A stretch of 64,000 nt of DNA, taken from positions 1-64,000 of IMG/VR virus record IMGVR_UViG_3300042562_001017; one strand, written 5' to 3'. The DNA is from a virus. The notes under the pieces are model-generated. The model worked only from the letters and a program-made list of their open reading frames with translations. It made no database searches and had not been told where the DNA came from. A program made the position numbers and the translations under genes. Shown here piece by piece: positions 1 through 64,000 of the stretch. Within the stretch, counting starts at the first letter, position 1, and every line of letters starts with the position of its first letter.

Positions 1-229
1 CATATTCTACTGTATTATCTGATAAATACTGATAATCAGCTAAATCTCTATTAACTAAAATTCTACGAGCAGTTTTATTTTTAGGAAGTGTTCTATTTAA
101 ATCAATTTTTTCTAAATCAAAATTGCAAGAATTTATATCAAATAAAGGAATAATATTTAAACTTCTTACATCTATTTCTACTTCAGGAAGTAAATTATTA
201 AAATGTCTTGTATTTCTAAGAATTCTCAT
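1..229 (-). CDS. Hypothetical protein, N-terminal part; runs off the left edge; coupled to the E1/ThiF gene
   Basis: Read manually: ATG at 229 overlaps the TGA of 226..909 (ATGA); frame MRILRNTRHFNNLLPEVEIDVRSLNIIPLFD... stays open to the window edge. Confidence 0.75.
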   Translation of the reverse strand, partial: MRILRNTRHFNNLLPEVEIDVRSLNIIPLFDINSCNFDLEKIDLNRTLPKNKTARRILVNRDLADYQYLSDNTVEY

Positions 230-909
230 ATACTTTCAAACATCATTAACGGAAAATTATAAGTTGTTTTAAAAGATAAATTAACTGGTAAATCTGGATT
301 TAAAGTTGTACCTACATAATTACAAAATAATGCTGTCATTATACTTGCGATAGCCATACCACTAAAAGTAGTTGCTTTCATACTACAAGCAGCATCTTCA
401 ACTTCAGAATCATCAAATAAAGTTCTTTCGTATTCTTTTTCTTTTCCTTTTGTTACACAATAAACTTCTCCTGTGGTGAGTGCCATTCTTCCATCAATAA
501 AAAGTTCTCTATCATCTTCAGCTTTCCATTTATCAAAAGCTAATTTTCTTGCAGCCATATTGTCAAAACAAGAAAATACTATTGGACCAGTCAAACTTTT
601 ATCAGTATATTTTTCATTTAAAGAAATTATATTAGGTTTATCACATAATAAATTAACTAAACTATTAATACTATCAAGTTTTCTCATTCCAATATCAGTA
701 TTAGCATACATTTGACCAGCTAAATTTACTTCATCAATTAAATCATAATCGTATAAATGTAAATTACATTCTAGTCTAGCAAGATTAAGGGTCAGCCATG
801 AGCCGATACCCCCTAATCCTAATACTAATACTTCTACATTTGGTTTGTAAAAGTAAGCTTCTGAAAATCTTACTGTACTTTGTTTAATTGTTTTTATTCC
901 CATACCCAT
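226..909 (-). CDS. ThiF/E1-like ubiquitin-activating (adenylating) enzyme
   Basis: Rossmann VLVLGLGGIGSW, DYDLIDEVNLAGQ, SCFDNMAAR, IDGRM; candidate catalytic Cys175 (DAACS); no Zn CxxC pairs. Confidence 0.9.
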   Translation of the reverse strand: MGMGIKTIKQSTVRFSEAYFYKPNVEVLVLGLGGIGSWLTLNLARLECNLHLYDYDLIDEVNLAGQMYANTDIGMRKLDSINSLVNLLCDKPNIISLNEKYTDKSLTGPIVFSCFDNMAARKLAFDKWKAEDDRELFIDGRMALTTGEVYCVTKGKEKEYERTLFDDSEVEDAACSMKATTFSGMAIASIMTALFCNYVGTTLNPDLPVNLSFKTTYNFPLMMFESI

Positions 910-2057
910 TTGTCCATCTCCTCTATAATTAATTTTGTTGTTGGATGATTTCTGAAACTACTTACTTTTAGAAAATTAATACAATCTATCCATATATCAT
1001 TTAGATTACTTGTATCATCGTAATCGTCAGAAGTAATTGAAAAGAAGTCAAATATATCATGTGCATTATTTATTCTAATTTCAATAAATTCTTTAACTTC
1101 TTTGTTGTTTTTAAATTTCCCTTTGTTTTTAGGAATTAGATTATCTAAATAACCATGTAAAGGAGAAGAATACTCTTGATTATAATTAAAATAAAAAGGC
1201 ATATCTTCTATAGTATAGTTAATATCAATTAATCTTTTAATAAAATTTACAGCTTGAGAATCCCAAGTTAATTTATCTTCAGTTCTTTCTTTGTTTTTTT
1301 CGTCAAATAATTTACCTTGTTTGTAATTATTTTGTTTATAATTTACATTATAACCATAAGTATCGTAATTATCATTCCATGTATTATTTAACGTAGAAAA
1401 AGTTTGTACTGGTTTAGCTGCAATTACTTTTTCATATTGTCTAACAAAGAAATCATCAATTAAATTAGAACTTTCAGCAAATATTTCCATTTCATAATAA
1501 AATGTAACTTGTTTATTTGGTGAACTTATCATTTGTTCTACTCCGTGTCTATCTTTAAATTTTATTGTCCTACCTTCAATTTCACCAATGAATGCAATTC
1601 TAGCGCAATATTCATTTTTGTTATTTACAATTAACGAAAGGTAGTAGTTATAATTAGGAGCATTATCTGTAAGTTCTTCATTGTCAGTTGCACTAAAGAA
1701 AACTGCCATGTTGTTATGTGAATGAATGTGACTCATTGACCATTCCATAAGTTCTGGTTTTTCCATCAAAGCTTCTGTAAAAGAAGGAGAAGAAAAATCA
1801 TATTCTGTATAACCTGAAGTGCCTTTATCTAATAGCAATATATATTCAGCTTTACATGTAAATTGTTCTGGATTTTGTAAATCACCTTCACTAGTATGAT
1901 ACAATACACCTGACCATTCTACTAATGGCATTTTAGAACATAAATATTTAATTTGGTCAATTACAGTTTGACTCAATATTAATTTACCTTTTTTCTTAGA
2001 GAACTCAGTCAATTCTGAATAAGGGTTTTTTTTCAAGGAAGTTATTTGATTTGTCAT
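894..2057 (-). CDS. JAB/MPN+ (JAMM) metalloprotease with long C-terminal extension
   Basis: E47 (VEWSG) plus H112-x-H114-x7-S122-x2-D125 (HIHSHNNMAVFFSATD) is a full JAMM motif. Confidence 0.88.
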   Translation of the reverse strand: MTNQITSLKKNPYSELTEFSKKKGKLILSQTVIDQIKYLCSKMPLVEWSGVLYHTSEGDLQNPEQFTCKAEYILLLDKGTSGYTEYDFSSPSFTEALMEKPELMEWSMSHIHSHNNMAVFFSATDNEELTDNAPNYNYYLSLIVNNKNEYCARIAFIGEIEGRTIKFKDRHGVEQMISSPNKQVTFYYEMEIFAESSNLIDDFFVRQYEKVIAAKPVQTFSTLNNTWNDNYDTYGYNVNYKQNNYKQGKLFDEKNKERTEDKLTWDSQAVNFIKRLIDINYTIEDMPFYFNYNQEYSSPLHGYLDNLIPKNKGKFKNNKEVKEFIEIRINNAHDIFDFFSITSDDYDDTSNLNDIWIDCINFLKVSSFRNHPTTKLIIEEMDKWVWE

Positions 2058-3309
2058 TTATAATATTATTTATTTTGTCGATTAATTGACTTTTTATACT
2101 TTGATAATGAAGTCTATATACATCTAATTCTCCAGAAAAAATTGTTTCAGCTGAAGTTTTGTTTAAAGAATAGTCAATTGTAAGTGTACCAAGTGTTTTT
2201 CCGTTAAAAGTAAAAAAGTTACTTCCAACAATTTCTGTAGTATTACTAGTATTTTTATCACTTTTGTTTAGTTTATCTAAAGAAATATAATTTCTGTTAA
2301 TAGCATAAAAAGAATTAACTTCATCTAAAGAAGAATCACCTATATAAACTTTATTTCTATCTATATCTAAAATTAAATTATTAAATTTATTTGCCATTAA
2401 ACTTTTTATCATTTCTTCACGAAATACGGAATAAGGTACATTTTCAGTTGTATTATTAGAACGAATATCACTAATTTTAATATAAGGTCCGCCTTCTAAA
2501 GATTCCCAAGAAAGATAATTTTCTAAAGCTACACAATAACTTATAGCAAATTCTTCACTAGAAATTGGGATATTTCTATATTTACTTAGCAATCCTTCAC
2601 CTAAACAAGTATTTCTCCATTCATCAAATCCTCTTGAAAAATGAGAAAAGACATATGAAGAAGAATATTCTTCTTGAGATGCTTTAGTTCTTGTACCACT
2701 AACTAATGAAAAACAAGGATTTGAGTTACTATTTTCTAAAAATTTACTAAAATACTTAGCAAAATCACTTAAATATTTTTGTCTAAATGTATTTTGATAA
2801 GATATATCAACTTTTAAATATACATCATAAATAGTATGTTGTCTTCCTGAACTATTTTGAACATGCTTTATTGGAAAATATACTATAAAAAAGCCATCTT
2901 GTATATCTACTCTATCTCCAAAAAAGTCTTTAATTACTTTTTTCCAATCAAAACTATCTTCAGTTTTATTTTCTGAATGTCTATTAAAAAATTCTTCATC
3001 AGTAAGATGTTCTTTTCCTGTTAATTTATTATAAGAGTTTAATGTAAAATCATCTAAAAAACCTCTACTAACATTATTGTGATATTCTTCAGATTGACTA
3101 TAACAATCAGGATTATAATCTATTTCAGGAATTTCATCTTCTATAACTATAACATCTTTTTTATCAATTGACCAGTGAGATATAGTTATATCATCAATAA
3201 TGTTATAATAATTATCAACTAATTCAAATTTTTCAAATATTCTATATATTACAGTTGCAGATGCACCTTGAGAGTTTTTTCCTGTAACTCCAGTTACTAA
3301 TATTTTCAT
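2005..3309 (-). CDS. Putative prokaryotic E2-like (UBC-fold) conjugating protein
   Basis: Central YVFSH223...TC235LGEG resembles the H...CLG active-site signature of Prok-E2 families; lies between Ubl and JAB genes. Confidence 0.6.
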   Translation of the reverse strand: MKILVTGVTGKNSQGASATVIYRIFEKFELVDNYYNIIDDITISHWSIDKKDVIVIEDEIPEIDYNPDCYSQSEEYHNNVSRGFLDDFTLNSYNKLTGKEHLTDEEFFNRHSENKTEDSFDWKKVIKDFFGDRVDIQDGFFIVYFPIKHVQNSSGRQHTIYDVYLKVDISYQNTFRQKYLSDFAKYFSKFLENSNSNPCFSLVSGTRTKASQEEYSSSYVFSHFSRGFDEWRNTCLGEGLLSKYRNIPISSEEFAISYCVALENYLSWESLEGGPYIKISDIRSNNTTENVPYSVFREEMIKSLMANKFNNLILDIDRNKVYIGDSSLDEVNSFYAINRNYISLDKLNKSDKNTSNTTEIVGSNFFTFNGKTLGTLTIDYSLNKTSAETIFSGELDVYRLHYQSIKSQLIDKINNIINDKSNNFLEKKPLFRID

Positions 3310-3329
3310 TTTTTTAATTTAAAAATAAA

Positions 3330-3362
3330 AAAACTCTCTTGTTGTATTAACAAGAGAGTTTT
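3330..3362 (-). terminator. Intrinsic terminator between Ubl and E2-like genes
   Basis: Perfect 14-bp stem AAAACTCTCTTGTT-GTATT-AACAAGAGAGTTTT with T-run on the minus strand. Confidence 0.8.
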
Positions 3363-3370
3363 AAATAAAA

Positions 3371-3775
3371 TTACAGACCTAATTCTCTTTTAATTTTAGC
3401 TGCTTCTGCTGCTAAACTTGAATCAGATGAACTAAGATGTGAAGTAGATGAATGTTCTCCATCTTCGATTTCGTTTAAGATGTCTTCAAAAGCTTCGTCA
3501 AATTTTTCTTTAAGACGAGCAATTACTGAAGCTACATCAATAGATTCAGAACCAGATTTAGTCTTAGCAGGAGTCAAAACTAATTTGAATTCACCTTCAG
3601 GAAGAATTGCTTCCATAGATACTAATTGATTTCTAGTTTCTACAATAGTAGCTACCATGTCTTCATTTAATAATGAAGGAATTTCTGCTCTAAGTTCTCC
3701 CCATGTTGAAGAAGTTGAAATTAAACTTTGCGATGTGTTTGTTTTTGTTGAAAAAACTACAATTTTTCTAGCCAT
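3371..3775 (-). CDS. Putative ubiquitin-like (beta-grasp) protein precursor with C-terminal extension
   Basis: Residues 1-75 show a beta-beta-alpha(TWGELR)-beta...beta pattern ending KLVLTPAKTKSG75, then a 59-aa acidic helical tail; first gene of the E2/JAB/E1 cluster. Confidence 0.65.
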   Translation of the reverse strand: MARKIVVFSTKTNTSQSLISTSSTWGELRAEIPSLLNEDMVATIVETRNQLVSMEAILPEGEFKLVLTPAKTKSGSESIDVASVIARLKEKFDEAFEDILNEIEDGEHSSTSHLSSSDSSLAAEAAKIKRELGL

Positions 3776-4725
3776 TTTGTTAAATTATTTTTTGTTTGAT
3801 TTATTCCATATGACCTTATATAGTCACTAATGTCTTTTTGATTTGATTCTATCGGAATAAATAAAGGAATCAAATTTGGATATTTATTAATTACAGCATC
3901 TGCTGCTATATACCCAGCTTCATCATTATCAAAATTAATTATTATTTGGTCATAATTATTTTGTAAATGAGGTAAATGGATTTCCCATTTAGATAAAGCT
4001 TCAGAATGTGGAGCAACTGATTCGTGCTCTAAAAAATCATAAACCATAACATCTTTTTTACTTTTTGTTATGATTAATAAATTACTCTCATATCTAAGTT
4101 GCTCTAGTCCTTGTAACATCGAGGAATTTATGTTGCTCACAAATCTGAATTCTTTTCTCTTATAATGATACATTTTCCATTTACCATCTTCTAAATATCC
4201 TAAACAAGGGTCGCTATTTCTATAACTATAAACTTGTTTACCATTAATCCAATACATTGCTACACTATAGACATTATGTCTTTTGCAAATATTTGCGGTT
4301 AGATGAAAAGATTTAAGATAATCAATATCTTGTTTAGTATAATTTTGAATTCTACAATCAATTAGTGTTCCTTCTTTAACTAATTTTGGTATATATACAT
4401 AATCTGATTTTACATAATCACTTCCTTTACCTAAAAAATCTTGATATACCATTTCTAGTACCTTCGGGTAAGATATATTATACATATCTTTAAGTATTGT
4501 AAAGCAATTATATACTTTTTTTCTAGCAAAATCAGTTAACCACCAATAACCAGATTGTTCAAAAAACTTACAACCTGCATTTACATCATGTCTTGATGGA
4601 TTTGTATATAAAGTTAATGAATCTGGAGTTAAATTTGTATAGTATTTCCAAATATCTTCTTGTGATATTTTACTTAATAAATAATTTGGAGTTAAATATT
4701 CAGGTTTATCGTTTATACTATACAT
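3757..4725 (-). CDS. DNA primase (TOPRIM), crAss-type
   Basis: NPSRHD N-terminal motif, LLIITKSKKDVM, IIINFDNDEAG (DxD), KDISDY. Confidence 0.85.
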   Translation of the reverse strand: MYSINDKPEYLTPNYLLSKISQEDIWKYYTNLTPDSLTLYTNPSRHDVNAGCKFFEQSGYWWLTDFARKKVYNCFTILKDMYNISYPKVLEMVYQDFLGKGSDYVKSDYVYIPKLVKEGTLIDCRIQNYTKQDIDYLKSFHLTANICKRHNVYSVAMYWINGKQVYSYRNSDPCLGYLEDGKWKMYHYKRKEFRFVSNINSSMLQGLEQLRYESNLLIITKSKKDVMVYDFLEHESVAPHSEALSKWEIHLPHLQNNYDQIIINFDNDEAGYIAADAVINKYPNLIPLFIPIESNQKDISDYIRSYGINQTKNNLTKWLEKL

Positions 4726-4749
4726 AATTTAAATCATTTTTTGTTTTTA

Positions 4750-5283
4750 CTAAAATGCTTCTGGAACAAAATTAGCTATTTCATCATTAGAAGTAGGAGC
4801 AGCTTTAGTTATTTTCTCAGTACTACTAATTTTTAAAGTACCAGCATCTTTAGCAATAAAACCTACGTATTTAGGAAAACCTAAATTACCTCTATCATCA
4901 AATAATAACTTGATTTCAAAAGTTTTACCGTTATAATTGTCAGCTGCAATACGAATGATTTCGTTAGCATATTCTTGAAAAGTAGAAACATTACCTACTA
5001 CAATACTATCTTCAGCTACAAACTTAGATAAAATATGCTTAATGCGCTTACTCATGTTAGCAACTTTACTTTCTGCTTTATCGTCAGAAGATTCTACAGG
5101 CCATTCTACGTGTCTAAATGTTTCACCTTTAGCACCTTTAAAATGAAAAGCTAAAACGTCTTTACCTGTTCCGTCTTTCTTTGCATTCTCGTAAGAGATT
5201 TTTTCGATGATTACTCCACTATGGATTCCACCGTCAAAACGATTGTTTTCGTCAATCGTTAGGTTTTTTGATATTTCGTACAT
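4750..5283 (-). CDS. Putative ssDNA-binding protein
   Basis: Beta-rich OB-like pattern, flexible tail ending ...FVPEAF; between primase and recombinase. Confidence 0.5.
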   Translation of the reverse strand: MYEISKNLTIDENNRFDGGIHSGVIIEKISYENAKKDGTGKDVLAFHFKGAKGETFRHVEWPVESSDDKAESKVANMSKRIKHILSKFVAEDSIVVGNVSTFQEYANEIIRIAADNYNGKTFEIKLLFDDRGNLGFPKYVGFIAKDAGTLKISSTEKITKAAPTSNDEIANFVPEAF

Positions 5284-5290
5284 ATATTAA

Positions 5291-5560
5291 TTAATTTACG
5301 TGTGATTCTGATTCAACATTTTGAGAAAAAGCTTCTGTAAAAGGAGTCATCTCAACTGCTTCATTTACTACATCATTTACAATTGTATCATCTACAATAG
5401 TATAAGTAGCATGTTGTTTTCTACTAATTTTTAAACCAAAAGTTGTCATAATCTTTTTGATTTCTGTTTCTGGCAACTCATACTTAGCTGCTAACTCTTT
5501 GCGAGTCATTTTTGTTTCTGTAACGTCTGTTACAAATTGTGATTTAATAATCTGCTTCAT
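5291..5560 (-). CDS. Small HTH-like hypothetical protein
   Basis: MTRKELAAKYELPETEIKKIM is helix-turn-helix-like. Confidence 0.5.
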   Translation of the reverse strand: MKQIIKSQFVTDVTETKMTRKELAAKYELPETEIKKIMTTFGLKISRKQHATYTIVDDTIVNDVVNEAVEMTPFTEAFSQNVESESHVN

Positions 5561-5566
5561 CTTTTT

Positions 5567-6169
5567 TTAATTAATAATTTTTACATCTCCGTCTTCAGTA
5601 ATGCTTACATTACTTGCATTTGTTACATCTACCATTTCTTCAACAGTATATAGACCTAGTAACATGTCTGGTGCGATACGATTTGCACCTAAAGATAAAC
5701 AACGAGCGTAAAGCATTTGCTTAGGCATCTTAACCCAATTGTCTTTAGTAGTCCAGCCTGCTTTAACAGCATCAGACCAATAAAAATTTGTAGTTTCTGT
5801 AACGTTTCCTCTGTAAAATTCAATGGTAGTTACTCTATCTTTTATTTCTACTCCATTACTATCAACTCCTCTTACTACAAGTTCGCCATCTTTTATTGTT
5901 TTTATAGATATACCATTTCTCCACATCAAAGCACCTAATGCTTTAGATGAAAGAGCTAATCTACCTTGAATAGAATAAATTTGATGAAAAGCTTGCATAG
6001 GCTTCATTCCTAAATCTTTACCGTATTGAGCGATAGCAAATGCTTGCTCAATTGTTTTGATGTTAGAAGGAAGTACCTTTGAGTCAATAAGTAATTGTAA
6101 TTGTTCCATTTCGTTAGCAGGAACTGGCTTTGTGATTTGTTGTTCTTGAACAACTATTGCATCTGTCAT
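5567..6169 (-). CDS. RecT/Bet-like ssDNA annealing protein
   Basis: GKDLGMKPMQA..IYSIQGR; WVKMPKQMLYARCLS; PDMLLGLYTVEEM. Confidence 0.75.
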   Translation of the reverse strand: MTDAIVVQEQQITKPVPANEMEQLQLLIDSKVLPSNIKTIEQAFAIAQYGKDLGMKPMQAFHQIYSIQGRLALSSKALGALMWRNGISIKTIKDGELVVRGVDSNGVEIKDRVTTIEFYRGNVTETTNFYWSDAVKAGWTTKDNWVKMPKQMLYARCLSLGANRIAPDMLLGLYTVEEMVDVTNASNVSITEDGDVKIIN

Positions 6170-7101
6170 AAATTGAAATTGATTTGTCCTTGTTGTGGAG
6201 GGCTATCATATATTCTATTAATCGCTAAATTATGATACATAGCAATCTCACACAATGAACCCTCGCGTTGTTTTAAAATTTGAGTAATCAGTAGGTTTTT
6301 GGTATCTAGACTTTTATATCTACTAAGGTCATACATTTCTGGTCTATGTAATGCTAATACAAGTGTTGCACATTGCATAACACTATCTGCACCGAAAATA
6401 TAACTAGGAAGAATACCAGTAGTACCGACATCACTTCTCTCACCATCTTCTATTTTTCTATTAAGTTGAGACAAGAATACGTTAATACATTCTAGTTTGT
6501 TTTTTAATCTTACTCCAGCAAGCATTAGATTAGTAATTTTTTCTTCTTCTGTTTTCTCATTAGATGATGTTATCAAACGAGTATGGTCTACTATATTAAC
6601 TATAGTTCTGTTTGGAAATAATAACGCTACTTCTTCTACTTTGCTTTCCCATTGTTTATGATTAACAGGAATATCTCTAAAATACATAGGTATTTTTCTC
6701 AATTCGTTACCTGCATTAACAAGTGAAGCATAAGTATCTTCTTCTAAAGGTGTATTAGCAGATAACATTTCTTTTACAGGTAACATAGCTTCGGCAGAAT
6801 ACATACGAGCTACATTTTGCCATGATTTCATCTCGAATGACCAATAAATAAAAATTAAATCAGGATATTTAACCGCTAAATCTTTTACAAGTATAGTAAC
6901 AAAAGCACTTTTACCAACACCGCTTCTCGCTGGTATTACTAATTGGTCGCCTTTATATATACCAGTAATTTTATCATTTAGTTTTTCACTAAATGTTTTA
7001 AATGGTCTTAATTCTCCTGATTTATACTTACGTATAATTTCATTTGTTTCGTCTACAATTTCCGATATATGTTGTAGACCACTAATAGATAGATTTTCCA
7101 A
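6166..7101 (-). CDS. DnaB-like replicative helicase (SF4 C-terminal domain)
   Basis: Walker A ARSGVGKS, SFEM, IVDH, LSQLNR, KQREG. Confidence 0.88.
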   Translation of the reverse strand: MENLSISGLQHISEIVDETNEIIRKYKSGELRPFKTFSEKLNDKITGIYKGDQLVIPARSGVGKSAFVTILVKDLAVKYPDLIFIYWSFEMKSWQNVARMYSAEAMLPVKEMLSANTPLEEDTYASLVNAGNELRKIPMYFRDIPVNHKQWESKVEEVALLFPNRTIVNIVDHTRLITSSNEKTEEEKITNLMLAGVRLKNKLECINVFLSQLNRKIEDGERSDVGTTGILPSYIFGADSVMQCATLVLALHRPEMYDLSRYKSLDTKNLLITQILKQREGSLCEIAMYHNLAINRIYDSPPQQGQINFNL

Positions 7102-7666
7102 AGCCTTCTCCTTCCGATTCTTTAATTTTCTTTATACTTTCCCAAACTTTACCTGCTATAAATTTATCTATTTTCATATTTAGCAAGTTCTTTTCAATGG
7201 CGTAAGTTAATATTTCTTTAACTTCTTCATGCTTATTTTGAGAATTTTTAATAGCTTTTACATAATTTTTCTCTAATTCGTCTAAATCTACAGTTTTTGT
7301 AAAAACTTTTGTTGAATTTACCATAAAAGTATCTGGATATAATTCTAATAATTCTTCAAAAGCTTCGCCACCATTAATAAACATCAAATCTACAAATTTA
7401 CTTGTAAGTATAAGTTGGTCAAAAGCATAATCTTGAGATAAAGATATAACATATTCTTTGTTTACTAAATCCTTTATCTCATCTTTAGTCCAACCAGCTC
7501 CCTCATGACTCCATTTATATATTAAACCTCCTTTGGTAAATTTCAAAGATGCACCTTGTTTTACCATTTTCTCAGTATATAATAAATAAAGCAGAAGGAA
7601 TTGATTGGTCTTTAACTTGTTTTTACATAGAAATTCTACGTAATTTTCTGGGTTATCTAACAGCAT
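7082..7666 (-). CDS. Hypothetical replication-region protein
   Basis: 194-aa ORF overlapping the helicase start; possible winged-helix N-terminus. Confidence 0.6.
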   Translation of the reverse strand: MLLDNPENYVEFLCKNKLKTNQFLLLYLLYTEKMVKQGASLKFTKGGLIYKWSHEGAGWTKDEIKDLVNKEYVISLSQDYAFDQLILTSKFVDLMFINGGEAFEELLELYPDTFMVNSTKVFTKTVDLDELEKNYVKAIKNSQNKHEEVKEILTYAIEKNLLNMKIDKFIAGKVWESIKKIKESEGEGFGKSIY

Positions 7667-7721
7667 TTGTTTTTCTATTTAAATTTCTTATACGAAATTA
7701 ATTCCCAGAAAACAAGAATAT

Positions 7722-8084
7722 TTATGAATATTTAGCTATAAGTTCTTTTTCTAAACTTGCTAAATCTTTTTTATCAAATTCTAATGACAAAACTATATCA
7801 CTATATATTTCATTATATGAACTAATTGGATTTTGTTTAGGTACCCAATTAATAATGTTTTTATTACTTATATAACTTGATTTCATATAATAACCTAAAT
7901 TAGAAAGTTGTGCACTTAAAGAACTTAATTTAGCAATTAATTCTTTACTCTCTTGATTAAGAGCATTATAACCATCTATTAATTTAGTTATTTTAGTTGG
8001 AATAACTACTTCTTTTTTGTTATCTACTACTTTAGATATTCTTTGAGCTAATATTTGTATAGCTTCTTTACTTACTCTTGCCAT
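7722..8084 (-). CDS. Hypothetical protein (coiled coil)
   Basis: ORF track, co-oriented, tight packing. Confidence 0.65.
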   Translation of the reverse strand: MARVSKEAIQILAQRISKVVDNKKEVVIPTKITKLIDGYNALNQESKELIAKLSSLSAQLSNLGYYMKSSYISNKNIINWVPKQNPISSYNEIYSDIVLSLEFDKKDLASLEKELIAKYS

Positions 8085-8089
8085 AATTT

Positions 8090-8194
8090 TTATTTTTTAT
8101 TTAATATTTCAAAATCTTCTTCTATTTCTATAACTTGTTCATTTTCTAATATCCAATAAGCAGTTGATACATCTTCTGCTGAGTAATTATTCAT
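8090..8194 (-). CDS. Small acidic hypothetical protein (34 aa)
   Basis: Read manually: MNNYSAEDVSTAYWILENEQVIEIEEDFEILNKK fills the gap between neighbours. Confidence 0.5.
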   Translation of the reverse strand: MNNYSAEDVSTAYWILENEQVIEIEEDFEILNKK

Positions 8195-8627
8195 CAATTG
8201 TTGTATTGGAATCTCTTTTTTTATTAAACAAATTATCTCTGTAATCTTTGACGTTTTGCTCATAATACTTGTAATTTGGAAAAATGTTATCTTTTAATTT
8301 TAAACTATTATCTATAGTTTTAATACCATAAATAATAGTAGAATGATTTTTATTACCTAAAAGTTTTGCTATTTTAGACAAATTAAAACCACTATTTTCA
8401 TAAGTTAATTTAGAAATCATCATTCTAGAAAAAGCTAAATTTTGTTTTTTACAAGAAGAAATTAAATCATTATAAAGTATATTTTCTTTTTCACAAACTA
8501 TTTTAACTATATAATTAAAAATCATATCGTTTACATCTTTATTTTGACTTTCTAAAAAAACTATTTCTGCTCTAATTCTAGAAAGTTCTTTATAAAGAAT
8601 TTCTAACTTTTTAATAATATCACTCAT
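8187..8627 (-). CDS. DnaA C-terminal (domain IV) HTH-like protein
   Basis: LAFSRMMISKL..NLSKIAKLLGNKNHSTIIYGIKTI matches the DnaA-IV signature (IG..FGGRDHSTV.HA). Confidence 0.75.
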   Translation of the reverse strand: MSDIIKKLEILYKELSRIRAEIVFLESQNKDVNDMIFNYIVKIVCEKENILYNDLISSCKKQNLAFSRMMISKLTYENSGFNLSKIAKLLGNKNHSTIIYGIKTIDNSLKLKDNIFPNYKYYEQNVKDYRDNLFNKKRDSNTTIDE

Positions 8628-9828
8628 TTATTAACTGTTTTAACTGTTCTAAATCATCTAACCATAAACATTGTGTTCCTTTACTTGCTTTACGTAACCA
8701 AACTTCATCTTGAGAATTTTTAACATATAAATTAATTACATATGCTTTTTTACCTTCTTTAGCTCTACAAATTCTACCAGACCTTTGACCATTTTGAATA
8801 CGTTTACTTGTTCTTGAGCAAATAATAGCCATATCAGCATCAGGAGCATCAAAACCTTCATCCATAGATTTAGCAGTACATATGCAATTAACTTTAGTTC
8901 GTTTATCCATAAATTTACGTAAAGCTTCTCTATTAGCTTTAACTCCATTTTTAGAATGATAACTTACTGCTTTTTCACCTATCTCATCACATAATTGTTG
9001 AGTAAAATCTACAGATTCACTAAAACAAATCATATGTTTATCAAGTTTAACTAACTCTTTAGCTATAGTCATTTTAGAATGAGCATGATAAAGAAAAGTT
9101 TTACGTTCTCTCATATTACGATTCCATTCTAAAGCAGATATCATAACTCTTTCAACAGGTATGTTGAATTCTCTTGCATGAGCTTCTCTAATGTTTTTGT
9201 TTGTTAAACAAGACATAGCTTTATCAAAGTCATGACCAAAAGTAGCAAAGTATTTGTTAAAAGCTTTATGTAATGTATCGTAATGATTTCTGTCTATATC
9301 ATCTAATTCTACTCCAAAATTAATTGTAATAAAATCAGCAACCCAACCATTAGTTTTACATTCTTCAGCAGTAACTTTACCTACAGATACTATATTTTTT
9401 CTATTAAGAAAAGCTATATGGTTTGCTTCTAATGTTGCAGATAAACCTAAAAACCAGCTGTATCTAGTTTCATTAATTACTTTAGTAAAATGTAAAGCAT
9501 TATCATTTGTCATTCTATGAACCTCATCACAAATTAACAAATCGCAACTTCTTTCAAATTTTATATATGTATTAATAACAAATACTTCTACGTTTTTAAG
9601 TTTAAATGCATCAATAAAACCTTTTTTAGATTTTGTCCAACTATTCTTTAAAGTTGTTGTTGGTACTATTACATGAGTAGTTCTATTTGCATCACGTCTA
9701 TTGCATTCTTGTATAGCAAGAATAGCTAATCTTGTCTTACCAAAACCTGTAAAAGCTTCTACAAAACCCATAGCTTTATGTTGAATCCAATTGTCTATTA
9801 TGTCTTCTTGTCTTTTATTTCTATCCAT
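8620..9828 (-). CDS. Superfamily 2 (DExH) helicase
   Basis: AFTGFGKT, DEVH, GLSAT, MDEGFD, QRSGRICR. Confidence 0.9.
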   Translation of the reverse strand: MDRNKRQEDIIDNWIQHKAMGFVEAFTGFGKTRLAILAIQECNRRDANRTTHVIVPTTTLKNSWTKSKKGFIDAFKLKNVEVFVINTYIKFERSCDLLICDEVHRMTNDNALHFTKVINETRYSWFLGLSATLEANHIAFLNRKNIVSVGKVTAEECKTNGWVADFITINFGVELDDIDRNHYDTLHKAFNKYFATFGHDFDKAMSCLTNKNIREAHAREFNIPVERVMISALEWNRNMRERKTFLYHAHSKMTIAKELVKLDKHMICFSESVDFTQQLCDEIGEKAVSYHSKNGVKANREALRKFMDKRTKVNCICTAKSMDEGFDAPDADMAIICSRTSKRIQNGQRSGRICRAKEGKKAYVINLYVKNSQDEVWLRKASKGTQCLWLDDLEQLKQLINE

Positions 9829-9829
9829 T

Positions 9830-11695
9830 TTATAATAGTTTTAATTGTTGTATATCTTCTATATTGTTTATAATTTCTCTAGCTTTACTTATATAATAAC
9901 TATAATCAATATTGTATTCTTCTATTGGTAATTCATAATAATTATTAAAATAAGTTACTTTCCATTCTTTAATTAACTTATTTCCTTTCATAATAGGAGC
10001 TTCTACTTGAGCAGTAGTATTATCTGCATATTCTTTAATAAGATAACCTCCACGTTTAGAAACAAAATATCTAACTATTTTAGATAGTTTTTTTCTTTCT
10101 AACTTACTATCAATTACTTGATAGAGAACAAATTTAGATTTACCTTTTTCAGGTGAACTGCTTGCTTTAACTCCAGCACAAAAATCATATATGTTTTTAT
10201 GATTACGTATTGTATCTTCAATAGCTATATTTTTTACAAAATAATTATAAATTGCTCTAGGTATAATAGAATATGATTTATTTTTATGAAGAGGAATGTT
10301 TTCAAATTCAAACATACCTTTACATTTAGTTTTACCATTACTATATATACTTGTGTAATTGTTTACATCTTTTATAATCATTTTACTATAAGTATCATGT
10401 TCTAAAGGTATAGTTGTTAAATCTTCCCACCATTTACATATAGACATATATTTATCCATATCTTCATTAGGTATTAAAAACTCACAACCATCTGTATTTA
10501 TCATAATTACTTTACTACCAGCTATTTCAGTTGTAACTTTTTCTACTAGCATTGATAAAAGCAATTGACCATTAATACATATAGTTAAACCTACCAAAGG
10601 GTCTTGAAGAAAACTATATTCATCATTCATTAAACCATAACTTGCATTTAATATAATTTTTAGTATATAATTTTTAGGATTAGATTTTGGTATTTCTTTT
10701 CTTTTAAGATAAAAACCTTTATATAATTTTAAAAATGCATCTTTAGGTAAATGAGCAGGACATAAATCATTTTGAAAATCTAAATGAGGATAGTAACTTG
10801 TTGCATCTACAGTTTTAATTGTATGAGTTTGAGTAGTTACAACAATACTATTTTTAGGAGCAGCATGTAAACCACCTAAACCATAATCTATTTCTATTCC
10901 TTGATAAGGTAATGTAAAAGTAAACTTTTCATCAGGTCTTATTTTAAGTTTATTAAACTCATTTAAAACTAAATTAAAAAGTTCTGTTTCAAACTTAACA
11001 TATAGAAATATTATATCTTTTACATTTATAACATCTCTTTTAGTTCTTAAAGCTTTTAACTCATTTTCTGGTATTCCAGTTTCATCAGATAAATATCTTA
11101 AGAATAATTTCTTAGCCATATCTGGTTCAGTAGAATTCATTAAATTTACTTTTTCAGATTCACTCAAAGTTTTTCTTAATTCTATTTCATGATAATAAGT
11201 TTTGTAAAGAAATTTAGTTGCTTGAACGTCATTTAGATTGTAATATAAAACTGATTCTAAATCTAACGTATCAGGTATTTCTTCTATATTAGGAAAATCT
11301 AACATAAATTCACACCATTTTAAACCTGTACGTTTAGCAGATGTACTCAAACTTAATGCTTTAAATAAATCTAATTGAAGTATACTTAATTTCCATTCAG
11401 GATAATCAGGTCTTCTGTTTTCAGATAAAATAATTAAATCTGAATAATCTCTAAGTTGCTGAGTTGTAGAATTTCTATTTTTTAAGAAATATTCTATTAT
11501 TTGACTATCGTAATGTAAATTATTATAACCAATTAAGGCTATAACTTCATTTGCTAAAAAATTAAAAAATTCTTTTCTATCATCTCTATCTTTAGTAATA
11601 ACAAAAACTTTTGTTTCTTCACTATCTTTATCAATAAATGTAGCAGTAAATATTTCTTTAAATACTTCTAAATCATATATCCATGTTTTTTTCAT
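9830..11695 (-). CDS. polB: DNA polymerase family B (crAss-type) with 3'-5' exonuclease
   Basis: Exo YDLEVF, GYNNLHYD, YNLNDV; pol DATSYYP, KIILNASYG, NTDG; no intein or intron visible. Confidence 0.9.
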   Translation of the reverse strand: MKKTWIYDLEVFKEIFTATFIDKDSEETKVFVITKDRDDRKEFFNFLANEVIALIGYNNLHYDSQIIEYFLKNRNSTTQQLRDYSDLIILSENRRPDYPEWKLSILQLDLFKALSLSTSAKRTGLKWCEFMLDFPNIEEIPDTLDLESVLYYNLNDVQATKFLYKTYYHEIELRKTLSESEKVNLMNSTEPDMAKKLFLRYLSDETGIPENELKALRTKRDVINVKDIIFLYVKFETELFNLVLNEFNKLKIRPDEKFTFTLPYQGIEIDYGLGGLHAAPKNSIVVTTQTHTIKTVDATSYYPHLDFQNDLCPAHLPKDAFLKLYKGFYLKRKEIPKSNPKNYILKIILNASYGLMNDEYSFLQDPLVGLTICINGQLLLSMLVEKVTTEIAGSKVIMINTDGCEFLIPNEDMDKYMSICKWWEDLTTIPLEHDTYSKMIIKDVNNYTSIYSNGKTKCKGMFEFENIPLHKNKSYSIIPRAIYNYFVKNIAIEDTIRNHKNIYDFCAGVKASSSPEKGKSKFVLYQVIDSKLERKKLSKIVRYFVSKRGGYLIKEYADNTTAQVEAPIMKGNKLIKEWKVTYFNNYYELPIEEYNIDYSYYISKAREIINNIEDIQQLKLL

Positions 11696-11710
11696 AACTT
11701 TTAAATTTAA

Positions 11711-11740
11711 AAAACTCTAGGCCGTAATACCTAGAGTTTA
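11711..11740 (-). terminator. Intrinsic terminator closing the ncRNA region upstream of polB
   Basis: AAACTCTAGG-8nt-CCTAGAGTTT stem followed by T-run on the minus strand. Confidence 0.7.
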
Positions 11741-11760
11741 CACACACATTTTACCCTTAA

Positions 11761-11957
11761 AGTCTAATTACGTAGACCAATAATGACTTTCCAACAGTCC
11801 TTCTGTGACTCTCCGTACTCATGTCTTTTACCTAAATGGTTACTTGAACTTTCTGTTTACTGTTTCATCACTAATGGAAAGTGCTTTCTTACTGTTTCAT
11901 GCAAACCTATAAAATAAAATTGCGTTGTAGAATCTCTCTACACACCATACAGAAAGC
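11761..11957 (-). ncRNA. Putative structured ncRNA downstream of the tRNA-like element
   Basis: Long-range stems GCTTTCT/AGAAAGC and ACTTTCCA/TGGAAAGT; 12-nt repeat TTACTGTTTCAT at 11857 and 11889; no ORF in the track. Confidence 0.4.
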
Positions 11958-11961
11958 TTTG

Positions 11962-12074
11962 CAATCAGGACAGGAATCGAACCTGTAATTTACTTGTAGC
12001 GACATCACCATACCGCTCTTCCAATCACTTCTTTTTACGGAAGCAAGTGTGTCTACCAATTCCACCACCTGACT
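11962..12074 (-). ncRNA. tRNA-like RNA with an expanded (47-nt) anticodon region
   Basis: Acceptor AGTCAGG/CCTGATT, D-arm GTGGAATTGGTAGACAC, T-arm ACAGG-TTCGATT-CCTGT, stem ACTTG/CAAGT enclosing 47 nt; no CCA. Confidence 0.7.
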
Positions 12075-12078
12075 ATGT

Positions 12079-12208
12079 CCCAAACTTCACTTAATGCGTC
12101 CATTAAGGATAGGTTTGGTAATCCACCTTAACTTATGCCTTGGGCTATTCGTTTACGTGGAGATAAGACCACTGAAGTGTGCTGTTCTTACGGGAAGCAT
12201 CGTGGTAC
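12079..12208 (-). ncRNA. Putative structured ncRNA upstream of the tRNA-like element
   Basis: Stems ACCAC/GTGGT, TGCT/AGCA, TCCAC/GTGGA, and CCAAAC/GTTTGG enclosing CTTAATG-GACG-CATTAAG; GC higher than flanks. Confidence 0.4.
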
Positions 12209-12221
12209 TTTTTTAAATATT

Positions 12222-13085
12222 TTAAAATATATATCTTATTATATTCCAAGGAATTATTTCATTATGAATCTTTTTAAATTCATCAATGTATTGATACTTT
12301 AGATTGTGTTTGTAACGTATATTTATACCTCCATATTGAGAAATTTTATTTTCTTGTATTTCAGGATTCCATAACAAATCTTCACCTTTTACATTATTAT
12401 TTAAATTATCAATATGTTTATTTTTATTATGAGTAAGAAATATAACTTCACATTTAACTTGATTTTTATAAGAATCGTTTATTAAAATGTCTACTAATTG
12501 AAATAAATCTTTGTATTCTTCTAACCAATTATCAGTTACAATTACAGGAGAAAAATTAATATGAACATCATAACCTGCTTCAATAAAAGTATTTATAGCT
12601 TGTATTCTATCAACAATTTTACTTGTATTAGGTTCTAATAAATCAGAATATTTTTGAGGCATTAATGAAAATCTTATTCTTATTTTCTTTTCAGGATTAT
12701 AATTTAATAAATTTACATTTACATATTTAGTTGCAAATGAACCCATTGCTTTAGGACTATCTTTAAAAAAATCAAAAATATATTTCCAATTATGATATTT
12801 TAAATGTAAAGCAAAATCTTCATTACAACTTATATCATATGTTATCAATGAGTTATGAGTTTGATTAGGTTTGTCTACAATAATAAACATTGAATGATTA
12901 TTAATAGCTGTTAAAATATCTCCTGTATTTTTAGCAACATCTAATCCTTGAGGTTTATGACGTTTCATGTAGCAATAAGTACAATTAAATAAACAGCCAT
13001 GACCAAAGCTAGGTGATATGAAGTCAGTACTTCTACCACTTTCTCTAATAAGCATTGATTTTCTATTAATCTTTTTCATTTTCAT
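12222..13085 (-). CDS. Spore photoproduct lyase-like radical SAM enzyme
   Basis: GHGCLFNCTYCYMKRH (CxxxCxxC), FATKYVN, RIRFSLMP, EPNTS.I..RI.AI, NFSPVI as in the SplB family. Confidence 0.82.
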   Translation of the reverse strand: MKMKKINRKSMLIRESGRSTDFISPSFGHGCLFNCTYCYMKRHKPQGLDVAKNTGDILTAINNHSMFIIVDKPNQTHNSLITYDISCNEDFALHLKYHNWKYIFDFFKDSPKAMGSFATKYVNVNLLNYNPEKKIRIRFSLMPQKYSDLLEPNTSKIVDRIQAINTFIEAGYDVHINFSPVIVTDNWLEEYKDLFQLVDILINDSYKNQVKCEVIFLTHNKNKHIDNLNNNVKGEDLLWNPEIQENKISQYGGINIRYKHNLKYQYIDEFKKIHNEIIPWNIIRYIF

Positions 13086-13190
13086 TTAATTTAAAATCAG
13101 CAGAAGCAATTTTGAACGATATTCTGTTTTCTTTTGAACGATATTTTAATTCGTTTTCTAATTGCCACTCTTTCGAGTATCTGATAAATA

Positions 13191-13499
13191 TTATATTTCT
13201 TGTTCAGCTTTTATAAGCATTTCTGCTTTTTTAGCATAAACTTCTTTTCTTACAATCAGTTCTTCATCTAATTGTTCCAATAATTGTGTGTGTAAATCGC
13301 AAATATCGGCACATTTTTTGACTTGATAAAGAGCTTTTTCTTTAAAATTGTAATATTTGTTCATTAAAGAACTTGATATTTTTCTAGCTTCTATTAATTC
13401 TTCATCATTTAAAGTATTAATGTTTACTAAACTACCATTCTTCTTTTTCCAAAGAAGTTGGTCTTCTCTGTCTTTTGCTTGTATTTCTACGCCTTCCAT
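13191..13499 (-). CDS. Hypothetical protein
   Basis: ORF track; helical. Confidence 0.65.
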   Translation of the reverse strand: MEGVEIQAKDREDQLLWKKKNGSLVNINTLNDEELIEARKISSSLMNKYYNFKEKALYQVKKCADICDLHTQLLEQLDEELIVRKEVYAKKAEMLIKAEQEI

Positions 13500-13535
13500 C
13501 TAATTTTATATTTAAGGGTTTTTAAAATAAAAATA

Positions 13536-13559
13536 AAAGGGGGAAATTAATCCCCCTTT
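13536..13559 (-). terminator. Intrinsic terminator
   Basis: AAAGGGGGA-AATTAA-TCCCCCTTT directly after the stop of 13564..13998. Confidence 0.8.
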
Positions 13560-13563
13560 ATAA

Positions 13564-13998
13564 CTAAAATGTTCTTTCTGATTCTGCTGGAGCTAAACTA
13601 ACAGCTTCAGCGTTTAGAACAGTTGCGTCATTTTGCTTCAAATTACGGTTTGCGTAAGTTGTTGCATCTTCATTACTGAATACAACACAAGAATATTGAG
13701 TAACTTGTTTGTCACCAATAGCATAAGGAGTTGTTTGGAAAGTATGGAAAGAACCTTCAACGATGTCATTTACAGCAATGTTACTAAACAAAGCATCAGC
13801 TTTAATTAATACACCATCTTCTGTATGACCTTCACCCCATACATTTCTTGTTCTGTTGTTGTTGTTAGATTTAACACTAACTTCTCTACCATTTAATTTG
13901 ATAGTTTTGTCTAATTCCTTAAATACTACTACTTTGTAAGGACGGTTGTTTTTTGCAGTTTTAATTTCCGAAACTGATACGACTTGGATTAAATTCAT
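13564..13998 (-). CDS. Hypothetical, possibly OB-fold/SSB-like protein
   Basis: Beta-rich, KTAKNNRPYK hairpin, tail ending in Phe; flanked by terminators. Confidence 0.55.
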   Translation of the reverse strand: MNLIQVVSVSEIKTAKNNRPYKVVVFKELDKTIKLNGREVSVKSNNNNRTRNVWGEGHTEDGVLIKADALFSNIAVNDIVEGSFHTFQTTPYAIGDKQVTQYSCVVFSNEDATTYANRNLKQNDATVLNAEAVSLAPAESERTF

Positions 13999-14062
13999 AA
14001 TTTTGATTTTTAAATTGTTGTTAATTGTTATTAGTTTTTATTTGTTTTTGTTTAAATAAAAT

Positions 14063-14111
14063 AAAACTTTGTGTTTCTAATCTACATTTCGTCTATGAAA
14101 CACAAAGTTTT
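14063..14111 (-). terminator. Long-stem hairpin/terminator
   Basis: 15-bp perfect stem AAAACTTTGTGTTTC/GAAACACAAAGTTTT with 19-nt loop after 14119..14463. Confidence 0.65.
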
Positions 14112-14118
14112 AAGTTAA

Positions 14119-14463
14119 TTATTTTTTAGTTGTACGTCTGCTAACTGTTTTCTTAGGAGCAGCAGGTGCTTCTTCTCTTGCAGATGTCTTAACTCCTTCT
14201 GGAAACAACTCAGCACCTAATTCTAAAAGGTCTAAAAAGTTTCTAGTAGCAGCTTCAGCTTCGTATTGTGCTTCAAGAATAGCTTGAGTATCAATAGGAA
14301 ATTGACCTTTTAATGCTTCAACTCTACTTTCAGCAGCTAAATTGCGTTTTTCAGCATCTAAAGCATCTTTAGTTAATTGTAAATGAGCTTCACGAGCATT
14401 CATTAAAGCTTTGCTTGCATCTTTAGAGTCTTTAGACTGTTGTAATCTTTGTACGTAATTCAT
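14119..14463 (-). CDS. Hypothetical coiled-coil protein with basic tail
   Basis: ORF track; Ala/Glu-rich helix, ends APKKTVSRRTTKK. Confidence 0.7.
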   Translation of the reverse strand: MNYVQRLQQSKDSKDASKALMNAREAHLQLTKDALDAEKRNLAAESRVEALKGQFPIDTQAILEAQYEAEAATRNFLDLLELGAELFPEGVKTSAREEAPAAPKKTVSRRTTKK

Positions 14464-14467
14464 AATT

Positions 14468-14689
14468 TTAAAATTTAAATGGTTTTTGTTTAATAAAACT
14501 TATCTTTTTCAAGATAGATTTTGGATAAACGATTTGATTAAATGTTGATTTTAAAGTTTTATGTGCTGGCATAAAAATTTCTTTTTCAACTACTGGATAA
14601 ATGAATGTAAAACTAGAAGCAGTCTTGCTTTTGTTATACCATACTGATTTTAAATCATTTACTGTCTTTTTTCTTGTTAAAGTACTCAT
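14468..14689 (-). CDS. Hypothetical protein
   Basis: ORF track, ATGA coupling. Confidence 0.6.
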   Translation of the reverse strand: MSTLTRKKTVNDLKSVWYNKSKTASSFTFIYPVVEKEIFMPAHKTLKSTFNQIVYPKSILKKISFIKQKPFKF

Positions 14690-15018
14690 TTTGTTTTATA
14701 TGGATAATGGTCAATAACTTTTATTTTACCTGTATAACTAAATTTCCTTTTAACATTATTTAAAATTCTACCTAGTTTTACTACAATACCTTCTTCATCT
14801 TTAATAGTTTCAGGAACTAATTGGATATATTTACTGTTTTTAGAAATTCCATATAAAGGATTTTTAACTATTTTTTGTAAATATTGTCTTCTTTGTCTTC
14901 TGTTAGGGTCTTTACTTGGATTAAATCCTAAAGCTAAAGGTTCAGTGTATTGTTTTTGATTGTCTTCTAATATTGGTGTTCCATCAGGATTACGCAAATA
15001 TCTTATTGGTTTGTTCAT
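14686..15018 (-). CDS. Hypothetical basic protein (NRRQRR motif)
   Basis: ORF track. Confidence 0.65.
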   Translation of the reverse strand: MNKPIRYLRNPDGTPILEDNQKQYTEPLALGFNPSKDPNRRQRRQYLQKIVKNPLYGISKNSKYIQLVPETIKDEEGIVVKLGRILNNVKRKFSYTGKIKVIDHYPYKTK

Positions 15019-15218
15019 TATATGTGACTATAAGTTAAAAAGTTAGCTAAATAATTTTCTGTGTTTACTTGAATGTTTTCATTTACATATATTTTTTCAA
15101 TATTGTTTTCAAATAAATAATTTTTGATTTTTTCTAAATCATGCTCAAAAGCTTGAATTAAAAATAAATGTGTTGTTACTTTCATAATTAAATTAATTAA
15201 AATATACCTCTTTTTCAA
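15018..15218 (-). CDS. Hypothetical protein (start uncertain; internal ATG of MKVTT likely)
   Basis: ORF track. Confidence 0.5.
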   Translation of the reverse strand: MKKRYILINLIMKVTTHLFLIQAFEHDLEKIKNYLFENNIEKIYVNENIQVNTENYLANFLTYSHI

Positions 15219-15233
15219 GAGGCATATTTAGTT

Positions 15234-15380
15234 TTAAATTGAATAACCGATTTTAAAATAAGCATTGTTTCCTATAAGCTTAGCAGTATAAACTACATAC
15301 TTTTGCATTAAATAAGATTTGATTGCTTGAAAAACACCATAAGTGCTGATGCTTAACATAAATGTTCTAGTTTTTTTCAT
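15234..15380 (-). CDS. Small hypothetical protein (48 aa)
   Basis: Read manually: MKKTRTFMLSISTYGVFQAIKSYLMQKYVVYTAKLIGNNAYFKIGYSI. Confidence 0.5.
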   Translation of the reverse strand: MKKTRTFMLSISTYGVFQAIKSYLMQKYVVYTAKLIGNNAYFKIGYSI

Positions 15381-15537
15381 AAAGTTTAATGTTTAAATTT
15401 CCCCATTCAGGAAGATTGTTTGAATAACTTAAAATACTACTTAGGAATTCATTTTTCAATGATTTTGCTTGCGGTGTGTTACGCATTTGTTTTGCAATTT
15501 TTGCAATTTTGTTTGTTGTTTTTTTTTCTTCAGTCAT
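15367..15537 (-). CDS. Small hypothetical protein (56 aa)
   Basis: Read manually: MTEEKKTTNKIAKIAKQMRNTPQAKSLKNEF... Confidence 0.45.
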   Translation of the reverse strand: MTEEKKTTNKIAKIAKQMRNTPQAKSLKNEFLSSILSYSNNLPEWGNLNIKLYEKN

Positions 15538-15541
15538 AATT

Positions 15542-15889
15542 TTAAAAATTAAAAATAATTTCTATAATTTTCTTTTTGTTTTCAGCACGTAATTTTTTAA
15601 TTAGTTTTACTACTATTTCAAACTGGTCATTTTCACTTAAATTTTCTAAAGGTCTTCTAATAGAATTTTTTTGATTATGTAAAGTATACATACCAGAACT
15701 AGTAATTGTAGATAATACAGCATTTGCATTTTTTCTTAAATGATTGTAATATCTACCTTTAACTACATTAAATTTTACATTTAATTCTGCCGAAACTTGT
15801 TCTAAAGCATAAGAAATGTTTGAAGGATACTTACTTATATATTCTAATATAAGATTATCTTCTTCTTTTGTAAGTAACGTTTGTCTCAT
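15542..15889 (-). CDS. Myb/SANT-like HTH DNA-binding protein
   Basis: LTKEEDNLILEYI...VSAELN...VKGRYYNHLR resembles a Myb-like repeat. Confidence 0.55.
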   Translation of the reverse strand: MRQTLLTKEEDNLILEYISKYPSNISYALEQVSAELNVKFNVVKGRYYNHLRKNANAVLSTITSSGMYTLHNQKNSIRRPLENLSENDQFEIVVKLIKKLRAENKKKIIEIIFNF

Positions 15890-15928
15890 TATGTTTTTTA
15901 TTTAAAGGTTTTTGTGTGTAAAAATTAA

Positions 15929-15958
15929 AAAAAGCATAGTGGACTACCTATGCTTTTT
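15929..15958 (-). terminator. Intrinsic terminator
   Basis: AAAAAGCATAG-8nt-CTATGCTTTTT. Confidence 0.7.
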
Positions 15959-16054
15959 CAGACAATTATATTATTTAGATATTCAAACTATTTTTTTAAA
16001 TTGTTTTTTATTTATTTGTTTAATTAAAAACTAGTGTCCTTCTAGTTTATCTTT

Positions 16055-16282
16055 CTAATCGTCAAAATATTGACGACCACTAGAAAACCAAACTTCTGCA
16101 TACAAACAAGATATTGTTAATGATGCAAAAGTTGTAATCCATAATAACATTGACTGAACTATTGTATAAAATTTAAATCCTAACATTTGTGGTGAATCAG
16201 CTATTATAGCGATAACAATTGTTATTATAAAAAATAATAAACATATAATTCCAGATATTTTTTTTCTATTTTCTTTTTTCAT
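16055..16282 (-). CDS. Small 2-TM membrane protein
   Basis: Two hydrophobic stretches. Confidence 0.6.
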   Translation of the reverse strand: MKKENRKKISGIICLLFFIITIVIAIIADSPQMLGFKFYTIVQSMLLWITTFASLTISCLYAEVWFSSGRQYFDD

Positions 16283-16287
16283 TATTT

Positions 16288-16488
16288 TTAAACTATAACA
16301 TTATTTGCACATACTTCTAAACACCAATTCATTAGTTCATCTAACATAGGTGATTCATCTTCTTCATCAAAAGCATCTGTTGTAGCAATACATAGTAAAT
16401 CTGATTGATTTGGATGCATTTTAATTAATTCACTTGTTTTATTTGAAAATTCTGTTACTGTCATATTATTTCTTTTTAAATTGTTCAA
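16288..16488 (-). CDS. Hypothetical acidic protein (start may be the internal MTVTEF)
   Basis: ORF track. Confidence 0.5.
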   Translation of the reverse strand: MNNLKRNNMTVTEFSNKTSELIKMHPNQSDLLCIATTDAFDEEDESPMLDELMNWCLEVCANNVIV

Positions 16489-17095
16489 ACCATTTTTTTA
16501 CATTACCATATCCAACCATTGAAGTTTTTCTTGTTTCATATTTCCAAATAAGTTCTAAAACCTCTTCCTCACTATACATTCTCTCTGCTTGCCATTTAGC
16601 ACCAAACCTAACTGCTTTGTTAATGACTATGTCAATCTCTCCATAGCGACTTGCATATTCTTTAGCCACTTCTTCAATTGTTTCTTGTTTAGTTTCTTCT
16701 TTTGTAATGATGATTTTGTATATTGTTGAACCAAAATGTAATTTATAATCTCTAATTTCAACACTCTCACAACTTGAATTCTTAATAAACCATTCTAAAA
16801 AAGTATCATCAATAGCTTGAACACCATATTTGATTAGGTCTTGGTCTATTGTTAGGATGATTTTTTTACTTAAATGAAAAAGTTCATTATCACCTCTTTC
16901 TATTTTAGAAACTTTATTTTTATAAATAATCCAATCTCCATCTTTAATTTCTTCATCAGAAGTGATGTAGATGTTTTGACATTTCCCTTTAGTGAATATT
17001 TTTTGAAGTGTGTATTGATTATTTAATAAAAGTGTATTTTCTTTTAAAAACAACCTACTTGGTTTATCTGTTGGTATTAAATATAAGTTTTTCAT
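16466..17095 (-). CDS. Hypothetical phage protein
   Basis: 209-aa ORF; MKNLYLIPTDKPSRL and GAKWQAERMYSEEEV segments recalled from environmental Bacteroidota phages. Confidence 0.7.
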   Translation of the reverse strand: MKNLYLIPTDKPSRLFLKENTLLLNNQYTLQKIFTKGKCQNIYITSDEEIKDGDWIIYKNKVSKIERGDNELFHLSKKIILTIDQDLIKYGVQAIDDTFLEWFIKNSSCESVEIRDYKLHFGSTIYKIIITKEETKQETIEEVAKEYASRYGEIDIVINKAVRFGAKWQAERMYSEEEVLELIWKYETRKTSMVGYGNVKKWFEQFKKK

Positions 17096-17097
17096 AA

Positions 17098-17316
17098 TTA
17101 AAAATTTATATGTTTATCATCTCTTAATGCTACAGTCCATCTTATTATAGTCATAACAAACATTCCTATTGTTATAAAAAATAATATTATATAAACAAGA
17201 GTCAAATTTACATTAGATTGACAAAATGTTAATTTATACCAATCTAAAAATGGCATCATAAATAAAGGAAACACTATTAATGTTATAGTGTGAATAATTG
17301 CGATAATGTATTTCAT
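17098..17316 (-). CDS. Small 2-TM membrane protein
   Basis: Two hydrophobic stretches. Confidence 0.6.
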   Translation of the reverse strand: MKYIIAIIHTITLIVFPLFMMPFLDWYKLTFCQSNVNLTLVYIILFFITIGMFVMTIIRWTVALRDDKHINF

Positions 17317-17352
17317 GTTTTTGTTTGTTAATTGTTTTTAATTGGTTTGTGT

Positions 17353-17542
17353 TTAGCACCCTCTTTCTTATTTACCCCAACTAATCGTATAGATAGTTGC
17401 TTATGTTTAAGGATAAGAGTAGGGTTGCTAACCCCTCTGCACTCAGTTGTAATAGATATATAAAAGCCGAGTTTTTACACAACAGATTTTTTACGTGTTC
17501 GTCTATTACAACTGCTCATCCTTGGGAAATGAGAATGGTGCA
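17353..17542 (-). ncRNA. Structured non-coding elements (three-way junction plus long hairpin)
   Basis: TGCAC/GTGCA, CTCAT/ATGAG and perfect 13-bp CAGTTGTAATAGA/TCTATTACAACTG (17432-17542); imperfect long hairpin 17353-17431. Confidence 0.55.
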
Positions 17543-17554
17543 TTAATTAAGCAG

Positions 17555-17574
17555 TTTTACATCATGCTTAGGAT
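17555..17574 (-). repeat. 20-bp direct repeat, copy 1 (pseudoknot-like motif)
   Basis: TTTTACATCATGCTTAGGAT identical to 18293..18312. Confidence 0.85.
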
Positions 17575-17580
17575 TAGGAG

Positions 17581-17784
17581 TTATTCTTCTAAAAAATCAA
17601 TTTTAGTTGGTGTACCAGTTAATCTTTTGTAATGAACTTGAGCAACACTTGTTCTAGTTGCTTCTGCCATTGCTTTAACTGCTAGTAATCCAGCTTTTAA
17701 ATCTTCTGATTCAGCGTATTTTTCATGCGCTCTGTTTCCAATTTTAATTAGAGATTCTCTAACTTGTTTAATTTTAGTTGCCAT
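17581..17784 (-). CDS. Hypothetical protein
   Basis: ORF track. Confidence 0.65.
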   Translation of the reverse strand: MATKIKQVRESLIKIGNRAHEKYAESEDLKAGLLAVKAMAEATRTSVAQVHYKRLTGTPTKIDFLEE

Positions 17785-17791
17785 TTTTTAT

Positions 17792-18277
17792 TTATTTTAT
17801 TGAATAAATTGAAATATTGTGAGTTTTAGCTAATTGTCTTTTAAATAATATAATATTTTTAAATTCTTGATGTAATTCAGGTGTTATATATTTAACTGGT
17901 ATTTTTAATAAAGTAGATACATAAGATTTAGTTATATTAATTTTTATTTTTTTTTGGTCTTTTTGATGTCTATTTGTTTGACATTTTAAACAAAGTTCAT
18001 TTTTTGAAATTGTAATATTAGTATCACAATATTTACATTTAATATTGTTAAAATGTTCAATCAATAATTTTTTAATTTTAATTGTTTTATTTTTATTATT
18101 AATTCTAAGAATAACTTGTTTACAGTTTTTACTACTTTTACTTTCTTTAAGTATTTTATTTTTATAAATAATACTATAAACACCATGAACTTTTAAATGT
18201 CTATAATGACTAATTACAACTCCATCTTCTCTAATAGAGTATTGTTGGTTAGTTCCTTCAATGAATTTAGTTTCCAT
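17792..18277 (-). CDS. NUMOD4-like / homing-endonuclease-related protein with CxxC pairs
   Basis: N-terminal KFIEGTNQQYSIREDGVVIS is NUMOD4-like; CKYC...CLKC; no clear HNH motif. Confidence 0.5.
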   Translation of the reverse strand: METKFIEGTNQQYSIREDGVVISHYRHLKVHGVYSIIYKNKILKESKSSKNCKQVILRINNKNKTIKIKKLLIEHFNNIKCKYCDTNITISKNELCLKCQTNRHQKDQKKIKINITKSYVSTLLKIPVKYITPELHQEFKNIILFKRQLAKTHNISIYSIK

Positions 18278-18292
18278 AATTTTAAAAAGCCT

Positions 18293-18312
18293 TTTTACAT
18301 CATGCTTAGGAT
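18293..18312 (-). repeat. 20-bp direct repeat, copy 2 (pseudoknot-like motif)
   Basis: Identical to 17555..17574. Confidence 0.85.
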
Positions 18313-18318
18313 GTTGTT

Positions 18319-18441
18319 TTACATGAGATACGTAATTTTGTTTTCTTTCTTAGTTTTATCAGCTTTGTTGTTTGATTCAACATAGTTGCAAAACATACTA
18401 GTTAAGATAGCTATGCAGGTTAAGGTTAGTAGTGATGTCAT
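18319..18441 (-). CDS. Small membrane/secreted peptide (40 aa)
   Basis: Read manually: MTSLLTLTCIAILTSMFCNYVESNNK...; ATGA-coupled to 18438..18614. Confidence 0.5.
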   Translation of the reverse strand: MTSLLTLTCIAILTSMFCNYVESNNKADKTKKENKITYLM

Positions 18442-18614
18442 TTTTTATTATTTTCTTGAATGAATAAAAATATACTAGTTGTCATACATAATATTGAACC
18501 AAATGAGAAGAACAATAGACTTTGATTGTCTATGTTGTCAATAAATGGAGTAATTATGAGCATTAATGTGCTAATAATTGCCATGATGAAGAATAAATCT
18601 GCTTTGTTTTTCAT
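18438..18614 (-). CDS. Small 2-TM membrane protein (58 aa)
   Basis: Read manually: MKNKADLFFIMAIISTLMLIITPF...SLLFFSFGSILCMTTSIFLFI. Confidence 0.55.
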   Translation of the reverse strand: MKNKADLFFIMAIISTLMLIITPFIDNIDNQSLLFFSFGSILCMTTSIFLFIQENNKK

Positions 18615-18895
18615 GATGTTAATGTTTTGTTGGAAATGTGTGGTTTATGTGAGGTAATTGTAGTGGGAAGTGTTATATAAATATAGCGTAGTTATATGTT
18701 GATACTTGGGGAAACAACCTAAAAGTAGGCTTGGTTGTCTCCCAATCAAATATCTAGTGTACACTTCACACAGTATCAGTTAGTTAAGTCACATGACTTG
18801 AAGGGTTACTTTAAGTAAATATGCTTATAAAGTATTGATTATCAGTTAATGATTATCAGGTAATTATGTATAATGACAAGGGTATGCTAAAATAA

Positions 18896-18911
18896 AGAGC
18901 CCGAAGGCTCT
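18896..18911 (-). terminator. UUCG-tetraloop terminator
   Basis: Minus strand AGAGCC-TTCG-GGCTCT-TTATTTT just after the stop at 18916. Confidence 0.8.
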
Positions 18912-18915
18912 ATTA

Positions 18916-19212
18916 TTAAAATCCGAAATCATCGGCAGTAGCTGTTTCAGCACCAACCAAATGGCTCATAGCAATGATAACTCCGTCTGCTGTCTTAGTA
19001 GCAGTAGTAAGGTATTCGTTACCTACTACCATTCCGTAAGCGAAGTTATTATCATAGACGATAGCTTGTCTAGTGATTAACTCACCATTAATGTTTGGAA
19101 ATTCAACGCTTGCGTTACGAAACATTGTACCGTTAACGTTAGGCTTAGCATTAGCACTAATGCTAATTAATTTTGCAACGAATTGCTTTTGTGTGTCGTT
19201 TAAAGTTTTCAT
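18916..19212 (-). CDS. First gene of the left arm; small OB-fold/SSB-like protein
   Basis: Beta-rich, acidic-aromatic tail ADDFGF, C-ending codon bias, own terminator. Confidence 0.6.
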   Translation of the reverse strand: MKTLNDTQKQFVAKLISISANAKPNVNGTMFRNASVEFPNINGELITRQAIVYDNNFAYGMVVGNEYLTTATKTADGVIIAMSHLVGAETATADDFGF

Positions 19213-19656
19213 ATGTGTGATAGCGGGGTTAATAGTTCCGCAAAACTGACGGGGGTGTTAATTGTTACCTGCAACACGCTCTCATACCCTTACCAATTTT
19301 TTTATATAGTTTTTAGGTAGGGGGATATGGAAATAAAACCTATTTTATATTCAATTTTTAACAAGTCGAAAAAAAAATTAAAAAAAAATTTTACAAAATA
19401 TAACCTCTTGACTTTACATATTATTAAAAGAGTTTAATTTTTGCAACATTGCGCTATGTTCTAAGAACATAAAGCGGCCTTAATATACTTAAGAAGGGAA
19501 TAGCTGGAAACCCTTGGTACTGCTACATACCCAGTTCATGATTTATGAACTCGTAGTTTTCATTTCAGTTACTTTTTAAATAAAATGAACTAAAAAATAA
19601 ATAAAGTACTTGTTTTATATATAATAATGATATAATTTTGAACCAGTAACTGAAAT
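19213..19656. other. Divergent strand-switch region; candidate origin, genome terminus or promoter block
   Basis: Non-coding; G-runs, poly-A/T tracts, palindromes ATGTTCTAAGAACAT and AGTTCATGATTTATGAACT; adjacent to a RepL-like gene. Confidence 0.5.
19609..19640 (+). promoter_or_regulatory. Bacteroidota sigma70-type promoter of the right arm
   Basis: CTTG-N20-TAATTTTG versus consensus TTTG-N19-21-TAnnTTTG. Confidence 0.65.
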
Positions 19657-20118
19657 ATGAACAAGAAATTAAATGATTTTGAATCTTATAGTGAGAATCC
19701 TTCTAAAGTATTAAAAGAAGATATTAAGACTTTGCATTATATTAGTAAAGGTAAGGTAGTTTACTTTGTAGATGAGAATGGGGAGCAAAAGCAATATCAA
19801 GAATTAGGAGAAGAGGTACATAAAACTATAGATACTAAAGAGTATAGGAAGGTATTTGTTGAAGATTTACAAAATCTTAAAGATTTATCTACTGCTGGAC
19901 TTAAGGTGTTATGTTATGTATTAAAAAACTTAGGTGTTAAAAGAGATGAGGTAAATATTGATATTATTGAGTGTATGACTTTTACAGGTTATAAGAGTAA
20001 AGTTAATATTTATATAGGTATAGTAGAGTTATTAGATAAAAAATTAATTTTTAGAAAAGTAGGTTCAGGTAATTATTTTATTAATGTAAATTCTTATTAT
20101 AATGGTAGCAGACAATAA
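19657..20118 (+). CDS. RepL-like winged-helix replication protein
   Basis: YRKVF...LSTAGLKVLCYVL...GIVELLDKKLIFRK..GNYFINVNSYYNG. Confidence 0.7.
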   Translation: MNKKLNDFESYSENPSKVLKEDIKTLHYISKGKVVYFVDENGEQKQYQELGEEVHKTIDTKEYRKVFVEDLQNLKDLSTAGLKVLCYVLKNLGVKRDEVNIDIIECMTFTGYKSKVNIYIGIVELLDKKLIFRKVGSGNYFINVNSYYNGSRQ

Positions 20119-20452
20119 CTTAGAAATTGTAGATGGAAAAGTAATAAATACTCTTACTGGAGAAATAGTTAGTGATTACTCTTATTATATAGATGCAGAT
20201 GGAATCATTACATATAGAAATAAAAGAAAGTATGTTAGGAATCATGATGTTAATATAGAAAAGTTTATTGTTAAAGAGTATAATAAAATTGTAGAACATG
20301 GTCATAAGAAAGGAGCTTTATATTTTAGAACTTTAGATTATGTTAAAGGTACTGGTAATCATATGACTAAAAGAATATTAGAAAAAATAGCTAATCTTTG
20401 TGAGTATAATGAGTATTGGGTAAAGTATAAATGTGAGGAATTCGGAATCTAA
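20102..20452 (+). CDS. Hypothetical protein
   Basis: ORF track. Confidence 0.65.
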   Translation: MVADNNLEIVDGKVINTLTGEIVSDYSYYIDADGIITYRNKRKYVRNHDVNIEKFIVKEYNKIVEHGHKKGALYFRTLDYVKGTGNHMTKRILEKIANLCEYNEYWVKYKCEEFGI

Positions 20453-20453
20453 T

Positions 20454-20552
20454 ATGGAAGAGATTCTCAAATTAGCATCATTATTACTTTTAGAAGAAGT
20501 AGAATACGAAATAGTAATTGGAGAAGATAATATAAGTATAGAAATAAAATGA
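20454..20552 (+). CDS. Small acidic peptide (32 aa)
   Basis: Read manually: MEEILKLASLLLLEEVEYEIVIGEDNISIEIK; ATGA-coupled to the next ORF. Confidence 0.45.
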   Translation: MEEILKLASLLLLEEVEYEIVIGEDNISIEIK

Positions 20553-20725
20553 AAAAAGATTTACAAGATTGGTTTTTAAGCCAAAGATGGTTATGGAGAA
20601 AGTTTTATAATCATTATGACAACAGATGGACATACGAACATTTGATTATTAGAGGTTGTGTTATTAAATGTAATGACCCAGACTTAACAATAGAACAGAT
20701 TAAAGAATTCATGTATATAAAATAA
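20549..20725 (+). CDS. Small hypothetical protein (58 aa)
   Basis: Read manually: MKKDLQDWFLSQRWLWRKFYNHYDNRW... Confidence 0.5.
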   Translation: MKKDLQDWFLSQRWLWRKFYNHYDNRWTYEHLIIRGCVIKCNDPDLTIEQIKEFMYIK

Positions 20726-20732
20726 AACAAAA

Positions 20733-21125
20733 ATGAAAGAAGTAAAAGGAAAATTAGGAGTAGCATCAGATGGTACACTAATCGAAACGAATCAGCTAGA
20801 CATTACAAAGATTGATAAACTAGCTAAGTTAAATGGAAAAGTTACTGAAGGACGTATTGTACTTCAACCACTTCCTCAAAAAGAAAAAACTATTGGAGGT
20901 ATTATATTACCAACAGTATTAGGAGAGTTTAGATGTGCAGTAATTCTTTCACATTCTAGTTCTGAATATCTTAGAGGAGATGTAGTAGCACTTAAGTTAA
21001 GTGATTTTCCTGGAGGAATGCCTCCTCAAGTTGATTTCTTAGAAGGAAATCCTTGTGTAATTCTTTTTGAATCTTTTATATGGTATAAGTATGCTTATAG
21101 AATCGAAGATGAGCAAGCAGTATAG
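20733..21125 (+). CDS. GroES/Cpn10-like co-chaperonin
   Basis: GRIVLQP...EKTIGGIILP mobile loop, then GDVV. Confidence 0.7.
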   Translation: MKEVKGKLGVASDGTLIETNQLDITKIDKLAKLNGKVTEGRIVLQPLPQKEKTIGGIILPTVLGEFRCAVILSHSSSEYLRGDVVALKLSDFPGGMPPQVDFLEGNPCVILFESFIWYKYAYRIEDEQAV

Positions 21126-21291
21126 AGATAAAGCATTAGAAGAAGGTCTAGCTATTGAAGTTAGACCTAACTTCTTAATGTTTAATGTCTTAGATAATGC
21201 TAGATTATCTTTTGAAACATATGAAGAATATAAATTCAGACAAAAAGTTACTAAAAGAACAAGCAAAAAGTATTTAAATCCTAAAAATTAA
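21109..21291 (+). CDS. Hypothetical protein
   Basis: ORF track 21067..21291; start moved to MSKQY. Confidence 0.55.
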   Translation: MSKQYRDKALEEGLAIEVRPNFLMFNVLDNARLSFETYEEYKFRQKVTKRTSKKYLNPKN

Positions 21292-21306
21292 ATTATCTTT
21301 GTCAAC

Positions 21307-21933
21307 ATGAATGAATTGTTTACAGTTAATTATGCGTTATTTTATGAAGGTTGGAAATATGCTAAAAACATAGCTCCTTATAATGTATATCAACTTGACC
21401 AATTTATTATTAGAGTTAGAAGAAATGATTTTTATTTAGTTTTATTTATTTATAATGGATGTCAAGAGTTAGTTTTTTGTGGTAGAATATATACTATTCG
21501 TGATTACAAAATGAAAATTAAAAGACATTTAAATAAATGGAAATGTAAACTAACTACTACTGTAACTCCTACTCCTCCTACTCAAGGATTAGTTATAAGT
21601 AATAATGATTATACTAATAGTTTTTTATTAGGAAGTACAGTTAATGACTTGGTTACTAATACTTTTAATGAAGATTTTACTTTTATTAGTAATATTAGTA
21701 TTAGCGGATTAACTTTAGTTAAGTCTGGTACTGAAATAAGAATTAGTGGAACACCTGATACACTTGAAATTTATAACCAAACTGTTTTAGTACAAGGAAA
21801 CATAACAGGAGTCATATTAAGTATAGCAATTAATGTAACTGTTTATGAATTAAATCCTGAATCTTATATTTTACTAGAAGATGGTAATAAAATACTTTTA
21901 GAAGACAATGTTAACTTTATAATAATAGAATAA
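21307..21933 (+). CDS. Putative virion structural protein
   Basis: Beta-rich C-half, YILLEDGNKILLED terminal motif; TATCTTTG promoter at 21294. Confidence 0.55.
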   Translation: MNELFTVNYALFYEGWKYAKNIAPYNVYQLDQFIIRVRRNDFYLVLFIYNGCQELVFCGRIYTIRDYKMKIKRHLNKWKCKLTTTVTPTPPTQGLVISNNDYTNSFLLGSTVNDLVTNTFNEDFTFISNISISGLTLVKSGTEIRISGTPDTLEIYNQTVLVQGNITGVILSIAINVTVYELNPESYILLEDGNKILLEDNVNFIIIE

Positions 21934-21934
21934 A

Positions 21935-22549
21935 ATGTCAAATCAAAAAATATCACAAATGACTTATAAGCAGTTAGCTGTTGATGATGAATTTCCAACA
22001 GTTAACTCAGGTAGTATATTTAACACTAAAGCTTTAGGTGGAGATATTCCTTTATTAATAGGAATACTTCAATGGGATGCTAGTGCAATATATACTGCAG
22101 GACAAATAGTTATATATAATGGTGCAGAAGTAAAAGGAATATTTTTAGTTACTAGTACTACTTCTGCTGGTGATGCACCAGACGGTGCAGGTTATTCAAA
22201 ATTTACTAGTTTAAGTTTAGTATTTATGCCATCAAATATTCATTTAAGTGGAATATGGAATATAGGTAAACAAAGAACAGGAAGGTTAGTTTTTAGTAAT
22301 GGTATAGTATGTACAGGTACATCATCTGACCCAAGCATACATTTATTTCAAGTAACTAATGATTTTCTTAACGCTTTTCTTTTAAATTGTAAATTCAATT
22401 TTAATATAGGAGCTACTGGACAATCTCCTACTATAGAACTTAGAAATGTAGTTGTTACAAATGATTCTATTCAAATTGTAGTAGCCGTTTACGCAACGAG
22501 TAGTACTGTATTAAACAATAGATATATTGATTTTGAAATAATGGGATAA
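21935..22549 (+). CDS. Putative head/tail fibre protein with CBM5/12-like module
   Basis: N-terminal KISQM fibre-like start; WDASAIYTAGQIVIYNG. Confidence 0.5.
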   Translation: MSNQKISQMTYKQLAVDDEFPTVNSGSIFNTKALGGDIPLLIGILQWDASAIYTAGQIVIYNGAEVKGIFLVTSTTSAGDAPDGAGYSKFTSLSLVFMPSNIHLSGIWNIGKQRTGRLVFSNGIVCTGTSSDPSIHLFQVTNDFLNAFLLNCKFNFNIGATGQSPTIELRNVVVTNDSIQIVVAVYATSSTVLNNRYIDFEIMG

Positions 22550-22821
22550 TGAATGAATTTTTAAAACCTAAAATTAAAGAGTTAGCTTTAAAATATAAAC
22601 TAACTCAAAGTCAAGTGATTGACATATTTTATTCTCAATTTAAACATGCAGCTAAAGTAATATCAGAAGATTCATTTAAAGACCCTAACGAAAGAAGAAG
22701 TGTTAAGTTTAAAGGACTTGGCACTTTTGAATATAAAAAATATAAAGCTATTAGATTAACAAAAATTAAACAAGAACAAGATGCAAGAAAGAACATGGTT
22801 GAAACCGCTTCCGAAGATTGA
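22549..22821 (+). CDS. HU/IHF-like DNA-binding protein
   Basis: Two helices then SVKFKGLGTF. Confidence 0.7.
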   Translation: MNEFLKPKIKELALKYKLTQSQVIDIFYSQFKHAAKVISEDSFKDPNERRSVKFKGLGTFEYKKYKAIRLTKIKQEQDARKNMVETASED

Positions 22822-22999
22822 CAAAGAATTAGAATTAATTAAAATTTGTGTAGATACATTGCAAACATGTGCTGTACTACCTCAGTCTCCTGCCACTAAA
22901 AACATTCAGTTAAGTGCAGAAAATATCCTAATGAGATATTTACAACAATTAGATATCTTAACTAGACCTAATGAAACTTCTTTAAAAACAACATTATGA
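22781..22999 (+). CDS. Hypothetical protein
   Basis: ORF track, coupled to the next gene. Confidence 0.55.
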   Translation: MQERTWLKPLPKIDKELELIKICVDTLQTCAVLPQSPATKNIQLSAENILMRYLQQLDILTRPNETSLKTTL

Positions 23000-24015
23000 T
23001 AAACAAAGAAATTATTACTAGCGTGTTAGATTTACATAATCTTAACGTTGATGCTAGTTATAGTGAAATAGCTGATGAATTAGTTAAAGTTTTTCCTATT
23101 TCTCACAGAACAGCTAGAAGGTATGCTTCTATTATTATTAATAGTAATAATCCTACTCCTGAAGAAGTAACAATGCCTGAAATGATTACTGATAAAAAGG
23201 TAGGAGTTTTTAATTGGAGAGATGCAGTAGAGCATGTTCAAAAAGGACAGTCTTTATTTAGTCAAGCTAAAAGTAGTCAAGATAAAGCTACAGTTAAAAT
23301 AGTTACAGATGAACCTATTTATATACTTGCTTTAGGTGATGCTCACTTTGGTAGTTGGGGTACTGATTACGAAGTGCTTAAAAAAGTAACTGATGAAATT
23401 CTTAATACACCTAATTTGTATGTAATTCTTTTAGGAGATTTATTACAAATGTCTATTAAGTTAAGAGGAGTACTAGAAGTAGCAGATAATGCTCTTCCTC
23501 CTAAATATCAAATGTTATTGTTAGACAGTTGGTTACAAGAAATATCTCATAAAGTTATTTGTTCTACTTGGGACAACCATGCAGTAATGAGAGAAGAAAA
23601 TGTAACTGGTTATTCTAAATACGCTGAGATATTTGAAAGACATCATGTTTATTTTAATGGTATTGGTCATTTAGATTTACAAGTAGGAGAACAGATTTAC
23701 AAAATAGCTGTATCTCATTTCTTTAGAGGTTATTCTTTAGAAAATCCTTGTCATGGTGGAATGAGATATATGAGAAGAATGGCTCAAGATAGAGAAATAG
23801 CAATGGCTGGAGATTCTCATAATCCTGGAGTTATTAAATATATTGATGGAGATAGAGTAAGATGTGTTGTAAATAGTGGAACTGCTCAAACAAATAGTGG
23901 TTATGCTAAAAGATTCTTTTCTCTTCATACTTCATCAGCATTTCCAGTTATTAAATTGGACCCTAAAACTCATGAATTTACACCTTATTGGAATTTAAAC
24001 GAAGCAACAAAATGA
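22996..24015 (+). CDS. Calcineurin-like metallophosphoesterase with N-terminal HTH
   Basis: GDAH, LGDL, WDNH (variant of GNH), VSH, GDSH. Confidence 0.8.
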   Translation: MINKEIITSVLDLHNLNVDASYSEIADELVKVFPISHRTARRYASIIINSNNPTPEEVTMPEMITDKKVGVFNWRDAVEHVQKGQSLFSQAKSSQDKATVKIVTDEPIYILALGDAHFGSWGTDYEVLKKVTDEILNTPNLYVILLGDLLQMSIKLRGVLEVADNALPPKYQMLLLDSWLQEISHKVICSTWDNHAVMREENVTGYSKYAEIFERHHVYFNGIGHLDLQVGEQIYKIAVSHFFRGYSLENPCHGGMRYMRRMAQDREIAMAGDSHNPGVIKYIDGDRVRCVVNSGTAQTNSGYAKRFFSLHTSSAFPVIKLDPKTHEFTPYWNLNEATK

Positions 24016-24275
24016 AAATTATAGAATTTGAAGTATTAGTAAAATTAGTAAACGATGGTCATATTGACTATAGTAGTTTAGGTATTGCTCCACCAGTAGA
24101 AGATGAAGAAGAACTGTTTTCTGAAAAAAGATGGTACAATTCTAAATGGTTAGAAGCTGAAATAGAGTGTGTTGCTGAAAACAAAGAAAACACTATATTG
24201 AATTTATACGATGGTCGTTGTATATTTGTACAAGAACCAATCAATATAGTTCTATCTAAACTTCATGATACCTAA
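24012..24275 (+). CDS. Hypothetical protein
   Basis: ORF track; ATGA-coupled start at 24012. Confidence 0.6.
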   Translation: MKIIEFEVLVKLVNDGHIDYSSLGIAPPVEDEEELFSEKRWYNSKWLEAEIECVAENKENTILNLYDGRCIFVQEPINIVLSKLHDT

Positions 24276-24609
24276 AGAATTCCAAATATTAAATCATACT
24301 ATTAATGTTGTTATTGATAATGAATACTGCCAAAAAAACGATTGTTTTGGACAATATCTTTATAAAGACAACAAAATAGTATTAGCTGACAAATATAAAA
24401 AAAGAAAAAATTGGATAAGTTATAAAAAAGAAACAATAGAACATGTGTTTTATCATGAATTAGTACATTGTATTCTTTATTATATGAATAGTGATTTATG
24501 GTTAGACGAAAAGTTTGTAGACCAGTTTTCTGGTTTGCTTGCTCAAACAATGAAAAAAGATGAAAGTATTGAAATTAACAGAAGAATTGAATCTAGAGAT
24601 TCAAAGTGA
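24265..24609 (+). CDS. Small HExxH zinc metallopeptidase-like protein
   Basis: FYHELVHCILY...DEKFV. Confidence 0.7.
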   Translation: MIPKEFQILNHTINVVIDNEYCQKNDCFGQYLYKDNKIVLADKYKKRKNWISYKKETIEHVFYHELVHCILYYMNSDLWLDEKFVDQFSGLLAQTMKKDESIEINRRIESRDSK

Positions 24610-25192
24610 ACTATTTGAAATAGAAGATTTTAAAACGCTAATTAAAAGAGTCAAGATTGGAAAAGGCGATAATGATGGTAGAAGAAAACTTATAGCTAAA
24701 AAAGAAATAGCTTATGTTTACCATATGGCTGACCCTAACTCTAGGTATTATAATTATGGTGAATCTGAAAGAAAAACTAAATTAAAAAGTGATATTTTTA
24801 ATGAAGTAGATGAAGATTGGGAACCAGATGAAGCAGTTGAAATAGCTATATTAAAATATAGAGAGTTAATCAAAACTCCTTCACTTAGAACTGTAGACAG
24901 TATGTTAAATTCACTTCATGAATCTGAAGAAATTATTATTGAAATAACTAAACAGCTAAAGCAAGATTTAAAAGACGGTAAACACAAAAGTGGTATAAAT
25001 AATAAGAGAGGTCAAATCGTATCAGGAACAGAGTTAATGTTGAACGATTTGACTGCTCTCTTAAAAGTTAGTAAAGAAATTCCTAATCATATAGAAGTAT
25101 TAGAAAGATTACAAAAGAAATTACAAGAAGAAAACAAAACTCAAGCAGCTAAGGTTAGAGGAAATTTACAAATTAGTGAGAGGGAAAGATAA
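24560..25192 (+). CDS. Conserved pre-terminase protein (putative terminase small subunit)
   Basis: Helical; TAATG-coupled to TerL; ends KVRG. Confidence 0.55.
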   Translation: MKVLKLTEELNLEIQSELFEIEDFKTLIKRVKIGKGDNDGRRKLIAKKEIAYVYHMADPNSRYYNYGESERKTKLKSDIFNEVDEDWEPDEAVEIAILKYRELIKTPSLRTVDSMLNSLHESEEIIIEITKQLKQDLKDGKHKSGINNKRGQIVSGTELMLNDLTALLKVSKEIPNHIEVLERLQKKLQEENKTQAAKVRGNLQISERER

Positions 25193-27231
25193 TGTTTGAT
25201 GTAAGTTTTAGTCATATTAATACTCAAGAATTTTCTCCTGAAGCTACTAGATTTAGATTAAATAGTTTAAAAGGAAATCCATGTTATATAGATGAACCTA
25301 AAAACAGTTTAGCTTGGAAAGAGTATTGGGATTTGCAACAACATTATTGTATGAATGGTTATTCTGTAGGAGGAGTTAGAATTACAGGAGAACATTATTT
25401 TTATCTTAACTTTTGTCAAATTAAATTAACTGCTGTTGGTAATAATGAAGAAAAAGTTAGTAAAAAGAAAGTAGAAAAACAAGTTACTTTTCCTGCATTT
25501 TGGGATAGTGACTGGTTTTACTTTACTGAATGTGAAGTAGCTAGAGAAGCAGGTGAGCATATGATTATTCTTAAACCTAGAAGGAGAGGATATTCATATA
25601 AGAATGCAGCTAAGTGCGCATACATGTATAGCTTTACTCGTTCATCTACTTCACTTATTGTAGCAGAATTATCTACATATTCTGAAGAAACAATGGGTAT
25701 GGCTGTAAACTATTTAAATTTTTTACAACAATATACAGATTTTGGAAAGAACAGATTAGTTAACAAACCTAAAGAAGAAATAGAAAGTGGTTTTGAAGAA
25801 AACGGAATTAAGTTAGGTTTTAGAAGTAAAATACTTGCGTTTACAACAAAAACTAATGCAGGTATTCTTAGAGGAAAAGATGCTAACATTGTTCTTTTTG
25901 AAGAAGCAGGAACATTTGGAAATCTCTTAGCTACATATAATGCAACTAAAGCTCTTGTTCAAGAAGGTACTAACGTATCAGGACAAATGTTTGTTTTTGG
26001 AACTGGTGGTGATTTTGCTGGAGGTCAAGTAGATTTTGAAAAAATGTTTTATGACCCTGAAACATATGGGTTTAGAGCATATCAAAATATATATGATGAA
26101 GGAAAAAGCAATACAACAATAGGTTATTTTCTTCCAGATTATTATTCTAAAGGTGGTTTTATAAGTAATGGTATATCTGAAATAGAATCAGCTAAAGCAT
26201 CTATTGAACAAGAAGTTGAAAGACTTAAAAGAAGTTCAAAAGATAGAAATGCTCTTGATGCATATCTTGCAGAATTTCCTAGAACTCCTCAAGAAGCTTT
26301 TATTAAAATGGGAACTAACATTTTTCCTAAAGCTGAACTAAATCAACAGATTAATGAAATACGTAGTCGTAAAGAATTACAACATTTAGGTGTCACAGGT
26401 ATATTTTATACAGATACAGATGGTAAAGTTAAATTTGAATTAAAAGATGATTTAAAACCTATACTTAATTATCCTTACAAACCTGATGTAGATGGAGAGG
26501 GTTGTGTTATTATGTATCAACCTCCTTTTAAAATGAATGGTCACGTTCCTGATGATTTGTATTATATAGCTGTTGACCCTTATGCTATTGATAAAGGAAA
26601 AGATAAAAAACTTACTAAAAGAGACTCTTTGGGTTCAGCTTTTGTTTTTAAAAGAATAAATAATTTTTCTAAACCTTTTGATTTAATTGTATGTGAGTAT
26701 GTAGCTAGACCAGAAAGACATGATGATTTTAATAAAACTTTATTTGATATGGCTGAACATTACAATTGTAAAATTGTATATGAAAATGATAGAGATGGCG
26801 ATATAGAATCTTATGCTAGGATTAATAAAAAGTTACACAGATTAGAAGTTGAACTTACAGTTTATGATAGTAGTGACGCTCCACGTAAGCAATTAGGAAG
26901 ACGTTATGGTGTAAGTATGAGTAACTTAGAAGTTAAAAAGACAGCAGTAAGTTATTTGAAAGATTGGCTATTAGCACCTAGAGATAAAGATTTAAATGGA
27001 GTTCAAGAATTAAATCTTCATAAGATTTATAGTATTCCTTTACTTGAAGAAATTATTAAATTTGACTATCAAGGTAACTTTGATAGAGTTTCTGCAATGC
27101 TTGTAGCAATGCTTTATAAAAAAGAATTATTACTCAAACCACCAGTAAGTGAAAGAAAAACTTCAATCTATGAAGATGAATTTTTTAGAAGGTTTGATAC
27201 AGAATTTGGTAAAAATGAATTGAATCTTTAA
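25192..27231 (+). CDS. terL: Terminase large subunit
   Basis: LKPRRRGYSY Walker A, FEEAG Walker B, FGTGG, AVDPY, NFDRVSA. Confidence 0.93.
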   Translation: MFDVSFSHINTQEFSPEATRFRLNSLKGNPCYIDEPKNSLAWKEYWDLQQHYCMNGYSVGGVRITGEHYFYLNFCQIKLTAVGNNEEKVSKKKVEKQVTFPAFWDSDWFYFTECEVAREAGEHMIILKPRRRGYSYKNAAKCAYMYSFTRSSTSLIVAELSTYSEETMGMAVNYLNFLQQYTDFGKNRLVNKPKEEIESGFEENGIKLGFRSKILAFTTKTNAGILRGKDANIVLFEEAGTFGNLLATYNATKALVQEGTNVSGQMFVFGTGGDFAGGQVDFEKMFYDPETYGFRAYQNIYDEGKSNTTIGYFLPDYYSKGGFISNGISEIESAKASIEQEVERLKRSSKDRNALDAYLAEFPRTPQEAFIKMGTNIFPKAELNQQINEIRSRKELQHLGVTGIFYTDTDGKVKFELKDDLKPILNYPYKPDVDGEGCVIMYQPPFKMNGHVPDDLYYIAVDPYAIDKGKDKKLTKRDSLGSAFVFKRINNFSKPFDLIVCEYVARPERHDDFNKTLFDMAEHYNCKIVYENDRDGDIESYARINKKLHRLEVELTVYDSSDAPRKQLGRRYGVSMSNLEVKKTAVSYLKDWLLAPRDKDLNGVQELNLHKIYSIPLLEEIIKFDYQGNFDRVSAMLVAMLYKKELLLKPPVSERKTSIYEDEFFRRFDTEFGKNELNL

Positions 27232-27253
27232 CTTTGTAAATTAAATCGAAATA

Positions 27254-29587
27254 ATGAAAAATACTAATCAAGTAGGAATGCTGTTTGATATACCAAATCA
27301 AAATATATCTTATGCTGAAAAAATAAAAGATGATTTTGCTTGGAGTAAAATAACAATTAATGCTATAATAGGCAGGTCTACTTTTACAACTAATAGTCAA
27401 AAAATTTGGATAAAAAAATTATATGATTATTATAATGGTAATATTCATACAGACGATTATAAATTAATTACAGAACCTTTTGGTAAACCTATGGAAGGTA
27501 GTTGGGGTGATGTAGAAAGTTATCCTATTATTAAAACTAAAGTTGATTTACTACGTTCTGAATATAATAAGCGTCCTAAAAAAGATATGGTTTATGTAGT
27601 TAACGAAGATGTCGTTACTAACATGACTGAATCTTTAAATGAAGAGATTAACAAAAGCTTAGAATCTTTATTTGTAAATAAGCTTAATGAATTAGGTGTT
27701 CCTACAGGAGTTGAATCACAAGAAGTAGAATTACCTGAAAGGGTTAAGGAAAATTTTGAATCTACTTATTTAGACAAAAGAGCTATCATTGGTCAAAACG
27801 CAATTAACTATATTAAAGTTCAACAACATTTAGATGAAAAATTAGATTTAAATTTCTTTCATTGGTTAGTAAGTGGAGAAATTTATTCTCATAAAGATGT
27901 AGTTCATAACGAAGTTGTTTATGAAACAGTTAACCCACTTGATATAGATTTTGATAAAGACCCTGATATACAATTTGTTGAAGATGGAGATTGGGTTGTA
28001 AGACGTAAATATATGCATCCTTCTTCTATTATAGATACATTCTATGATATTCTTGATGAAGACCAAATTAAAATGATTGATACTTTAGCTGTATCAGGAC
28101 CAGCACTTACTTCTAACTCTTCTATATTTTATGATAGAAGTTTGAACAACAAAATGTGGTCTAGGTTAATTGAAGTAATGCATGTATGTTGGAAATCACG
28201 TAAACAAATTGGTATTGTAGAGTTTATGGATGAGATGGGTCAATTTCAATCTTTAGAAGTTGATGAATCATATAAAGCAACTCCTGACCAAAAAGTTACA
28301 TGGCATTGGGTAAGTGAAGTATGGGAAGGTTATAGAATAGGTTTAACAATGTTTGTTAAAATGAGAGCTTTACCTAATCAAAGAGGTAACTTAGATAATC
28401 TATCTAAATGTAAATTACCTTATAATGGTAGAATTATGTCTAACGTAAATTCTACAAATATATCTTTAGTTTCTTTAGGAGTACCTTATCAGACTTTATA
28501 TAATGCTACTTTTCATCGTCTTAAATTAGCTATGGCTAAAATGAAAGATGATATGGCGTTAATTGATATTAACTGGAAACCTTTAGGTTGGTCAATGGAT
28601 AAATGGTTAGAATATGCTGATAGAGTAAGTATGTTGTTTGTTGATTACAGTAAAGATTCAGTTAAAATGAATAATACTCACCAAACAAGACTTCAGTTAG
28701 CTTCTCAAACTATTAGAATGTACACAGATTTATTAGCATTTATTAAAAATGAATGGGAAGAAGTTTGTGGTATAACAAGACAAAGAGAAGGTCAAGTTCA
28801 ATCTTCTGAAACTGTAGGTGGTGTAGAAAGAGCAGTATTACAAAGTTCTTTAATTACTGAAACTTACTTTACTCTTTTTGAACAATTTAAGAAAAGAGAT
28901 TTAGAAGGCTTAATTGATTATTCTAAAATAGCTTGGATTAATGGTAAAAAAGGAAGCTATGTAATGCCTGATTCTACTAGTATAGTTTATATGGACGTTA
29001 ATGGAATTGAGCATTGTGAAACTGAGTATGGTATTGCTATATCTAATTCAAGCAAAGAACAAGAAAGAGCTAATACAATTAAACAACTTGCTCAACCAAT
29101 GATGCAAAATGGTATTGCTGCTTCTACTATTGCTGAAGTATTAGATTCAGAAACTATATCTCAAGCTAAAGTTAAACTTAAAGTTGCTGAACGTAAGTTA
29201 CAAGAATACAATCAATTAGTAGCTCAACAAGCACAAGAAGGTGAAATGGCTATGGCTGATAAACAAAAAGAAGTTATTGAATTACAACATCAGTATAACT
29301 TAGAAGCTATTGATAGAAAAGGAGAATGGGATTTACGTAAGACTGAACTTACTGCATTAGGTATGGACGAAGGTGACGATAATGTTGCTATTCAAGAATC
29401 TATGATTGAAGCTGGTTTAAAAGAAAGAGAATTAGCTTTAAAGAATAAACAAATTGACTCTAATATTATGAATGATTTGTCTAGACAACAGCATGAAAAA
29501 CAAATGAAAGAAAAAGAAATGCAGTTAAAAAGAGAAGAGATGAAAAGTAAAGAAAAAATTGCAAGTAAAAGACCTAAAGGTAAGTAG
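27254..29587 (+). CDS. Portal protein
   Basis: 777 aa after TerL; crAss-like EVWEGYRIG, KLPYNG, GITRQREG. Confidence 0.88.
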   Translation: MKNTNQVGMLFDIPNQNISYAEKIKDDFAWSKITINAIIGRSTFTTNSQKIWIKKLYDYYNGNIHTDDYKLITEPFGKPMEGSWGDVESYPIIKTKVDLLRSEYNKRPKKDMVYVVNEDVVTNMTESLNEEINKSLESLFVNKLNELGVPTGVESQEVELPERVKENFESTYLDKRAIIGQNAINYIKVQQHLDEKLDLNFFHWLVSGEIYSHKDVVHNEVVYETVNPLDIDFDKDPDIQFVEDGDWVVRRKYMHPSSIIDTFYDILDEDQIKMIDTLAVSGPALTSNSSIFYDRSLNNKMWSRLIEVMHVCWKSRKQIGIVEFMDEMGQFQSLEVDESYKATPDQKVTWHWVSEVWEGYRIGLTMFVKMRALPNQRGNLDNLSKCKLPYNGRIMSNVNSTNISLVSLGVPYQTLYNATFHRLKLAMAKMKDDMALIDINWKPLGWSMDKWLEYADRVSMLFVDYSKDSVKMNNTHQTRLQLASQTIRMYTDLLAFIKNEWEEVCGITRQREGQVQSSETVGGVERAVLQSSLITETYFTLFEQFKKRDLEGLIDYSKIAWINGKKGSYVMPDSTSIVYMDVNGIEHCETEYGIAISNSSKEQERANTIKQLAQPMMQNGIAASTIAEVLDSETISQAKVKLKVAERKLQEYNQLVAQQAQEGEMAMADKQKEVIELQHQYNLEAIDRKGEWDLRKTELTALGMDEGDDNVAIQESMIEAGLKERELALKNKQIDSNIMNDLSRQQHEKQMKEKEMQLKREEMKSKEKIASKRPKGK

Positions 29588-29656
29588 TGTTATATATATA
29601 AGAGAAATTAAAACTTAATAAAACAATAAAATAACAAATTAACTTTGTATTAGAAA

Positions 29657-30733
29657 ATGACAGACACGATTGAAAACGAAGGGTTAGACGAATTAGATTT
29701 TGATATATCTAAAGTAGACGTAAACCCGACAGGAGTTGTTCCAAAAACGGAACTAGACCCTGAACCAGAAGAAGCTCCAGAAGCTCAACCAGAACCTAAA
29801 AGAGGTAGACCTAAAAAAGTTGAAAAACCTGTAGAGCCTGAACCTGAGCCAGAACCTGAAACAGAATTAGACGAAGAAGAACCTAAAGCTACTTCTAATT
29901 TATTTTCTACTTTAGCTGAAACTTTAGAGCTAGATTTAGAAGAAGAATTTGAAGAAACTGAAGAAGGTCTTTCTGCATTTGTTCAAAGTGCTGCTGATAA
30001 ACTAGCAGACAAAAAATTGAATGGATGGTTAGAAAGTTTACCTGAAGTAGGTTCTAATTTTTTTGATTATCTTCAGATGTTAGGCCCTGATGCTAAAGAA
30101 GAAGATATACAAAAGTTCTTTAGTTCAGTTAAACCAGAAATTGATTACAAGTCAATTGATTTAACTAATGAAGATGCGCAAAAAGCTGTAATGCGTACCT
30201 TCTATAAAAAGATGGATTATGATGATAATGAAGTTAAAGATGCTATTGAAGATTTAGAGATAGCTGGTACTTTAGAAAAATCATCAAAAGTTGCTTCAAC
30301 TAAATTAGCTGCTTCTCAAGAAAAAGAAAGAGCTGCTTTAATTGAAAAAACAAAAGCTGAAGATACAGTTAAAAGACAAAAGATACAAGAATATTGGAAC
30401 ACAATAGATTCTACTATTAAAGGTGGTAGAGTTCATAGTTTTAATATTCCAGTTGCAGAACAAAAAGCTATGTTGGAATATATGTCAAGACCAACTAAAG
30501 CTGGAGTTCCACAACTACAAGAAGATTTAAATAATATGAATGTTGAAGATAGAATAGCTTTAGCAATCGCAGTAAAAAATAAATTTAACTTAGGTAAATA
30601 TATTACTGCTGCTGTTAAAACTCAATCTGCTCAAACATTAAAAGAAAGATTAGCTTCAGGACAAACTAGATTAAAAAATGGTAATGTTCCTAAGAGTGGT
30701 CTTTCAGATGATATATTATTTGATATAAAATAA
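29657..30733 (+). CDS. Putative scaffolding protein
   Basis: Very acidic, (PE)n repeats, between portal and MCP; TAACTTTG promoter at 29640. Confidence 0.65.
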   Translation: MTDTIENEGLDELDFDISKVDVNPTGVVPKTELDPEPEEAPEAQPEPKRGRPKKVEKPVEPEPEPEPETELDEEEPKATSNLFSTLAETLELDLEEEFEETEEGLSAFVQSAADKLADKKLNGWLESLPEVGSNFFDYLQMLGPDAKEEDIQKFFSSVKPEIDYKSIDLTNEDAQKAVMRTFYKKMDYDDNEVKDAIEDLEIAGTLEKSSKVASTKLAASQEKERAALIEKTKAEDTVKRQKIQEYWNTIDSTIKGGRVHSFNIPVAEQKAMLEYMSRPTKAGVPQLQEDLNNMNVEDRIALAIAVKNKFNLGKYITAAVKTQSAQTLKERLASGQTRLKNGNVPKSGLSDDILFDIK

Positions 30734-30761
30734 ACACTTTAAAAAAACAAATAAATAAAAA

Positions 30762-32210
30762 ATGGCACAATTTCTAACAGACCAAGTGTGGAATGAACAA
30801 ATGAAAAGCAATGATGCTTCTTTCGCTCGTTTAATTAACTCACAACCTGACAAAATCGCTCCTGTACTCACACATATGATGGGTCAAGAGAGTTCACGTT
30901 TCCCTCTTATGTACCTTTCTGAAGGTATGCAAGCTATTCAAGAAGTAGATGGTGACGAATTCGAGTATGATGTAATTGGACGTATGATGAAAGCAGTTCC
31001 TTTACAAGCTCCTCCTACTGGTTCTTATTCTACATCTTTCGGTGTATCTGGAACTGAAGCAACTTTATTCTTCAACGAAGGTATTTTCCCTGTAGGATAT
31101 ACTATTCTTTCTCCTTTAGGTTATCAATTACGTATTACTAGTAGAGATAACGCTAACGGTAACTGGGCTTACAAAGTAAAATTAGTAGCTAAAAATCTTT
31201 CTGAAACTTTACCTGCAAGTGAATTAGCAACTGGTGCGTTATACGCTTCTGGTTGGAACTCGGTAGCAAGTTTTGGTTCATTCGGTTCACTTTCTACTAG
31301 CACTGCTCCTGTTAAAGTACGTGGTGATGTAGGTACTATTCGTAAAGGTTACGCTTATGAAGGTAACATTAAGTATCGTAAAGCTAAAACTGTACAATTA
31401 GACACTAAAGGTGGAGGTACTAAAGAAATGTATTGGCCTTACGAAGAGTATCAGCATAACTTAAGTTTCCGTATTGAATGTGAAACTAACTACTGGTATT
31501 CAAAATCTAATCGTGATGCTTATGGTGTTATCAATGAGCGTGACGAACAAGGTAATCCTATTGTAAGGGGTTCAGGTATGTTTGAGCAAATCTCTAATAA
31601 AGATACTTATGGTACTTTAACTGCTGATAAAATTGACCAAACAATTCGTGATACTTTCTACGGTATGAGTGATGCTGAAAATAAAGTAATTACTCTTTTC
31701 ACTGGTGTGGGTGGACGTATGGCTTTTGATAATGCAATGAAAGCTGAATTGTCAAATAGAGGTTACATCAAGTTAACTGACAACAAATTCGTTGGTGGTT
31801 CTGGATATAACTTGAGCTTAGGTGGTTTCTTTGATACATATCAACATGTTGATGGTTACAAAGTTATTATCAAAACTGCTTCTCTTTTTGATAACGGACC
31901 TCAAGCTTTAGCCAGTCCTAAACATCCTAACTATCCTAACTTACCTCTTGAGTCTTTCCGTATGGCTTTCACAGATACTTCTACTTATGATGGTATGAGT
32001 AACTTAGTTATGGTAAGCAAAAAAGGACGTAGTATGTTACGTGGTATGGTAAAAGGTATCAACGAAGCTGCTTCTGGAACTAGTTTCTCAGCTAATGATA
32101 CTATTTCTACTGATAAAGACGGTAGTTCAGTACATTTCTTAAAAGCTGGTCAAGTTGTACTTAGAAGGTTTAACACTTCTATCGACTTAACTTGTACAGC
32201 AGGTTTATAG
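30762..32210 (+). CDS. Major capsid protein (crAss-type)
   Basis: 482 aa, high-expression codon bias, LFTGVGG, HPNYPNLPLESFRM, followed by a strong terminator. Confidence 0.88.
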   Translation: MAQFLTDQVWNEQMKSNDASFARLINSQPDKIAPVLTHMMGQESSRFPLMYLSEGMQAIQEVDGDEFEYDVIGRMMKAVPLQAPPTGSYSTSFGVSGTEATLFFNEGIFPVGYTILSPLGYQLRITSRDNANGNWAYKVKLVAKNLSETLPASELATGALYASGWNSVASFGSFGSLSTSTAPVKVRGDVGTIRKGYAYEGNIKYRKAKTVQLDTKGGGTKEMYWPYEEYQHNLSFRIECETNYWYSKSNRDAYGVINERDEQGNPIVRGSGMFEQISNKDTYGTLTADKIDQTIRDTFYGMSDAENKVITLFTGVGGRMAFDNAMKAELSNRGYIKLTDNKFVGGSGYNLSLGGFFDTYQHVDGYKVIIKTASLFDNGPQALASPKHPNYPNLPLESFRMAFTDTSTYDGMSNLVMVSKKGRSMLRGMVKGINEAASGTSFSANDTISTDKDGSSVHFLKAGQVVLRRFNTSIDLTCTAGL

Positions 32211-32218
32211 TTTTAAAT

Positions 32219-32255
32219 AAGTGAGGGAGAGTAAAATCTCTCTCACTTTATTTTT
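32219..32255 (+). terminator. Intrinsic terminator after MCP
   Basis: AAGTGAGGGAGA-GTAAAA-TCTCTCTCACTT plus T-run. Confidence 0.8.
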
Positions 32256-32300
32256 AAATAAACTAAAATTAAAAACAATTAAAATAAAACGATAAAGAAA

Positions 32301-33179
32301 ATGAAAACGATTAAGATTCAAAGAAAAGAAGTACGAAGACATGGCGTACACATTAGTTTAACTCAAGAAAGGTCTGCTACAATTGGTGGATTTCTTTTAA
32401 AGTCTGGTGCAGTAGGCACAGGTATTACATTTGAAGAAATGAAAAAATGGATGCCAGGAGTTTTAGGAGTAGAAAGTACTGACCCTAAATTTAGACAAGA
32501 GGTAAACAGGTATTTTAACAATATTATGATTACTGTTCCTTATGAAGGAAAAGAACTTAATATTACAATTGATGAAAATGGTGAACCTGAAGTATTGGAA
32601 GATTATTTGAGATATAAGTTTTGTTTGCAACATCCTAAAGTAGCTGATTCAAAAGTTTCTGCTGATGTTGACCAATACAAAGAATATTATATTGAAGACC
32701 AAGCTTTAGAATTAACTAAACGTACAACTAAACTTAAATCAAAAACTAATGCTACAATTAAATTTGCAGAATTAATTAATGATGAAGTGAAACTTGATTG
32801 GGTTCTTAGAGAATTAACTACTAAATATCCAAAAGAATTAGGTTCTATTACAAGACTTACTTCTTTAAGTAGAGAAGAAAAAGAACTTAAGGTTTCTGAA
32901 ATTTTTGATAAAGACCCTGAATACTTTATGAGTGTCGTATCTGACCCAGACTTGTTATTCAAAGCACAAATTGCTTCAATGGTTGAAAGTCAAATTATTC
33001 AAAAAGTAGGTAACGAGTATGTTTATGGTTCTGAACCATTAGGTAATTTAGATGCATCTATTGCTTATTTAAAGAATCCTAATAACTCCGAAGCTTATGT
33101 TATTATGTTAGCTAAACTTAATAATATGGGAATTGGTTTTAGACAAAAAGAAACTAAAAAAGTAGAAAAAACAAAATAA
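32301..33179 (+). CDS. Conserved crAss-like protein following MCP
   Basis: Synteny; EDYLRYKFCLQHPKVA. Confidence 0.65.
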   Translation: MKTIKIQRKEVRRHGVHISLTQERSATIGGFLLKSGAVGTGITFEEMKKWMPGVLGVESTDPKFRQEVNRYFNNIMITVPYEGKELNITIDENGEPEVLEDYLRYKFCLQHPKVADSKVSADVDQYKEYYIEDQALELTKRTTKLKSKTNATIKFAELINDEVKLDWVLRELTTKYPKELGSITRLTSLSREEKELKVSEIFDKDPEYFMSVVSDPDLLFKAQIASMVESQIIQKVGNEYVYGSEPLGNLDASIAYLKNPNNSEAYVIMLAKLNNMGIGFRQKETKKVEKTK

Positions 33180-33184
33180 AAAAT

Positions 33185-33208
33185 CTTTCCGAGAGCAATC
33201 TCGGAAAG
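33185..33208 (+). other. GNRA hairpin immediately 5' of the tRNA
   Basis: CTTTCCGAGA-GCAA-TCTCGGAAAG. Confidence 0.6.
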
Positions 33209-33213
33209 TATAT

Positions 33214-33285
33214 TGTGGGGTAGAGAAGTGGCATCTCATTAGGCTCATAACCTAAAGTTCGTTGGTTCGATTCCAGCTCCCGCAA
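33214..33285 (+). tRNA. tRNA-Met (CAT); Ile2 not excluded
   Basis: Cloverleaf TGTGGGG/TCCCGCA, GAGA/TCTC, TTAGG-CTCATAA-CCTAA, GTTGG-TTCGATT-CCAGC; CCA not encoded. Confidence 0.9.
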
Positions 33286-33298
33286 CAATTTAAATACT

Positions 33299-34360
33299 AT
33301 GAATATAAAAGAAATGCATACGTCTATTGCTACTGAAATGAATAAAATCAATTCAGCTTTGTTTGAGAACATTCTTGAACAAGAGGTAGACTTTGCACTT
33401 AACAATAGTATTTTAAGATTTATAAAACAAAGATATAATGCTACTTCAAATCTAAAAGGTAAAGGATTTGAGATGAGTCAAAAAAGAATTGATGACCTTA
33501 GAACTTTAGTTACTAATTATTCAGCTAAAGCATTCTTACCTGTTTCTTTTGACCCAGACATAAATGAAAAAGTAGTTTTTTATTTTCCTGGTGATTATAT
33601 GTTTGCAGTAAATTCTAGATTTAAAGTTGCAGAAAATGATTGTGGTACTTTTACTTATGCTTCTGCTAGTTTAACTACAAACATAAGTACTTTTGATTTT
33701 AGCTTAGTTACTGATTGGACATTATTTAGATTAAAAAATCTTACTAGTGGTTATGTATTAAATTTAGGTTCTGGAGCTAGTAACTATAATACTACTGAAG
33801 ATTTAACTTTTGTTATTAGAATTATTTTACAAAAGTTAAGAGAGAACTATAACTATTCTGAATATGAATTTTATTATGAATATTACAATGGTTCTTATTT
33901 TAAGAATCAATTAGTTATTGTAAATAAAACAACTACTACTTGGCAGTATTCTATTGATAATGGAGTTAGTTATGTTAATTTAGCTACTTCAAGTAATGTT
34001 AAAACACATTATACTAACGCACCTACTATTAGTGTTGCTGGAAAATTAGTTCAAGAAGATGATATATTTGCAATGCAAGTAGACCCATTTAACAAAACTG
34101 TTTCTGATTTTCCTTTATTTTATACATCTAACTACAACTTTAACATATACATAGATAGAAATATTTTTGTTGTAACAGATGTTATTTTGTCTTATCTTCG
34201 CACCCCAAGAACTGTATCGTATTTTCTTAATCAAGATTGTGATTTACCAGACCACACACATCCTGAAATAGTAAGTATGACAGTTGATTACCTTCTAGAA
34301 GCAGTGCAAGCTGGTGATAGATATAAAACGCATCAAGAAATTGTTGCAACTAATGAATAA
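33299..34360 (+). CDS. Tail ring/adaptor protein (crAss-like)
   Basis: GFEMSQKRIDDLRTL, YLRTP, CDLPDHTHPEIV; synteny. Confidence 0.65.
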   Translation: MNIKEMHTSIATEMNKINSALFENILEQEVDFALNNSILRFIKQRYNATSNLKGKGFEMSQKRIDDLRTLVTNYSAKAFLPVSFDPDINEKVVFYFPGDYMFAVNSRFKVAENDCGTFTYASASLTTNISTFDFSLVTDWTLFRLKNLTSGYVLNLGSGASNYNTTEDLTFVIRIILQKLRENYNYSEYEFYYEYYNGSYFKNQLVIVNKTTTTWQYSIDNGVSYVNLATSSNVKTHYTNAPTISVAGKLVQEDDIFAMQVDPFNKTVSDFPLFYTSNYNFNIYIDRNIFVVTDVILSYLRTPRTVSYFLNQDCDLPDHTHPEIVSMTVDYLLEAVQAGDRYKTHQEIVATNE

Positions 34361-34397
34361 TTTTTTTTAATTAATAACAAATAAACAAAACAAAACA

Positions 34398-35735
34398 ATG
34401 TCAAAGACTGTTTTATTCGGAAATGCCGCAGCTTACTCAGCTAAAGCAAACCCTGCCCTTTTAGCTTCTGGAGAAATTGGAATTTACTCTATCGCTGAAA
34501 CTGGTGCTTTTACACTAATTACTACTACTTGTAGTGCTGCTCAAAAGCAATTGCCTATTATGATTGCTCAAGGTGGAGTTACTGGTGGTAATTTTAAAAG
34601 TGTAATTATCTATCCTAACGGTATCGTTAAGGCTGGTGCTACTGCATTACCTTACGTTGCTGCTGTACCTAATGTTGATATTGTAGGTTATGCTGGTTCT
34701 GGTTCAGACACTATTCAAGCTAGTGTTGCTGGAACTTACAACTTAACTATAACAAACACTTCTTTAGGAACTGTTCCAATGCCATTTAACTTGGCTTCTT
34801 TGTATTACCAAAACGCTGCTCAAGCAACTCCTTTTCAGGTAGCTTACGATTGGGCTAAAGCTGTTAACGGTAAAACATTAAATGCTTCTTTGTTTCCTTA
34901 TGACAGATTTGTGTTTGCTTCAGTTTTAACTAACCAAGCTTCAACTCAATTAGTAACTTCAGCTCCTGCAAACGTAACTGGTACATTTGTAAATGGTTCA
35001 ACTAGTGTAACTTTATCTGGTTCAACTGCTGGTGGTACTACTCCATTGTCAGTAGGTAGTTTTATTCGTGTAGGTCATGCAACTACTACTACTTTACCTG
35101 TTTACAAAATTGCTTCAATGCCATCAGCTACAAGTATCATTCTTGATGCTCCTTACGTAAACGAAAGTTTAACTGTTGGTGCTACTGTTGCTACTGTTGC
35201 TTTAGGTAGATTAGATGCTGCTCCTGATGTTAGTGATTTAGCTGGTGTTAGATTAGCTTCAAGAGGTAACTGGTTTGACGGAAGTTCATTTACTGAATTA
35301 AGACCTAACACTTCTATTGCTACTGGTGTATCTGGAAATGCTTTAGGAACTGTAATTGTTCATAATGGTAGTGCTTCTCAATCTTACTTAGCTGCTTCAG
35401 GTGCTGTTACTTCAGGTGTTTTCAACATCGGTTATGGTATCGGATATCAAGCTAGAAAGCAAGAACTTCAATGGCAAGGTTACCAAGGTAACATGAACAG
35501 AAGTTTCTTACCTTACGCAGTTCAATATTTCTCTTCAGAAACTTCTTTGTATGATGGTTACTCTGTAATTTACAGAAGTTTTCCTAATAACGGAGCTAAT
35601 GATGGAAATGCAAAAGAAGAAATGCATGATGTTCAAATATTCTGTATTAACGCTGGTGGTTCTGGAAGTGTTGCTACTAACGCTTTAGTAACTGCAAGTA
35701 TTCCTACAATCTTGAGTTCATACATTAACGCATAG
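34398..35735 (+). CDS. Abundant structural protein (auxiliary capsid-like)
   Basis: Ala/Gly/Thr-rich, MCP-like codon bias, own terminator; syntenic position. Confidence 0.6.
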   Translation: MSKTVLFGNAAAYSAKANPALLASGEIGIYSIAETGAFTLITTTCSAAQKQLPIMIAQGGVTGGNFKSVIIYPNGIVKAGATALPYVAAVPNVDIVGYAGSGSDTIQASVAGTYNLTITNTSLGTVPMPFNLASLYYQNAAQATPFQVAYDWAKAVNGKTLNASLFPYDRFVFASVLTNQASTQLVTSAPANVTGTFVNGSTSVTLSGSTAGGTTPLSVGSFIRVGHATTTTLPVYKIASMPSATSIILDAPYVNESLTVGATVATVALGRLDAAPDVSDLAGVRLASRGNWFDGSSFTELRPNTSIATGVSGNALGTVIVHNGSASQSYLAASGAVTSGVFNIGYGIGYQARKQELQWQGYQGNMNRSFLPYAVQYFSSETSLYDGYSVIYRSFPNNGANDGNAKEEMHDVQIFCINAGGSGSVATNALVTASIPTILSSYINA

Positions 35736-35756
35736 TAAATTCTGATTTTTAATTTT

Positions 35757-35790
35757 AAAAAGCCATTACTTAATTGTAATGGCTTTTTTT
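35757..35790 (+). terminator. Intrinsic terminator
   Basis: AAAAAGCCATTAC-TTAATT-GTAATGGCTTTTTTT. Confidence 0.85.
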
Positions 35791-35843
35791 ATTTATATTT
35801 TTTTTTAAAATAAATACTATCTTTGTAATATAATATTATAAAT

Positions 35844-36263
35844 ATGACAAGAAATACATTAGGTGGTTCTCTTCTTCAAAATGAAGATAGAATAGTTATA
35901 GAAAGAAAAGGTGTTCCTTCTGAAGTTTCATTAAGAAATTTTAGAAAATATACTAATGGAACTGAACCTTTAATAGTTTCAGGTAGTACTTTAGAATTAG
36001 ATTTTGCTAATGCTTTACTATTTGATATAACTTTAACAGCAGCTGCAACATTTACTTTTGTTAATGCTACACCAGGTGTTTACGTTATGAAGTTAACTCA
36101 AGGTGGTTCAGGTAGTAATACTGTAACGTTTCCTTCTAACGTAAAATGGTCTGGAGCAACTCCTCCAACACTTACTACAACAGTAGGAGCTTGGGATTAT
36201 ATAACTTTTGTATTTGATGGAACTTATTTCTCAGCAACTTCAATTCTTAATTTTGTAGTATAA
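35844..36263 (+). CDS. Fibre-associated beta-sandwich protein
   Basis: LTQGGSGSNTVTFPSNVKWSGATPPTLTTTVGAWD motif typical of fibre-tip domains. Confidence 0.6.
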   Translation: MTRNTLGGSLLQNEDRIVIERKGVPSEVSLRNFRKYTNGTEPLIVSGSTLELDFANALLFDITLTAAATFTFVNATPGVYVMKLTQGGSGSNTVTFPSNVKWSGATPPTLTTTVGAWDYITFVFDGTYFSATSILNFVV

Positions 36264-37720
36264 TGTATCCATTTAGTTTTTTAGGAGGCGCAGCAATAGA
36301 CGCACAAGCACAAGCGCACTACGATAGAGTAATAGCTGATGGCGGTTTAGTTCCTAGCGGATTAAGTGGCGTTAATGCCTTTTTTACTACTGTTAAAACC
36401 ATTTATGCAACCTCAGATATAACAACGGCTATTAGTGTTGGTTTAGATGCGCAGGTGCTAGGCTATAAACTTGGAGCGGGTGCGGGTACTACTTTAGGGC
36501 AAGCAGCGCAAAAACTTTATTCATGCAGCGGGGCAAGTGGTGACGTGGAGCAAACAACCGCAGCAAGTCAGCCGCTTTTATTGGTTTATGAGGGGGTGAA
36601 TTATTGGTGGAGTAGTGGGGTAAGTGGAAACTATTGTTCAACACCTAATTCAGCGGCTAATCAAATTACGGGGGATATTGAGATTATTGTTAAATTAAAT
36701 ATTTTTGACATTTCTGCTTCAAAAAATATTCTCGGAAAATTCCCTGCTTCGGCGGGCAATTTTCAGTATGAATTTGCACTTGTTGGTAATAAGTTTTCTT
36801 TCTTCTTCTCACAGAATGGCACAAGTTATATTGGAATAGATAGTAGTTCAATTGTGGGTATAATTTCTAATAATACCAACTATTTTATCAAATTTACTCG
36901 TGTATCATCAAGTGGAACGTATGCTTTTTATTACTCAACAGATGGAATTACTTATACACTAATAAATAATGGTACTAGCACTTCAGGTTCTATGTATAAT
37001 GGTAATGCAATACTTGAAATAGGTGCAGCAGAAGGTGGGGCATCTCCATTTAATGGCAAGATTTACCGAGTAACTCTTTCAAATACAATTGGCGGAAATC
37101 CTGTAGTCGACTTCAACCCTAGCCAATACAACGCAGCAACAAGTCAAACACAATGGACAAGTTCAACGGGAGAGATTTGGTCGGTACAAACGGGAACTGC
37201 AACAACGGGGTATAAAGGTGTTTTGGTGGATAGGACAATAACTATGTTTGACGGAATAGAAGATTTTCTACAAAACCCTACTATTTTAAGAGGCGATATT
37301 TGTAGTCAATATTTAGTTTATAAAACTGAAAACGCAATTGGAAGCGGTATAACAATAATAGATTCAGCATCATCGGCTTGGCAAAATGCATTTACTCCAG
37401 AATCTTCAAATATGAGATTGTATATGAATGGTTCAGCAGGAAACGTTTCAAAATCATTAAATACGCTTTTAACTATGTATACAACTACTAATAATCAAGG
37501 TGTATCTAATAGTATTCAAAAAAATAATGATACACCAACTACTAACGCTTATACTCCTGCACTATCAGGAACGGGTTTAAGTATTGGTAAATTAGCAAAT
37601 CTTGCATTTTACCAAAAAGGGAATGTTCAAACTTATATTTCTGCTATTGGAGTTAATACAACAACTATAAGAACAGATATGTATAATTATATCAGGTCAA
37701 TAAACAACTCAGCATTTTAA
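36263..37720 (+). CDS. LamG/concanavalin-like receptor-binding or fibre protein
   Basis: Beta-rich; LEIGA...FNGKIYRV; GC and codon shift. Confidence 0.6.
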   Translation: MYPFSFLGGAAIDAQAQAHYDRVIADGGLVPSGLSGVNAFFTTVKTIYATSDITTAISVGLDAQVLGYKLGAGAGTTLGQAAQKLYSCSGASGDVEQTTAASQPLLLVYEGVNYWWSSGVSGNYCSTPNSAANQITGDIEIIVKLNIFDISASKNILGKFPASAGNFQYEFALVGNKFSFFFSQNGTSYIGIDSSSIVGIISNNTNYFIKFTRVSSSGTYAFYYSTDGITYTLINNGTSTSGSMYNGNAILEIGAAEGGASPFNGKIYRVTLSNTIGGNPVVDFNPSQYNAATSQTQWTSSTGEIWSVQTGTATTGYKGVLVDRTITMFDGIEDFLQNPTILRGDICSQYLVYKTENAIGSGITIIDSASSAWQNAFTPESSNMRLYMNGSAGNVSKSLNTLLTMYTTTNNQGVSNSIQKNNDTPTTNAYTPALSGTGLSIGKLANLAFYQKGNVQTYISAIGVNTTTIRTDMYNYIRSINNSAF

Positions 37721-37722
37721 TT

Positions 37723-37977
37723 ATGATAGAACCAACACAAATTTACCCTTGCTTTTATGCTTGCAAAAATGAAAGCGAGTTTGAATCTTTAGATACACAA
37801 GCCTGCGAATTGTTAGACTTTCCTAATGCGGGGGCGAGCGATTATTGTAACCCAATTATTGATGTTAACGGGGTTTATTATTTTATTGTTAACCCTGAGG
37901 TTAGCAGTTTAGTTAATTTGGAATTGTGCGTTCCTTATGAAAGCATAGTTTTACCAGAAGTAGCGCCAATAGGATAG
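37723..37977 (+). CDS. Small fibre-associated protein
   Basis: ORF track; same GC-shifted block. Confidence 0.55.
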   Translation: MIEPTQIYPCFYACKNESEFESLDTQACELLDFPNAGASDYCNPIIDVNGVYYFIVNPEVSSLVNLELCVPYESIVLPEVAPIG

Positions 37978-38011
37978 TTTTGCATAATTATAAAATAAAA
38001 TAAATAAAATA

Positions 38012-38806
38012 ATGGCTTTAAGTACTAAAATAAATTTATCAGTTTCTACTGATTGGAAATCAATTATAATAACTGATTCTACTGGATATGGTATTACTGG
38101 ATATGGTTCTAATCAAGACCCTGTTGGTTTAAGAGAAGCTAGTGGTTCAGGAACAGATATTATTTCTACAAGAATAATTCTTACTTCACCTAGTGATACT
38201 ATTTATACTTTTGATTTAAATGCTAGTCAAGCTTATACTGCAACAATATCTCCTTATACTATAACTAATGTAGCTTTAGGTTTAAATGTTGATGAAATAA
38301 TTGAAGAAGGTATTTGGAAAGTAAGTTATACTCCTTACTTTGCTAATAGTCAAAGTATAAATGTTACAAATAATTCAACAACTGTAACATATGGTGCTTC
38401 ACCTCAATCTTTTACTAATATAGCTAAATTAAAAACAAATGTATCAGGAACTGCTGTGTATTATGATGTTACAGCTATTAATTCTTCAACAAATAATTTT
38501 ACTTTAGCTACACCTTATGCTGCTACAACTACAGTAGGTTATACTAATTATAATGTAGGTTACGAAGCTATTGAACTTATACCTATTTCTAAAACTATTA
38601 AAGATTGTTTAGATTCTAGAGTTGCAGCACTTCCTCAATCAAATTGTCCTTGTAAAGACAAACAAGTAAATACTCTTATGAATAATTATTTGCTTTATGA
38701 TGCTATGTTTATAAACGCTATGTTTAATAATGAACCTAAAGCAATTCAACTTTACGATATACTTTCTAATTATTGTTCAGACTCTGATTGTAAATGTAAT
38801 GGATAA
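38012..38806 (+). CDS. Structural protein, tail hub-like, Cys-rich C-terminus
   Basis: CPCKD...CSDSDCKC; synteny. Confidence 0.55.
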   Translation: MALSTKINLSVSTDWKSIIITDSTGYGITGYGSNQDPVGLREASGSGTDIISTRIILTSPSDTIYTFDLNASQAYTATISPYTITNVALGLNVDEIIEEGIWKVSYTPYFANSQSINVTNNSTTVTYGASPQSFTNIAKLKTNVSGTAVYYDVTAINSSTNNFTLATPYAATTTVGYTNYNVGYEAIELIPISKTIKDCLDSRVAALPQSNCPCKDKQVNTLMNNYLLYDAMFINAMFNNEPKAIQLYDILSNYCSDSDCKCNG

Positions 38807-39044
38807 AACTCAAAATCTTTCTGCAATTAACAATATAAATTTGTCTATTCAGAAAATAAGCAATAACTTTGTAAATAAGTTAAGTTTTGGTATAATATCT
38901 AGACAATGTTTAGATGAAGCCAAACTTCTGTACTTGTACAGTCGAATTCTTGAAGATAGAAATTTTATTAATGACTATCTTACTGAAGACGAATATAACG
39001 CTATATATATAGATGTTCAACGTATAACTAAAAAAACAATATGA
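38799..39044 (+). CDS. Small structural protein (tail hub partner?)
   Basis: ORF track 38730..39044; start moved to MDKTQ. Confidence 0.5.
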   Translation: MDKTQNLSAINNINLSIQKISNNFVNKLSFGIISRQCLDEAKLLYLYSRILEDRNFINDYLTEDEYNAIYIDVQRITKKTI

Positions 39045-39322
39045 GTGGATTAACTGCTGGGGAATCATTCCTCAAATCAATTTTAGACCTTTGGAGAAAT
39101 AGAACTGCTAACGGAGTTATTTCTAAATCATACACTTTAACTGCTACACCAACACCTCTTGCAGATTTTAACTGTAAAGCTGTTCAACTATTGACATCTT
39201 CTACAGTTACTTTAGGTAGTGGAGATTCTATAACTTATGCAGGAGGATTACTTCCTTGCAATAATGCTAATAATATATTAGTATCAGGTTCAGGTACTTT
39301 AAATTATTTAATTTTTATTTAA
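39041..39322 (+). CDS. Hypothetical structural protein
   Basis: ORF track, ATGA coupling. Confidence 0.6.
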   Translation: MSGLTAGESFLKSILDLWRNRTANGVISKSYTLTATPTPLADFNCKAVQLLTSSTVTLGSGDSITYAGGLLPCNNANNILVSGSGTLNYLIFI

Positions 39323-39323
39323 T

Positions 39324-40886
39324 ATGGCAATAGGTATAGATTTAGCCATTGGTTCAAGTGCAGCTAGTGGTGGTGGTGGTTCTGTTAATACTGGAGTATT
39401 ACAGATATCTGGCGGTGGAGCATTATCAGGAACATTACAAACAATTACTGACCAAAGTAGTAACGCAAGTCCATTGCAGTTAAGTACTGCTTCGGTAAGT
39501 TTTGGAGGTTCAACGGGATTAAATTGGGATAATGCTAATACTAGACTAGGTATTGGAACAAATACTCCTTTAGGCATTTTACATTTAAAAGTGTCAGCCG
39601 CAGCTACTCGATTAATATTAGATGGTGACGCAGCGCAAAGTAAAATTATTACTTATAGAACTGCTGGACTTCAGCGTTTTGGGCTATACACTAATAATAC
39701 AGCCGAAAGTGGAGCAAATGTAGGTAGCGATTTTGCTATACGTGCTTACAACGATGCAGGTACTTTGCTTTCAACTCCTATTTTTATTAAAAGAAGTACA
39801 GGTTTTGTAGGTATAGGAACAACCTCAGTAAGTGCAATGCTTCAAGTAAGAGGAGACGGGACTAATCCAATTGCTAGGTTTGAAAGTAGTGACGGAAGTA
39901 TAAATTGGAGATTTTCAGCAGGCGGTTTTGGTCTTGAAAATTCTTATCAAGCAGGTATTTATGGCGCTGCAATAAGTGGAGATTATTCTTTTGCAGCAAG
40001 TTCTTATAATAACTTAGGGTCAACGGTAGCTTTTCAGGGAATAGCTAATATAAATGGAACTATTGCAGTACCTTCATCAGGAACAGGAACTAAACATATT
40101 TTAGCAGTTAATTACATTATTAACAACGCAGGCGCACAAACGGGAACGGCAACGGGTATATTCTTAAATGCTACTGAAACGGCATTGAATGGAATGACGC
40201 ATAATTTAATGGATTTGCAAGTTGGGGGAGTAAGTAAGTTTTTAATAAAATCAAATGCAGCAGGTTTTATAAATGATGTAAATGGTTTAATTGTTGGTAA
40301 TCAAATACAAACGGGAAATTATTATGCGACGAATACTACTTATGGATATAATGTTGGTAATCAAGCCTATGTTTTATCAAATGCAGTTGGTAACATAATT
40401 TTAAAAGATGCTGGTGGTGCTCATACTAGCGGTAGTTTTAATATGTTAATTCTTGGAGCAGCAACAAACGCTTTCCCTGCATTAAAGAGAAACGGGGCGG
40501 CGATTGATTTTAGGTTGGCGGATGATAGTGGGTATGCTGATGTTAATATGGGGCAAGCTACTTTTGGGGGTTCTAATGGTTATATAGGTATTAATAACTC
40601 TGCTTCAATAGATTCTGCTTTAAGAGCTATTAGAACAAACTCTGGAAGCAGCCCACTAAGTATAAGCACAGGTGAAGTTGGGGTTGGAGATACTACAACT
40701 TATGCTTCTGCAATATTTGCGATTGGTTCTACTACTAGAGGTTTTTTACCTCCTAGAATGACTACAACGCAAGTAAATGCAATTGCAAGTCCGGCGGAAG
40801 GTTTAGTTGTTTTTAATACAACTATTTCGCACCTTTGCGTTTATCAATCGGGCGGTTGGGTTAAAATGAATCACTCACCAATGTAA
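39324..40886 (+). CDS. Tail fibre protein
   Basis: RLGIGTNTP / VGIGTTS repeats; C-terminal STTRGFLPPRMTTTQVNAIASPAEGLVVFNTT. Confidence 0.75.
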   Translation: MAIGIDLAIGSSAASGGGGSVNTGVLQISGGGALSGTLQTITDQSSNASPLQLSTASVSFGGSTGLNWDNANTRLGIGTNTPLGILHLKVSAAATRLILDGDAAQSKIITYRTAGLQRFGLYTNNTAESGANVGSDFAIRAYNDAGTLLSTPIFIKRSTGFVGIGTTSVSAMLQVRGDGTNPIARFESSDGSINWRFSAGGFGLENSYQAGIYGAAISGDYSFAASSYNNLGSTVAFQGIANINGTIAVPSSGTGTKHILAVNYIINNAGAQTGTATGIFLNATETALNGMTHNLMDLQVGGVSKFLIKSNAAGFINDVNGLIVGNQIQTGNYYATNTTYGYNVGNQAYVLSNAVGNIILKDAGGAHTSGSFNMLILGAATNAFPALKRNGAAIDFRLADDSGYADVNMGQATFGGSNGYIGINNSASIDSALRAIRTNSGSSPLSISTGEVGVGDTTTYASAIFAIGSTTRGFLPPRMTTTQVNAIASPAEGLVVFNTTISHLCVYQSGGWVKMNHSPM

Positions 40887-40908
40887 TAACAATTTAATAA
40901 ATAAAAAT

Positions 40909-41196
40909 ATGATACAAGCAAACGGAATCATAAAAGATTCAAACGGGGTCACTGAATATTCAAACCCTTTAATTAATGTTTACATGAACTCAGGTTCAAA
41001 GTTTGTGCCTACTATTGGAGTGGCGCAAGTTGGTAAAATTGTAACTCAAGGAGAAACCGAAAGTTTCAATCCAGTTGCTCAAATAGGCACTTACGAATAC
41101 ACTTTAGAAAACCCTAGCTTTTTAGAAGTACAACAAGCAGTCTTGACAGGTTTAGAAACAGACTATCCAGAAGTAACATTTTCAATAATCGAATAA
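40909..41196 (+). CDS. Fibre-associated hypothetical protein
   Basis: ORF track. Confidence 0.6.
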   Translation: MIQANGIIKDSNGVTEYSNPLINVYMNSGSKFVPTIGVAQVGKIVTQGETESFNPVAQIGTYEYTLENPSFLEVQQAVLTGLETDYPEVTFSIIE

Positions 41197-41228
41197 AACC
41201 AAAAAATGCTAATTAAATTATAGCTGGG

Positions 41229-41260
41229 TTTGCTTTTTAATATTTTTTTTTGTATATTTG
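41229..41260 (+). promoter_or_regulatory. Consensus Bacteroidota promoter of the HNH gene
   Basis: TTTG-N20-TATATTTG, 5 nt before ATG 41266. Confidence 0.75.
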
Positions 41261-41265
41261 TTTCT

Positions 41266-42078
41266 ATGAATAATACAGATAAAATAGGACTAAGATTTAA
41301 CAGATTAGTTATTGTTGAATTAGCAGGGAAAGATAAGTTTGGCAAAACTTTGTATAAATGCCTGTGCGACTGCGGAAATTATAATATTACAAATATTAGT
41401 CAGCTAAGAAGTGGTAAGACTGGAAGTTGCGGATGCTATCATAGAGAAAGGATTTCAGAAAGTAAAAAGAAAGATTTGACAGGATTTTCTAATAATAGAT
41501 TAACTGTCATAAAATTATCTTCTGAAAAAAAATCTAGCAATCAAATGTGGATATGCAAATGCGAGTGCGGCAACGAAGTGATTGTGAAAGGTGCTAGCAT
41601 AGCAAATGGGAATACAAAATCTTGCGGATGTTTAAGTATTGAAAAAATAATAGAAAGAAACACAACGCATGGCAAAAGCAGCACTGATGAAGCCAAGGTT
41701 TGGTATAGAATTAGAAAAAGATGCTTAAACCCAAAAGACTATAATTATAATAGATACGGTGGCAGAGGAATAAAAATATGCGATAGGTGGTTAAATAGTT
41801 TTGAAAATTTTTTATCTGATATGGGCAAAAGACCAACTTCAAAACACAGTATAGATAGGATAGATAATAATGGGGATTATGAGCCAAATAATTGCAGGTG
41901 GGCAACAAGACTTGAGCAAGCTAATAATACCTCAAAATGTGTAGAGATTATGCATAAAGAAACTGGTGTTTTTTATACATCAATTAATGCAGCTTCTAGA
42001 GCATTTAATCTGCCTAAAGGTTTTCTGGATGACCAATTAAGAAAAAGAAATAAAAATAGTAAATTTGTAAAATTATGA
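41266..42078 (+). mobile_element. Free-standing HNH homing endonuclease
   Basis: Two CxCxCGN...SCGC repeats, [29 protein letters not shown]. Confidence 0.88.
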
Positions 42079-42248
42079 ACAACACAACAATTAAAGTAGA
42101 ATTAAGCTTAGACCAGTGTCAGCTAATTCTTTCGGGTTTAGCGGAATTACCAGCTAAACATTCTATTGATTTAATCTTAAAACTTAAAACTGAGTTTGAA
42201 TCACAAATCAAAGAATCAGGTGCTGAAGAAGCAGAAGTAGTAAAATAG
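42075..42248 (+). CDS. Small helical protein (57 aa), fibre-chaperone-like
   Basis: Read manually: [38 protein letters not shown]... Confidence 0.6.
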
Positions 42249-42252
42249 TAAA

Positions 42253-42999
42253 ATGAAGAACTTACCTAAAGAAGAACTTTTAAGCCGACTAGAAGCAATT
42301 AATCGCAGCAATGCTATTATTTACTTTGACTTGAACGGATTTATTCTTGGCGTCAATGCAATCTTTTTGAAGGCTATGGGCTTTCAAGAAGACGAACACG
42401 ATAAGCTAATTGGCAAACATCACTCTATCTTTGTTGACTATAAGTATAGCAAATCGGAAGAATATGTAAAGTTTTGGGAGGTTCTAAGAAGCGGAAAGTT
42501 CTTCGAAGGAGAGTTTGAAAGGAAAAAGATTGATGGTAGTCCAATTTATTTGCAGGCTACTTACAACCCAATCTTTGATGAAGACGGAAACATCACTAAA
42601 ATAATGAAGATTGCAACCGATATTTCTCAGATGGTTGTAAGTAAAAAAAAGATTGATGAATTATCCGCTAATCTACAAGCAGAATTAGAAAATTCAAACA
42701 AGCTAAAAGAAGCTATTGAGATAGAAAAGGATGCAGCTTTAAACGACCTAGACGCAAGTATTAAGAAAAGCCAAAACGAACTGATTAAAGTGATTGTGAA
42801 AAGTGCTTTATTTGTCATTATGAGCGTAGGCTTCATTACAACTATCATGTATTCCTTTGCTATTCTTTCAAACAAAGATACTCAGATAATCGGCTCAACT
42901 TGGAGTAATATGTTTAGTGTTTTATTGACAAACGCATTCTCAATAGTTGGAACTATTATGGGTATTAAATACGCAACCTCAGATAATCAAACTAAATAA
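42253..42999 (+). CDS. PAS/PAC domain + coiled coil + 2-TM membrane protein
   Basis: AINRSNAIIYFDLNGFILGVN..F...GKHHSIFV...FWEVLRSG..FEGEFER..IDGSPIYLQATYNPIFDEDG.ITKIMKIATDIS is a chemoreceptor-type PAS; two C-terminal hydrophobic helices. Confidence 0.88.
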   Translation: MKNLPKEELLSRLEAINRSNAIIYFDLNGFILGVNAIFLKAMGFQEDEHDKLIGKHHSIFVDYKYSKSEEYVKFWEVLRSGKFFEGEFERKKIDGSPIYLQATYNPIFDEDGNITKIMKIATDISQMVVSKKKIDELSANLQAELENSNKLKEAIEIEKDAALNDLDASIKKSQNELIKVIVKSALFVIMSVGFITTIMYSFAILSNKDTQIIGSTWSNMFSVLLTNAFSIVGTIMGIKYATSDNQTK

Positions 43000-43006
43000 A
43001 TAAACT

Positions 43007-43471
43007 ATGCAATTAAGTACTAATCTTTCATTAGCCGAAGTTACAAGAAGCGAAACCGCTAAACGTAAAGGAATTAGTAATATGCCAACTCCTGAGCATA
43101 TTGAGAACTTTAAGAAGTTAGCTGCAAATATATTCCAACCAATTAGAGAACACTTTGGCAAACCTATTATAATCAGTTCAGGTTATAGAAGCGCAGAGTT
43201 AAACAAGGCTATCAGTGGAAGTTTGTCCAGCCAACATTGCTCAGGTGAAGCGATTGATATTGATATGGATGGAACGGACATTACCAACAAGCAAATCTTT
43301 GATTACATTAAAGACAACTTAAATTTTGACCAAATGATTTGGGAATTTGGAACAGATGCTAATCCTGATTGGGTTCACGTTTCTTTTGCTGCAAATAGGT
43401 CACAACGTAAACAAATATTAGTTGCTAAAAAGGTAAATGGAAAAACCACCTACACTCCTTACGTTAAATAA
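43007..43471 (+). CDS. Endolysin, peptidase M15 family
   Basis: SSGYRS, SQHCSGEAID, WVHVS. Confidence 0.85.
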   Translation: MQLSTNLSLAEVTRSETAKRKGISNMPTPEHIENFKKLAANIFQPIREHFGKPIIISSGYRSAELNKAISGSLSSQHCSGEAIDIDMDGTDITNKQIFDYIKDNLNFDQMIWEFGTDANPDWVHVSFAANRSQRKQILVAKKVNGKTTYTPYVK

Positions 43472-43472
43472 A

Positions 43473-43748
43473 ATGGCTGAAGCTAAGTTGACTGTTATAG
43501 ATAGAATGAAGATATGGGCATTCCCTGTGAGTATGTCCATTATATCTTTTTACCTTTTTGCTACATTTAAAAAATTAGATGAGGTGCATGCTGATGTTCA
43601 TGCAGTAAAGATTTCTATAGAAGTGCTTAAAAAGGATATAGATTATTCTAAAGCTACTGTTAGTGACCATGAACAAAGACTTAGAGGTTTAGAAAAATCA
43701 ACATCAGTAGATAATACTAGAGTAAACTATGAAGCTTATAACAATTAA
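43473..43748 (+). CDS. Single-TM coiled-coil lysis-cassette protein
   Basis: TM WAFPVSMSIISFYLFATF, then DHEQRLRGLE. Confidence 0.55.
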   Translation: MAEAKLTVIDRMKIWAFPVSMSIISFYLFATFKKLDEVHADVHAVKISIEVLKKDIDYSKATVSDHEQRLRGLEKSTSVDNTRVNYEAYNN

Positions 43749-43769
43749 AACTAATTTTATAAAAATATA

Positions 43770-44201
43770 ATGAAATACTTAATTTTACTTTTAGTAATTA
43801 TCTTTTGTTCAGCTGTAATGGACACAACAAATTACATTGCAGCTTTTTTAAAAAGAAAAGGCTATCAAAAATTATTTGAATGGTTTAATAGTAATAGCTG
43901 GAAAAACAAATGGCGTTTTTCAGAGTGGCTTCAAAAAATTGGATTAAGTAAGAGGTTAGCTAAATGGCTTGCAGCAGATGTACTTGTTATATTTACTGAT
44001 GGATGGCATTTTTTTAAAGCAATAATGATGGCTTTGATTCAATATATGGTTGCTGTTCTATCTATTGGTAATGTAAATAGCTTTTTGATTTTTATTAACT
44101 TTCCTATTACAAATATTAGCGTTGAAGTATTAGCCTTTATTTTGTTCTTAGTAGGAGGTCAAATATTTAATTTAATTTTTTACAGATTTAGAAGATTATG
44201 A
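43770..44201 (+). CDS. Multi-TM membrane protein
   Basis: 3-4 hydrophobic segments; SWKNKW, TDGWHFFK. Confidence 0.6.
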   Translation: MKYLILLLVIIFCSAVMDTTNYIAAFLKRKGYQKLFEWFNSNSWKNKWRFSEWLQKIGLSKRLAKWLAADVLVIFTDGWHFFKAIMMALIQYMVAVLSIGNVNSFLIFINFPITNISVEVLAFILFLVGGQIFNLIFYRFRRL

Positions 44202-44482
44202 TGCCAAACATTCAAGAGTTTAAATGGATAGAAATGTTTACTGATAGTAAAGGTAGAACAAGTCCAAGTAAAGTATTAGGATTTTTTGGAGGAGTAATTT
44301 CTTTATTAGTATTCTTTATAGCTGCTATGGATGCTATATTTTTTTCTTTAAATGAATTTAGTAATGGTACATTAACAACACTTACTGTTCAAGCATTAGC
44401 TTTATTTACTGCTAGTGGAACATTATTAGGTATTAGACGTTTTACAAAAGATAAAGAAGTATTAGATGAAAAAAACAATTAA
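44198..44482 (+). CDS. Holin-like 2-TM protein
   Basis: DSKGRTSPSKV, two TMs, charged C-tail. Confidence 0.55.
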   Translation: MMPNIQEFKWIEMFTDSKGRTSPSKVLGFFGGVISLLVFFIAAMDAIFFSLNEFSNGTLTTLTVQALALFTASGTLLGIRRFTKDKEVLDEKNN

Positions 44483-44855
44483 AAATTTTAAGATAAAAAA
44501 TATGAGTGTTGATAAAGTATTAAATTTTATATTATTGCTATTTATAGTGTTAATTGTTATTTTTAAAAATAATGAAACAAATAAATTAGAAAAACAAATA
44601 AATGAAATGTCTTTAAAAGAAGACACTTTATTTACTAATTACAATAAGTTATTGAATAATTATGAAACTCATGATTCAGTATTAAATTTATCTATAAATA
44701 ATAGAAAACAAAATGTATATGTTACTAATAAAATAATTTACGAAAATGAAAAAAAAGATATTGTTAACCTTTCTGATTATCACACCGATAGTTTGTTTAA
44801 GTCAAATCTCAAATGGGCTTACGCTAGATACTTCTATTTATTTAACGAAAACTGA
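44466..44855 (+). CDS. Spanin-like inner-membrane protein
   Basis: N-terminal TM plus coiled coil; overlaps the next gene. Confidence 0.45.
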   Translation: MKKTIKNFKIKNMSVDKVLNFILLLFIVLIVIFKNNETNKLEKQINEMSLKEDTLFTNYNKLLNNYETHDSVLNLSINNRKQNVYVTNKIIYENEKKDIVNLSDYHTDSLFKSNLKWAYARYFYLFNEN

Positions 44856-45138
44856 TAAAATTGTAGTTAATCTTATGGCTAAAGAAATTAAACAATTAGA
44901 AAAACAGTCTTTAGGTAAAGATACTATAATCAATGAATTGGTTGAAAGAATCAATTGGAAAGATGTTATGATTAATTCAAATAAGAAAACTATTGCAGAC
45001 TATAATAATAAAACTTCTAAATTAGAAAAAGAAAACGTAAATTTGAAGAATTCAATTATTAAATATAAATCTAGATATAATATTGCATTAACTGTTGCAA
45101 TTATAGAAGGAGTTATATTAACTTTATTATTATTATGA
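44746..45138 (+). CDS. Spanin-like protein (signal peptide, coiled coil, C-terminal TM)
   Basis: MKKKILLTFLIITPIVC..., C-terminal IALTVAIIEGVILTLLL. Confidence 0.45.
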   Translation: MKKKILLTFLIITPIVCLSQISNGLTLDTSIYLTKTDKIVVNLMAKEIKQLEKQSLGKDTIINELVERINWKDVMINSNKKTIADYNNKTSKLEKENVNLKNSIIKYKSRYNIALTVAIIEGVILTLLLL

Positions 45139-45800
45139 CAAAAAACGAAATAGTTTATAATTGGTTAAATTTAATTAAGTCTGGAAGAATATCAGATGAT
45201 TTTACTCCCAGTATAAATCAATTGTCTTTTATAGCTGATTATAAAAGAGCACAATACATACGTCAAGACCAAACTAAAAACTATTTCGATACTGACCAGT
45301 TTTATCAAGATTTAGGTTGCATCAACATGATTAAAGTTGATAAAGCTGAATGTTGTACTATTGGTTTAGATTGTGAAGTCTTAAGAACTGAAGTTAAAAT
45401 TCCAGCTATTATTAGATTAAAAGAAAGATATGGTTTAAAGATATCAGCAGTAGATAGACAAACCAGATTTACTATTGTCTTACCAGAAAGAAGTCCTTTT
45501 TTAGGTAATACTAAATTTCCTCAATTAGGAGTTAAAGTTTATTTTTTAAATGGATATATTTATATTCCTGAAAGTTTTGACATTAGAGCTCTTAATGTAA
45601 GAGCAATATTAGAAAAACCTGAACAAGCTAAAACTTTTATTTGTGATGGTGATGCTTGTTATACTAATGATTCAGATTATCCAATGACAGCAGACATGAT
45701 AGATTTAATTACAAAAGATATAATGAGTAGTGAATTGAATATTTTAACGAGAATGATTCCTGATGAAACAAACGATGGAACCGATAAAATCCAAAGCTAG
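45135..45800 (+). CDS. Tail ring protein (crAss-like)
   Basis: QDLGCI.M..VD, FLNGYIY, DYPM..DMI; synteny. Confidence 0.65.
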   Translation: MTKNEIVYNWLNLIKSGRISDDFTPSINQLSFIADYKRAQYIRQDQTKNYFDTDQFYQDLGCINMIKVDKAECCTIGLDCEVLRTEVKIPAIIRLKERYGLKISAVDRQTRFTIVLPERSPFLGNTKFPQLGVKVYFLNGYIYIPESFDIRALNVRAILEKPEQAKTFICDGDACYTNDSDYPMTADMIDLITKDIMSSELNILTRMIPDETNDGTDKIQS

Positions 45801-46263
45801 ATATAATTGGTATAAAGAAAATTATCAAAAACCTGTAGATTTAGTTTTATATAATCAGATATGTTGGGAATTAAACCAAGAAGTAATTGATTATTTAATT
45901 CTAGGTGAAGGTAATAAGTTTTATTTTAATTCAAGATTAGGCTATATATCTGTATATAAGTTTATTAGAGAAATAAAATTAAAAAATGGTAAACTAAATG
46001 CTCCTCCTGATTGGGGTAAAACTCGTAAACTTAAAGCTGAAGGTAAACTAGAAAAAGGCAAAGTAGTTTATATAACTGACAATTACTATGTAGGTTTTAA
46101 ATGGGTTAAAGAAAAATGTAATGTCAAAGGACATAACGCATATAAGTTTAAATCTTCTAGAACTAATGGAATTGAAAGTACTACTGGAGCTAACAATAAA
46201 CTAAGACAAGTTCTTAAAGAACCTTTAAATCATTTTAAATTTCCTATATATTCTAAAAAATAA
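45763..46263 (+). CDS. Divergent IHF/HU-like protein
   Basis: RLGYISV, PDWGKT; syntenic with crAss IHF-like genes. Confidence 0.5.
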   Translation: MKQTMEPIKSKARYNWYKENYQKPVDLVLYNQICWELNQEVIDYLILGEGNKFYFNSRLGYISVYKFIREIKLKNGKLNAPPDWGKTRKLKAEGKLEKGKVVYITDNYYVGFKWVKEKCNVKGHNAYKFKSSRTNGIESTTGANNKLRQVLKEPLNHFKFPIYSKK

Positions 46264-46291
46264 TTACCTTTGTAACTCAAAGGTAAAAGTT

Positions 46292-47017
46292 ATGAATTAT
46301 AAAGCTGTTTCTTGCAAACGTGTAATAGATAAAGTATTTGGTGCTTATGGTAATTTACTTTCTCAACATACTGATAGATTAATTGGCGAAAGTATTGTCT
46401 GGGCAGGTGATGCTTTAGAAAGTATTGGTAGTGTAATTAATCTTGAAGACAAAACAGCTTATCTTACTATAACTAATGGTAAGACACCTTTACCTTGTGA
46501 TTTACATTTAATTAAATCTGTAAGCTATAGAGGTCATTGGTTAAGATATGGTTCTCAAACATTTAATTATAATTTACATTGTGATGATTGTATTAATGCT
46601 ACTATAAGTGAATATGATTTTAGCTATACAGTTAATCCTAATTATATTAATACTAATATAGAAGATAACGAAGAGATATGTGTTTTCTATCAAGCTATTC
46701 CTACAGATGAAGAAGGTTATCCTTTAGTTCCAGATAATTTTGCTACAAGTGAATGTATATTTTGGTACATTACTAAACAGTTAATGCTAGGAGGATTTGA
46801 ACATCCTAATAGACAAATTACTTATGAGAAAGCAGAAATGAATTATATTAAACATAGAGGTCAAGCAGAAAATCAATTAGAGATGTTTGATATTCCTAGA
46901 TTTGAAGCATTTGCTAATAGTTGGGCCCGATTAATTCCTAACACTAATGCTGCTAGAGATTTCTTCTATACTAATAGTATTCCTGAAACATTTATCAATC
47001 AAAAATATAGAAGATAA
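46292..47017 (+). CDS. Tail tubular/ring protein
   Basis: LPCDL, YQAIPTDEEGYPLVPD; precedes the muzzle gene. Confidence 0.7.
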   Translation: MNYKAVSCKRVIDKVFGAYGNLLSQHTDRLIGESIVWAGDALESIGSVINLEDKTAYLTITNGKTPLPCDLHLIKSVSYRGHWLRYGSQTFNYNLHCDDCINATISEYDFSYTVNPNYINTNIEDNEEICVFYQAIPTDEEGYPLVPDNFATSECIFWYITKQLMLGGFEHPNRQITYEKAEMNYIKHRGQAENQLEMFDIPRFEAFANSWARLIPNTNAARDFFYTNSIPETFINQKYRR

Positions 47018-50000
47018 TGCAACCATTTTTATTAAATACTGAAGGCGACCCTAAGAATCAACCTGATAAAAGTTCAAGATTAAATATAAATGTTAACTTA
47101 ACTTCTGAACTTGGTTCTATTGTAACTGAAGATGGAAACGACCCTTTACATCTATATCCTACTCTTGAAACTTTTACTGCTGTAACTATTGGTAAAATTC
47201 CATTATTAGATGGAAAAACTGTTATATTTTCTTGTGTTCCTGGAAATTCAGTTATTAACAGTCTTAACAGAAGATTGGTTAATGCTGAAATAGGAGTCTT
47301 GTCTACAGATGGAAGTTATAGAGTTTTGTTGCGAGATAATTATCCTGACCCTGCTGCTGGAGATGTTATTGATTTTGGTTGGGATTTAAATACTCAAATT
47401 CAAGGAACATATAAAATCAATTTTGATAATACAATTACTGTTTATTTTGTTGATAATAAGAATCCTATAAGATGTCTAAATATAGATAATCCTAATATAA
47501 ATACTGATAATTTTTATAGAATAGTTAGTACTGTTGAGTTTAATAAATTAAATGTATTAACTCCTTTTACTAATAATATAATAAATTTACAAGAAATAAA
47601 TACTGGTGGAAATTTACCTTCAGGTGTATATTATGCTATAGCTGCTTACGCTGATGAAAATTTTAATGAAACTAATACTTTATTTCCTTCAAATCCTATA
47701 TCTATAGTAGATGAAAACTTTTTAAGTGATGTAAGCCAATATGATGGTTGTGCAGCTAATACTCCTACTTCTAAAAGTTTTACTATATCTATATCTAATG
47801 TTGAAACATCTTTTACTTATTTTAGAATATATATTGTAGCTAAGATAGGTGGTGTATTTACTGTTTATGATTATGATTTTCATGCTATAACTGGTTCTAC
47901 ATTTTCTTTATCAATACCTACTTTAACTAATAAACCTACATCTTCTTTAGATGTATTAGTAAATAAAATTGGTTGGATAGCTAAAACTGTTACTCAAATT
48001 GATAGTCAATTATATATAGGTAATTTAAAAGAAAAAGAAAGAACTAGTTTACAACCTTGGATTAATAATATAGTAGTTAATGCTGATATTGATGAAATAG
48101 GTAATGTAAATAATAGTGATGATTTTCGTAATGAAAAAACTATATATACAGATAGAGTATTTCAATATGATGAAGTGTATGCACTTTATGCAACTGTTTC
48201 TTATGTAGATGGTAGCGAAAGTGAAGCTTATCATATTCCTGGAAGAAGTTCAGCTAATATAGATTTACCCAAATATGCTGGTGGTGTTAAAGCTACAACT
48301 GAAACTATTAGAATTGCAGATTTTGGTTTACCATATGATGTTTGGACATATGATGGTGGTGGAGATGCTGATACTAGTCCAGGTGGAGAAATGACTAATA
48401 TAGATATTAACTCTCAAACTTTTCATGCATTTGATACTTCTTATAATCCATTAGCTAGTACTAACTTAGGATATTGGGAAAATCAAAATGAATTTTATCC
48501 TAATTTAAGTGATTGGGATATTTTAGATTCAGATGGAACAAGTTTAGGTACTTTAAGAAGTACTCATGTTAAACATCATAGAATGCCTAATCCTAAATAT
48601 TTACAAACTGATGGAAATGATACAAGCCAGTATAAAAGATTAGGTTTAGTATTTAGTAATATAAGACTTCCTGAAGAATTAGAAAATGAAATAGTTGCTA
48701 TTAATTTTTACTATGCTAAGAGAAGTAATGAAAACAGATTAGTATTTGGTCAAAGTTTATTATTAAATGATGTATTGTTAGTTAAAGTTAGTGACGACAA
48801 TGCTCCTTTTAGTGATGGTTCAGGTCAATTATCTAACGATACTAGTTATAGTGTAGGAACTACATTATCTATAGCTGATTTTGGTAGTACTGGTACAACT
48901 GAATTTGAATTACCTCTTGCTAAAAGACTTATACTTTCTGAAGATAGATTTAAAGCAGCACCTTTTGATGCTATATCTCAATTAACAAACCCTTCTTCAA
49001 TTTCATATTTAAAACCTATAAAAACTTTAAAAATGAAATTACTTAACTATAATAGTAGTGGAGATGTTTGGTCTAATACTGGAAATTTAAATTATGTAGT
49101 TAAAGCTTATTGGGATGTAGATGATGCTAATGCTGAAATTATGCATTCAACTAATCCTGCTATAGCTTTAAGAAGAACAAAACCTTGTTTAACAATAGAA
49201 AACATACCTAACAATGCTCTTACTGGAGGTGTACCTTTAGCTGATTTTACATTAAAAACTAATCATTATAAAAGTGATAAACATATAATTCTTGAAACTG
49301 AAAATATATTAGATTCTGATGATTTATATCCTAATGGATTTATAGCATATACTTTTAGTGCTGCCCACCCTGGTTTTGAAACTTCTGGTTCTCCTGGTAC
49401 AGAAAGTAATGAGTATAACGAATTAGTTGTATGTAACTTATATAATTATAAAACAGATGTTTATAATTCATTTGATTTTCAAGAATTAGCTTTTACTAAT
49501 AATAGTTTTGCTCTTACTTCTGATGCTTTTGACGGAACAGGTCAATCTACATCTGTAGTTTATGGTGGAGATACTTTTGTTGGTTGGAGTGGTTATAGAG
49601 GTACAAGTGATATTGTTCCTGCTCTTAATTTTGCAACAACTGGTAATACAGCAGGTGAATGGAGAATATTACATAAATACTTAGCTGAAACTATTAACAA
49701 TGTAAACTATAGACATGAAGGTCCTAATCAATATGATATATATTATCCTAAAACAGATATAGTACCTGTATTGAATGTACCTCTTTTACCTAATGGATTT
49801 GGTAATTATTATGGTTACAATACTGATTACACTTCTGTTAATGATTTAAAACAACCTAATATTCATTCTAAAAATTTTATACCTAGTGTTAATTCTTTTC
49901 CTACTAGAATAGCAAGGTCAAGTAAAGATAATCCTGAAGGTATTGTTGATAACTATAGAACATTTTTAGCTAACGAATATACTGATATTGAAAAATCAAA

Positions 50001-51663
50001 AGGTGAAATAGTAAATATTACAAATTATAATAATAGATTAATAATACATCATGAAAATAGTATTAAAGCTACAGCTACAAGAGATAGGATTAAAACTGAT
50101 GAAAGTGAAGCATTTGTTGGAGCAGGCGATTTGTTTGATTATCCTCCAAAAGATTTAATTCTTACTGATAGTGGGTATGGAGGATTACATCACCAATTTG
50201 CTAGTGTTCTTACTCAATACGGTATATTCTATCCAGACGTTAATACTAATAAAATTATATTATTAGCTGATGGATTAAAAATTATATCTGATGAAGGTTT
50301 GTCTATATTTTTTATGAGAAATATAAAATTAAATTTTGAAAACTTTTATAGAAATTTAATATTTAATCTTTGTCCTACTTGGACAGCAGGTACTTATGTA
50401 ACAGGACAAGTTCGTAAATATAATAATGCTTTATGGAATTGTTTAAATACAACAACTGATGTCCCTACTTTTACAAGTACTAATTGGGAAATACTATATA
50501 GTTATGATAATTTTAAATTTAAAGGTAAAGATTCTATATATTATGGATACATAGCTGGATTTGATAATTATTATAAAAGATATTTACTTACTAAAAAAGA
50601 TTTAACTGTAACTGATACTTTTATAGACCAATTTAAAGGTCAATATGATAAAGAAGAAATTGACAACAATTGGTCAATAGGAAATCTTTTTATATATGAA
50701 AATCAATTATATAGAATAACTTCTACTTTATTACCTGATGGTATAGATTTAGGTGGGGGTCATTATGCAGTAGGTGTATACTTTAACGATAAAACTTATT
50801 TTGTTGAAGAAAGATATACAATAGGATATTATCCTGATTTTAAAGGTTGGGCTAGTTATTATAATTTTTATCCTGATAATTATGTAAATAATAATACTCA
50901 ATTTTTTTGGACTAAAGAAAATGTTATGTTTGAACATAATAAAGATGTATTGCTTATTCCTAATAACAATGGGCCCGTACCTTCAATTATTGAACCTGTA
51001 TTTAATAATAATGAACCAGCTAGATTGATATCTAGTCAATGGAAGACTAAAGCTTTAGATACTAGTAATAATGAAGAAGTACTTACTACATTTGATACTG
51101 CTCAAGCTTATAACTCTTATCAACTATCTAAAGAAAATACAATTGTAAATACTGATAATAGTAGAAACTTAGAAGGATATTGGTCACATAATGAATTTAG
51201 AGATAATACTGCTGATAATAATTTAAAAGTAGTTGACAATGATTTATGGTATAGACCTTTTACTAATAACTTAAATCTTAATAAACATTGGACTAAGATT
51301 AAAAAATTAGTAGATTTTTGGTTTGGAGTTAGATTTAAATATTTTACTCATACAGAAGAAGAAGATTTATTAGGTGGTACAAGTGAATTATTGTCACCAT
51401 CTGATTATGCTACTTATATTACTGCTGATTTAAATACCCCTGTAACTTTTAGTGCAGGTGATATATTAAAATTAACTACAAGTACTTTTTCTATATATGT
51501 TAAAGTTATATCTTACAATTCAGGTGTAAATTATTTTATTAAATTATATGAACCTATTGTATTTGGTGGTAATTTTGAATTAACTGAAATAAGTAGAATT
51601 AATAAAAAACCTAAACTGTATTTACTTGATGTAACTAAATTAGTAATTAAAAATATACGATAA
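47017..51663 (+). CDS. Tail stabilization (muzzle) protein
   Basis: 1548 aa beta-rich; YFVDNKNPIR, LYIGNL, AYHIPGR, KHHRMP, GGDTF. Confidence 0.75.
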   Translation: MQPFLLNTEGDPKNQPDKSSRLNINVNLTSELGSIVTEDGNDPLHLYPTLETFTAVTIGKIPLLDGKTVIFSCVPGNSVINSLNRRLVNAEIGVLSTDGSYRVLLRDNYPDPAAGDVIDFGWDLNTQIQGTYKINFDNTITVYFVDNKNPIRCLNIDNPNINTDNFYRIVSTVEFNKLNVLTPFTNNIINLQEINTGGNLPSGVYYAIAAYADENFNETNTLFPSNPISIVDENFLSDVSQYDGCAANTPTSKSFTISISNVETSFTYFRIYIVAKIGGVFTVYDYDFHAITGSTFSLSIPTLTNKPTSSLDVLVNKIGWIAKTVTQIDSQLYIGNLKEKERTSLQPWINNIVVNADIDEIGNVNNSDDFRNEKTIYTDRVFQYDEVYALYATVSYVDGSESEAYHIPGRSSANIDLPKYAGGVKATTETIRIADFGLPYDVWTYDGGGDADTSPGGEMTNIDINSQTFHAFDTSYNPLASTNLGYWENQNEFYPNLSDWDILDSDGTSLGTLRSTHVKHHRMPNPKYLQTDGNDTSQYKRLGLVFSNIRLPEELENEIVAINFYYAKRSNENRLVFGQSLLLNDVLLVKVSDDNAPFSDGSGQLSNDTSYSVGTTLSIADFGSTGTTEFELPLAKRLILSEDRFKAAPFDAISQLTNPSSISYLKPIKTLKMKLLNYNSSGDVWSNTGNLNYVVKAYWDVDDANAEIMHSTNPAIALRRTKPCLTIENIPNNALTGGVPLADFTLKTNHYKSDKHIILETENILDSDDLYPNGFIAYTFSAAHPGFETSGSPGTESNEYNELVVCNLYNYKTDVYNSFDFQELAFTNNSFALTSDAFDGTGQSTSVVYGGDTFVGWSGYRGTSDIVPALNFATTGNTAGEWRILHKYLAETINNVNYRHEGPNQYDIYYPKTDIVPVLNVPLLPNGFGNYYGYNTDYTSVNDLKQPNIHSKNFIPSVNSFPTRIARSSKDNPEGIVDNYRTFLANEYTDIEKSKGEIVNITNYNNRLIIHHENSIKATATRDRIKTDESEAFVGAGDLFDYPPKDLILTDSGYGGLHHQFASVLTQYGIFYPDVNTNKIILLADGLKIISDEGLSIFFMRNIKLNFENFYRNLIFNLCPTWTAGTYVTGQVRKYNNALWNCLNTTTDVPTFTSTNWEILYSYDNFKFKGKDSIYYGYIAGFDNYYKRYLLTKKDLTVTDTFIDQFKGQYDKEEIDNNWSIGNLFIYENQLYRITSTLLPDGIDLGGGHYAVGVYFNDKTYFVEERYTIGYYPDFKGWASYYNFYPDNYVNNNTQFFWTKENVMFEHNKDVLLIPNNNGPVPSIIEPVFNNNEPARLISSQWKTKALDTSNNEEVLTTFDTAQAYNSYQLSKENTIVNTDNSRNLEGYWSHNEFRDNTADNNLKVVDNDLWYRPFTNNLNLNKHWTKIKKLVDFWFGVRFKYFTHTEEEDLLGGTSELLSPSDYATYITADLNTPVTFSAGDILKLTTSTFSIYVKVISYNSGVNYFIKLYEPIVFGGNFELTEISRINKKPKLYLLDVTKLVIKNIR

Positions 51664-51681
51664 CAATTAAAAATAAAAATT

Positions 51682-52062
51682 ATGATGCTTAATATTAAAA
51701 AATCTGAATCTAGATATAGTGTTCCTCAATTAGTAGCTGAATTATTAGAATCAGTAACTATTATACATAAATTTCATTTAGTATCTAAATCTTATTCTGA
51801 GCATAAAGCTTTAGGAGGATTTTATGAAGAGATAGCAGGTTTTGCAGATTCTTTATTTGAAACATTTGCTTGGAGAAATAACTCAATAGAAATACCTCGT
51901 CCTACTTTAACAGATGTTAATGCAATAAGTTATTTAGAAAAATTAGCTAACTTTGTAGAAAATGCTAGAATGGTTACAACTTTTTCTGATTTACAAAATC
52001 AAATGGATGAAGTTAAAACATTAATTTACAGCACATTGTACAAACTTAAAAACTTAAAATAA
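51682..52062 (+). CDS. Ferritin/Dps-like four-helix protein
   Basis: HKFHL...SYSEHKALGGFYE...DSLFE...STLYKL. Confidence 0.65.
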   Translation: MMLNIKKSESRYSVPQLVAELLESVTIIHKFHLVSKSYSEHKALGGFYEEIAGFADSLFETFAWRNNSIEIPRPTLTDVNAISYLEKLANFVENARMVTTFSDLQNQMDEVKTLIYSTLYKLKNLK

Positions 52063-54489
52063 ATGAAACAAAGAACATTACCCGAATATAAAAAAGGTGG
52101 AATGATTAAAAGAGCTGATGGTTCTTATTCTAAACGTGGTTTATGGGACAACGTGAGAAATAATGCTGGTTCTGGCAAAAAGCCTACCAAAGAAATGTTA
52201 AAGCAAGAACGTAAGATTAAAGCTAAAATGGAAGAAGGAGGTGTCATAGACAATCCAGGATTTAATGCTTTACCTAAAGAAGTTCAAGAAAATATTATAG
52301 CTAATATGGCTATGGGAGGTTATATTTATAGTGAAGGAGGTAATATACATATTAAACCTGAAAACAAAGGTAAATTTACTTCATGGGCAGAATCTCATGG
52401 TATGGGAGTACAAGAAGCAGCTAGTCACGTAATGGCTAATAAAGAAGATTATTCTTCTACTATTGTTAAACGTGCAAACTTTGCTAAAAATGCTTCTAAA
52501 TGGAAACATCAAGATGGAGGAACAATTAATCGTTCTTTAAATCAATATTCTCAAGGTGGAGATATGACTGGACCTATTCAATTAGGTGCTATGGTTGGTG
52601 AACTAGCATTAGGTGCTATTCCTGATAATCAAGTAACTGATACTGAAGGTAATGCTGTTGGTACATATCAAGGTACAGGAAAATCTATTGGTCAAGGTGC
52701 TTTAAAAGGAGCAGCTGCTGGTTCTATGTTTGGTCCTGTAGGTACTGTTGTTGGTGGTCTTGCTGGTGGAGCAATGGGATATTTTCAAGGCAAAGAGGAA
52801 GAAAATGAAGTAAAGAAAATGCAAGCTGAAGCTAACAACATTATTACGTCTAAAAGAAGAATTGGAGGACCTAATTCTCCAATAACTACTATGCCTACTA
52901 ATGTTAATAATATGTATCCTTATGGAGGAACAATTAATGATGACCAACCTGGTGCTATTGCTGAATTAGAATTGCAAGAACAAATGCAATTACCTAATGG
53001 TACTGTAATGGGAGTTGATGGTCCGTCTCATGAAATGGGTGGTATTGAAGTTAATGTACCTGAAGGAACTAGAGTATTTAGCGATAGATTAAAAAATGGT
53101 AAAAGAACTTTTGCTCAAGACGCTAAATCAATTAATAGTAAAATAGCTAAATTAGATAAAAAACCTGATAGTCAAGCTAAGTCTAATACTGAAATGTTAT
53201 TTAATAAACAATTAGATAATTTATTTAATACTCAAGAAGAAATGAAAGCAATAAAAGAAGAAACTAAACAACGTAGAATGTTTGCTAAAGGTGGAACAGT
53301 AGAAAAAGGAAATCCTATACAACAATTTAATAATAAATATAATACAGATTACGTAAGTCCTGGTGATATGAGTAATTATAAATATCCAGGAACTGAAAAA
53401 TTTATTGATTCGGATAAAATAAAACTTAATGAGTTATATAATTTTTATGTACAAGCTCAAGAACAGATGACTAACGATAATATGATACCTCTTGCAAATA
53501 TGTACGATAAAAAAGGATATAATTTAATAAAACGTACAGGTTATGATAAAAGAACAATAAATAATATTCCTTATGAAGAAGGTGGGCGTATTCCTGCACA
53601 TAATGTTAGAATTATGAGGCATGGTGGATTAACGCATTATGATGGTGAAAACGGTAATGGTGTAATTTTTAGCGACCCTGCTGTAGTTATTACAGACCCT
53701 TTAGCTCAATATAAATGGGGAATGGAAAACAAAAATTCTAATCTGTTTCCTTCACAACCTAATCAAGTTGTTGCTGATAATTATGGAGTTCAAAGACCTT
53801 CTGTAACAAAAGGTACTCAATCTTTTAGACAAAGTGAACCAAATAATACAAATTCTAATTATTTTACTCCTCAAAATATGGGTTATGCTACTCAAGGTTT
53901 AACTAACTTAATGCAAAATCAACAAATTAATAAAGTAAAAGCTCCTAGAAGTATTGGGCCTGTAACTTTTAGTGCAGGTAGAAGTCCTGAGTATGTTGAC
54001 TATTCTGCTGAAAGAGCTGCTATTGATGCTGAAACTGCTGCTGCAAGAAGAGGTTTAAATTTAGGAAGCGGTAGTTATTCTACTCAAGCTGCTAACTTAC
54101 AAAAGATTAGAAATCAACAAATGATGGGTAAAGGTCGTTCTTTCCAAACTCAAGAAAATGCTAATAGACAATTAAACAATGCTTATAGTGGAGCACAAGC
54201 TGCTGCTTATAATCAAGGTGTAAGTTCTAATTTAGGTATTGACCAATATAATTTAGAAAATAGACAAAATTATGAATTATGGAAAGCTGGTAATAGAATG
54301 AAATCTACTGGTGCTATGGGAGATAACATGAGTAATATGTTTAATAATCAAATATCTAAAGAAAATCAATTAGCTTATTGGAATGTTATGAAAAACATGT
54401 ATGCTAGTAATGTTGGTAGAGATATAGGAATGCCTGATGGAAAAGGAAAATATGGCGGTACTATTAAAAAACGTTCTTTAAAGAAATAA
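52063..54489 (+). CDS. Virion cargo/ejection protein with repeated xxxGG motifs and glycine zipper
   Basis: GAAAGSMFGPVGTVVGGLAGG zipper, GPSHEMGGI, VFSDRL; follows the muzzle region. Confidence 0.7.
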   Translation: MKQRTLPEYKKGGMIKRADGSYSKRGLWDNVRNNAGSGKKPTKEMLKQERKIKAKMEEGGVIDNPGFNALPKEVQENIIANMAMGGYIYSEGGNIHIKPENKGKFTSWAESHGMGVQEAASHVMANKEDYSSTIVKRANFAKNASKWKHQDGGTINRSLNQYSQGGDMTGPIQLGAMVGELALGAIPDNQVTDTEGNAVGTYQGTGKSIGQGALKGAAAGSMFGPVGTVVGGLAGGAMGYFQGKEEENEVKKMQAEANNIITSKRRIGGPNSPITTMPTNVNNMYPYGGTINDDQPGAIAELELQEQMQLPNGTVMGVDGPSHEMGGIEVNVPEGTRVFSDRLKNGKRTFAQDAKSINSKIAKLDKKPDSQAKSNTEMLFNKQLDNLFNTQEEMKAIKEETKQRRMFAKGGTVEKGNPIQQFNNKYNTDYVSPGDMSNYKYPGTEKFIDSDKIKLNELYNFYVQAQEQMTNDNMIPLANMYDKKGYNLIKRTGYDKRTINNIPYEEGGRIPAHNVRIMRHGGLTHYDGENGNGVIFSDPAVVITDPLAQYKWGMENKNSNLFPSQPNQVVADNYGVQRPSVTKGTQSFRQSEPNNTNSNYFTPQNMGYATQGLTNLMQNQQINKVKAPRSIGPVTFSAGRSPEYVDYSAERAAIDAETAAARRGLNLGSGSYSTQAANLQKIRNQQMMGKGRSFQTQENANRQLNNAYSGAQAAAYNQGVSSNLGIDQYNLENRQNYELWKAGNRMKSTGAMGDNMSNMFNNQISKENQLAYWNVMKNMYASNVGRDIGMPDGKGKYGGTIKKRSLKK

Positions 54490-54493
54490 AACT

Positions 54494-54527
54494 AAAAAAA
54501 GTCCAAGTAATAATTTGGACTTTTTTT
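54494..54527 (+). terminator. Intrinsic terminator
   Basis: AAAAAAAGTCCAA-8nt-TTGGACTTTTTTT. Confidence 0.8.
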
Positions 54528-54577
54528 ATTTAAAATATATCTATCTTTGTAGTTCAGTATTAAAAATAAAACTACAA

Positions 54578-56491
54578 ATGGCTATAAATTGGAATCAGGC
54601 GGAATATGTCGCACCAAAACTACAGATTGTTCCAGAACAACTACCTTTAGAAGCAGGTATTAAAGTAGGAGAAGTCTTACAAAATCGTTATGATAAAGCT
54701 ATCGAAACAGATACAAAAATCGGAGCACTTACAAAAAAATTAATGGGGTCAATTGACCCAAAAGACCAAGAGTTAGCAAAAGAAATTACAGATACTTATT
54801 CTGCACGTCTTAAAGATAGAGCAACAACTGGAGATTATCACAAAATGCAATGGCAAACATTAGCTGATGCTGAAGATTTTGCTAACATCTATACAGGTTT
54901 AACTGAAAAAGCTAAAACTATGCAAAAGTATAGAGATTATATTGATACTAATAAAGATGTTATTGACCCTAGAGTTAAAGCTTATCAAAAAGCAGAATGG
55001 GAAAAAGCTCAAGGAAAATCAACATTTGATAAAGAAAATAGATTTGTTAGTGGATTAGGTGTATCTGCTCCTAGTTTAGTAGCTGATACTGATTTTGCTA
55101 AATTTGCAGATAGTTTTGCTAGTGGTTTTAAAGCAGATTCTGGTGGTGGTAAAAAAGGTAAAACTATATTTACTAAGCCTGGAGATAAGTTATCAGATGG
55201 AACTATATCTGCTGGAGGTGCTTACAATGAAATTAGTGCAAACAAATGGGAAAAAGTAAAAGATACTGATATTATTAAAGCACTTGATGATTATGCTGCT
55301 GCTAGTCCTAGTTTACAAGCTACAATAGATAGAGATACTAAAGCTAGTGTATATTATGAACCTTTGCGTGAAGGAGAAACTTTAGAGCAAAGACGAGAAA
55401 TGGTTAAACGTGATAATATGAGTAGAGCTTGGAATGCTGCTGCTAATAAATTTGGTTATACTAATAGTTATAGTGATGTTCAAAGCGAATACAATACTGA
55501 ATTAAATGCTTCTTTAGCTGCAAAAAATAAAGTAAATGCTCCAACAGTAGTTAATTCTTTAGCTGATTCTTATGGTAAAGACGGTTCTGTTTTAAGAAGA
55601 GCACTTGTTAACGGTCTTGAAGGTGAAGCAGGTTCTTTATATAATATAAAATCATGGGTTAAAAATGAATTAAAAACAAGTTCTGCATCAGAAAAAAGTA
55701 ATTATCAAAATTTAAACAATGCATTAGATAAAATAAAAGATTTATCTCCAGAAGAACAAAAAAGTTTAGCTAATTATTTTCAAATGGATATAGGTGATGC
55801 ATTGACATCATTAGATGAAAAGTCTTCTTTAGATTCACCTAAAGTAAAATCGCTTTTTAAAGAATTAAATAAACATATTGGGGCAACAATATCTTTAGAT
55901 ACTGAAATAGAAAGAAGATATAATAAAGCAAGTAAAGAAAATGTTGGGTTTCAAAACGTAAATATGTTAGTCCCACATTATAATAATGCAGAAGAAATAA
56001 ATCAGTTAAATACATGGATGAAAACCTCATTAAGTAATAACGATTTTAAACAATTTAAAGGTAAACTTGAACCTGAAGCAGATTATCAAATTAGTAAAGT
56101 AACTGACAGACCATTAGGTAATGGAACAGGTATTGTTATAGAACTAAAAGACAATAAAACAAATAAAACTGTTTTAGTTGAACCTAAAGATGATAGGTTG
56201 TTAGTTGCTTTAGAAAAAAGTTTTCCTGGAATAAGTACTATGAATTCGTTTAAAAATACTTCTGATTTTAGTCAAGGAGAAAGAAAAAGTATAAACACTA
56301 TTTTAGAAGAAAATCAAATTGGAAATACAGGAATGCCTGCTGGGCAAGGAGAATTAGAAATTCAATATGGTATTAATCCTGAAACTAAAGAAAAATCTAA
56401 TAGATATTATTTAATTACTCCTTCAGGAAGACCTGTTAAAGATGAAAACGGAAACATTAAACAATCAACTTCGTATATAGATTTATTATAA
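54578..56491 (+). CDS. Virion cargo/ejection protein
   Basis: ORF track 54515..56491; start moved to MAINW, downstream of the TATCTTTG promoter at 54542. Confidence 0.65.
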   Translation: MAINWNQAEYVAPKLQIVPEQLPLEAGIKVGEVLQNRYDKAIETDTKIGALTKKLMGSIDPKDQELAKEITDTYSARLKDRATTGDYHKMQWQTLADAEDFANIYTGLTEKAKTMQKYRDYIDTNKDVIDPRVKAYQKAEWEKAQGKSTFDKENRFVSGLGVSAPSLVADTDFAKFADSFASGFKADSGGGKKGKTIFTKPGDKLSDGTISAGGAYNEISANKWEKVKDTDIIKALDDYAAASPSLQATIDRDTKASVYYEPLREGETLEQRREMVKRDNMSRAWNAAANKFGYTNSYSDVQSEYNTELNASLAAKNKVNAPTVVNSLADSYGKDGSVLRRALVNGLEGEAGSLYNIKSWVKNELKTSSASEKSNYQNLNNALDKIKDLSPEEQKSLANYFQMDIGDALTSLDEKSSLDSPKVKSLFKELNKHIGATISLDTEIERRYNKASKENVGFQNVNMLVPHYNNAEEINQLNTWMKTSLSNNDFKQFKGKLEPEADYQISKVTDRPLGNGTGIVIELKDNKTNKTVLVEPKDDRLLVALEKSFPGISTMNSFKNTSDFSQGERKSINTILEENQIGNTGMPAGQGELEIQYGINPETKEKSNRYYLITPSGRPVKDENGNIKQSTSYIDLL

Positions 56492-56492
56492 T

Positions 56493-59400
56493 ATGCCATT
56501 TACTAAAAATCAAAATGGAGAATTAGTTTATGTTGAAAGTGCTTCTCCAATAAATGCACAACTAGAGAACATAAGAGGTGTAGACTTAAGAAAATACGAA
56601 CCTTATATAGGAGGTGAATCTGAATATATTAAAGGACCATATGACCAAAAAAGTTGGAATGATGAAAGAGCAGAAGGTCAATCATCTATATCTAAAATAG
56701 GTAATACTTTAGGTCAAGGATTAGGTACTTTCTTAACTGCAACTTTAAGTACTGCTGGTACATTAGCAGGAGCAGGTGCTGGAGCAATAGGTCAAATAGG
56801 TGATGCTATAACTGGTGAAGATAATACTGATTTTATGGATACAATGTTAAACAATCCATTAAATCAAAGTATTAGTGAGTTAGATAAATACATTAAAGAA
56901 GATTTGCTTCCTACATATTATACTCAAGAACAACAAGAAAGTTTAATAAGTGCAGCTACAGGTACAGAACTAGTTAACGGTTTAGGTTTTATGTTATCTG
57001 CAATGATACCTGGAGCAGGTATTACCAAAGCTTTAGGTGGAATAAGTAAGTTAGGTACAATGGCTAAACTTGGTACATTAGAAGCTAATGTTGCTAAATC
57101 AATAGCTATGGGTGCTATGAAAGCTGAAACTGGTCAAGTCGCATTAGCTTTAGGTAAATTTATGTCTAAAGTTCCTTCTGTTACTGGAGCAGTTGTAGGT
57201 AGAATTGGTGAATCAGCAATGGAAGCTAATCAAACTTATGAGTCATTAATTGCAGAAGGAATTGATGAAGAAACTGCTAAAAGACAAAGAGATAATGTTT
57301 TTTATGGTAACATGGCTTTAGCTGTAAGTGACGTTGCTCAGTACACAAGATGGTTTAAACCAAATCCTTTTGAACGTATTATAAAAAATACTGCTGAAAA
57401 AGGAATAGGTTATGCAGTAAAACAAGTTGGTAAAAAAGAAGCTATATCAGAAATATTAAAAGAATCTAGTCAAGAAGCAGGTGAAGAAGGTATTCAATTC
57501 CTTTTACAAAAAGGTGCAGAAAAAGCAGCTAAAGAACCTGGAAAATATAGTTTTGGTACTGGAGTATTAGGTTCTATGAATGAATTGTTTACAACAGTAG
57601 AAGGTCAAAAGTCTATGTTGCTTGGAGCAGTTCTTGGTGGAGGTGTAGGAACTATATTAAAAGGAGTAAACTCTAAACAAGTTAATGCTCAATTGCAATC
57701 TACTGTTGATGAGTTAAATGCTAATCCTACTTTTAGTAGTGAAAAATTTATTAAAAATACTGAAGGTAAATATATTTTAAATCCTGAGTTTGTAAAAGCT
57801 CAAACTGTATATGCTAATTTAGAAACTAAACGTGAAGAAGCTATTGCTAAAGGAGATTTAGAATCTGCTGAATTAATTGATAAACTTCAATTTAATAATT
57901 TAGTTGCTTCAAGAGTACAAGCTAATAAATTTGATGATTTAATTGAAGAGTTAGAAGTAATGGGTAAAGCTACTGATGTTGAATTAGAACAATATTTTGG
58001 TCAAGTACCTACTGATAAACAAGGTAATAAAATGTCAGCTTCACAAATAGCAACTACTAAAATTGAAGAAGCTAAAGCATTAAAAAGAAATATTGAATCT
58101 TTAAGGTTAATTCCTCAATTTCAAAATTTATCTACTCCAGCATTTAATTTATTAACTGAAACTACTATACGTCAAGATGCTATTAATAGACAAATTCAAG
58201 ATGTAGATAAACAATTATCTAATATTGCTCCTGATTTTACAACAGGAGAATTAACTCCACCTAATAAAGTTAGGTTAGACAGTTTAACTGAAACTAGAAA
58301 AGCTTTAGTTGACCAATACACTAGTTTAAATAAAACTCTTGAACTTTTTACAGCTAAACCTGAAAAATTAGAAAAGAAAGCAGATGAAATTGCTGAAAAA
58401 ACTAATAAAGCTTTTGAGAAAAAAATAGATGATGAGATTAAAACATCTATTGAAGCAGATGAAGTTATAGAAAATGGAATAAAAAACGGTACACCTATTA
58501 TTATTAAGAATGCTGATGGAACTACTAAAACAGTTACCTATCAAGATGGAAATTATGTTGAGCAAGACGGTATATTTGTAGAAGAAATTGAAGTTAAGCA
58601 AGGAGTTATTAATGAACTTAATGAACAAAATAGTGCTGACGTTATAGATAATGATATAGATGATGTAGAAGAAAGTACTATTAACTATAGTATTAAAAAA
58701 CCAAACATTCATTCTTCTTCAATTCAAGGTCATAACTTTAAGAAAAATAGTGATGGAACTATTGATAGAACAGAAAAGCAAAAAGAAACTACTGTTGCAG
58801 GTAAAATTATATATCAATTAAATGGATTGTTTAAAAGATTTATAGAGTATTCTTCTAAAGCTTTAAATACACCTTTAGTTAGAAAAGCTACTTCAGAACC
58901 AACTATTTATAGTTTTGTAGCTACTATTGGAGAAGTTACAGATGAAGAATTAAATTCTATAAATAGTGATAGAGCATTCTTTGCTAAAGAAAATAATGTA
59001 AGTTTACCTCCAGTAACTAGAGAAGACTTAATGTCAAATCCTGCATTTATTCCAATAAGTTTACAATTACAAGCTAATGGTAAAAATGTTGGTGGTGCTG
59101 TTACTCGTATGCATAATCCTGATTACATATACAGAACTCAAGAGTTTGATGCTATTATGGAAAATGAAAATATTGTTGATAAACAAGGAGCTATTGATAG
59201 TTTGTTAGAACAATATACTACTTATAGAAAACAATTAATTGATAAAATTAAAACAGGTCAAAAAGTAAATTTACTTGTTGATACTAAATCTGGAGGAATA
59301 ATGAATGTTACTCCTATGATTGATGGTAAAATGCAAGTTAATCCTATTACTGATACTTTTAAACATATTAATGAATATGAATCTGGACTTTATGTAGATA

Positions 59401-61136
59401 ATGTACAACTAATGCCTAATGGTATAGGTGTTGTAACAGAAATTGATGAAAAAGGAAATGGTATTATTGAGTTTTCTAATGGTAATAAAGGAATTGTAGC
59501 TAATGCTAATTTAGGAGAAATGATATTTCAAACTATTGATGCTGGAGCTAACATAGTTAACATTAGAGCTTTATCTAAAAATAAATTATCAGACGAACAA
59601 CTTAACAATTTAGTAGATTTAATATATTATAAACTATCAACAGGAGAAAATACTATAACTGTTAATGGTAAAGAGCAAACTATAGTTGGTAATCAATCTG
59701 TTGGTAGAGGTATAGTAGATAGTTTAATTCTAATTGCAGCTAGACAAAATAAAGAAAAACAGATATTCTTTAAAAAGAATGGAAGTTTAGTTGTTGGTAG
59801 AAAAGAATTTACTTTTGAAAATAGTCCTGAAGTTGTTAAACAAGCTATATATGAAACATTATTGGCTGGTAATAATGAAGTTAACTTTAAAAAAGATATA
59901 AAACCTGATTCTGATTTTATGCTTCCTGCATTGATTGATGGAGAATGGAAAGGTAAAACTACAACATATAATGATTATATTTTTGGTGGAGAAAATCCTT
60001 TAATTGGAACTTTTGTAGATAGTGAAACTCCATTTATTAATAGTTACTATGGTTATAAAATGGATGAAAACGGATATGTTACTGACCCAATTGAAGAAAC
60101 AAAACCTGAACCTATATATGTTATAGATGTTGATTTTGATGATGAAGGAAGAGCTATGCCTACATATAGTACTGAACCAGAAGTTAAAGTTGTTACAGAT
60201 GCTAAAGCTGATATAGAAAGAAGAAGGCAAGAAGAATTAAATAAAGAAACTCCCATAAAAAACGAAAATATAACTGTAAATGATGGGACAAATAATTTAA
60301 TATTTAAAATTATAACTTATAAAGATGGAAGTACACTAGTTAGGCACATAAAGACAAATGAAACTACAGCAGATAACGCAAGTAAAAATTTCCAAAGTTA
60401 CCCCACATTAGAAGATTTTCAAAATTTACTTAAATATGATTTTGATGAAAATGCAAAAATTATAAAGACAGAACTTGTAAAGGATGATTATACTGATAAA
60501 CAATCACAAGACATTAAAGCTGCTAAAGAAAAAACAATCAATGCTAAATATGATGCAGAACTAGCTGCTTTAGAAAGTAAAGTTGTAACACCTGTACAAA
60601 AAACTAATATAGAAAAAAGAATTAACGATACTATATCAAAAGTATTTGGGTCTGAATCTTTATTTAATTTTGATACAAATCAACCAGGTAAAATTGTTGA
60701 AGGTGAATTTATACCTGATAATTTAGGTTCTCAAATATTTGAGGCTATGAATAAAACTCTTAAAGGTGAAGTAGTACAAACAAATAAAATAGAAGCTGGA
60801 AAATTATTTAAAGAATACGCTAAAACTGTACATCCTGATAAAAATACACAATCTGAAGAACGTCAAATTATAGCTGAAGCATTTTTTAAAGCAATGCAAA
60901 CAGCTAAAGAACAAGGAAGAGTTGATATATTAAATGAATTAAAAACTAAATTTGATACAGAACTAGCAGCTTTAGAAAGTAAACCTGAAACAGTTGACAA
61001 TTCTGAAATTATTAAGATTCAAGAAGATATGAAACAAGATGCAGATGAATCTATTAGTGATTGTAATGGAAAAACTCCTGCTTTACCTGATGGTAAAAAT
61101 TTAAGTGGAAAAGCAAATAAATACAAAAAGAAATAA
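56493..61136 (+). CDS. Large cargo/ejection protein with hydrophobic Gly-rich helices and C-terminal variable cassettes
   Basis: 1547 aa; ESAMEA, EAGEEGIQ, LGAVLGGG; J-domain-like insert. Confidence 0.7.
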   Translation: MPFTKNQNGELVYVESASPINAQLENIRGVDLRKYEPYIGGESEYIKGPYDQKSWNDERAEGQSSISKIGNTLGQGLGTFLTATLSTAGTLAGAGAGAIGQIGDAITGEDNTDFMDTMLNNPLNQSISELDKYIKEDLLPTYYTQEQQESLISAATGTELVNGLGFMLSAMIPGAGITKALGGISKLGTMAKLGTLEANVAKSIAMGAMKAETGQVALALGKFMSKVPSVTGAVVGRIGESAMEANQTYESLIAEGIDEETAKRQRDNVFYGNMALAVSDVAQYTRWFKPNPFERIIKNTAEKGIGYAVKQVGKKEAISEILKESSQEAGEEGIQFLLQKGAEKAAKEPGKYSFGTGVLGSMNELFTTVEGQKSMLLGAVLGGGVGTILKGVNSKQVNAQLQSTVDELNANPTFSSEKFIKNTEGKYILNPEFVKAQTVYANLETKREEAIAKGDLESAELIDKLQFNNLVASRVQANKFDDLIEELEVMGKATDVELEQYFGQVPTDKQGNKMSASQIATTKIEEAKALKRNIESLRLIPQFQNLSTPAFNLLTETTIRQDAINRQIQDVDKQLSNIAPDFTTGELTPPNKVRLDSLTETRKALVDQYTSLNKTLELFTAKPEKLEKKADEIAEKTNKAFEKKIDDEIKTSIEADEVIENGIKNGTPIIIKNADGTTKTVTYQDGNYVEQDGIFVEEIEVKQGVINELNEQNSADVIDNDIDDVEESTINYSIKKPNIHSSSIQGHNFKKNSDGTIDRTEKQKETTVAGKIIYQLNGLFKRFIEYSSKALNTPLVRKATSEPTIYSFVATIGEVTDEELNSINSDRAFFAKENNVSLPPVTREDLMSNPAFIPISLQLQANGKNVGGAVTRMHNPDYIYRTQEFDAIMENENIVDKQGAIDSLLEQYTTYRKQLIDKIKTGQKVNLLVDTKSGGIMNVTPMIDGKMQVNPITDTFKHINEYESGLYVDNVQLMPNGIGVVTEIDEKGNGIIEFSNGNKGIVANANLGEMIFQTIDAGANIVNIRALSKNKLSDEQLNNLVDLIYYKLSTGENTITVNGKEQTIVGNQSVGRGIVDSLILIAARQNKEKQIFFKKNGSLVVGRKEFTFENSPEVVKQAIYETLLAGNNEVNFKKDIKPDSDFMLPALIDGEWKGKTTTYNDYIFGGENPLIGTFVDSETPFINSYYGYKMDENGYVTDPIEETKPEPIYVIDVDFDDEGRAMPTYSTEPEVKVVTDAKADIERRRQEELNKETPIKNENITVNDGTNNLIFKIITYKDGSTLVRHIKTNETTADNASKNFQSYPTLEDFQNLLKYDFDENAKIIKTELVKDDYTDKQSQDIKAAKEKTINAKYDAELAALESKVVTPVQKTNIEKRINDTISKVFGSESLFNFDTNQPGKIVEGEFIPDNLGSQIFEAMNKTLKGEVVQTNKIEAGKLFKEYAKTVHPDKNTQSEERQIIAEAFFKAMQTAKEQGRVDILNELKTKFDTELAALESKPETVDNSEIIKIQEDMKQDADESISDCNGKTPALPDGKNLSGKANKYKKK
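60544..60983 (+). repeat. 38-bp direct repeat pair (3 mismatches) encoding K(Y/F)DxELAALESK
   Basis: Copies at 60544-60581 and 60946-60983. Confidence 0.8.
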
Positions 61137-61151
61137 TTATCTTTGTATCGT

Positions 61152-64000
61152 ATGTCAAAATCTTGTATAGACCCAAACTTACCTCAAGTGAGGCAGTTTG
61201 TAAAAAAAATGCAACCTACATTTAGCAGTTTTCTAAATGATACTCAAATAGTAGGTTTATTAAACAATTGGTTAGATGATAATCAAACTTCATCATTTCC
61301 TACTGCGGAAGAACTAATTGCGTTTTATTATAAAAAAACAGAGTCTGTACCTGACATAGAGAATATTTTAGATATACTCCAATCATTATATTTTGAGTGG
61401 ATAATGGATTTTTCTGAATCTCCAGTTATTACTCGTAAAATTATTAATGAATATAGTGCTGATGTATTAGAAACTTTGCCTCAATTTTTGAGAGATGAAG
61501 GAATGAATCACATTGCTGATAACTTTAAAGAATACATTCAGTTATTAAATGCTACTAGATTTCAACATCTTTCTGTTCCTATTGATGATAGTTTTGATGA
61601 AGATTCTAATTCTAAAGATAAGATAGGAGAGTTTTCTTCTAACATGGTTGATTTAATGGCTAGAGGTTCTGATGAAGTTCAGTATCTTTTTGCTTCATTA
61701 AAAAGTGATGAAATGACTTATGGTTTAGCTAGACCAATAAATTCTAATTATGTATGGGGAGTTGTTAGTAATTTATTAGCTAATAGCGTTAGTTATCCTG
61801 AAGGCATACAAATATTACAAGCAAATTCTTATAAATATCCTTTTATTAATCAAATTTTAGATAGATTAGGTGTTAATGGTAATGATATAGCTTATTCATC
61901 TTTACAAGATTCATTTGCTGAATCATTTAACAAAGCTAATTATGATATAACTGTTGCACAAGTTGGTGAAAAACAATCATACAGTGAAGTTGATATGAAA
62001 ACTAAAAATAGTTTAATCAATCAATTTAAATCTAATTTTAGAACTTCTAAATATGCTAAAAAATTAAGTGGTAAAACTGTAGTTAATTATGAAGCTATTA
62101 AAGATATGTTAGTAGATAAACCTACTTCAGAACAAAGTCTAGCTTTATTAAATGCAATGGGTATTCCTTTAACAGAATTGCCTTCTTATTTAGAATTACC
62201 TGCTAGTTATATAATGGCGTTTGTTAAAAAACATCCTAATATTGAATGGTTAGATGAAGGTTTTGGTAGAGATACTGAAAGAGGTAATTTAGATAAAATA
62301 TTAAGTTATTTAGTTAGCAAAGAAAAAGAAGTAATTAGAACTTCTGTTAGAAATGCAGAAGGAGAAACTATCAATACTAACTCTAATCATAATTATTTTA
62401 GTAGATTATTTAATGGTTTAAAAAGTCTTACTAAAAGAAATTTATTTGAAAATATGTTAGTTAGTGCATTAAAACCTAATATATCTTCAGGATTAAAAGA
62501 ACGTAATGGAAGTGAATCTAAAAACTTTAACAAGTTAACTTTAGGTGAAATTTATCTTACTAAGATAAACAACATGTTTAGTTCAGAACCTTCTATAAAT
62601 ATTCCAGTTACTTCAGATAAAACATTAGTTAGAAGTTTAAAATTTACTAAACCTCTTAGCGGTAATCAAGAAGAATATTATAATGGTTATATGGCTTATA
62701 CTGCTATTGGACCTAAATTATATACTAGATTATTTGAAGCTTATCAAAGAGATACAGTTAGTAATTTTCATCCTGATTGGAAATATGGTGCAGAAAACCC
62801 TATTGATTTTTGGCATGGTAGAGGAGAAGTTGAAGGTGTGTTAGGAATTGTAACTAAACCTTTAAATAAAGAAGAATTTAAAACTGCTTTTCAAAAATGG
62901 TTAGCTTTTCAACAAGGTGAGTTAAAAAAATCATTAGTTTCTAGCGGAGCAATTGTAATGGAAAACGGTAATCCTATTCCTAAATTTGTTATGCCTAAAA
63001 TTAGTGAACCTAATTTTATAACTAAATTAAATACTACATTAGATTTAATTAATTTTAATGAGTTTTTATTTGGTGTAGAAATTACTCAAGAAATGTATGG
63101 TTCAATGGTAGCTGTTAAACCTGATAACTTTTTTAAACGTAATGCTGGAGGTGTAGCTGAAGGTAGACAAGTTAGAGTTGATGCTGCTAGAGATACTATT
63201 GTTCAAAACGATAGGTCTAATCTTCCTATTCCTATGAATTATCCTATTAATAAAATTAAAGTAATGATTCATGCTGAAACTATGGCTTCGTCTAATGATG
63301 AAGATTTAAAAAAGTTTCATCCTGGATATAGAGATGATGCTATTAATGTAGATGATGCTCAAGGTACTATGCCTTTAGAAATATATAGAGAAGTTTTAAG
63401 TAGAGCTTCTCAATGGAGTGATGCTCAAGAACAAGCTTTTCAAAAATTAATAAAAGGTCAAAAATTAGGAAAAGAATATAAAGGTATATTTCCTCCTATA
63501 AAACCTGTAGGTTATTCTTTAGTTACTGTTAAAGGTAAAAACGGAATAGAATATAAAGTTCCTGTATATATTAAGACTTCGGTTTACCCTATATTTCAAA
63601 GTGATGTTGTTGGAACATTAAATGAAGATAAGTATAATTTAATGAGAGAAAAAGGTATAGGATTAGTTATACCTAAAAGCGGAATTAAAATGGCTAACCC
63701 TAAAGAGTTACGTGATTTATTTAAAGATGGAACTATAGATTTTAATGAATCTGCAATTGTAGATTTTCCTATGGAAGATTTTAGAATTCAGTTAGACATT
63801 AATCAAAAAACAAGTTCTCGTCAATTACAAGGAACTCAGCAACGTAAGTTAGTTTATATGGATTTGTTTGAGAATGGAGAAGCTACTGACCCTCAATACA
63901 AACAATGGTTAGACGAAAATATTGAAACATTAAAAGAAATTTCTAAAATTGAAGAAGATAAATTAAATGATAAAGCTGGTATAGTTAACGGAGAAATAAC
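61152..64000 (+). CDS. Giant virion RNA polymerase, 5' part (runs off the right edge)
   Basis: Not in the ORF track; MSKSCIDPNLPQV... with later segments NVDDAQG, FPPIKPV, YIKTS, GTQQRKL recalled from crAss vRNAPs; TATCTTTG promoter at 61138; catalytic DxDxD not seen within the window. Confidence 0.75.
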   Translation, partial: MSKSCIDPNLPQVRQFVKKMQPTFSSFLNDTQIVGLLNNWLDDNQTSSFPTAEELIAFYYKKTESVPDIENILDILQSLYFEWIMDFSESPVITRKIINEYSADVLETLPQFLRDEGMNHIADNFKEYIQLLNATRFQHLSVPIDDSFDEDSNSKDKIGEFSSNMVDLMARGSDEVQYLFASLKSDEMTYGLARPINSNYVWGVVSNLLANSVSYPEGIQILQANSYKYPFINQILDRLGVNGNDIAYSSLQDSFAESFNKANYDITVAQVGEKQSYSEVDMKTKNSLINQFKSNFRTSKYAKKLSGKTVVNYEAIKDMLVDKPTSEQSLALLNAMGIPLTELPSYLELPASYIMAFVKKHPNIEWLDEGFGRDTERGNLDKILSYLVSKEKEVIRTSVRNAEGETINTNSNHNYFSRLFNGLKSLTKRNLFENMLVSALKPNISSGLKERNGSESKNFNKLTLGEIYLTKINNMFSSEPSINIPVTSDKTLVRSLKFTKPLSGNQEEYYNGYMAYTAIGPKLYTRLFEAYQRDTVSNFHPDWKYGAENPIDFWHGRGEVEGVLGIVTKPLNKEEFKTAFQKWLAFQQGELKKSLVSSGAIVMENGNPIPKFVMPKISEPNFITKLNTTLDLINFNEFLFGVEITQEMYGSMVAVKPDNFFKRNAGGVAEGRQVRVDAARDTIVQNDRSNLPIPMNYPINKIKVMIHAETMASSNDEDLKKFHPGYRDDAINVDDAQGTMPLEIYREVLSRASQWSDAQEQAFQKLIKGQKLGKEYKGIFPPIKPVGYSLVTVKGKNGIEYKVPVYIKTSVYPIFQSDVVGTLNEDKYNLMREKGIGLVIPKSGIKMANPKELRDLFKDGTIDFNESAIVDFPMEDFRIQLDINQKTSSRQLQGTQQRKLVYMDLFENGEATDPQYKQWLDENIETLKEISKIEEDKLNDKAGIVNGEI

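Follow-up and report, generated by a model that had tools for sequence, protein, structure and literature searches.

What is understood of ubiquitin-type protein tagging in prokaryotes comes so far from bacterial systems that act against phages (CBASS Cap2/Cap3, Bil and Bub). Among known systems, the locus described here most closely resembles two kinds of bacterial operon, Bil and Type I Bub. Bil (bacterial ISG15-like) operons act against phages (Chambers et al., PMC10557695) and are summarised in PMC11601596 as encoding a ubiquitin-like protein (Ubl), an E2, a JAB protease and an E1 in the order BilA-BilB-BilC-BilD; according to the same summary, Bil attacks phage structural proteins. BilD is a large E1 in which one adenylation domain is inactive and the other active; it also has a zinc site and a Cys domain as an insertion (PMC10557695). 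Type I Bub operons (formerly 6E.1/DUF6527) are arranged as BubAB-BubCD-BubE with Ubl-E2 and JAB-E1 fusions, BubE being a serine protease, and their enzymes, which are devoid of catalytic cysteines, employ oxyester chemistry via Tyr and Ser (Ye et al., PMC11601596). The proteases of both Bil and Bub have been shown to pre-process the Ubls at the terminal Gly (PMC11601596; PMC10557695). In the tail-assembly modules of Lambda/T1 phages, the Ubl protein TAPI carries a C-terminal extension beyond its conserved terminal Gly, and its release by the JAB domain of the JAB-NlpC/P60 protein TAPK has been predicted (Iyer et al. 2006, PMC1779556). This was the only phage-encoded pairing of a Ubl with a JAB protein that we found described in the literature searched, and no description of the cassette reported below was found there.

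The cassette originates from a freshwater crAss-like phage and was analysed in a window of 64,000 nucleotides taken from an 81,085-bp IMG/VR record. A sequence-only reading of the window had proposed a four-part Ubl-E2-JAB-E1 operon made of contiguous, co-oriented genes directly after the primase gene. The arrangement was confirmed by the open reading frames, their coordinates and synteny: all four genes are present on the minus strand, adjoining the DNA primase gene, and a codon-by-codon check recovered every residue named for the four proteins. As to their functions, the Ubl, JAB and E1 parts of the proposal stand, whereas the E2 part is only plausible; we therefore refer to the latter protein as E2c. 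The features are the following.

3757..4725, minus strand: DnaG-type primase (context; Toprim and dnaG matches, phrog_12622; synteny)
3371..3775, minus strand: pro-Ubl, 134 aa, predicted beta-grasp domain plus tail
3320..3362, minus strand: terminator-like hairpin in the gap from the Ubl gene to the E2c start
2005..3309, minus strand: E2c, 434 aa, candidate E2-like transfer enzyme, a Cys/His protein with a predicted UBC-like domain
894..2057, minus strand: JAB/JAMM metalloprotease, 387 aa, complete motif, faint PRTRC_A match over the motif
226..909, minus strand: minimal E1/ThiF-type adenylating enzyme, 227 aa, Pfam ThiF match
2..229, minus strand: fifth gene, 5' part only, truncated by the contig end; its ATGA overlap with E1 indicates translational coupling

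The overlaps amount to 19 nt between the primase stop and the Ubl start, 53 nt between E2c and JAB, 16 nt between JAB and E1, and 4 nt between the E1 stop and the start of the fifth gene. In a 98%-identical locus (L004) the fifth gene is full-length and encodes 440 aa. Each of the 34 loci that contain the E1 gene has an open reading frame tightly 3' of it; across these loci, such frames fall into at least six sequence clusters, which jackhmmer did not unite. The hairpin downstream of the Ubl gene consists of a perfect 14-bp stem and a 5-nt loop and is accompanied by a T-run. In 23 of 26 related loci, among them those of phiCrAss001, cr85_1, Kolpuevirus and Fpv1, the same Ubl-E2c gap is occupied by an equivalent hairpin with a T-run that is unrelated in sequence. 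No E3 accompanies the cassette, and a search of RNA runs found none containing the sequence.

The four genes follow the primase in the same order in every full-length locus examined (32 of 35 IMG/VR loci, the remaining three being contig-end fragments that terminate before the later genes). The same order was found in four annotated phage genomes, and the cassette is present, whole or in part, in five MAG contigs. Carriers of the full order include the cultured phiCrAss001 (gp79-gp76), a Kolpuevirus isolate and Flavobacterium phage Fpv1; DAC15 contains at least the JAB and E1 genes. In related phages the cassette is located either directly after the primase gene or one or two small genes later. 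Searches with tblastn seeded with the JAB and with the E1 protein each retrieved 74 phage records with an identical organism breakdown, and the phages concerned are associated with Bacteroides, Flavobacterium, lake water and other habitats. Residue conservation and synteny of the cassette are far beyond chance.

This distribution bears on the possibility that the genes serve counter-defence only, with the phage JAB stripping host Ubl or cGAS conjugates (Bil, Bub, type II CBASS) and the phage Ubl, E1 and E2 acting as decoys that jam these systems. Such a role would be in line with the attack of host Ubl systems such as Bil on phage structural proteins and with the weak matches of the phage E1 to Cap2 models. 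However, anti-defence genes are usually sporadic and reside in variable regions, whereas this cassette is fixed, in a fixed order, inside the replication module of varied phages from varied habitats. Furthermore, homing endonucleases are inserted into the catalytic motifs of JAB and of E1, an insertion pattern typical for core genes that are conserved, and a decoy would need no intact four-step catalytic set. We thus regard a purely counter-defensive function as very improbable. Fixation in one clade, rather than sporadic occurrence, fits better with a core function in the infection cycle than with an accessory anti-defence one.

The E1 protein matches Pfam ThiF (PF00899) with an E-value of 1.7e-19 (70.4 bits against a cut-off of 28.1), and profile searches against PDB matched it to MccB, UBA5, PaaA, ThiF and the NEDD8 E1 at 1e-13 to 1e-11. 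The glycines of its nucleotide loop (G31-x-G33-x-x-G36) are conserved, a D116-N117 pair is present, and D56, N62, Q66, K77, D116, R121 and C175 are invariant in the orthologues. C175 (nt 385–387), whose invariance extends over 22 orthologues, aligns with the crossover-loop Cys that precedes a helix in Escherichia coli ThiF, which we take to be the catalytic C184. The Arg of the NLxRQ motif is missing, its position being occupied by G65 here and by G or T in all orthologues. No CxxC zinc site occurs in the 227-aa sequence, in agreement with the earlier view of a ThiF/E1 enzyme with a free Cys175 and no zinc sites. Judged from these motifs, the E1 assignment holds. The current annotation of the protein as 'thiamine biosynthesis protein' is misleading; two of the four cassette proteins are annotated as 'hypothetical'.

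The E...HxHx7SxxD motif of the JAB protein is complete, with E47, H112-x-H114, S122 and D125 (the HxHx7SxxD part at nt 1683–1724). All five residues are invariant and exactly spaced in 22 orthologues, so that the four previously named JAMM residues are joined by S122. The catalytic domain spans approximately residues 1–200, and the C-terminal half is helical and variable. A PDB profile search yielded CSN5 and JAMM1 as the best matches (E 0.03–0.13). The window's own JAB protein returned no match in a Pfam search; Prok-JAB was touched by 16 of the 22 orthologues, with a best E-value of 1.4e-4. The counterpart in phiCrAss001, gp77, is annotated as 'metalloprotease domain containing protein'. The assignment to the JAB family holds, as far as can be judged from sequence.

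The Ubl had been read as a 75-aa beta-grasp-like domain ending in KTKSG plus a tail, and the sequence and the predicted structure agree with this description. Residues 1–75 (nt 3551–3775) are predicted to adopt a ubiquitin-like fold, and in the predicted structure G75, the last residue of K71-T-K73-S74-G75, sits where the C-terminus of ubiquitin does. Residues 73–77 form a flexible linker, and the putatively removable tail (residues 76–134; nt 3374–3550) is helical and acidic. Among 33 orthologues P59 is invariant, K73 and G75 are kept in at least 90%, and the domain end is conserved as K-x-K-[S/A]-G. The tail that follows the Gly differs among phages, from 1 to about 210 residues; in four loci the frame stops 1–5 residues past the Gly. 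The conserved end combined with a variable tail is the pattern of a processed Ubl precursor.

A beta-grasp protein, a JAMM protease and a ThiF-type enzyme might alternatively constitute a sulfur-carrier pathway, in which a ThiS/MoaD-type carrier would be trimmed by JAB and adenylated by E1, its thiocarboxylate donating sulfur to a nucleic-acid or small-molecule modification in phage replication, with C235 of E2c as a persulfide carrier. JAMM-trimmed carriers do exist, namely QbsE, which is trimmed by QbsD, and CysO, on which Mec+ acts. Against this reading, the sulfur-transfer genes that the sequence-only reading had found lacking in the window are absent from the whole 81,085-bp record as well: none of rhodanese, cysteine desulfurase (Aminotran_5), PP-loop ATPase, ThiG and MoaE was detected there, with the positive controls responding. 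This absence applies to the phage record, and host enzymes could serve instead. The E1 itself is devoid of a rhodanese domain. Moreover, the phage Ubl ends in S-G or A-G rather than in the G-G that is near-universal in sulfur carriers, and the basic residue conserved at the second position before the Gly is reminiscent of ubiquitin and NEDD8. Nor do sulfur relays feature a UBC-like partner or tails as long as those found here (up to about 210 aa). A sulfur-carrier function is, in our view, unlikely.

E2c is the least familiar component of the cassette. Its AlphaFold model is confident (pLDDT 91) and predicts an N-terminal SH3/KOW-like barrel (approximately residues 1–56), a central UBC-like alpha/beta domain (approximately residues 118–290) holding S222, H223 and C235, and a C-terminal beta-rich and helical region (residues 313–431). 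Within the central domain the order of elements, a helix, a four-strand meander, a loop with S222-H223, C235 twelve residues after H223 and a crossover helix, matches that of UBC domains. The histidine (nt 2641–2643) and the cysteine (nt 2605–2607) lie in the loop after strand 4. C235, which had been singled out as the putative active-site residue, is, like H223, invariant in 125 diverse family members that are only ∼20% identical; Y219, S222, G237, E269, S270 and P275 are invariant too, the last three belonging to a W-E-S-L-E-G-G-P-Y loop (residues 268–276). The family comprises ∼3,000 clusters at 50% identity and is without a Pfam model.

As for the UBC fold anticipated in E2c, structure comparison with VIA supports it, about 35 of the best 50 matches being E2, UEV or RWD proteins, including BubB, although the strength of the fold match is middling. 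Conversely, a Foldseek search of the model against PDB placed no E2 among the best 50, where only SH3/KOW matches were listed, and the profile-based searches revealed no E2 either: 100 family members gave no Pfam match (UQ_con and Prok-E2_A to E included), a PDB sequence-profile search with E2c produced no match, hhalign against four Cap2 E2 domains returned a probability of 0.05%, and PADLOC did not link E2c to any E2. The E2 identity, as suggested by the model, is plausible but not secured.

It is conceivable, if rather doubtful, that the Ubl is activated and used but that E2c has some function other than that of an E2. In that case the Ubl would be transferred directly by the E1; E2c might act on the Ubl or its tail as a different enzyme, for example a Cys/His or Ser/His hydrolase or transferase, or it might serve as an adaptor or be the protein chiefly tagged. 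E2-independent conjugation is established for archaeal SAMPs with UbaA and for Urm1 with Uba4. Besides the lack of a sequence-level tie to any E2 family and the middling fold match without an E2 among the best 50 Foldseek hits, the invariant S222, E269, S270 and P275, together with W268, are atypical of E2s. Nevertheless, the best-50 VIA list is strongly enriched for the UBC superfold, the secondary-structure order around H223 and C235 is that of E2s, the gene lies between those for the Ubl and JAB-E1, which is the position of BilB and BubB, and invariant residues across ∼3,000 clusters suggest catalysis rather than a passive target.

We somewhat favour the interpretation of the four genes as a bacterial-type Ubl conjugation pathway run by the phage. 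From the four genes, whose motifs, order and hairpin are conserved, and from the folds predicted for their products, we infer its chemical steps, the role of the E2-like protein and the target as follows. The Ubl precursor would be made in excess, with the hairpin limiting read-through into the enzyme genes. Cleavage after G75 by the JAMM protease would leave a Ubl of 75 residues, folded as a beta-grasp, whose C-terminal glycine is free. This glycine would be adenylated by the small E1, which, like ThiF and UBA5, is probably homodimeric, and the Ubl would be loaded onto C175 in the crossover loop of that enzyme, from which it would be handed to C235 of the E2-like protein. The SH3-like N-terminus and the beta-rich C-terminus of the latter may select a host or phage protein, on a lysine of which the Ubl would end up without an E3, as in Bil systems. 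The same JAMM protease could take the tag off again.

The location in the replication module and the fixation across one large crAss-like clade argue for a role in the phage's own infection cycle. In our reading, the cassette contributes to it by regulating or protecting some protein of the replication stage instead of serving as an occasional counter-defence. The sequence-only reading had suggested that tagging might modify host defence proteins or the phage's replisome, or oppose Ubl-based defence of the host, all of which would be conjectural. Our opinion is evenly divided on the wider proposal that a crAss-like clade including phiCrAss001, DAC15 and phages of fish-pathogenic Flavobacterium runs a complete Ubl cascade and thereby tags a protein of the host or of the phage while the genome replicates, the cascade relying on a minimal E1 that bears a Cys and on an E2-like family that is new and restricted to viruses; this would be the first described ubiquitination pathway encoded by a prokaryotic virus, possibly a relative or the source of Bil and Bub. 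If the cassette does conjugate, this chemistry is a fixed component of the replication programme of the viruses themselves, and what phages tag and which side invented the system become questions. The cassette is directly testable, since the same genes are present in cultured phiCrAss001 and in Flavobacterium psychrophilum phages.

Compared with Bil, the phage cassette has the same four parts in the same order, the E2 being a candidate, with cysteines at the expected catalytic sites of the E1 and the candidate E2. JAB processing to a C-terminal Gly is predicted for the phage, and an E3 is present in neither. Unlike BilD, however, the phage E1 consists of just one adenylation domain of 227 aa; its Cys is located directly in the crossover loop, and a zinc site is lacking. 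The cassette is situated in a viral replication module, not in a host defence island. The Bil, PADLOC and NCBIfam models did not recognise the phage E2c, JAB or Ubl. Type I Bub differs in its fusions, whereas the phage has four separate overlapping genes and a hairpin after the Ubl gene, and in its chemistry, C175 and C235 being invariant in the phages; the equally invariant S222-H223 would leave oxyester chemistry open for E2c. With ThiF-ThiS, MoeB-MoaD, CysO/Mec+ and QbsE/QbsD the cassette shares E1 size, fold family, crossover-loop Cys, a predicted beta-grasp partner and a predicted JAMM trimming, but not the G-G end, zinc sites, rhodanese, desulfurase or the acceptors searched for, and it contains an additional UBC-like Cys/His protein. 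Finally, TAPI and TAPK of Lambda/T1 belong to a tail-assembly module devoid of E1 and E2, whereas the crAss-like cassette contains an E1 and a candidate E2 and resides in the replication module.

Judged from ORF calls, a single block of minus-strand genes occupies the initial 5 kb of the window. The sequence-only reading had placed four contiguous, co-oriented genes of a putative ubiquitin-like (Ubl) conjugation operon directly after the primase, and this arrangement is borne out by the ORFs:

3757-4725, minus strand, primase, ORF in the block
3371-3775, minus strand, ORF of 134 aa, candidate Ubl modifier
2005-3309, minus strand, ORF of 434 aa, Cys/His protein and candidate E2-like transfer enzyme (E2c)
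894-2057, minus strand, ORF of 387 aa, predicted JAB protease
226-909, minus strand, ORF of 227 aa, predicted E1 activating enzyme
2-229, minus strand, fifth ORF, 5' start only, cut by the contig end

Adjacent ORFs in the block overlap by 19, 53, 16 and 4 nt, and the sole non-overlapping junction is a 61-nt gap behind the 134-aa ORF, which contains a perfect 14-bp hairpin with a T-run behind it. The IMG/VR record, of which the window forms the first 64 kb, spans 81,085 bp (estimated completeness 93%). Since a crAss-type major capsid protein is encoded at 30813-32189 and many lake-water metagenomes contain the window sequence, the source is a freshwater crAss-like phage; the matching runs are all DNA, with no RNA run listed. 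Comparison of the locus with GenBank phages by blastn gave no match.

A pattern scan of IMG/VR with E2c retrieved 35 loci, 32 of them full-length and three truncated within the cassette at a contig end; cassette genes were mapped in these loci using jackhmmer with each window protein. The genes for the Ubl, the Cys/His protein, the JAB protease and the E1 follow one another in fixed order in all 32 full-length loci, and a primase lies ahead of them in 30, the other two lacking a primase match. The same order is found in cr85_1 (Steigviridae), a Kolpuevirus isolate and Flavobacterium phage Fpv1, as well as in phiCrAss001, where gp80 corresponds to the primase and gp79-gp76 to the cassette. In tblastn searches of GenBank phages, JAB and E1 each matched 74 records with an identical organism breakdown: Bacteroides crAss-like phages, DAC15 and DAC17 among them, Flavobacterium psychrophilum phages and uncultured crAss-like genomes. 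These are Steigviridae-type and Fipvunavirus-type records, other Crassvirales records being negative at that sensitivity. Given the constant order and the matching JAB and E1 breakdown, the cassette is fixed in one large clade, and at tblastn sensitivity the synteny looked for across Crassvirales was seen in that clade only. Of 26 loci, 23 have a hairpin behind the Ubl gene, with entirely different sequences, which points to selection on its structure; such an element would be compatible with a consumable modifier produced in excess over its enzymes.

An ORF also lies close behind E1 in all 34 loci with an E1 gene. In the window its start and the stop of E1 are translationally coupled (2-229, minus strand; full length at 9090-10412 of L004, a 98%-identical locus). 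These ORFs form several unrelated-looking sequence clusters, and jackhmmer seeded with the downstream gene of the window clade reached close relatives only; the fifth gene is not counted as a proven cassette member. It might represent a target or a specificity factor that evolves fast. The cassette was also met on MAG contigs. One of 639,747 bp, binned as Bacilli (JBMNLZ010000002.1, L040), carries E2c, JAB and E1, with no Ubl or primase detected upstream, and the cassette is also present in a Nitrososphaerota (archaeal-labelled) MAG contig (L041). Both could be due to a prophage, mis-binning or chimeric assembly.

The structure of the Ubl was modelled by AlphaFold with 33 orthologues. The predicted fold is beta-beta-alpha-beta-beta-beta over residues 3-69, followed by a low-confidence linker (73-77) and two helices. 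Foldseek matched the Ubl unit to ubiquitin, ISG15 and kindlin F0 domains with probability 1.0, at an rmsd of 2.3-2.8 A across ~75 columns and with 18-22% of residues identical to those of ubiquitin, so that the beta-grasp-like domain suspected at 3371-3775 is now a predicted ubiquitin-type fold. Across orthologues this fold closes with K-x-K-[S/A]-G, whereas the sequence that follows varies from one to ~210 residues. A constant end with a tail of variable length is what a precursor modifier processed at the Gly would show. Four loci (L013:5380-5700, L026:5970-6230, L030:5545-5775 and L034:1500-1770) have a Ubl ORF that ends 1-5 codons past the Gly, and there the space up to the E2-like gene is occupied by a small, partly helical ORF of ~30-70 aa. 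The tail, which most phages encode as part of the Ubl ORF, may thus be an independent protein with a distinct role.

The JAB protease of the window on its own had no Pfam match, and as a single sequence it matched nothing in the PDB. However, E47, H112-x-H114, S122 and D125 are spaced exactly as in the JAMM motif and do not vary among 22 orthologues, in line with the intact protease proposed earlier. A profile of these orthologues ranked CSN5 and archaeal JAMM1 first in the PDB, at E-values of only 0.03-0.13, and 16 of the 22 touched Pfam Prok-JAB; the phiCrAss001 orthologue is already annotated as a metalloprotease-domain protein. In some relatives (L006:7253-11479, also L007, L026 and, in L002, Fpv1) the genes are interrupted by 1.1-1.2 kb insertions, each with a LAGLIDADG-type homing endonuclease ORF. 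JAB is split exactly within the JAMM motif, between H-S-H and N-N-M, and E1 directly behind N-L-A, ahead of G-Q. As the endonuclease ORF is separate and not in frame with the host gene, the insertions look like introns rather than inteins; Rfam matched no intron family to those of L006.

E1 matches Pfam ThiF above the curated cut-off (1.7e-19), and its profile retrieved MccB, UBA5, PaaA, ThiF and the NEDD8/SUMO/ubiquitin E1s from the PDB at 1e-13 to 1e-11. Among 22 orthologues (31-47% identity) the glycine loop, D56, N62, Q66, K77, D116, R121 and C175 are invariant or near-invariant. C175 aligns with a cysteine of E. coli ThiF (sequence taken from the MG1655 record) in the loop just ahead of the long helix; this ThiF cysteine is the acceptor of activated ThiS. 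A residue check found both CxxC zinc motifs of ThiF missing, as the sequence-only reading had noted, and in the NLxRQ motif Arg is replaced by Gly, an unusual deviation. Two lineages (L014:8610-10043 and L022:8150-9610) carry a ~250-aa N-terminal extension before the adenylation domain that is low-complexity, acidic and Pro/Ala-rich. Thiamine or molybdopterin biosynthesis, the function implied by the current GenBank name of E1, was rejected, as none of the partner genes searched for was found in the 81-kb record and the E1 has no zinc sites.

A ThiF-type E1 together with a beta-grasp protein and a JAMM protease would classically be read as a sulfur-carrier pathway, in which host enzymes could supply the partner functions. 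Against this, five sulfur-partner families searched for throughout the 81-kb record were all missing while positive controls responded, extending the absence of sulfur-transfer genes noted earlier; the Ubl ends in S-G rather than G-G and has long tails, and the partner protein is predicted to be UBC-like. We therefore consider a sulfur carrier improbable.

The crux of the whole finding is E2c. Its family is very large (2,990 representatives of 50%-identity clusters at E<=1e-3), and the window protein has no counterpart in Pfam, NCBIfam, PHROGs or PADLOC; Pfam searches with 100 family members gave scattered single matches only. Since the family occurs just five times in 185,579 species genomes, always on MAG contigs carrying the rest of the cassette, it is essentially phage-restricted. 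Y219, S222, H223, C235, G237, E269, S270 and P275 are invariant among 125 members at ~20% identity. A confident AlphaFold model (pLDDT 91, pTM 0.80) comprises an N-terminal SH3/KOW-like barrel, a central unit and a beta-rich, partly helical C-terminal region. The central unit runs from a helix (122-133) through strands with an insertion (134-210) to a loop in which S222-H223 precede C235, and continues into two helices, one short and one long (252-265), an order of elements that, in the model, is that of UBC-fold enzymes. In an exhaustive structural search ~35 of the best 50 rows were E2, UEV or RWD proteins, the Bub E2 (9eav_D) included, with matches spanning 100-130 residues of roughly 150-residue enzymes.

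The assignment of 2005-3309 as an E2 thus gained an invariant C235 and H223, the UBC order and an E2-rich structural list, but no link by sequence, profile or Foldseek. The sequence profile matched nothing in the PDB even at E 10, hhalign against CBASS Cap2 E2 domains from four Bacteroidota genomes returned a probability of 0.05%, and the best 50 Foldseek matches in the PDB contained no E2, only the SH3-like barrel being matched. Significant Foldseek matches in BFVD were all uncharacterised, the named ones coming from crAss-like or podovirus records; the ESM Atlas model was poor (pLDDT 0.31) and its neighbours meaningless. Because of the missing Foldseek E2 and the null profile-profile comparison, we regard E2c as a probable rather than a demonstrated E2-like transfer enzyme. 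Conjugation might instead proceed without an E2, the Cys/His protein being something else; since the E2 assignment is a weak one made from structure, this alternative keeps some, if low, probability. In this clade the barrel itself (residues 1-56; window 3142-3309, minus strand) resembles SH3 and Spt5 KOW domains at Foldseek probability 0.9-0.96, and across the wider family the stretch preceding the conserved core differs greatly in length. The N-terminal region may thus be a lineage-specific binding module.

Public annotations name only a 'metalloprotease domain' and a 'thiamine biosynthesis protein ThiF', one record labelling E1 an 'E1 enzyme family protein'. No paper describing the cassette was found in the openly searchable full-text literature, subscription-only papers being outside that scope. 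The nearest described phage item is the Ubl and JAB pair of lambda/T1 tails (PMC1779556), and a 2026 preprint remarks in passing on a phage protein family resembling UBA5. The cassette is probably a virus-encoded, bacterial-type Ubl conjugation operon, whose new features would be the E2-like family and the minimal Cys-bearing E1.

In the mechanism we propose, JAB would cut the Ubl precursor at G75, E1 would adenylate G75 and load the Ubl onto C175, and the Ubl would then pass to C235 of the E2-like protein, the variable extra domains of which would choose the target; JAB might also remove the tag. A phage-run conjugation pathway of this bacterial type is, in our estimation, somewhat favoured overall. 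That the genes serve purely as a counter-defence device seems very improbable, as this fits poorly with a fixed, syntenic gene set inside the replication module.

Known systems offer close parallels. In Bil, the Ubl is first processed by JAB and then conjugated by E1 and E2 with no E3 involved, and the genes stand in the same order as in the phage cassette (PMC10557695). In Type I Bub, JAB cleavage occurs directly behind a conserved Gly, and the neighbour of JAB is a minimal E1 of ThiF/UBA5-like type (PMC11601596). For every putative step, Bil or Type I Bub thus offers a direct precedent. Bub-like oxyester chemistry could also apply to the phage set, given its invariant S222-H223 pair. Compared in this way, the phage set appears as a hybrid of the two, resembling Type I Bub in its minimal architecture and Bil in its cysteines.

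Follow-up and report, generated by a model that had tools for sequence, protein, structure and literature searches.

Results

Layout of the locus and its occurrence in related phages

The window, by which we mean the whole 64,000-nt stretch of DNA that was analysed, derives from a crAss-like phage. Near its beginning, a gene for a small ubiquitin-like (Ubl) protein follows a DNA primase gene and precedes three genes whose products are an E2-like candidate, a JAMM/JAB metallopeptidase (JAB) and a minimal ThiF-type E1 (Table 1). This order of the Ubl gene and then E2, JAB and E1 had been claimed in an initial annotation that was made from the sequence and its open reading frames (ORFs), and the ORF coordinates bear it out. 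According to the ORF list, the Ubl and primase genes share 19 nt, at the start of the former and the end of the latter, and a gap of 61 nt separates the Ubl gene from the 434-aa E2-like gene. The Ubl gene is thus the last gene of an upstream replication-gene unit, and the hairpin that lies in the gap would terminate this longer transcription unit rather than a unit of the Ubl gene only.

Table 1. Coordinates of genes, protein segments and the hairpin in the first part of the window
Feature	Position in window	Strand	Basis
Block of co-oriented genes	1-18,300	-	
Toprim-type DNA primase	3757..4725	-	Pfam/ORF list; synteny common to related loci
Ubl precursor ORF, 134 aa	3371..3775	-	ORF list
Ubl domain, residues 1-75	3551..3775	-	AF2 model, Foldseek, G75 conservation
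C-terminal tail, residues 76-134, and stop codon	3371..3550	-	AF2 secondary structure, conservation, charge
Tail helix 1, residues 81-104	3535-3464	-	AF2
Ser-rich linker between tail helix 1 and helix 2		-	
Tail helix 2, residues 118-131	3424-3383	-	AF2; carries L..EA..I motif
Intrinsic-terminator-like element (stem and T-run)	3321..3362	-	Folding, window scan, related loci
E2-like candidate, 434 aa	2005..3309	-	Alignment of 19 homologues, AF2, VIA-align
JAMM/JAB metallopeptidase, 387 aa	894..2057	-	Conserved motif; weak Pfam Prok-JAB
Minimal ThiF-type E1, 227 aa	226..909	-	Pfam ThiF; invariant C175

Related loci were collected by scanning IMG/VR with the alignment of the 434-aa protein, which yielded 38 loci, 28 of them distinct when the window and Flavobacterium phage Fpv1 are included. 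All loci that extend far enough contain the Ubl gene, the gap and the E2-like, JAB and E1 genes, and where no 1.1-kb insert breaks them the three enzyme genes touch or overlap one another. The cultured phage crAss001 carries the cassette as gp79-gp76, with the annotations hypothetical, metalloprotease and ThiF, and the cultured phage FpV4 and its group carry it as well, in 29 records. A 70.5-kb IMG/VR contig matches the window, with 98% protein identity for the 434-aa gene, and a megablast search of window positions 1-9000 against phages returned 0 matches. In the literature that we searched, no description of a phage Ubl/E2/JAB/E1 cassette was found.

A fifth gene (window positions 2-229, minus strand) overlaps the end of the E1 gene and is present at its full length of 440 aa in locus L002 (8090-9412). 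Jackhmmer searches found it conserved only among the closest relatives, and it was kept out of the core cassette; possibly it encodes a rapidly evolving protein that works with the cassette, for example an adaptor for targets. Giant ORFs of ~1,550 aa are also present in the window.

Ubl domain and its conserved glycine

The Ubl precursor reads ...FKLVLTPAKTKSG75 and continues with SESIDV...KIKRELGL. K73-S74-G75 are encoded at 3559-3551, with the GGT codon of G75 at 3553-3551. The initial annotation had the Ubl domain end in a single Gly at residue 75, which the ORF confirms, and it had proposed an alignment of homologues as a check on whether the K-x-G is conserved. A full-library HMMER search (E <= 1e-3) gave 417 representative clusters at 50% identity, mostly 76-289 aa in length, and 150 of them were aligned to count conservation. 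G75 is invariant (150/150), K73 is kept in 147 and P59 in 146 of the 150, and the family motif is LP[ED]GxFxLxLxPxKxK[SA]G. One match, P0048, is a repetitive adhesin-like protein of 2605 aa with seven 'Ubl' stretches and was rejected as a compositional false match.

The AF2 model of the precursor (83 sequences) has a mean pLDDT of 86.8, with block means of 90-97 across residues 1-70. It places strands at residues 3-9, 14-20, 40-44, 49-51 and 63-69 and a helix at 25-31, and residues 70-80 form a low-confidence linker. When the model was compared with the PDB using Foldseek, the matches were mostly ubiquitin, ubiquitin variants and UBX domains (target-normalised TM ~0.68, rmsd ~2.4 A, ~78 columns), with E-values of only ~3e-3 because the model carries the extra tail. 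A profile search against PDB sequences gave chance-level rows only, no Pfam or PADLOC model matched, PHROGs gave no functional name, and scores in the ESM Atlas were at most 0.84 and uninformative. Residues 1-75 are thus predicted to adopt a ubiquitin-type beta-grasp fold. A beta-grasp that closes with an invariant K-x-G is a hallmark of activated Ubls, and cleavage behind the fold would turn the conserved G75 into the free C-terminus.

Predicted precursor form and the C-terminal tail

None of the 150 representatives ends at the conserved Gly. At least one residue always follows it; the median tail length is 66.5 aa, and the extremes are 1 and 212 aa. Ubls whose C-terminus has to be trimmed show such a pattern. 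Six representatives have only 1-3 residues beyond the Gly, and the short endings in the family include KSGL, KSGLN, KSGN, KSGSSI and KSGRIL. Tails of at least 30 aa are found in 140 of the 150 (mean net charge -8.9). The tail of the window protein has 59 residues, 14 of them Asp or Glu against 6 Lys or Arg, and is modelled as two helices, in agreement with its earlier description as an acidic helical tail. The question raised earlier, whether the tail is variable, has a mixed answer: its length and sequence vary widely, but positions in the helices are conserved. In helix 2, L121 is kept in 85/137, E124 in 100/138, A125 in 73/138 and I/L128 in 93/138 of the aligned sequences, and the hydrophobic periodicity of helix 1 is kept. 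The tail of phage Fpv1 (...RLAAEAKMFG) shares this type of ending.

The Ubl ORF of several related loci ends 1-6 codons past the Gly, and a small ORF in another frame comes next, upstream of the hairpin. This split form is clearest in one lineage, represented by two independent metagenome contigs (L026 and L029), where a separate tail ORF starts 4 codons past the Gly (MSEVIDFKEIL...EYEKLQRELGN). Among 1,618 small ORFs that were searched with a tail-only HMM, these two tail ORFs were the top matches (E = 0.004). Other split cases (L013, L027, L033 and L037) are suggestive only.

Some further features of the tails were seen. The small ORFs behind the short Ubl genes of L013 (5411-5665) and L027 (6001-6196) end in DDEVPF and PDLPF, respectively, which may resemble the acidic, protein-docking C-terminal tip of bacterial SSB. 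In longer tails, a SAP/HeH-like helix-turn-helix stretch directly follows the conserved Gly, as in P0140 (residues 79-108) and similarly in P0052, P0120, P0024 and crAss001 gp79 (L042 2301-2978). A Pfam scan of ten long-tailed members gave a single SAP match, that of P0140, at an E-value of 2e-4 that is below the cut-off. The SAP-like stretches and the SSB-tip-like endings hint at the tail as a protein- or DNA-docking element and not a mere cap.

These observations support the reading of the 134-aa protein as a precursor with a reactive G75. The natural fission in L026 and L029 argues for a domain boundary where the initial annotation had placed the cut, and for a tail that can work as a separate polypeptide. 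The members with 1-3 residues past the Gly and the split forms together indicate that the Ubl domain can work without a fused tail. The suggestion that the tail has a role of its own gains support from the conserved L121, E124 and A125 and from the separate tail ORF of one lineage, and the tail would accordingly be more than a cap.

Enzyme genes

Pfam identified a single ThiF domain in the 227-aa protein (residues 24-194, 1.7e-19). The G31xG33 nucleotide loop is kept, C175 is invariant in 26/26 homologues, and the protein is distantly similar to MoeB and UBA3. PADLOC gave only weak matches to E1-E2 models of the CBASS type, the best with an E-value of 3e-6 over ~80 residues. Since the protein is a bare adenylation domain that lacks the Cys-domain insertion of canonical E1s, its thioester chemistry is uncertain. 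In some lineages the E1 is 383-486 aa long (L014/L015/L039 8610-10043; L022 8150-9610; L042 5560-6711, which is crAss001 gp76) and carries an extra domain compared with the form of about 227 aa.

In the 387-aa protein, the JAMM motif E...HxH-x7-S-xx-D is complete, with 24-25 of 25 homologues keeping E47, H112, H114, S122 and D125. The Pfam match to Prok-JAB is weak (E 0.15), and searches against PDB sequences and PADLOC models gave no match. This protein is presumably the enzyme for both precursor trimming and deconjugation. In several relatives the JAB gene is split by an insert of ~1.1 kb, and in L006/L007 the E1 gene is split too (L001 8059-10351, which is Fpv1; L006/L007 7253-9564 and 9549-11479; L027 7196-9563; L011 7981-9170). 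In the insert of Fpv1 an endonuclease is annotated, encoded on the opposite strand, and the HxH motif marks the very start of the second piece of the JAB gene. Such inserts look like homing-endonuclease or intron-type insertions into catalytic genes.

The 434-aa protein has 25 invariant positions in 19 sequences, among them H223, C235 and W268-ESLEGGPY. No Pfam, PADLOC or PHROG match was found for it, Foldseek with its model returned nothing, and a profile search against PDB sequences gave chance-level rows only. Its AF2 model (pLDDT 84) shows, from residue 118 to ~270, a helix, a four-stranded meander, a loop with the Cys and a long helix. Exhaustive comparison of residues 118 to ~380 with VIA-align matched mainly E2 (UBC), UEV and RWD chains, at Z-scores of only 5.0-5.5. 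We use the name E2-like instead of E2 because what supports it is this modest fold match together with the invariant Cys.

A terminator-like hairpin between the Ubl and enzyme genes

A perfect 14-bp terminator between the Ubl gene and E2-JAB-E1 was part of the initial annotation and is present as described. The 5' arm AAAACTCTCTTGTT and the 3' arm AACAAGAGAGTTTT pair without mismatch around a 5-nt loop (AATAC) at 3362-3330, the T-run TTTATTTTT stands directly behind the stem at 3329-3321, and the ATG of the 434-aa gene lies 20 nt past the stem. A 76-nt stretch with the hairpin has a minimum free energy of -17.5 kcal/mol (z = -3.9), and 0/200 shuffled sequences fold as well. From its sequence, the element fits the definition of an intrinsic terminator as a stem-loop followed by a U-run.

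Across the 64-kb window, 13 sites at 9 places combine a perfect stem of at least 7 bp with a T-run; seven of these sites read with the local genes, and among the seven no perfect stem exceeds 14 bp. Other strong hairpins in the window are on the plus strand at 33185-33208, 35757-35788 and 54496-54525 and on the minus strand at 11739-11712, 13559-13536 and 15958-15929. One of these is located just before a tRNA-Met gene (33214-33286), and one follows a 445-aa gene (end at 35735) that may encode a structural protein expressed in abundance.

One uniform rule was applied in scanning the gaps of the related loci: the hairpin had to reach at least -10 kcal/mol in stability and to end at a T-run. This energy-based scan replaced a stricter perfect-stem scan, which gave 11/28 and was an under-count. 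A terminator-like hairpin was found in the gap between the Ubl and E2-like genes at 23 of the 28 distinct loci, against 1.76 expected from the same-strand density of such sites (0.59 per kb). In 21 loci, the distance from the start of the T-run to the E2-like ATG is 8-27 nt. At L012, L033 and L034 a hairpin is present that failed the T-run criterion of the scan, and no hairpin was found at L020 and L040, where the gaps are 19 and 12 nt. The element is also present in crAss001 (-28.4 kcal/mol, z -5.7) and Fpv1 (-16.3 kcal/mol, z -3.9). The stems are unrelated in sequence between loci. Conservation by position and shape, not by sequence, strongly supports the view that the terminator matters to these phages.

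Sequence of the Ubl gene in an RNA library

A single metatranscriptome, from a wetland, contained any of the sequence, with 5% of the sampled words. Its only two contigs on positions 900-4725, of 151 nt each and with at least 99% identity, cover 3430-3580 and 3665-3811 and fall on the Ubl gene. Metatranscriptome contigs of this kind cannot show transcript ends or levels, and the empty enzyme genes are not usable as evidence; what the contigs establish is limited to the presence of Ubl sequence in an RNA library.

Discussion

Proposed pathway

We propose that the locus encodes a Ubl modifier precursor, a JAB/E1/E2-like pathway that handles it, and enzymes whose expression is limited by read-through, and we give this proposal as a whole a probability of about 0.6. 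The JAMM peptidase would cut after the invariant K-S-G75. With the Gly carboxylate freed by this cut, the small ThiF-type E1 with its invariant C175 could adenylate it, and the tag would then pass to the invariant C235 of the E2-like protein. The same cut would release the conserved, acidic two-helix tail, which may have a function of its own. On the RNA, the intrinsic terminator right after the Ubl gene would halt most transcripts, so that only read-through RNA would reach the overlapping E2-like, JAB and E1 genes. If the enzymes are reached by read-through only, a substrate-like tag would be in excess over its catalysts, and the layout probably gives much tag and little enzyme. The support presented here consists of the fold, the invariance of G75, a Gly that is never terminal, the catalytic residues, and the hairpin and its position. 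Cleavage by JAB, conjugation, its targets and the degree of read-through are what we infer.

Stranded RNA-Seq data from a one-step infection are public for crAss001 (BioSamples SAMN16810643-SAMN16810654; 10.1101/2020.12.02.408625), in which the replication genes belong to the 'middle' class, and the authors of that study proposed the host RNA polymerase as the transcriber of this class. If the host polymerase transcribes the unit, it would be sensitive to terminators such as these. Since the Ubl gene shares its transcript with the primase gene, a large amount of tag would depend on a promoter farther upstream.

Alternative readings

The hairpin might instead be a mere end or 3' stabiliser of the replication-gene unit, with the enzymes made from a promoter of their own or at another time and with no graded read-through. 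That the Ubl and primase genes overlap, so that the terminator ends a long unit, fits such an arrangement; a sigma-70 scan does not cover the promoters of Bacteroidota phages, and TATTTTTA behind the stem loosely resembles a Bacteroidota -7 box when it is compared with TAnnTTTG, which we take to be the consensus. The 8-27 nt from T-run to ATG, however, leave no room for a -33/-7 promoter and a leader, and any promoter farther upstream must transcribe through the hairpin. With so little sequence behind the stem, a separate enzyme promoter is unlikely and read-through would be the simplest reading; we regard the arrangement without it as unlikely. A different division of labour, in which the tail is the main product, the Ubl domain is a cleavable leader or chaperone like the ubiquitin of eukaryotic ribosomal protein fusions and JAB only frees the tail, would leave the E1 and the E2-like protein unexplained, and it has to accommodate tails that vary widely in length and sequence (1-212 aa), with six representatives almost tail-less. 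Conserved tail helices, a stand-alone tail ORF upstream of the same terminator in L026 and L029, and the small ORFs of L013 and L027, with their presumed likeness to the SSB tip, nevertheless speak in its favour. We think it rather unlikely as a replacement for the proposed pathway, with which it is compatible as an added role.

Two further readings concern the glycine. The reactive end could lie at the far C-terminus (...RELG-L), which would make the whole 134-aa protein the modifier: the window protein ends in ELGL, that of Fpv1 in MFG, and 82/140 long tails have a Gly within their last 6 residues. As a candidate for the reactive end, this Gly was rejected, for the aligned position is a Gly in 31 of the 99 sequences that occupy it as compared with 150/150 for G75, only 18/140 long tails end in Gly, and tail-less members exist; we hold this reading to be very improbable. 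Strict linkage to an E1, a JAB and a Cys-bearing E2-like protein across loci, the existence of short (1-3 residue) and split forms and the invariant K-x-G at the end of the beta-grasp all weigh against a protein that is never cleaved, in which the beta-grasp is an N-terminal domain, for example of a replication adaptor, G75 is a hinge, and E1 and JAB act elsewhere. This last possibility, which we find distinctly unlikely, is favoured by the lack of any member that ends at the Gly, by the conserved tail helices, by the SAP/HeH-like nature of some longer tails (for P0140, SAP at E 2e-4, below the Pfam cut-off), and by the precedent of lambda TAPI, a Ubl with a C-terminal domain (PMC1779556).

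Comparison with known systems

The principles of the proposed pathway, namely JAB-trimmed Ubl precursors and attenuators within operons, are known; the phage-owned setting in which they would be combined is new. Eukaryotic Ubls are also made as precursors, such as ubiquitin-ribosomal protein fusions, polyubiquitin with an extra end residue, and the pro-forms of SUMO and NEDD8; a dedicated peptidase removes the extension past the Gly, and in the fusions the released part is functional. Both these proteins and the phage Ubl have a beta-grasp that ends in Gly and carries a C-terminal extension, but the phage Ubl has a single Gly (K-S/A-G) instead of Gly-Gly, its extension is acidic and helical, and trimming would presumably fall to the JAMM peptidase of the same operon. 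Terminators within operons set gene ratios in E. coli rpsU-dnaG-rpoD and rplJL-rpoBC, and terminators follow the major capsid genes of phages. Like these attenuators, the phage element consists of a hairpin and a U-run between co-oriented genes with probably no promoter behind it, and the genes that follow would depend on read-through. It differs in that position and shape, but not sequence, are conserved across a phage family.

As judged from its genes, the phage cassette would have the four roles of the bacterial Bil system (BilABCD) in the same order (Ubl, E2, JAB and E1), and its Ubl, like that of Bil, is probably made as a precursor with residues past the conserved Gly. The JAB of this system, BilC, has been shown to cut the Ubl precursor after the conserved Gly and to deconjugate, its Ubl has up to nine residues beyond that Gly, and BilD comprises an inactive and an active adenylation domain, a Cys domain and a Zn site (10.1101/2023.09.26.559546). 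The phage E1, in contrast, is a single 227-aa adenylation domain without the BilD architecture, and the phage tails have a median of 66.5 residues and conserved helices where those of Bil have at most nine residues. Because the tail is far longer than that and is conserved, it may not be a simple cap; such a long conserved tail, sometimes separately encoded, is the one feature without clear precedent in bacterial systems. The settings differ as well, as the cassette is located in a phage replication module and Bil is a bacterial anti-phage defence operon. Pfam and PADLOC-DB v2.0.0 of 2023, which may lack Bil models, did not assign the phage proteins to the Bil sequence families. Among phages, Iyer et al. 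(2006) predicted that the TAPI Ubl of lambda and T1 is released from its C-terminal domain by the neighbouring TAPK JAB (PMC1779556). TAPI, likewise a phage Ubl, resembles the present family in the conserved Gly with which its beta-grasp ends and in the C-terminal domain behind it, but it is ThiS/MoaD-like, has no E1 or E2 partner and lies in a tail-assembly module.

Implications

A possible but doubtful extension of the proposal is that the Ubl gene is two genes in one, with cleavage at G75 giving both an activated tag and an acidic helical peptide that acts as a separate factor. The released tail could then serve for docking or targeting and guide the tag, or the enzymes, to a host protein or the replication machinery, and if this is true, the phage would have a tagging system that is aimed by its own pro-peptide.

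To our knowledge, work on bacterial ubiquitin-like tagging has up to now concerned defence against phages (Bil, CBASS Cap2/Cap3). In the present case, the tagging kit would belong to the virus. The Ubl family is large, with 417 clusters, and among its members are crAss001 from the gut and the FpV4 group of phages of fish pathogens. The system would also be tractable, in that G75 is predicted to be the reactive residue, trypsin digestion at the natural K73 would mark target lysines with a Ser-Gly remnant, and a conserved terminator sets the tag gene apart from the enzymes. The targets of the tag would reveal what a lytic phage gains from protein tagging during replication.

Follow-up and report, generated by a model that had tools for sequence, protein, structure and literature searches.

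The window analyzed here is a stretch of 64,000 nucleotides from an uncultured lake-water phage (IMG/VR virus record IMGVR_UViG_3300042562_001017, positions 1 to 64,000). It contains an open reading frame (ORF) on the plus strand, at 42253 to 42999, encoding a protein of 248 aa, here termed the sensor-hairpin protein. An ORF for an M15 endolysin of 154 aa follows on the same strand at 43007 to 43471. The first gene ends with a TAA stop codon (42997 to 42999) and is separated by 7 nt (ATAAACT) from the ATG of the endolysin gene at position 43007, the spacing given in an initial annotation of this DNA. The features of the region are as follows.

41230 to 42078, plus strand: HNH endonuclease gene (phrog_374, E 9e-85), located upstream and forming the border of a block of raised GC3.
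42075 to 42248, plus strand: upstream 57-aa gene, a synteny anchor common to the relative L175 (blastp to the L175 54-aa protein, E 5e-7).
42253 to 42999, plus strand: sensor-hairpin gene (PAS domain, long helix and two-TM hairpin), an ORF with PAS as the only Pfam assignment and an AlphaFold2 model; family members are 70 to 85% identical.
42310 to 42630, plus strand: PAS domain, cytoplasmic and flavin-type by similarity, residues ~20 to 126 (PAS_9; profile against FAD-PAS structures).
42625 to 42768, plus strand: coiled-coil or signaling helix, residues 125 to 172, continuous with TM1 (AlphaFold2; motif DLD..KKSQ.ELI).
42769 to 42870, plus strand: juxtamembrane segment and TM1, residues 173 to 206 (hydropathy; AlphaFold2 helix).
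42880 to 42978, plus strand: invariant 33 residues TQIIG...IKYAT, residues 210 to 242, periplasmic turn and TM2 (alignment).
43007 to 43471, plus strand: Peptidase_M15_3 endolysin (Pfam E 1e-20; phrog_894 endolysin, E 3e-41).
43437 to 43748, plus strand: 103-aa protein, a lysis-cassette accessory with an N-terminal TM (26 to 44) and a coiled coil (weak phrog_6179 match).
43770 to 44201, plus strand: 143-aa protein with three hydrophobic segments, a holin candidate by topology only.
44198 to 44482, plus strand: 94-aa two-TM protein with a charged C-terminal tail, a holin or antiholin candidate.
44746 to 45138, plus strand: 130-aa protein with an N-terminal signal and Cys (PIVC) and a C-terminal TM, a layout like that of a unimolecular spanin.

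Codon usage set the pair apart from its surroundings. GC3 and C3 were 0.34 and 0.19 in the sensor-hairpin gene and 0.29 and 0.17 in the endolysin gene, compared with 0.06 to 0.23 and 0.03 to 0.12 in most of the neighboring genes. The bias common to both genes that had been reported previously was therefore borne out, although C3 was likewise raised (0.18) in a small gene at 40909 to 41196. The presence of a single PAS domain was not an assembly artifact, because an independent protein with this layout (P0124, 251 aa) was 85% identical to that of the window and because contigs from four lake metagenomes covered the PAS-to-helix region without gaps and joined the end of the gene to the start of the endolysin gene. 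These Logan contigs were short, and the coverage was pieced together from several of them, none extending over the whole stretch. Nearly identical DNA turned up in sequencing runs from lakes or fresh water, at least 16 of them, dating from 2016 to 2025, and no RNA run was among the listed carriers.

Pfam analysis of the sensor-hairpin protein placed PAS matches within residues 19 to 126, with bit scores (cutoffs) of 43.2 (27) for PAS_9, 38.9 (22.6) for PAS, 39.0 (25.6) for PAS_3 and 30.6 (23.1) for PAS_4; the PAS_9 match covered residues 22 to 126 (E 5e-11). No MCPsignal, kinase or cyclase domain was found by Pfam in the 248 residues, and the MCPsignal domain was also absent from the family member P0001. 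The AlphaFold2 model contained a single unbroken helix from residue 125 to residue 206, in which a coiled-coil portion (~125 to 172) passed into TM1, followed by a turn (207 to 210) and a second helix (211 to 246) corresponding to TM2. Model confidence was a pLDDT of ~80 to 90 for the helix and hairpin (75 to 91 for helix 125 to 206) and was low, at ~35 to 65, in the PAS part. TM segments were located by hydropathy at 177 to 195 and 220 to 238, and the C terminus (...SIVGTIMGIKYATSDNQTK) formed a short, charged tail, KYATSDNQTK. The protein thus consists of a cytoplasmic PAS domain and one helix that runs on into TM1, followed by a short turn on the outer face and TM2, with both termini in the cytoplasm. 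The initial annotation had described a chemoreceptor-type (BdlA-like) PAS domain in residues ~1 to 125, then a coiled coil and two TM helices, with no MCP, kinase or cyclase output, and each element of that description was recovered. The closest cellular relatives of the PAS unit (L007-L010) were soluble multi-PAS proteins, 37 to 45% identical, which do carry an MCPsignal domain.

Comparison of a PAS-type profile (A7) with the PDB gave MmoS (3EWK, 2.8e-16), Aer (8DIK, 4.9e-10) and NifL (2GJ3, 1.9e-6) as the best matches, followed by LOV phototropins. FAD-binding PAS domains being the best solved matches, the sensor domain appears to be flavin-type by similarity, in line with the flavin- or redox-sensing kind of PAS suggested at the outset. 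The motif G-K-H-H-S-I-F aligned with GQDHRIV of MmoS and GQPHNMV of Aer. The Aer segment is one that we take to bind FAD, and the presumed contact positions were kept only in part.

The hairpin, rather than the PAS domain, was the most conserved part of the protein. The C-terminal module of the family comprised a helix (DLD..KK.Q.EL), TM1, a short turn and a TM2 with ..TWSN.F..LLTN.FSI.GT..G.KYA, to which the window sequence conformed exactly for 33 residues. These residues (210 to 242, loop and TM2) were identical across 39 non-redundant sequences, while synonymous change had occurred in 30 of the 33 codons, including TCN/AGY serine switches. TM2 displayed a stripe of small or polar residues, S-x3-S-x3-T-x3-S-x2-G-x3-G. 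Hydrophobic substitutions were tolerated in TM1 across the family, and the juxtamembrane motif DLD..KKSQ.ELI preceding it was conserved. In the wider family, 25 to 50% identical elsewhere, TM2 was again the most conserved part. Holins diverge fast, and an invariant TM helix is unusual among them.

The sensor-hairpin gene is a member of a large, phage-only family that has no public name. IMG/VR contained at least 235 and more than 561 matches for two family architectures, and a profile of the module identified 112 representative clusters (78 at E ≤ 1e-10), with the module C terminal in most. The hairpin had no match in 50,697 cultured-phage records, where PAS-only matches were obtained in three records and none for the query P0146, and searching 400 sampled genomes of Bacteroidota, the phylum of one carrier metagenome-assembled genome (MAG), with the hairpin profile gave no match. 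A megablast search with 10 kb gave no match. Four MAG contigs with a family gene had inconsistent taxon labels and phage neighbors, and they look like mis-binned phage DNA; the hosts of the carriers are inferred to be of Bacteroidota type. The sole result in the ESM Atlas was an unnamed viral cluster at 0.79, PHROGs returned weak matches of the protein and its relatives to phrog_1544 (unknown function), and PADLOC gave no match for any of them and one weak match for the 103-aa neighbor. A literature search found no published description of a lysis-cassette protein combining PAS with such a hairpin, nor had any example been known to the initial annotation.

Family proteins ranged from 248 to 370 aa; most relatives were ~370 aa, compared with 248 aa in the window, and the usual form had two PAS domains. 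The single PAS domain of the window grouped with that of P0124 near the PAS1 sequences in a poorly resolved tree and exhibited mosaic PAS1/PAS2 signatures. Across phages, the fusion partner of the hairpin was a PAS-PAS pair, a single PAS, a PAS of another kind or GAF. In a sister group, abundant on IMG/VR viral contigs, 69 of the 79 loci had a PAS-containing histidine kinase and a single-domain response regulator, both phage encoded, ahead of the hairpin, the PAS of this kinase being of the same type as the fused PAS; the genome of the window phage contained no receiver-domain homologue. The hairpin is, then, a general modular output driven by PAS, GAF or a phage two-component system.

Lysis genes were the constant company of this module. 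A recognized endolysin was located within 1.45 kb of the family gene in 70 of 85 loci (median, 284 bp), and the linked enzymes belonged to four types (GH19, M15_3, GH24 and PG_binding_1) in 8 type-by-side combinations; the counted loci come from related phages, so that these numbers do not represent independent events. The initial annotation had named linkage of homologues to lysis genes as a check, and this check was passed, with endolysins lying on either side of the gene. The most frequent direct neighbor was a small 2-TM protein, found in 48 of the 85 loci and mostly at position -1 or +1. Sister-group loci had the order small 2-TM, endolysin, Phage_holin_4_1, x, histidine kinase, receiver, hairpin, or its mirror image, with holin-like genes in 57 and endolysin genes in 47 of the 79. 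As canonical holin candidates were already present in most family cassettes, the sensor-hairpin protein looks like an accessory, optional component rather than the holin itself. The invariance of TM2, uncoupled from the varying holin and endolysin types, favors self-assembly or a constant target.

Two relatives of the window phage, L174 and L175, lack the sensor-hairpin gene. In L175, its place is taken by two small 2-TM genes, flanked by the homologue of the 57-aa gene on one side and by an M15 endolysin gene on the other; the product of the latter was 46% identical to the window endolysin. Downstream in the window, the 103-aa gene overlaps the 3′ end of the endolysin gene by 35 nt, and the family that it weakly matched (phrog_6179) was also matched by an 85-aa gene adjoining the PAS gene elsewhere. 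The 143-aa protein had no Pfam or PHROG family; assignment to Phage_holin_4_1 was rejected since it had no similarity to the alignment of that group (A8). The genome of the window phage contained no match to PF05105 (Phage_holin_4_1). A weak local match of the 94-aa protein to the alignment (A1) of the small 2-TM family (21 columns, E 0.017, probability 2.7%) suggests that it is possibly a divergent member of the family flanking sensor genes elsewhere. The 130-aa protein resembles a unimolecular spanin by layout, and lipoprotein-plus-C-terminal-TM proteins occupied the same slot in L174 and L175, with no sequence similarity to it.

The sensor-hairpin protein has holin-like traits in its two TM segments, short charged tail and 7-nt distance from the endolysin gene, but at 248 aa it is not small. 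The holin likeness noted in the initial annotation was not borne out by homology: neither Pfam nor PHROGs gave a holin family match for the hairpin, and no homology was detected to the small 2-TM or Phage_holin_4_1 proteins that adjoin it in other phages. Two of 49 wider-family members touched phrog_689 (holin) at E 0.006, which was read as noise.

Taken together, the architecture, phage-only spread, lysis linkage, modularity, selection on TM2, position in the slot seen in L175 and similarity to FAD-PAS domains point to a sensor-gated, pinholin-like hairpin that would set the timing of lysis as an optional lysis-cassette component confined to phages. We hold this reading tentatively, at not quite an even chance. 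The PAS domain would bind flavin and report the redox or respiratory state of the host. The protein may form a parallel coiled-coil dimer or higher oligomer, in which a change in the sensor would twist or shift the long helix and so move TM1 against TM2. The small/polar face of TM2, once freed, would pack with that of other copies to form a small pore; the membrane potential would fall as a result, triggering the ordinary holins of the phage, which would release the soluble M15 endolysin. Through the protein, the condition of the infected cell would set or overrule the lysis clock. On this evidence, the window phage probably times the bursting of its host from a signal inside the cell, and it is somewhat more likely that the signal triggers lysis than that it delays it. 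Against a sensor-gated pinholin stand the lack of homology to holin, pinholin or antiholin families, the low-confidence PAS model, the only partial retention of the presumed FAD-contact positions, the non-independence of the loci, the frequency of unrelated accessory genes in lysis regions and the invariance of TM2, unusual for a holin. The earlier proposal of a sensor-gated holin or antiholin was thus upheld in its lysis linkage and weakened by the missing holin-family homology and by the indications of an accessory rather than a main holin.

An inhibitor of the antiholin type, in which the hairpin binds the holin or holins of the phage in the membrane and keeps them inactive until, or while, the sensor reports a particular state, is rather unlikely but shares the linkage and modularity evidence with the sensor-gated reading. 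Its action would be comparable to lysis inhibition in T4, where RI and RIII act on holin T, or in ICP1, and might serve, for instance, to keep holins from firing too early when host energy dips briefly. The optional nature of the gene is typical of accessory regulators, and its most frequent direct neighbor is a small 2-TM protein. Many antiholins are holin paralogues or alternative-start forms of the holin, whereas a paralogous relationship between the hairpin and the adjoining 2-TM protein was rejected (hhalign probability, 0.35%). A holin-specific binder would also be expected to covary with its partner, yet TM2 was invariant despite neighboring holin candidates that differed between loci (Phage_holin_4_1, a small 2-TM protein or, as in the window, neither). 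The known signal-dependent controls of lysis are all inhibitory (PMC11413866, PMC7182436), which argues for the antiholin.

A membrane protein with no part in lysis, acting for example in superinfection exclusion or on a conserved host respiration or transport target, and encoded in a late-expressed hot spot for accessory genes, is unlikely. Lysis regions are common sites for unrelated accessory genes, and PPK2-like and TonB-receptor-like accessory genes lay beside the sensor gene in some loci. The optional gene, with its raised GC3 and an HNH endonuclease gene at its border, has features frequent in mobile accessory genes. The invariance of TM2 over differing phage backbones fits a constant host target and could equally be explained by binding to a conserved host membrane protein. 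However, the linkage was far tighter than to the region as a whole, as the median distance indicates, and extended over four endolysin types, both orientations and two signaling architectures.

That the protein is the main holin of the window phage, a large holin with a cytoplasmic regulatory domain that itself makes the holes for the M15 endolysin, is improbable. Its position directly 5′ of the endolysin gene, in the slot held by two small 2-TM genes in L175, is that expected of a holin, and the genome had neither a Phage_holin_4_1 match nor a clear member of the small 2-TM family. Class II holins have an N-in/C-in topology with two TM segments, as here. In most other phages, however, the gene coexists with canonical holin candidates, and relatives manage without it. 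Three further small membrane proteins follow the endolysin in the window, and both the size of 248 to 370 aa, far above that of typical holins, and the extreme conservation are unlike holins. Finally, a captured or decayed fragment of a host chemoreceptor, or a decoy for host PAS signaling, is very improbable: JGI labels relatives "methyl-accepting chemotaxis protein" and the nearest cellular PAS relatives are chemoreceptors, but the MCPsignal domain is missing, conservation centers on the hairpin, the family resides on viral contigs, apart from the four apparently mis-binned ones, and the hairpin was not found in the 400 sampled Bacteroidota genomes. A host protein that had lost one PAS domain was rejected on similar grounds, since the ~370-aa relatives also lay on viral contigs.

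Lysis timing largely determines phage fitness, and its few known controls are the intrinsic holin clock, premature triggering by collapse of the membrane potential and lysis inhibition upon superinfection (T-even phages, ICP1). As far as we found, no studied phage is known to regulate lysis in the manner proposed for the sensor-gated hairpin. In its general form, the proposal is that one-component systems (fused PAS or GAF) and two-component systems (PAS kinase, receiver and docking domain) encoded by aquatic phages share an invariant hairpin output that directly gates membrane permeabilization, so that lysis would be timed post-translationally by redox or energy state. Such a system would be the first cytoplasmic sensory control dedicated to the lysis clock of a phage, and we regard it as possible, at a little under even odds of being correct. 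If true, phages read the physiology of the infected cell through PAS, GAF or a kinase and receiver in order to time bursting, and the hairpin is a new output domain for signal transduction of the bacterial type as well as a compact sensor-to-membrane switch open to study or reuse. Given the abundance of carriers in lakes, any shift in the moment of bursting would have consequences for carbon turnover by aquatic hosts, presumably of Bacteroidota type. The family makes an old question, whether phages read the state of their hosts, directly testable.

Among known systems, the pinholin S21-68 of phage 21 is a class II holin in which TMD1 controls TMD2. Like the sensor-hairpin protein, it is encoded in a lysis cassette and is a two-TM hairpin with cytoplasmic N and C termini; in both, a zipper face of small/polar residues on one helix could line a small pore, and the partner helix could have a regulatory role. 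It differs in its length (~70 aa versus 248 to 370 aa) and no sequence similarity was detected; here, TM1 is joined to a long cytoplasmic helix and a sensor, TM2 is invariant in contrast to the variable holins, and the M15 endolysin has no signal-anchor-release segment. Lysis inhibition, by the T4 holin T with the antiholins RI and RIII (PMC11413866) and by TeaA/ArrA of ICP1 (PMC7182436), likewise involves signal-dependent timing of the hole and an accessory protein acting in the membrane beside the holin, and T4 holin T is a precedent for large soluble regulatory domains in a membrane protein of lysis. Those phages respond to superinfection, which is detected in the periplasm or through small dedicated proteins, whereas the input here is a standard cytoplasmic PAS or GAF domain or a phage two-component system; the proteins are not homologous. 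Aer, NifL and MmoS, whose structures gave the best PDB matches to the PAS profile, share the arrangement of PAS followed by a signaling helix, and Aer is also membrane anchored with a cytoplasmic PAS. These sensors signal through an MCP kinase-control domain, a NifA-binding domain or a histidine kinase, while the phage protein has the hairpin alone and a putative cofactor. The soluble multi-PAS chemoreceptors of the BdlA type come closest to its PAS unit among cellular proteins; they have MCPsignal and no hairpin, and the phage protein is the reverse.

Two adjacent genes of the window are the subject of this analysis:

42253-42999, plus strand: sensor gene, encoding 248 aa with matches to PAS profiles
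43007-43471, plus strand: endolysin gene, encoding a Peptidase_M15_3 protein of 154 aa (Pfam E value, 1e-20; phrog_894 E value, 3e-41)

Four PAS profiles scored above their cut-offs across residues 19-126 of the sensor protein, and beyond PAS no further domain was found in Pfam, with MCPsignal, kinase and cyclase domains absent, in agreement with the initial annotation of a PAS domain lacking such outputs. An AlphaFold2 model, for which the alignment input was 58 family sequences, resolved the PAS portion poorly but exhibited a continuous helix (residues 125-206), a turn of four residues and a further helix (211-246) at a pLDDT of ∼80 to 90; hydropathy placed TM segments at 177-195 and 220-238, so that the helix and two TM segments described after the PAS domain were recovered. 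The measured gap between the sensor gene and the endolysin was 7 nt, as first reported, and the codon bias said to be common to both genes was reflected in GC3 values of 0.34 and 0.29, respectively, versus 0.06 to 0.23 in most neighbours. The initial observation was thus borne out in full. Contigs from lake metagenomes had no break over the single-PAS region and bridged the end of the sensor gene into the endolysin.

The source virus record is 81 kb in length and 93% complete (CheckV), with 64 kb covered by the window. At least 16 metagenome runs of lake or freshwater origin, dating from 2016 to 2025, contained near-identical DNA, and this search found no RNA runs containing the stretch. Within 42183-42570, lake populations contained many sensor-gene variants, often three bases apart (e.g., 42393, 42396, 42399 and 42402), a spacing that fits strain diversity under purifying selection. 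From the low G+C content and MAG co-binning, we infer that the host belongs to the Bacteroidota.

Comparison of the PAS-type profile with solved structures placed FAD-binding PAS domains at the top (MmoS, 2.8e-16; Aer, 4.9e-10; NifL, 1.9e-6), with LOV domains ranking next. As FAD-binding domains were matched first, a flavin redox sensor is the best guess predicted from the sequence.

A search of 5.8 billion proteins with the sensor protein returned thousands of matches, the best 120 of which exhibited 69 to 78% identity across ∼94% of the query and a length of ∼370 aa, with a PAS-PAS, helix and two-TM layout. Matches to the sensor-hairpin family were present in 235 IMG/VR stretches. The four nearest matches in genome collections were in MAGs labelled Ignavibacteria, Flavobacteriales, Saprospira and Saccharibacteria and had phage-like neighbours; the contigs binned to these labels (L003, L004, L005 and L006) carry the sensor gene and lysis genes and probably represent phage DNA that was wrongly binned with bacterial genomes. 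A profile of the C-terminal module had no matches in 400 sampled genomes from the phylum of one carrier MAG, and none of 50,697 cultured-phage records contained the hairpin module (C-terminal helix, TM1, turn and TM2). The family is phage-borne, since the MAG labels are mixed, IMG/VR matches exist and the module was not found in the 400 sampled genomes. Assignment of the ∼370-aa relatives to hosts was rejected on the inconsistent labels, the IMG/VR matches and the result for the 400 genomes, and the JGI label 'methyl-accepting chemotaxis protein' does not fit relatives that are phage-borne. A related protein, P0124 (251 aa), shares the single-PAS layout of the window protein at 85% identity; the single-PAS form is a real sub-lineage and may be either ancestral or a PAS1/PAS2 recombinant.

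Linkage to lysis genes was surveyed by calling ORFs in 85 loci, clustering the four genes on either side and naming the clusters by Pfam and PHROGs. A recognized endolysin was located within 1.45 kb in 70 of these loci, at a median distance of 284 bp, and about half of the 15 remaining loci were truncated at a contig end. The loci are from related phages, so that the counts are non-independent. Homologues are, then, tied to lysis genes, the linkage on which the initial annotation had beforehand made its proposal depend. The endolysins were of the GH19, M15_3, GH24 or PG_binding_1 with phrog_3000 kinds and were encoded upstream in some loci and downstream in others, giving eight combinations of type and side; such varied arrangements indicate that the lysis link is not a single inherited block. 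Holin candidates were detected in 59/85 loci and were of two kinds, Phage_holin_4_1 proteins and a ∼88-aa two-TM protein without a family. The latter, mostly an immediate neighbour, was present in 48/85 loci, an underestimate because the longest-ORF caller took an antisense ORF (82 to 121 aa; cluster c16, minus strand) in L016-L018, L012, L014, L041 and L078, opposite which the plus strand probably carries the real small two-TM gene. Two other neighbours of the sensor gene were noted by eye: a ∼750-aa protein resembling TonB-dependent outer-membrane receptors (L034-L036 and L063; e.g., L036:6489-8738) and a ∼366-aa polyphosphate kinase 2-like protein (L013, L037-L039, L044 and L086; e.g., L039:3450-4556).

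Two phages related to that of the window, L174 and L175, were found through the downstream 221-aa gene (80% and 54% identity, respectively), and both were without the sensor gene. In L175, a homologue of the 57-aa gene of the window is followed by two small two-TM genes, then by an M15 endolysin (46% identity to the window endolysin), a TM protein, a lipoprotein that has a C-terminal TM and, last, the 221-aa gene; in the window, the sensor gene occupies the place of the two small two-TM genes. The sensor gene is, therefore, optional and located in a holin-type slot. Five more small membrane proteins (103, 143, 94, 129 and 130 aa) are encoded 3′ of the endolysin, at 43437-45138, with no known family and no matches to known holin families. 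The gene for the 103-aa protein shares 35 nt with the 3′ end of the endolysin gene, and the 130-aa protein has a lipoprotein-like N terminus and a C-terminal TM, as in unimolecular spanins; L174 and L175 encode proteins of this layout at the corresponding position. Elevated GC3 and C3 mark a block at 40909-43471 comprising the endolysin, the sensor gene and a 95-aa gene, with an HNH endonuclease (41230-42078) encoded on its border; the lysis cassette of L174, too, has an HNH gene at one edge. The optional gene, its holin-type slot, the HNH border and the raised GC3 suggest cassette exchange between phages, helped by homing endonucleases.

A hairpin profile (last 115 residues) matched 112 clusters among 1.84 billion representative proteins, and in most the module was C-terminal with another domain before it. 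The hairpin was fused to a different, Aer/MmoS-like single PAS in P0136 (227 aa) and to a GAF domain in P0133 (360 aa), while the commonest partner was a small N-terminal domain with a very long helix, in ∼195-aa proteins (>561 IMG/VR matches). In 69/79 loci, the ∼195-aa gene was preceded by a kinase gene and then a response regulator gene, of which examples are as follows:

L116:100-1332: kinase, a membrane protein of ∼410 aa in which a PAS of the window-protein type is combined with a HATPase_c kinase domain
L120:4228-4665: response regulator, a single domain of 145 aa retaining the acidic pocket, aspartate, serine/threonine and lysine
L093:5001-5594: hairpin protein of ∼195 aa, ending in the membrane hairpin of the family

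The phospho-acceptor region of the kinase had no HisKA family matches. The trio adjoins the set of small two-TM, endolysin and Phage_holin_4_1 genes, in either order. As the PAS type is common to the fused proteins and the kinase, one type of input is joined to the hairpin directly, by fusion, or indirectly, through a phage two-component system, and swapping of this sort typically marks a signalling output domain. A receiver homologue was not found in the window genome, as expected from the fused form of its sensor.

Selection on TM2 was evident in 39 non-redundant sequences, ∼65 to 85% identical elsewhere, that shared 33 consecutive invariant residues, TQIIGSTWSNMFSVLLTNAFSIVGTIMGIKYAT, covering the outer turn and TM2. 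Synonymous changes, including TCN/AGY serine switches, were present in 30 of the 33 codons, indicating that the constraint acts on the protein and not on the DNA. Small or polar residues (S, S, T, S, G, G) recur every three to four positions and form a stripe along TM2, which is the best-conserved part across the wider family too. Its invariance does not track the changing holin and endolysin types, a pattern more in line with self-packing or with a constant target than with contacts specific to a holin.

The reading that we tentatively prefer is a sensor-gated, pinholin-like hairpin that sets lysis timing. The protein would pair through its long helix; PAS would signal redox or energy state and the helix would shift TM1 relative to TM2, whereupon TM2 copies could pack into a small pore, lowering the membrane potential and triggering the ordinary holins. 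Such control could speed lysis or delay it. An antiholin-type inhibitor would also suit a neighbour of holin candidates; with TM2 fixed whatever the holin type, this is rather unlikely. A membrane role outside lysis could involve a constant target of TM2 and is unlikely for a gene so often beside an endolysin. The holin-type slot would suit the main holin of the window phage, a role that is quite improbable beside so many other small membrane proteins. Among cellular proteins, soluble multi-PAS chemoreceptors come closest to the PAS unit by itself (37 to 45% identity), and a host chemoreceptor remnant is scarcely credible in a phage-borne family.

None of the papers searched described a lysis protein driven by a PAS, a GAF or a kinase, consistent with the initial statement that no example was known. 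In the phage 21 pinholin, TMD1 controls TMD2, and the TM1/TM2 movement proposed for the sensor-gated hairpin would resemble this control. Besides pinholins, the closest working analogues are lysis inhibition in T4 (PMC11413866) and in ICP1 (PMC7182436); as homology was not found, the sensor protein belongs neither to the pinholins nor to these lysis-inhibition systems. The hairpin itself is without known relatives, while signal-dependent control of phage lysis is already known.
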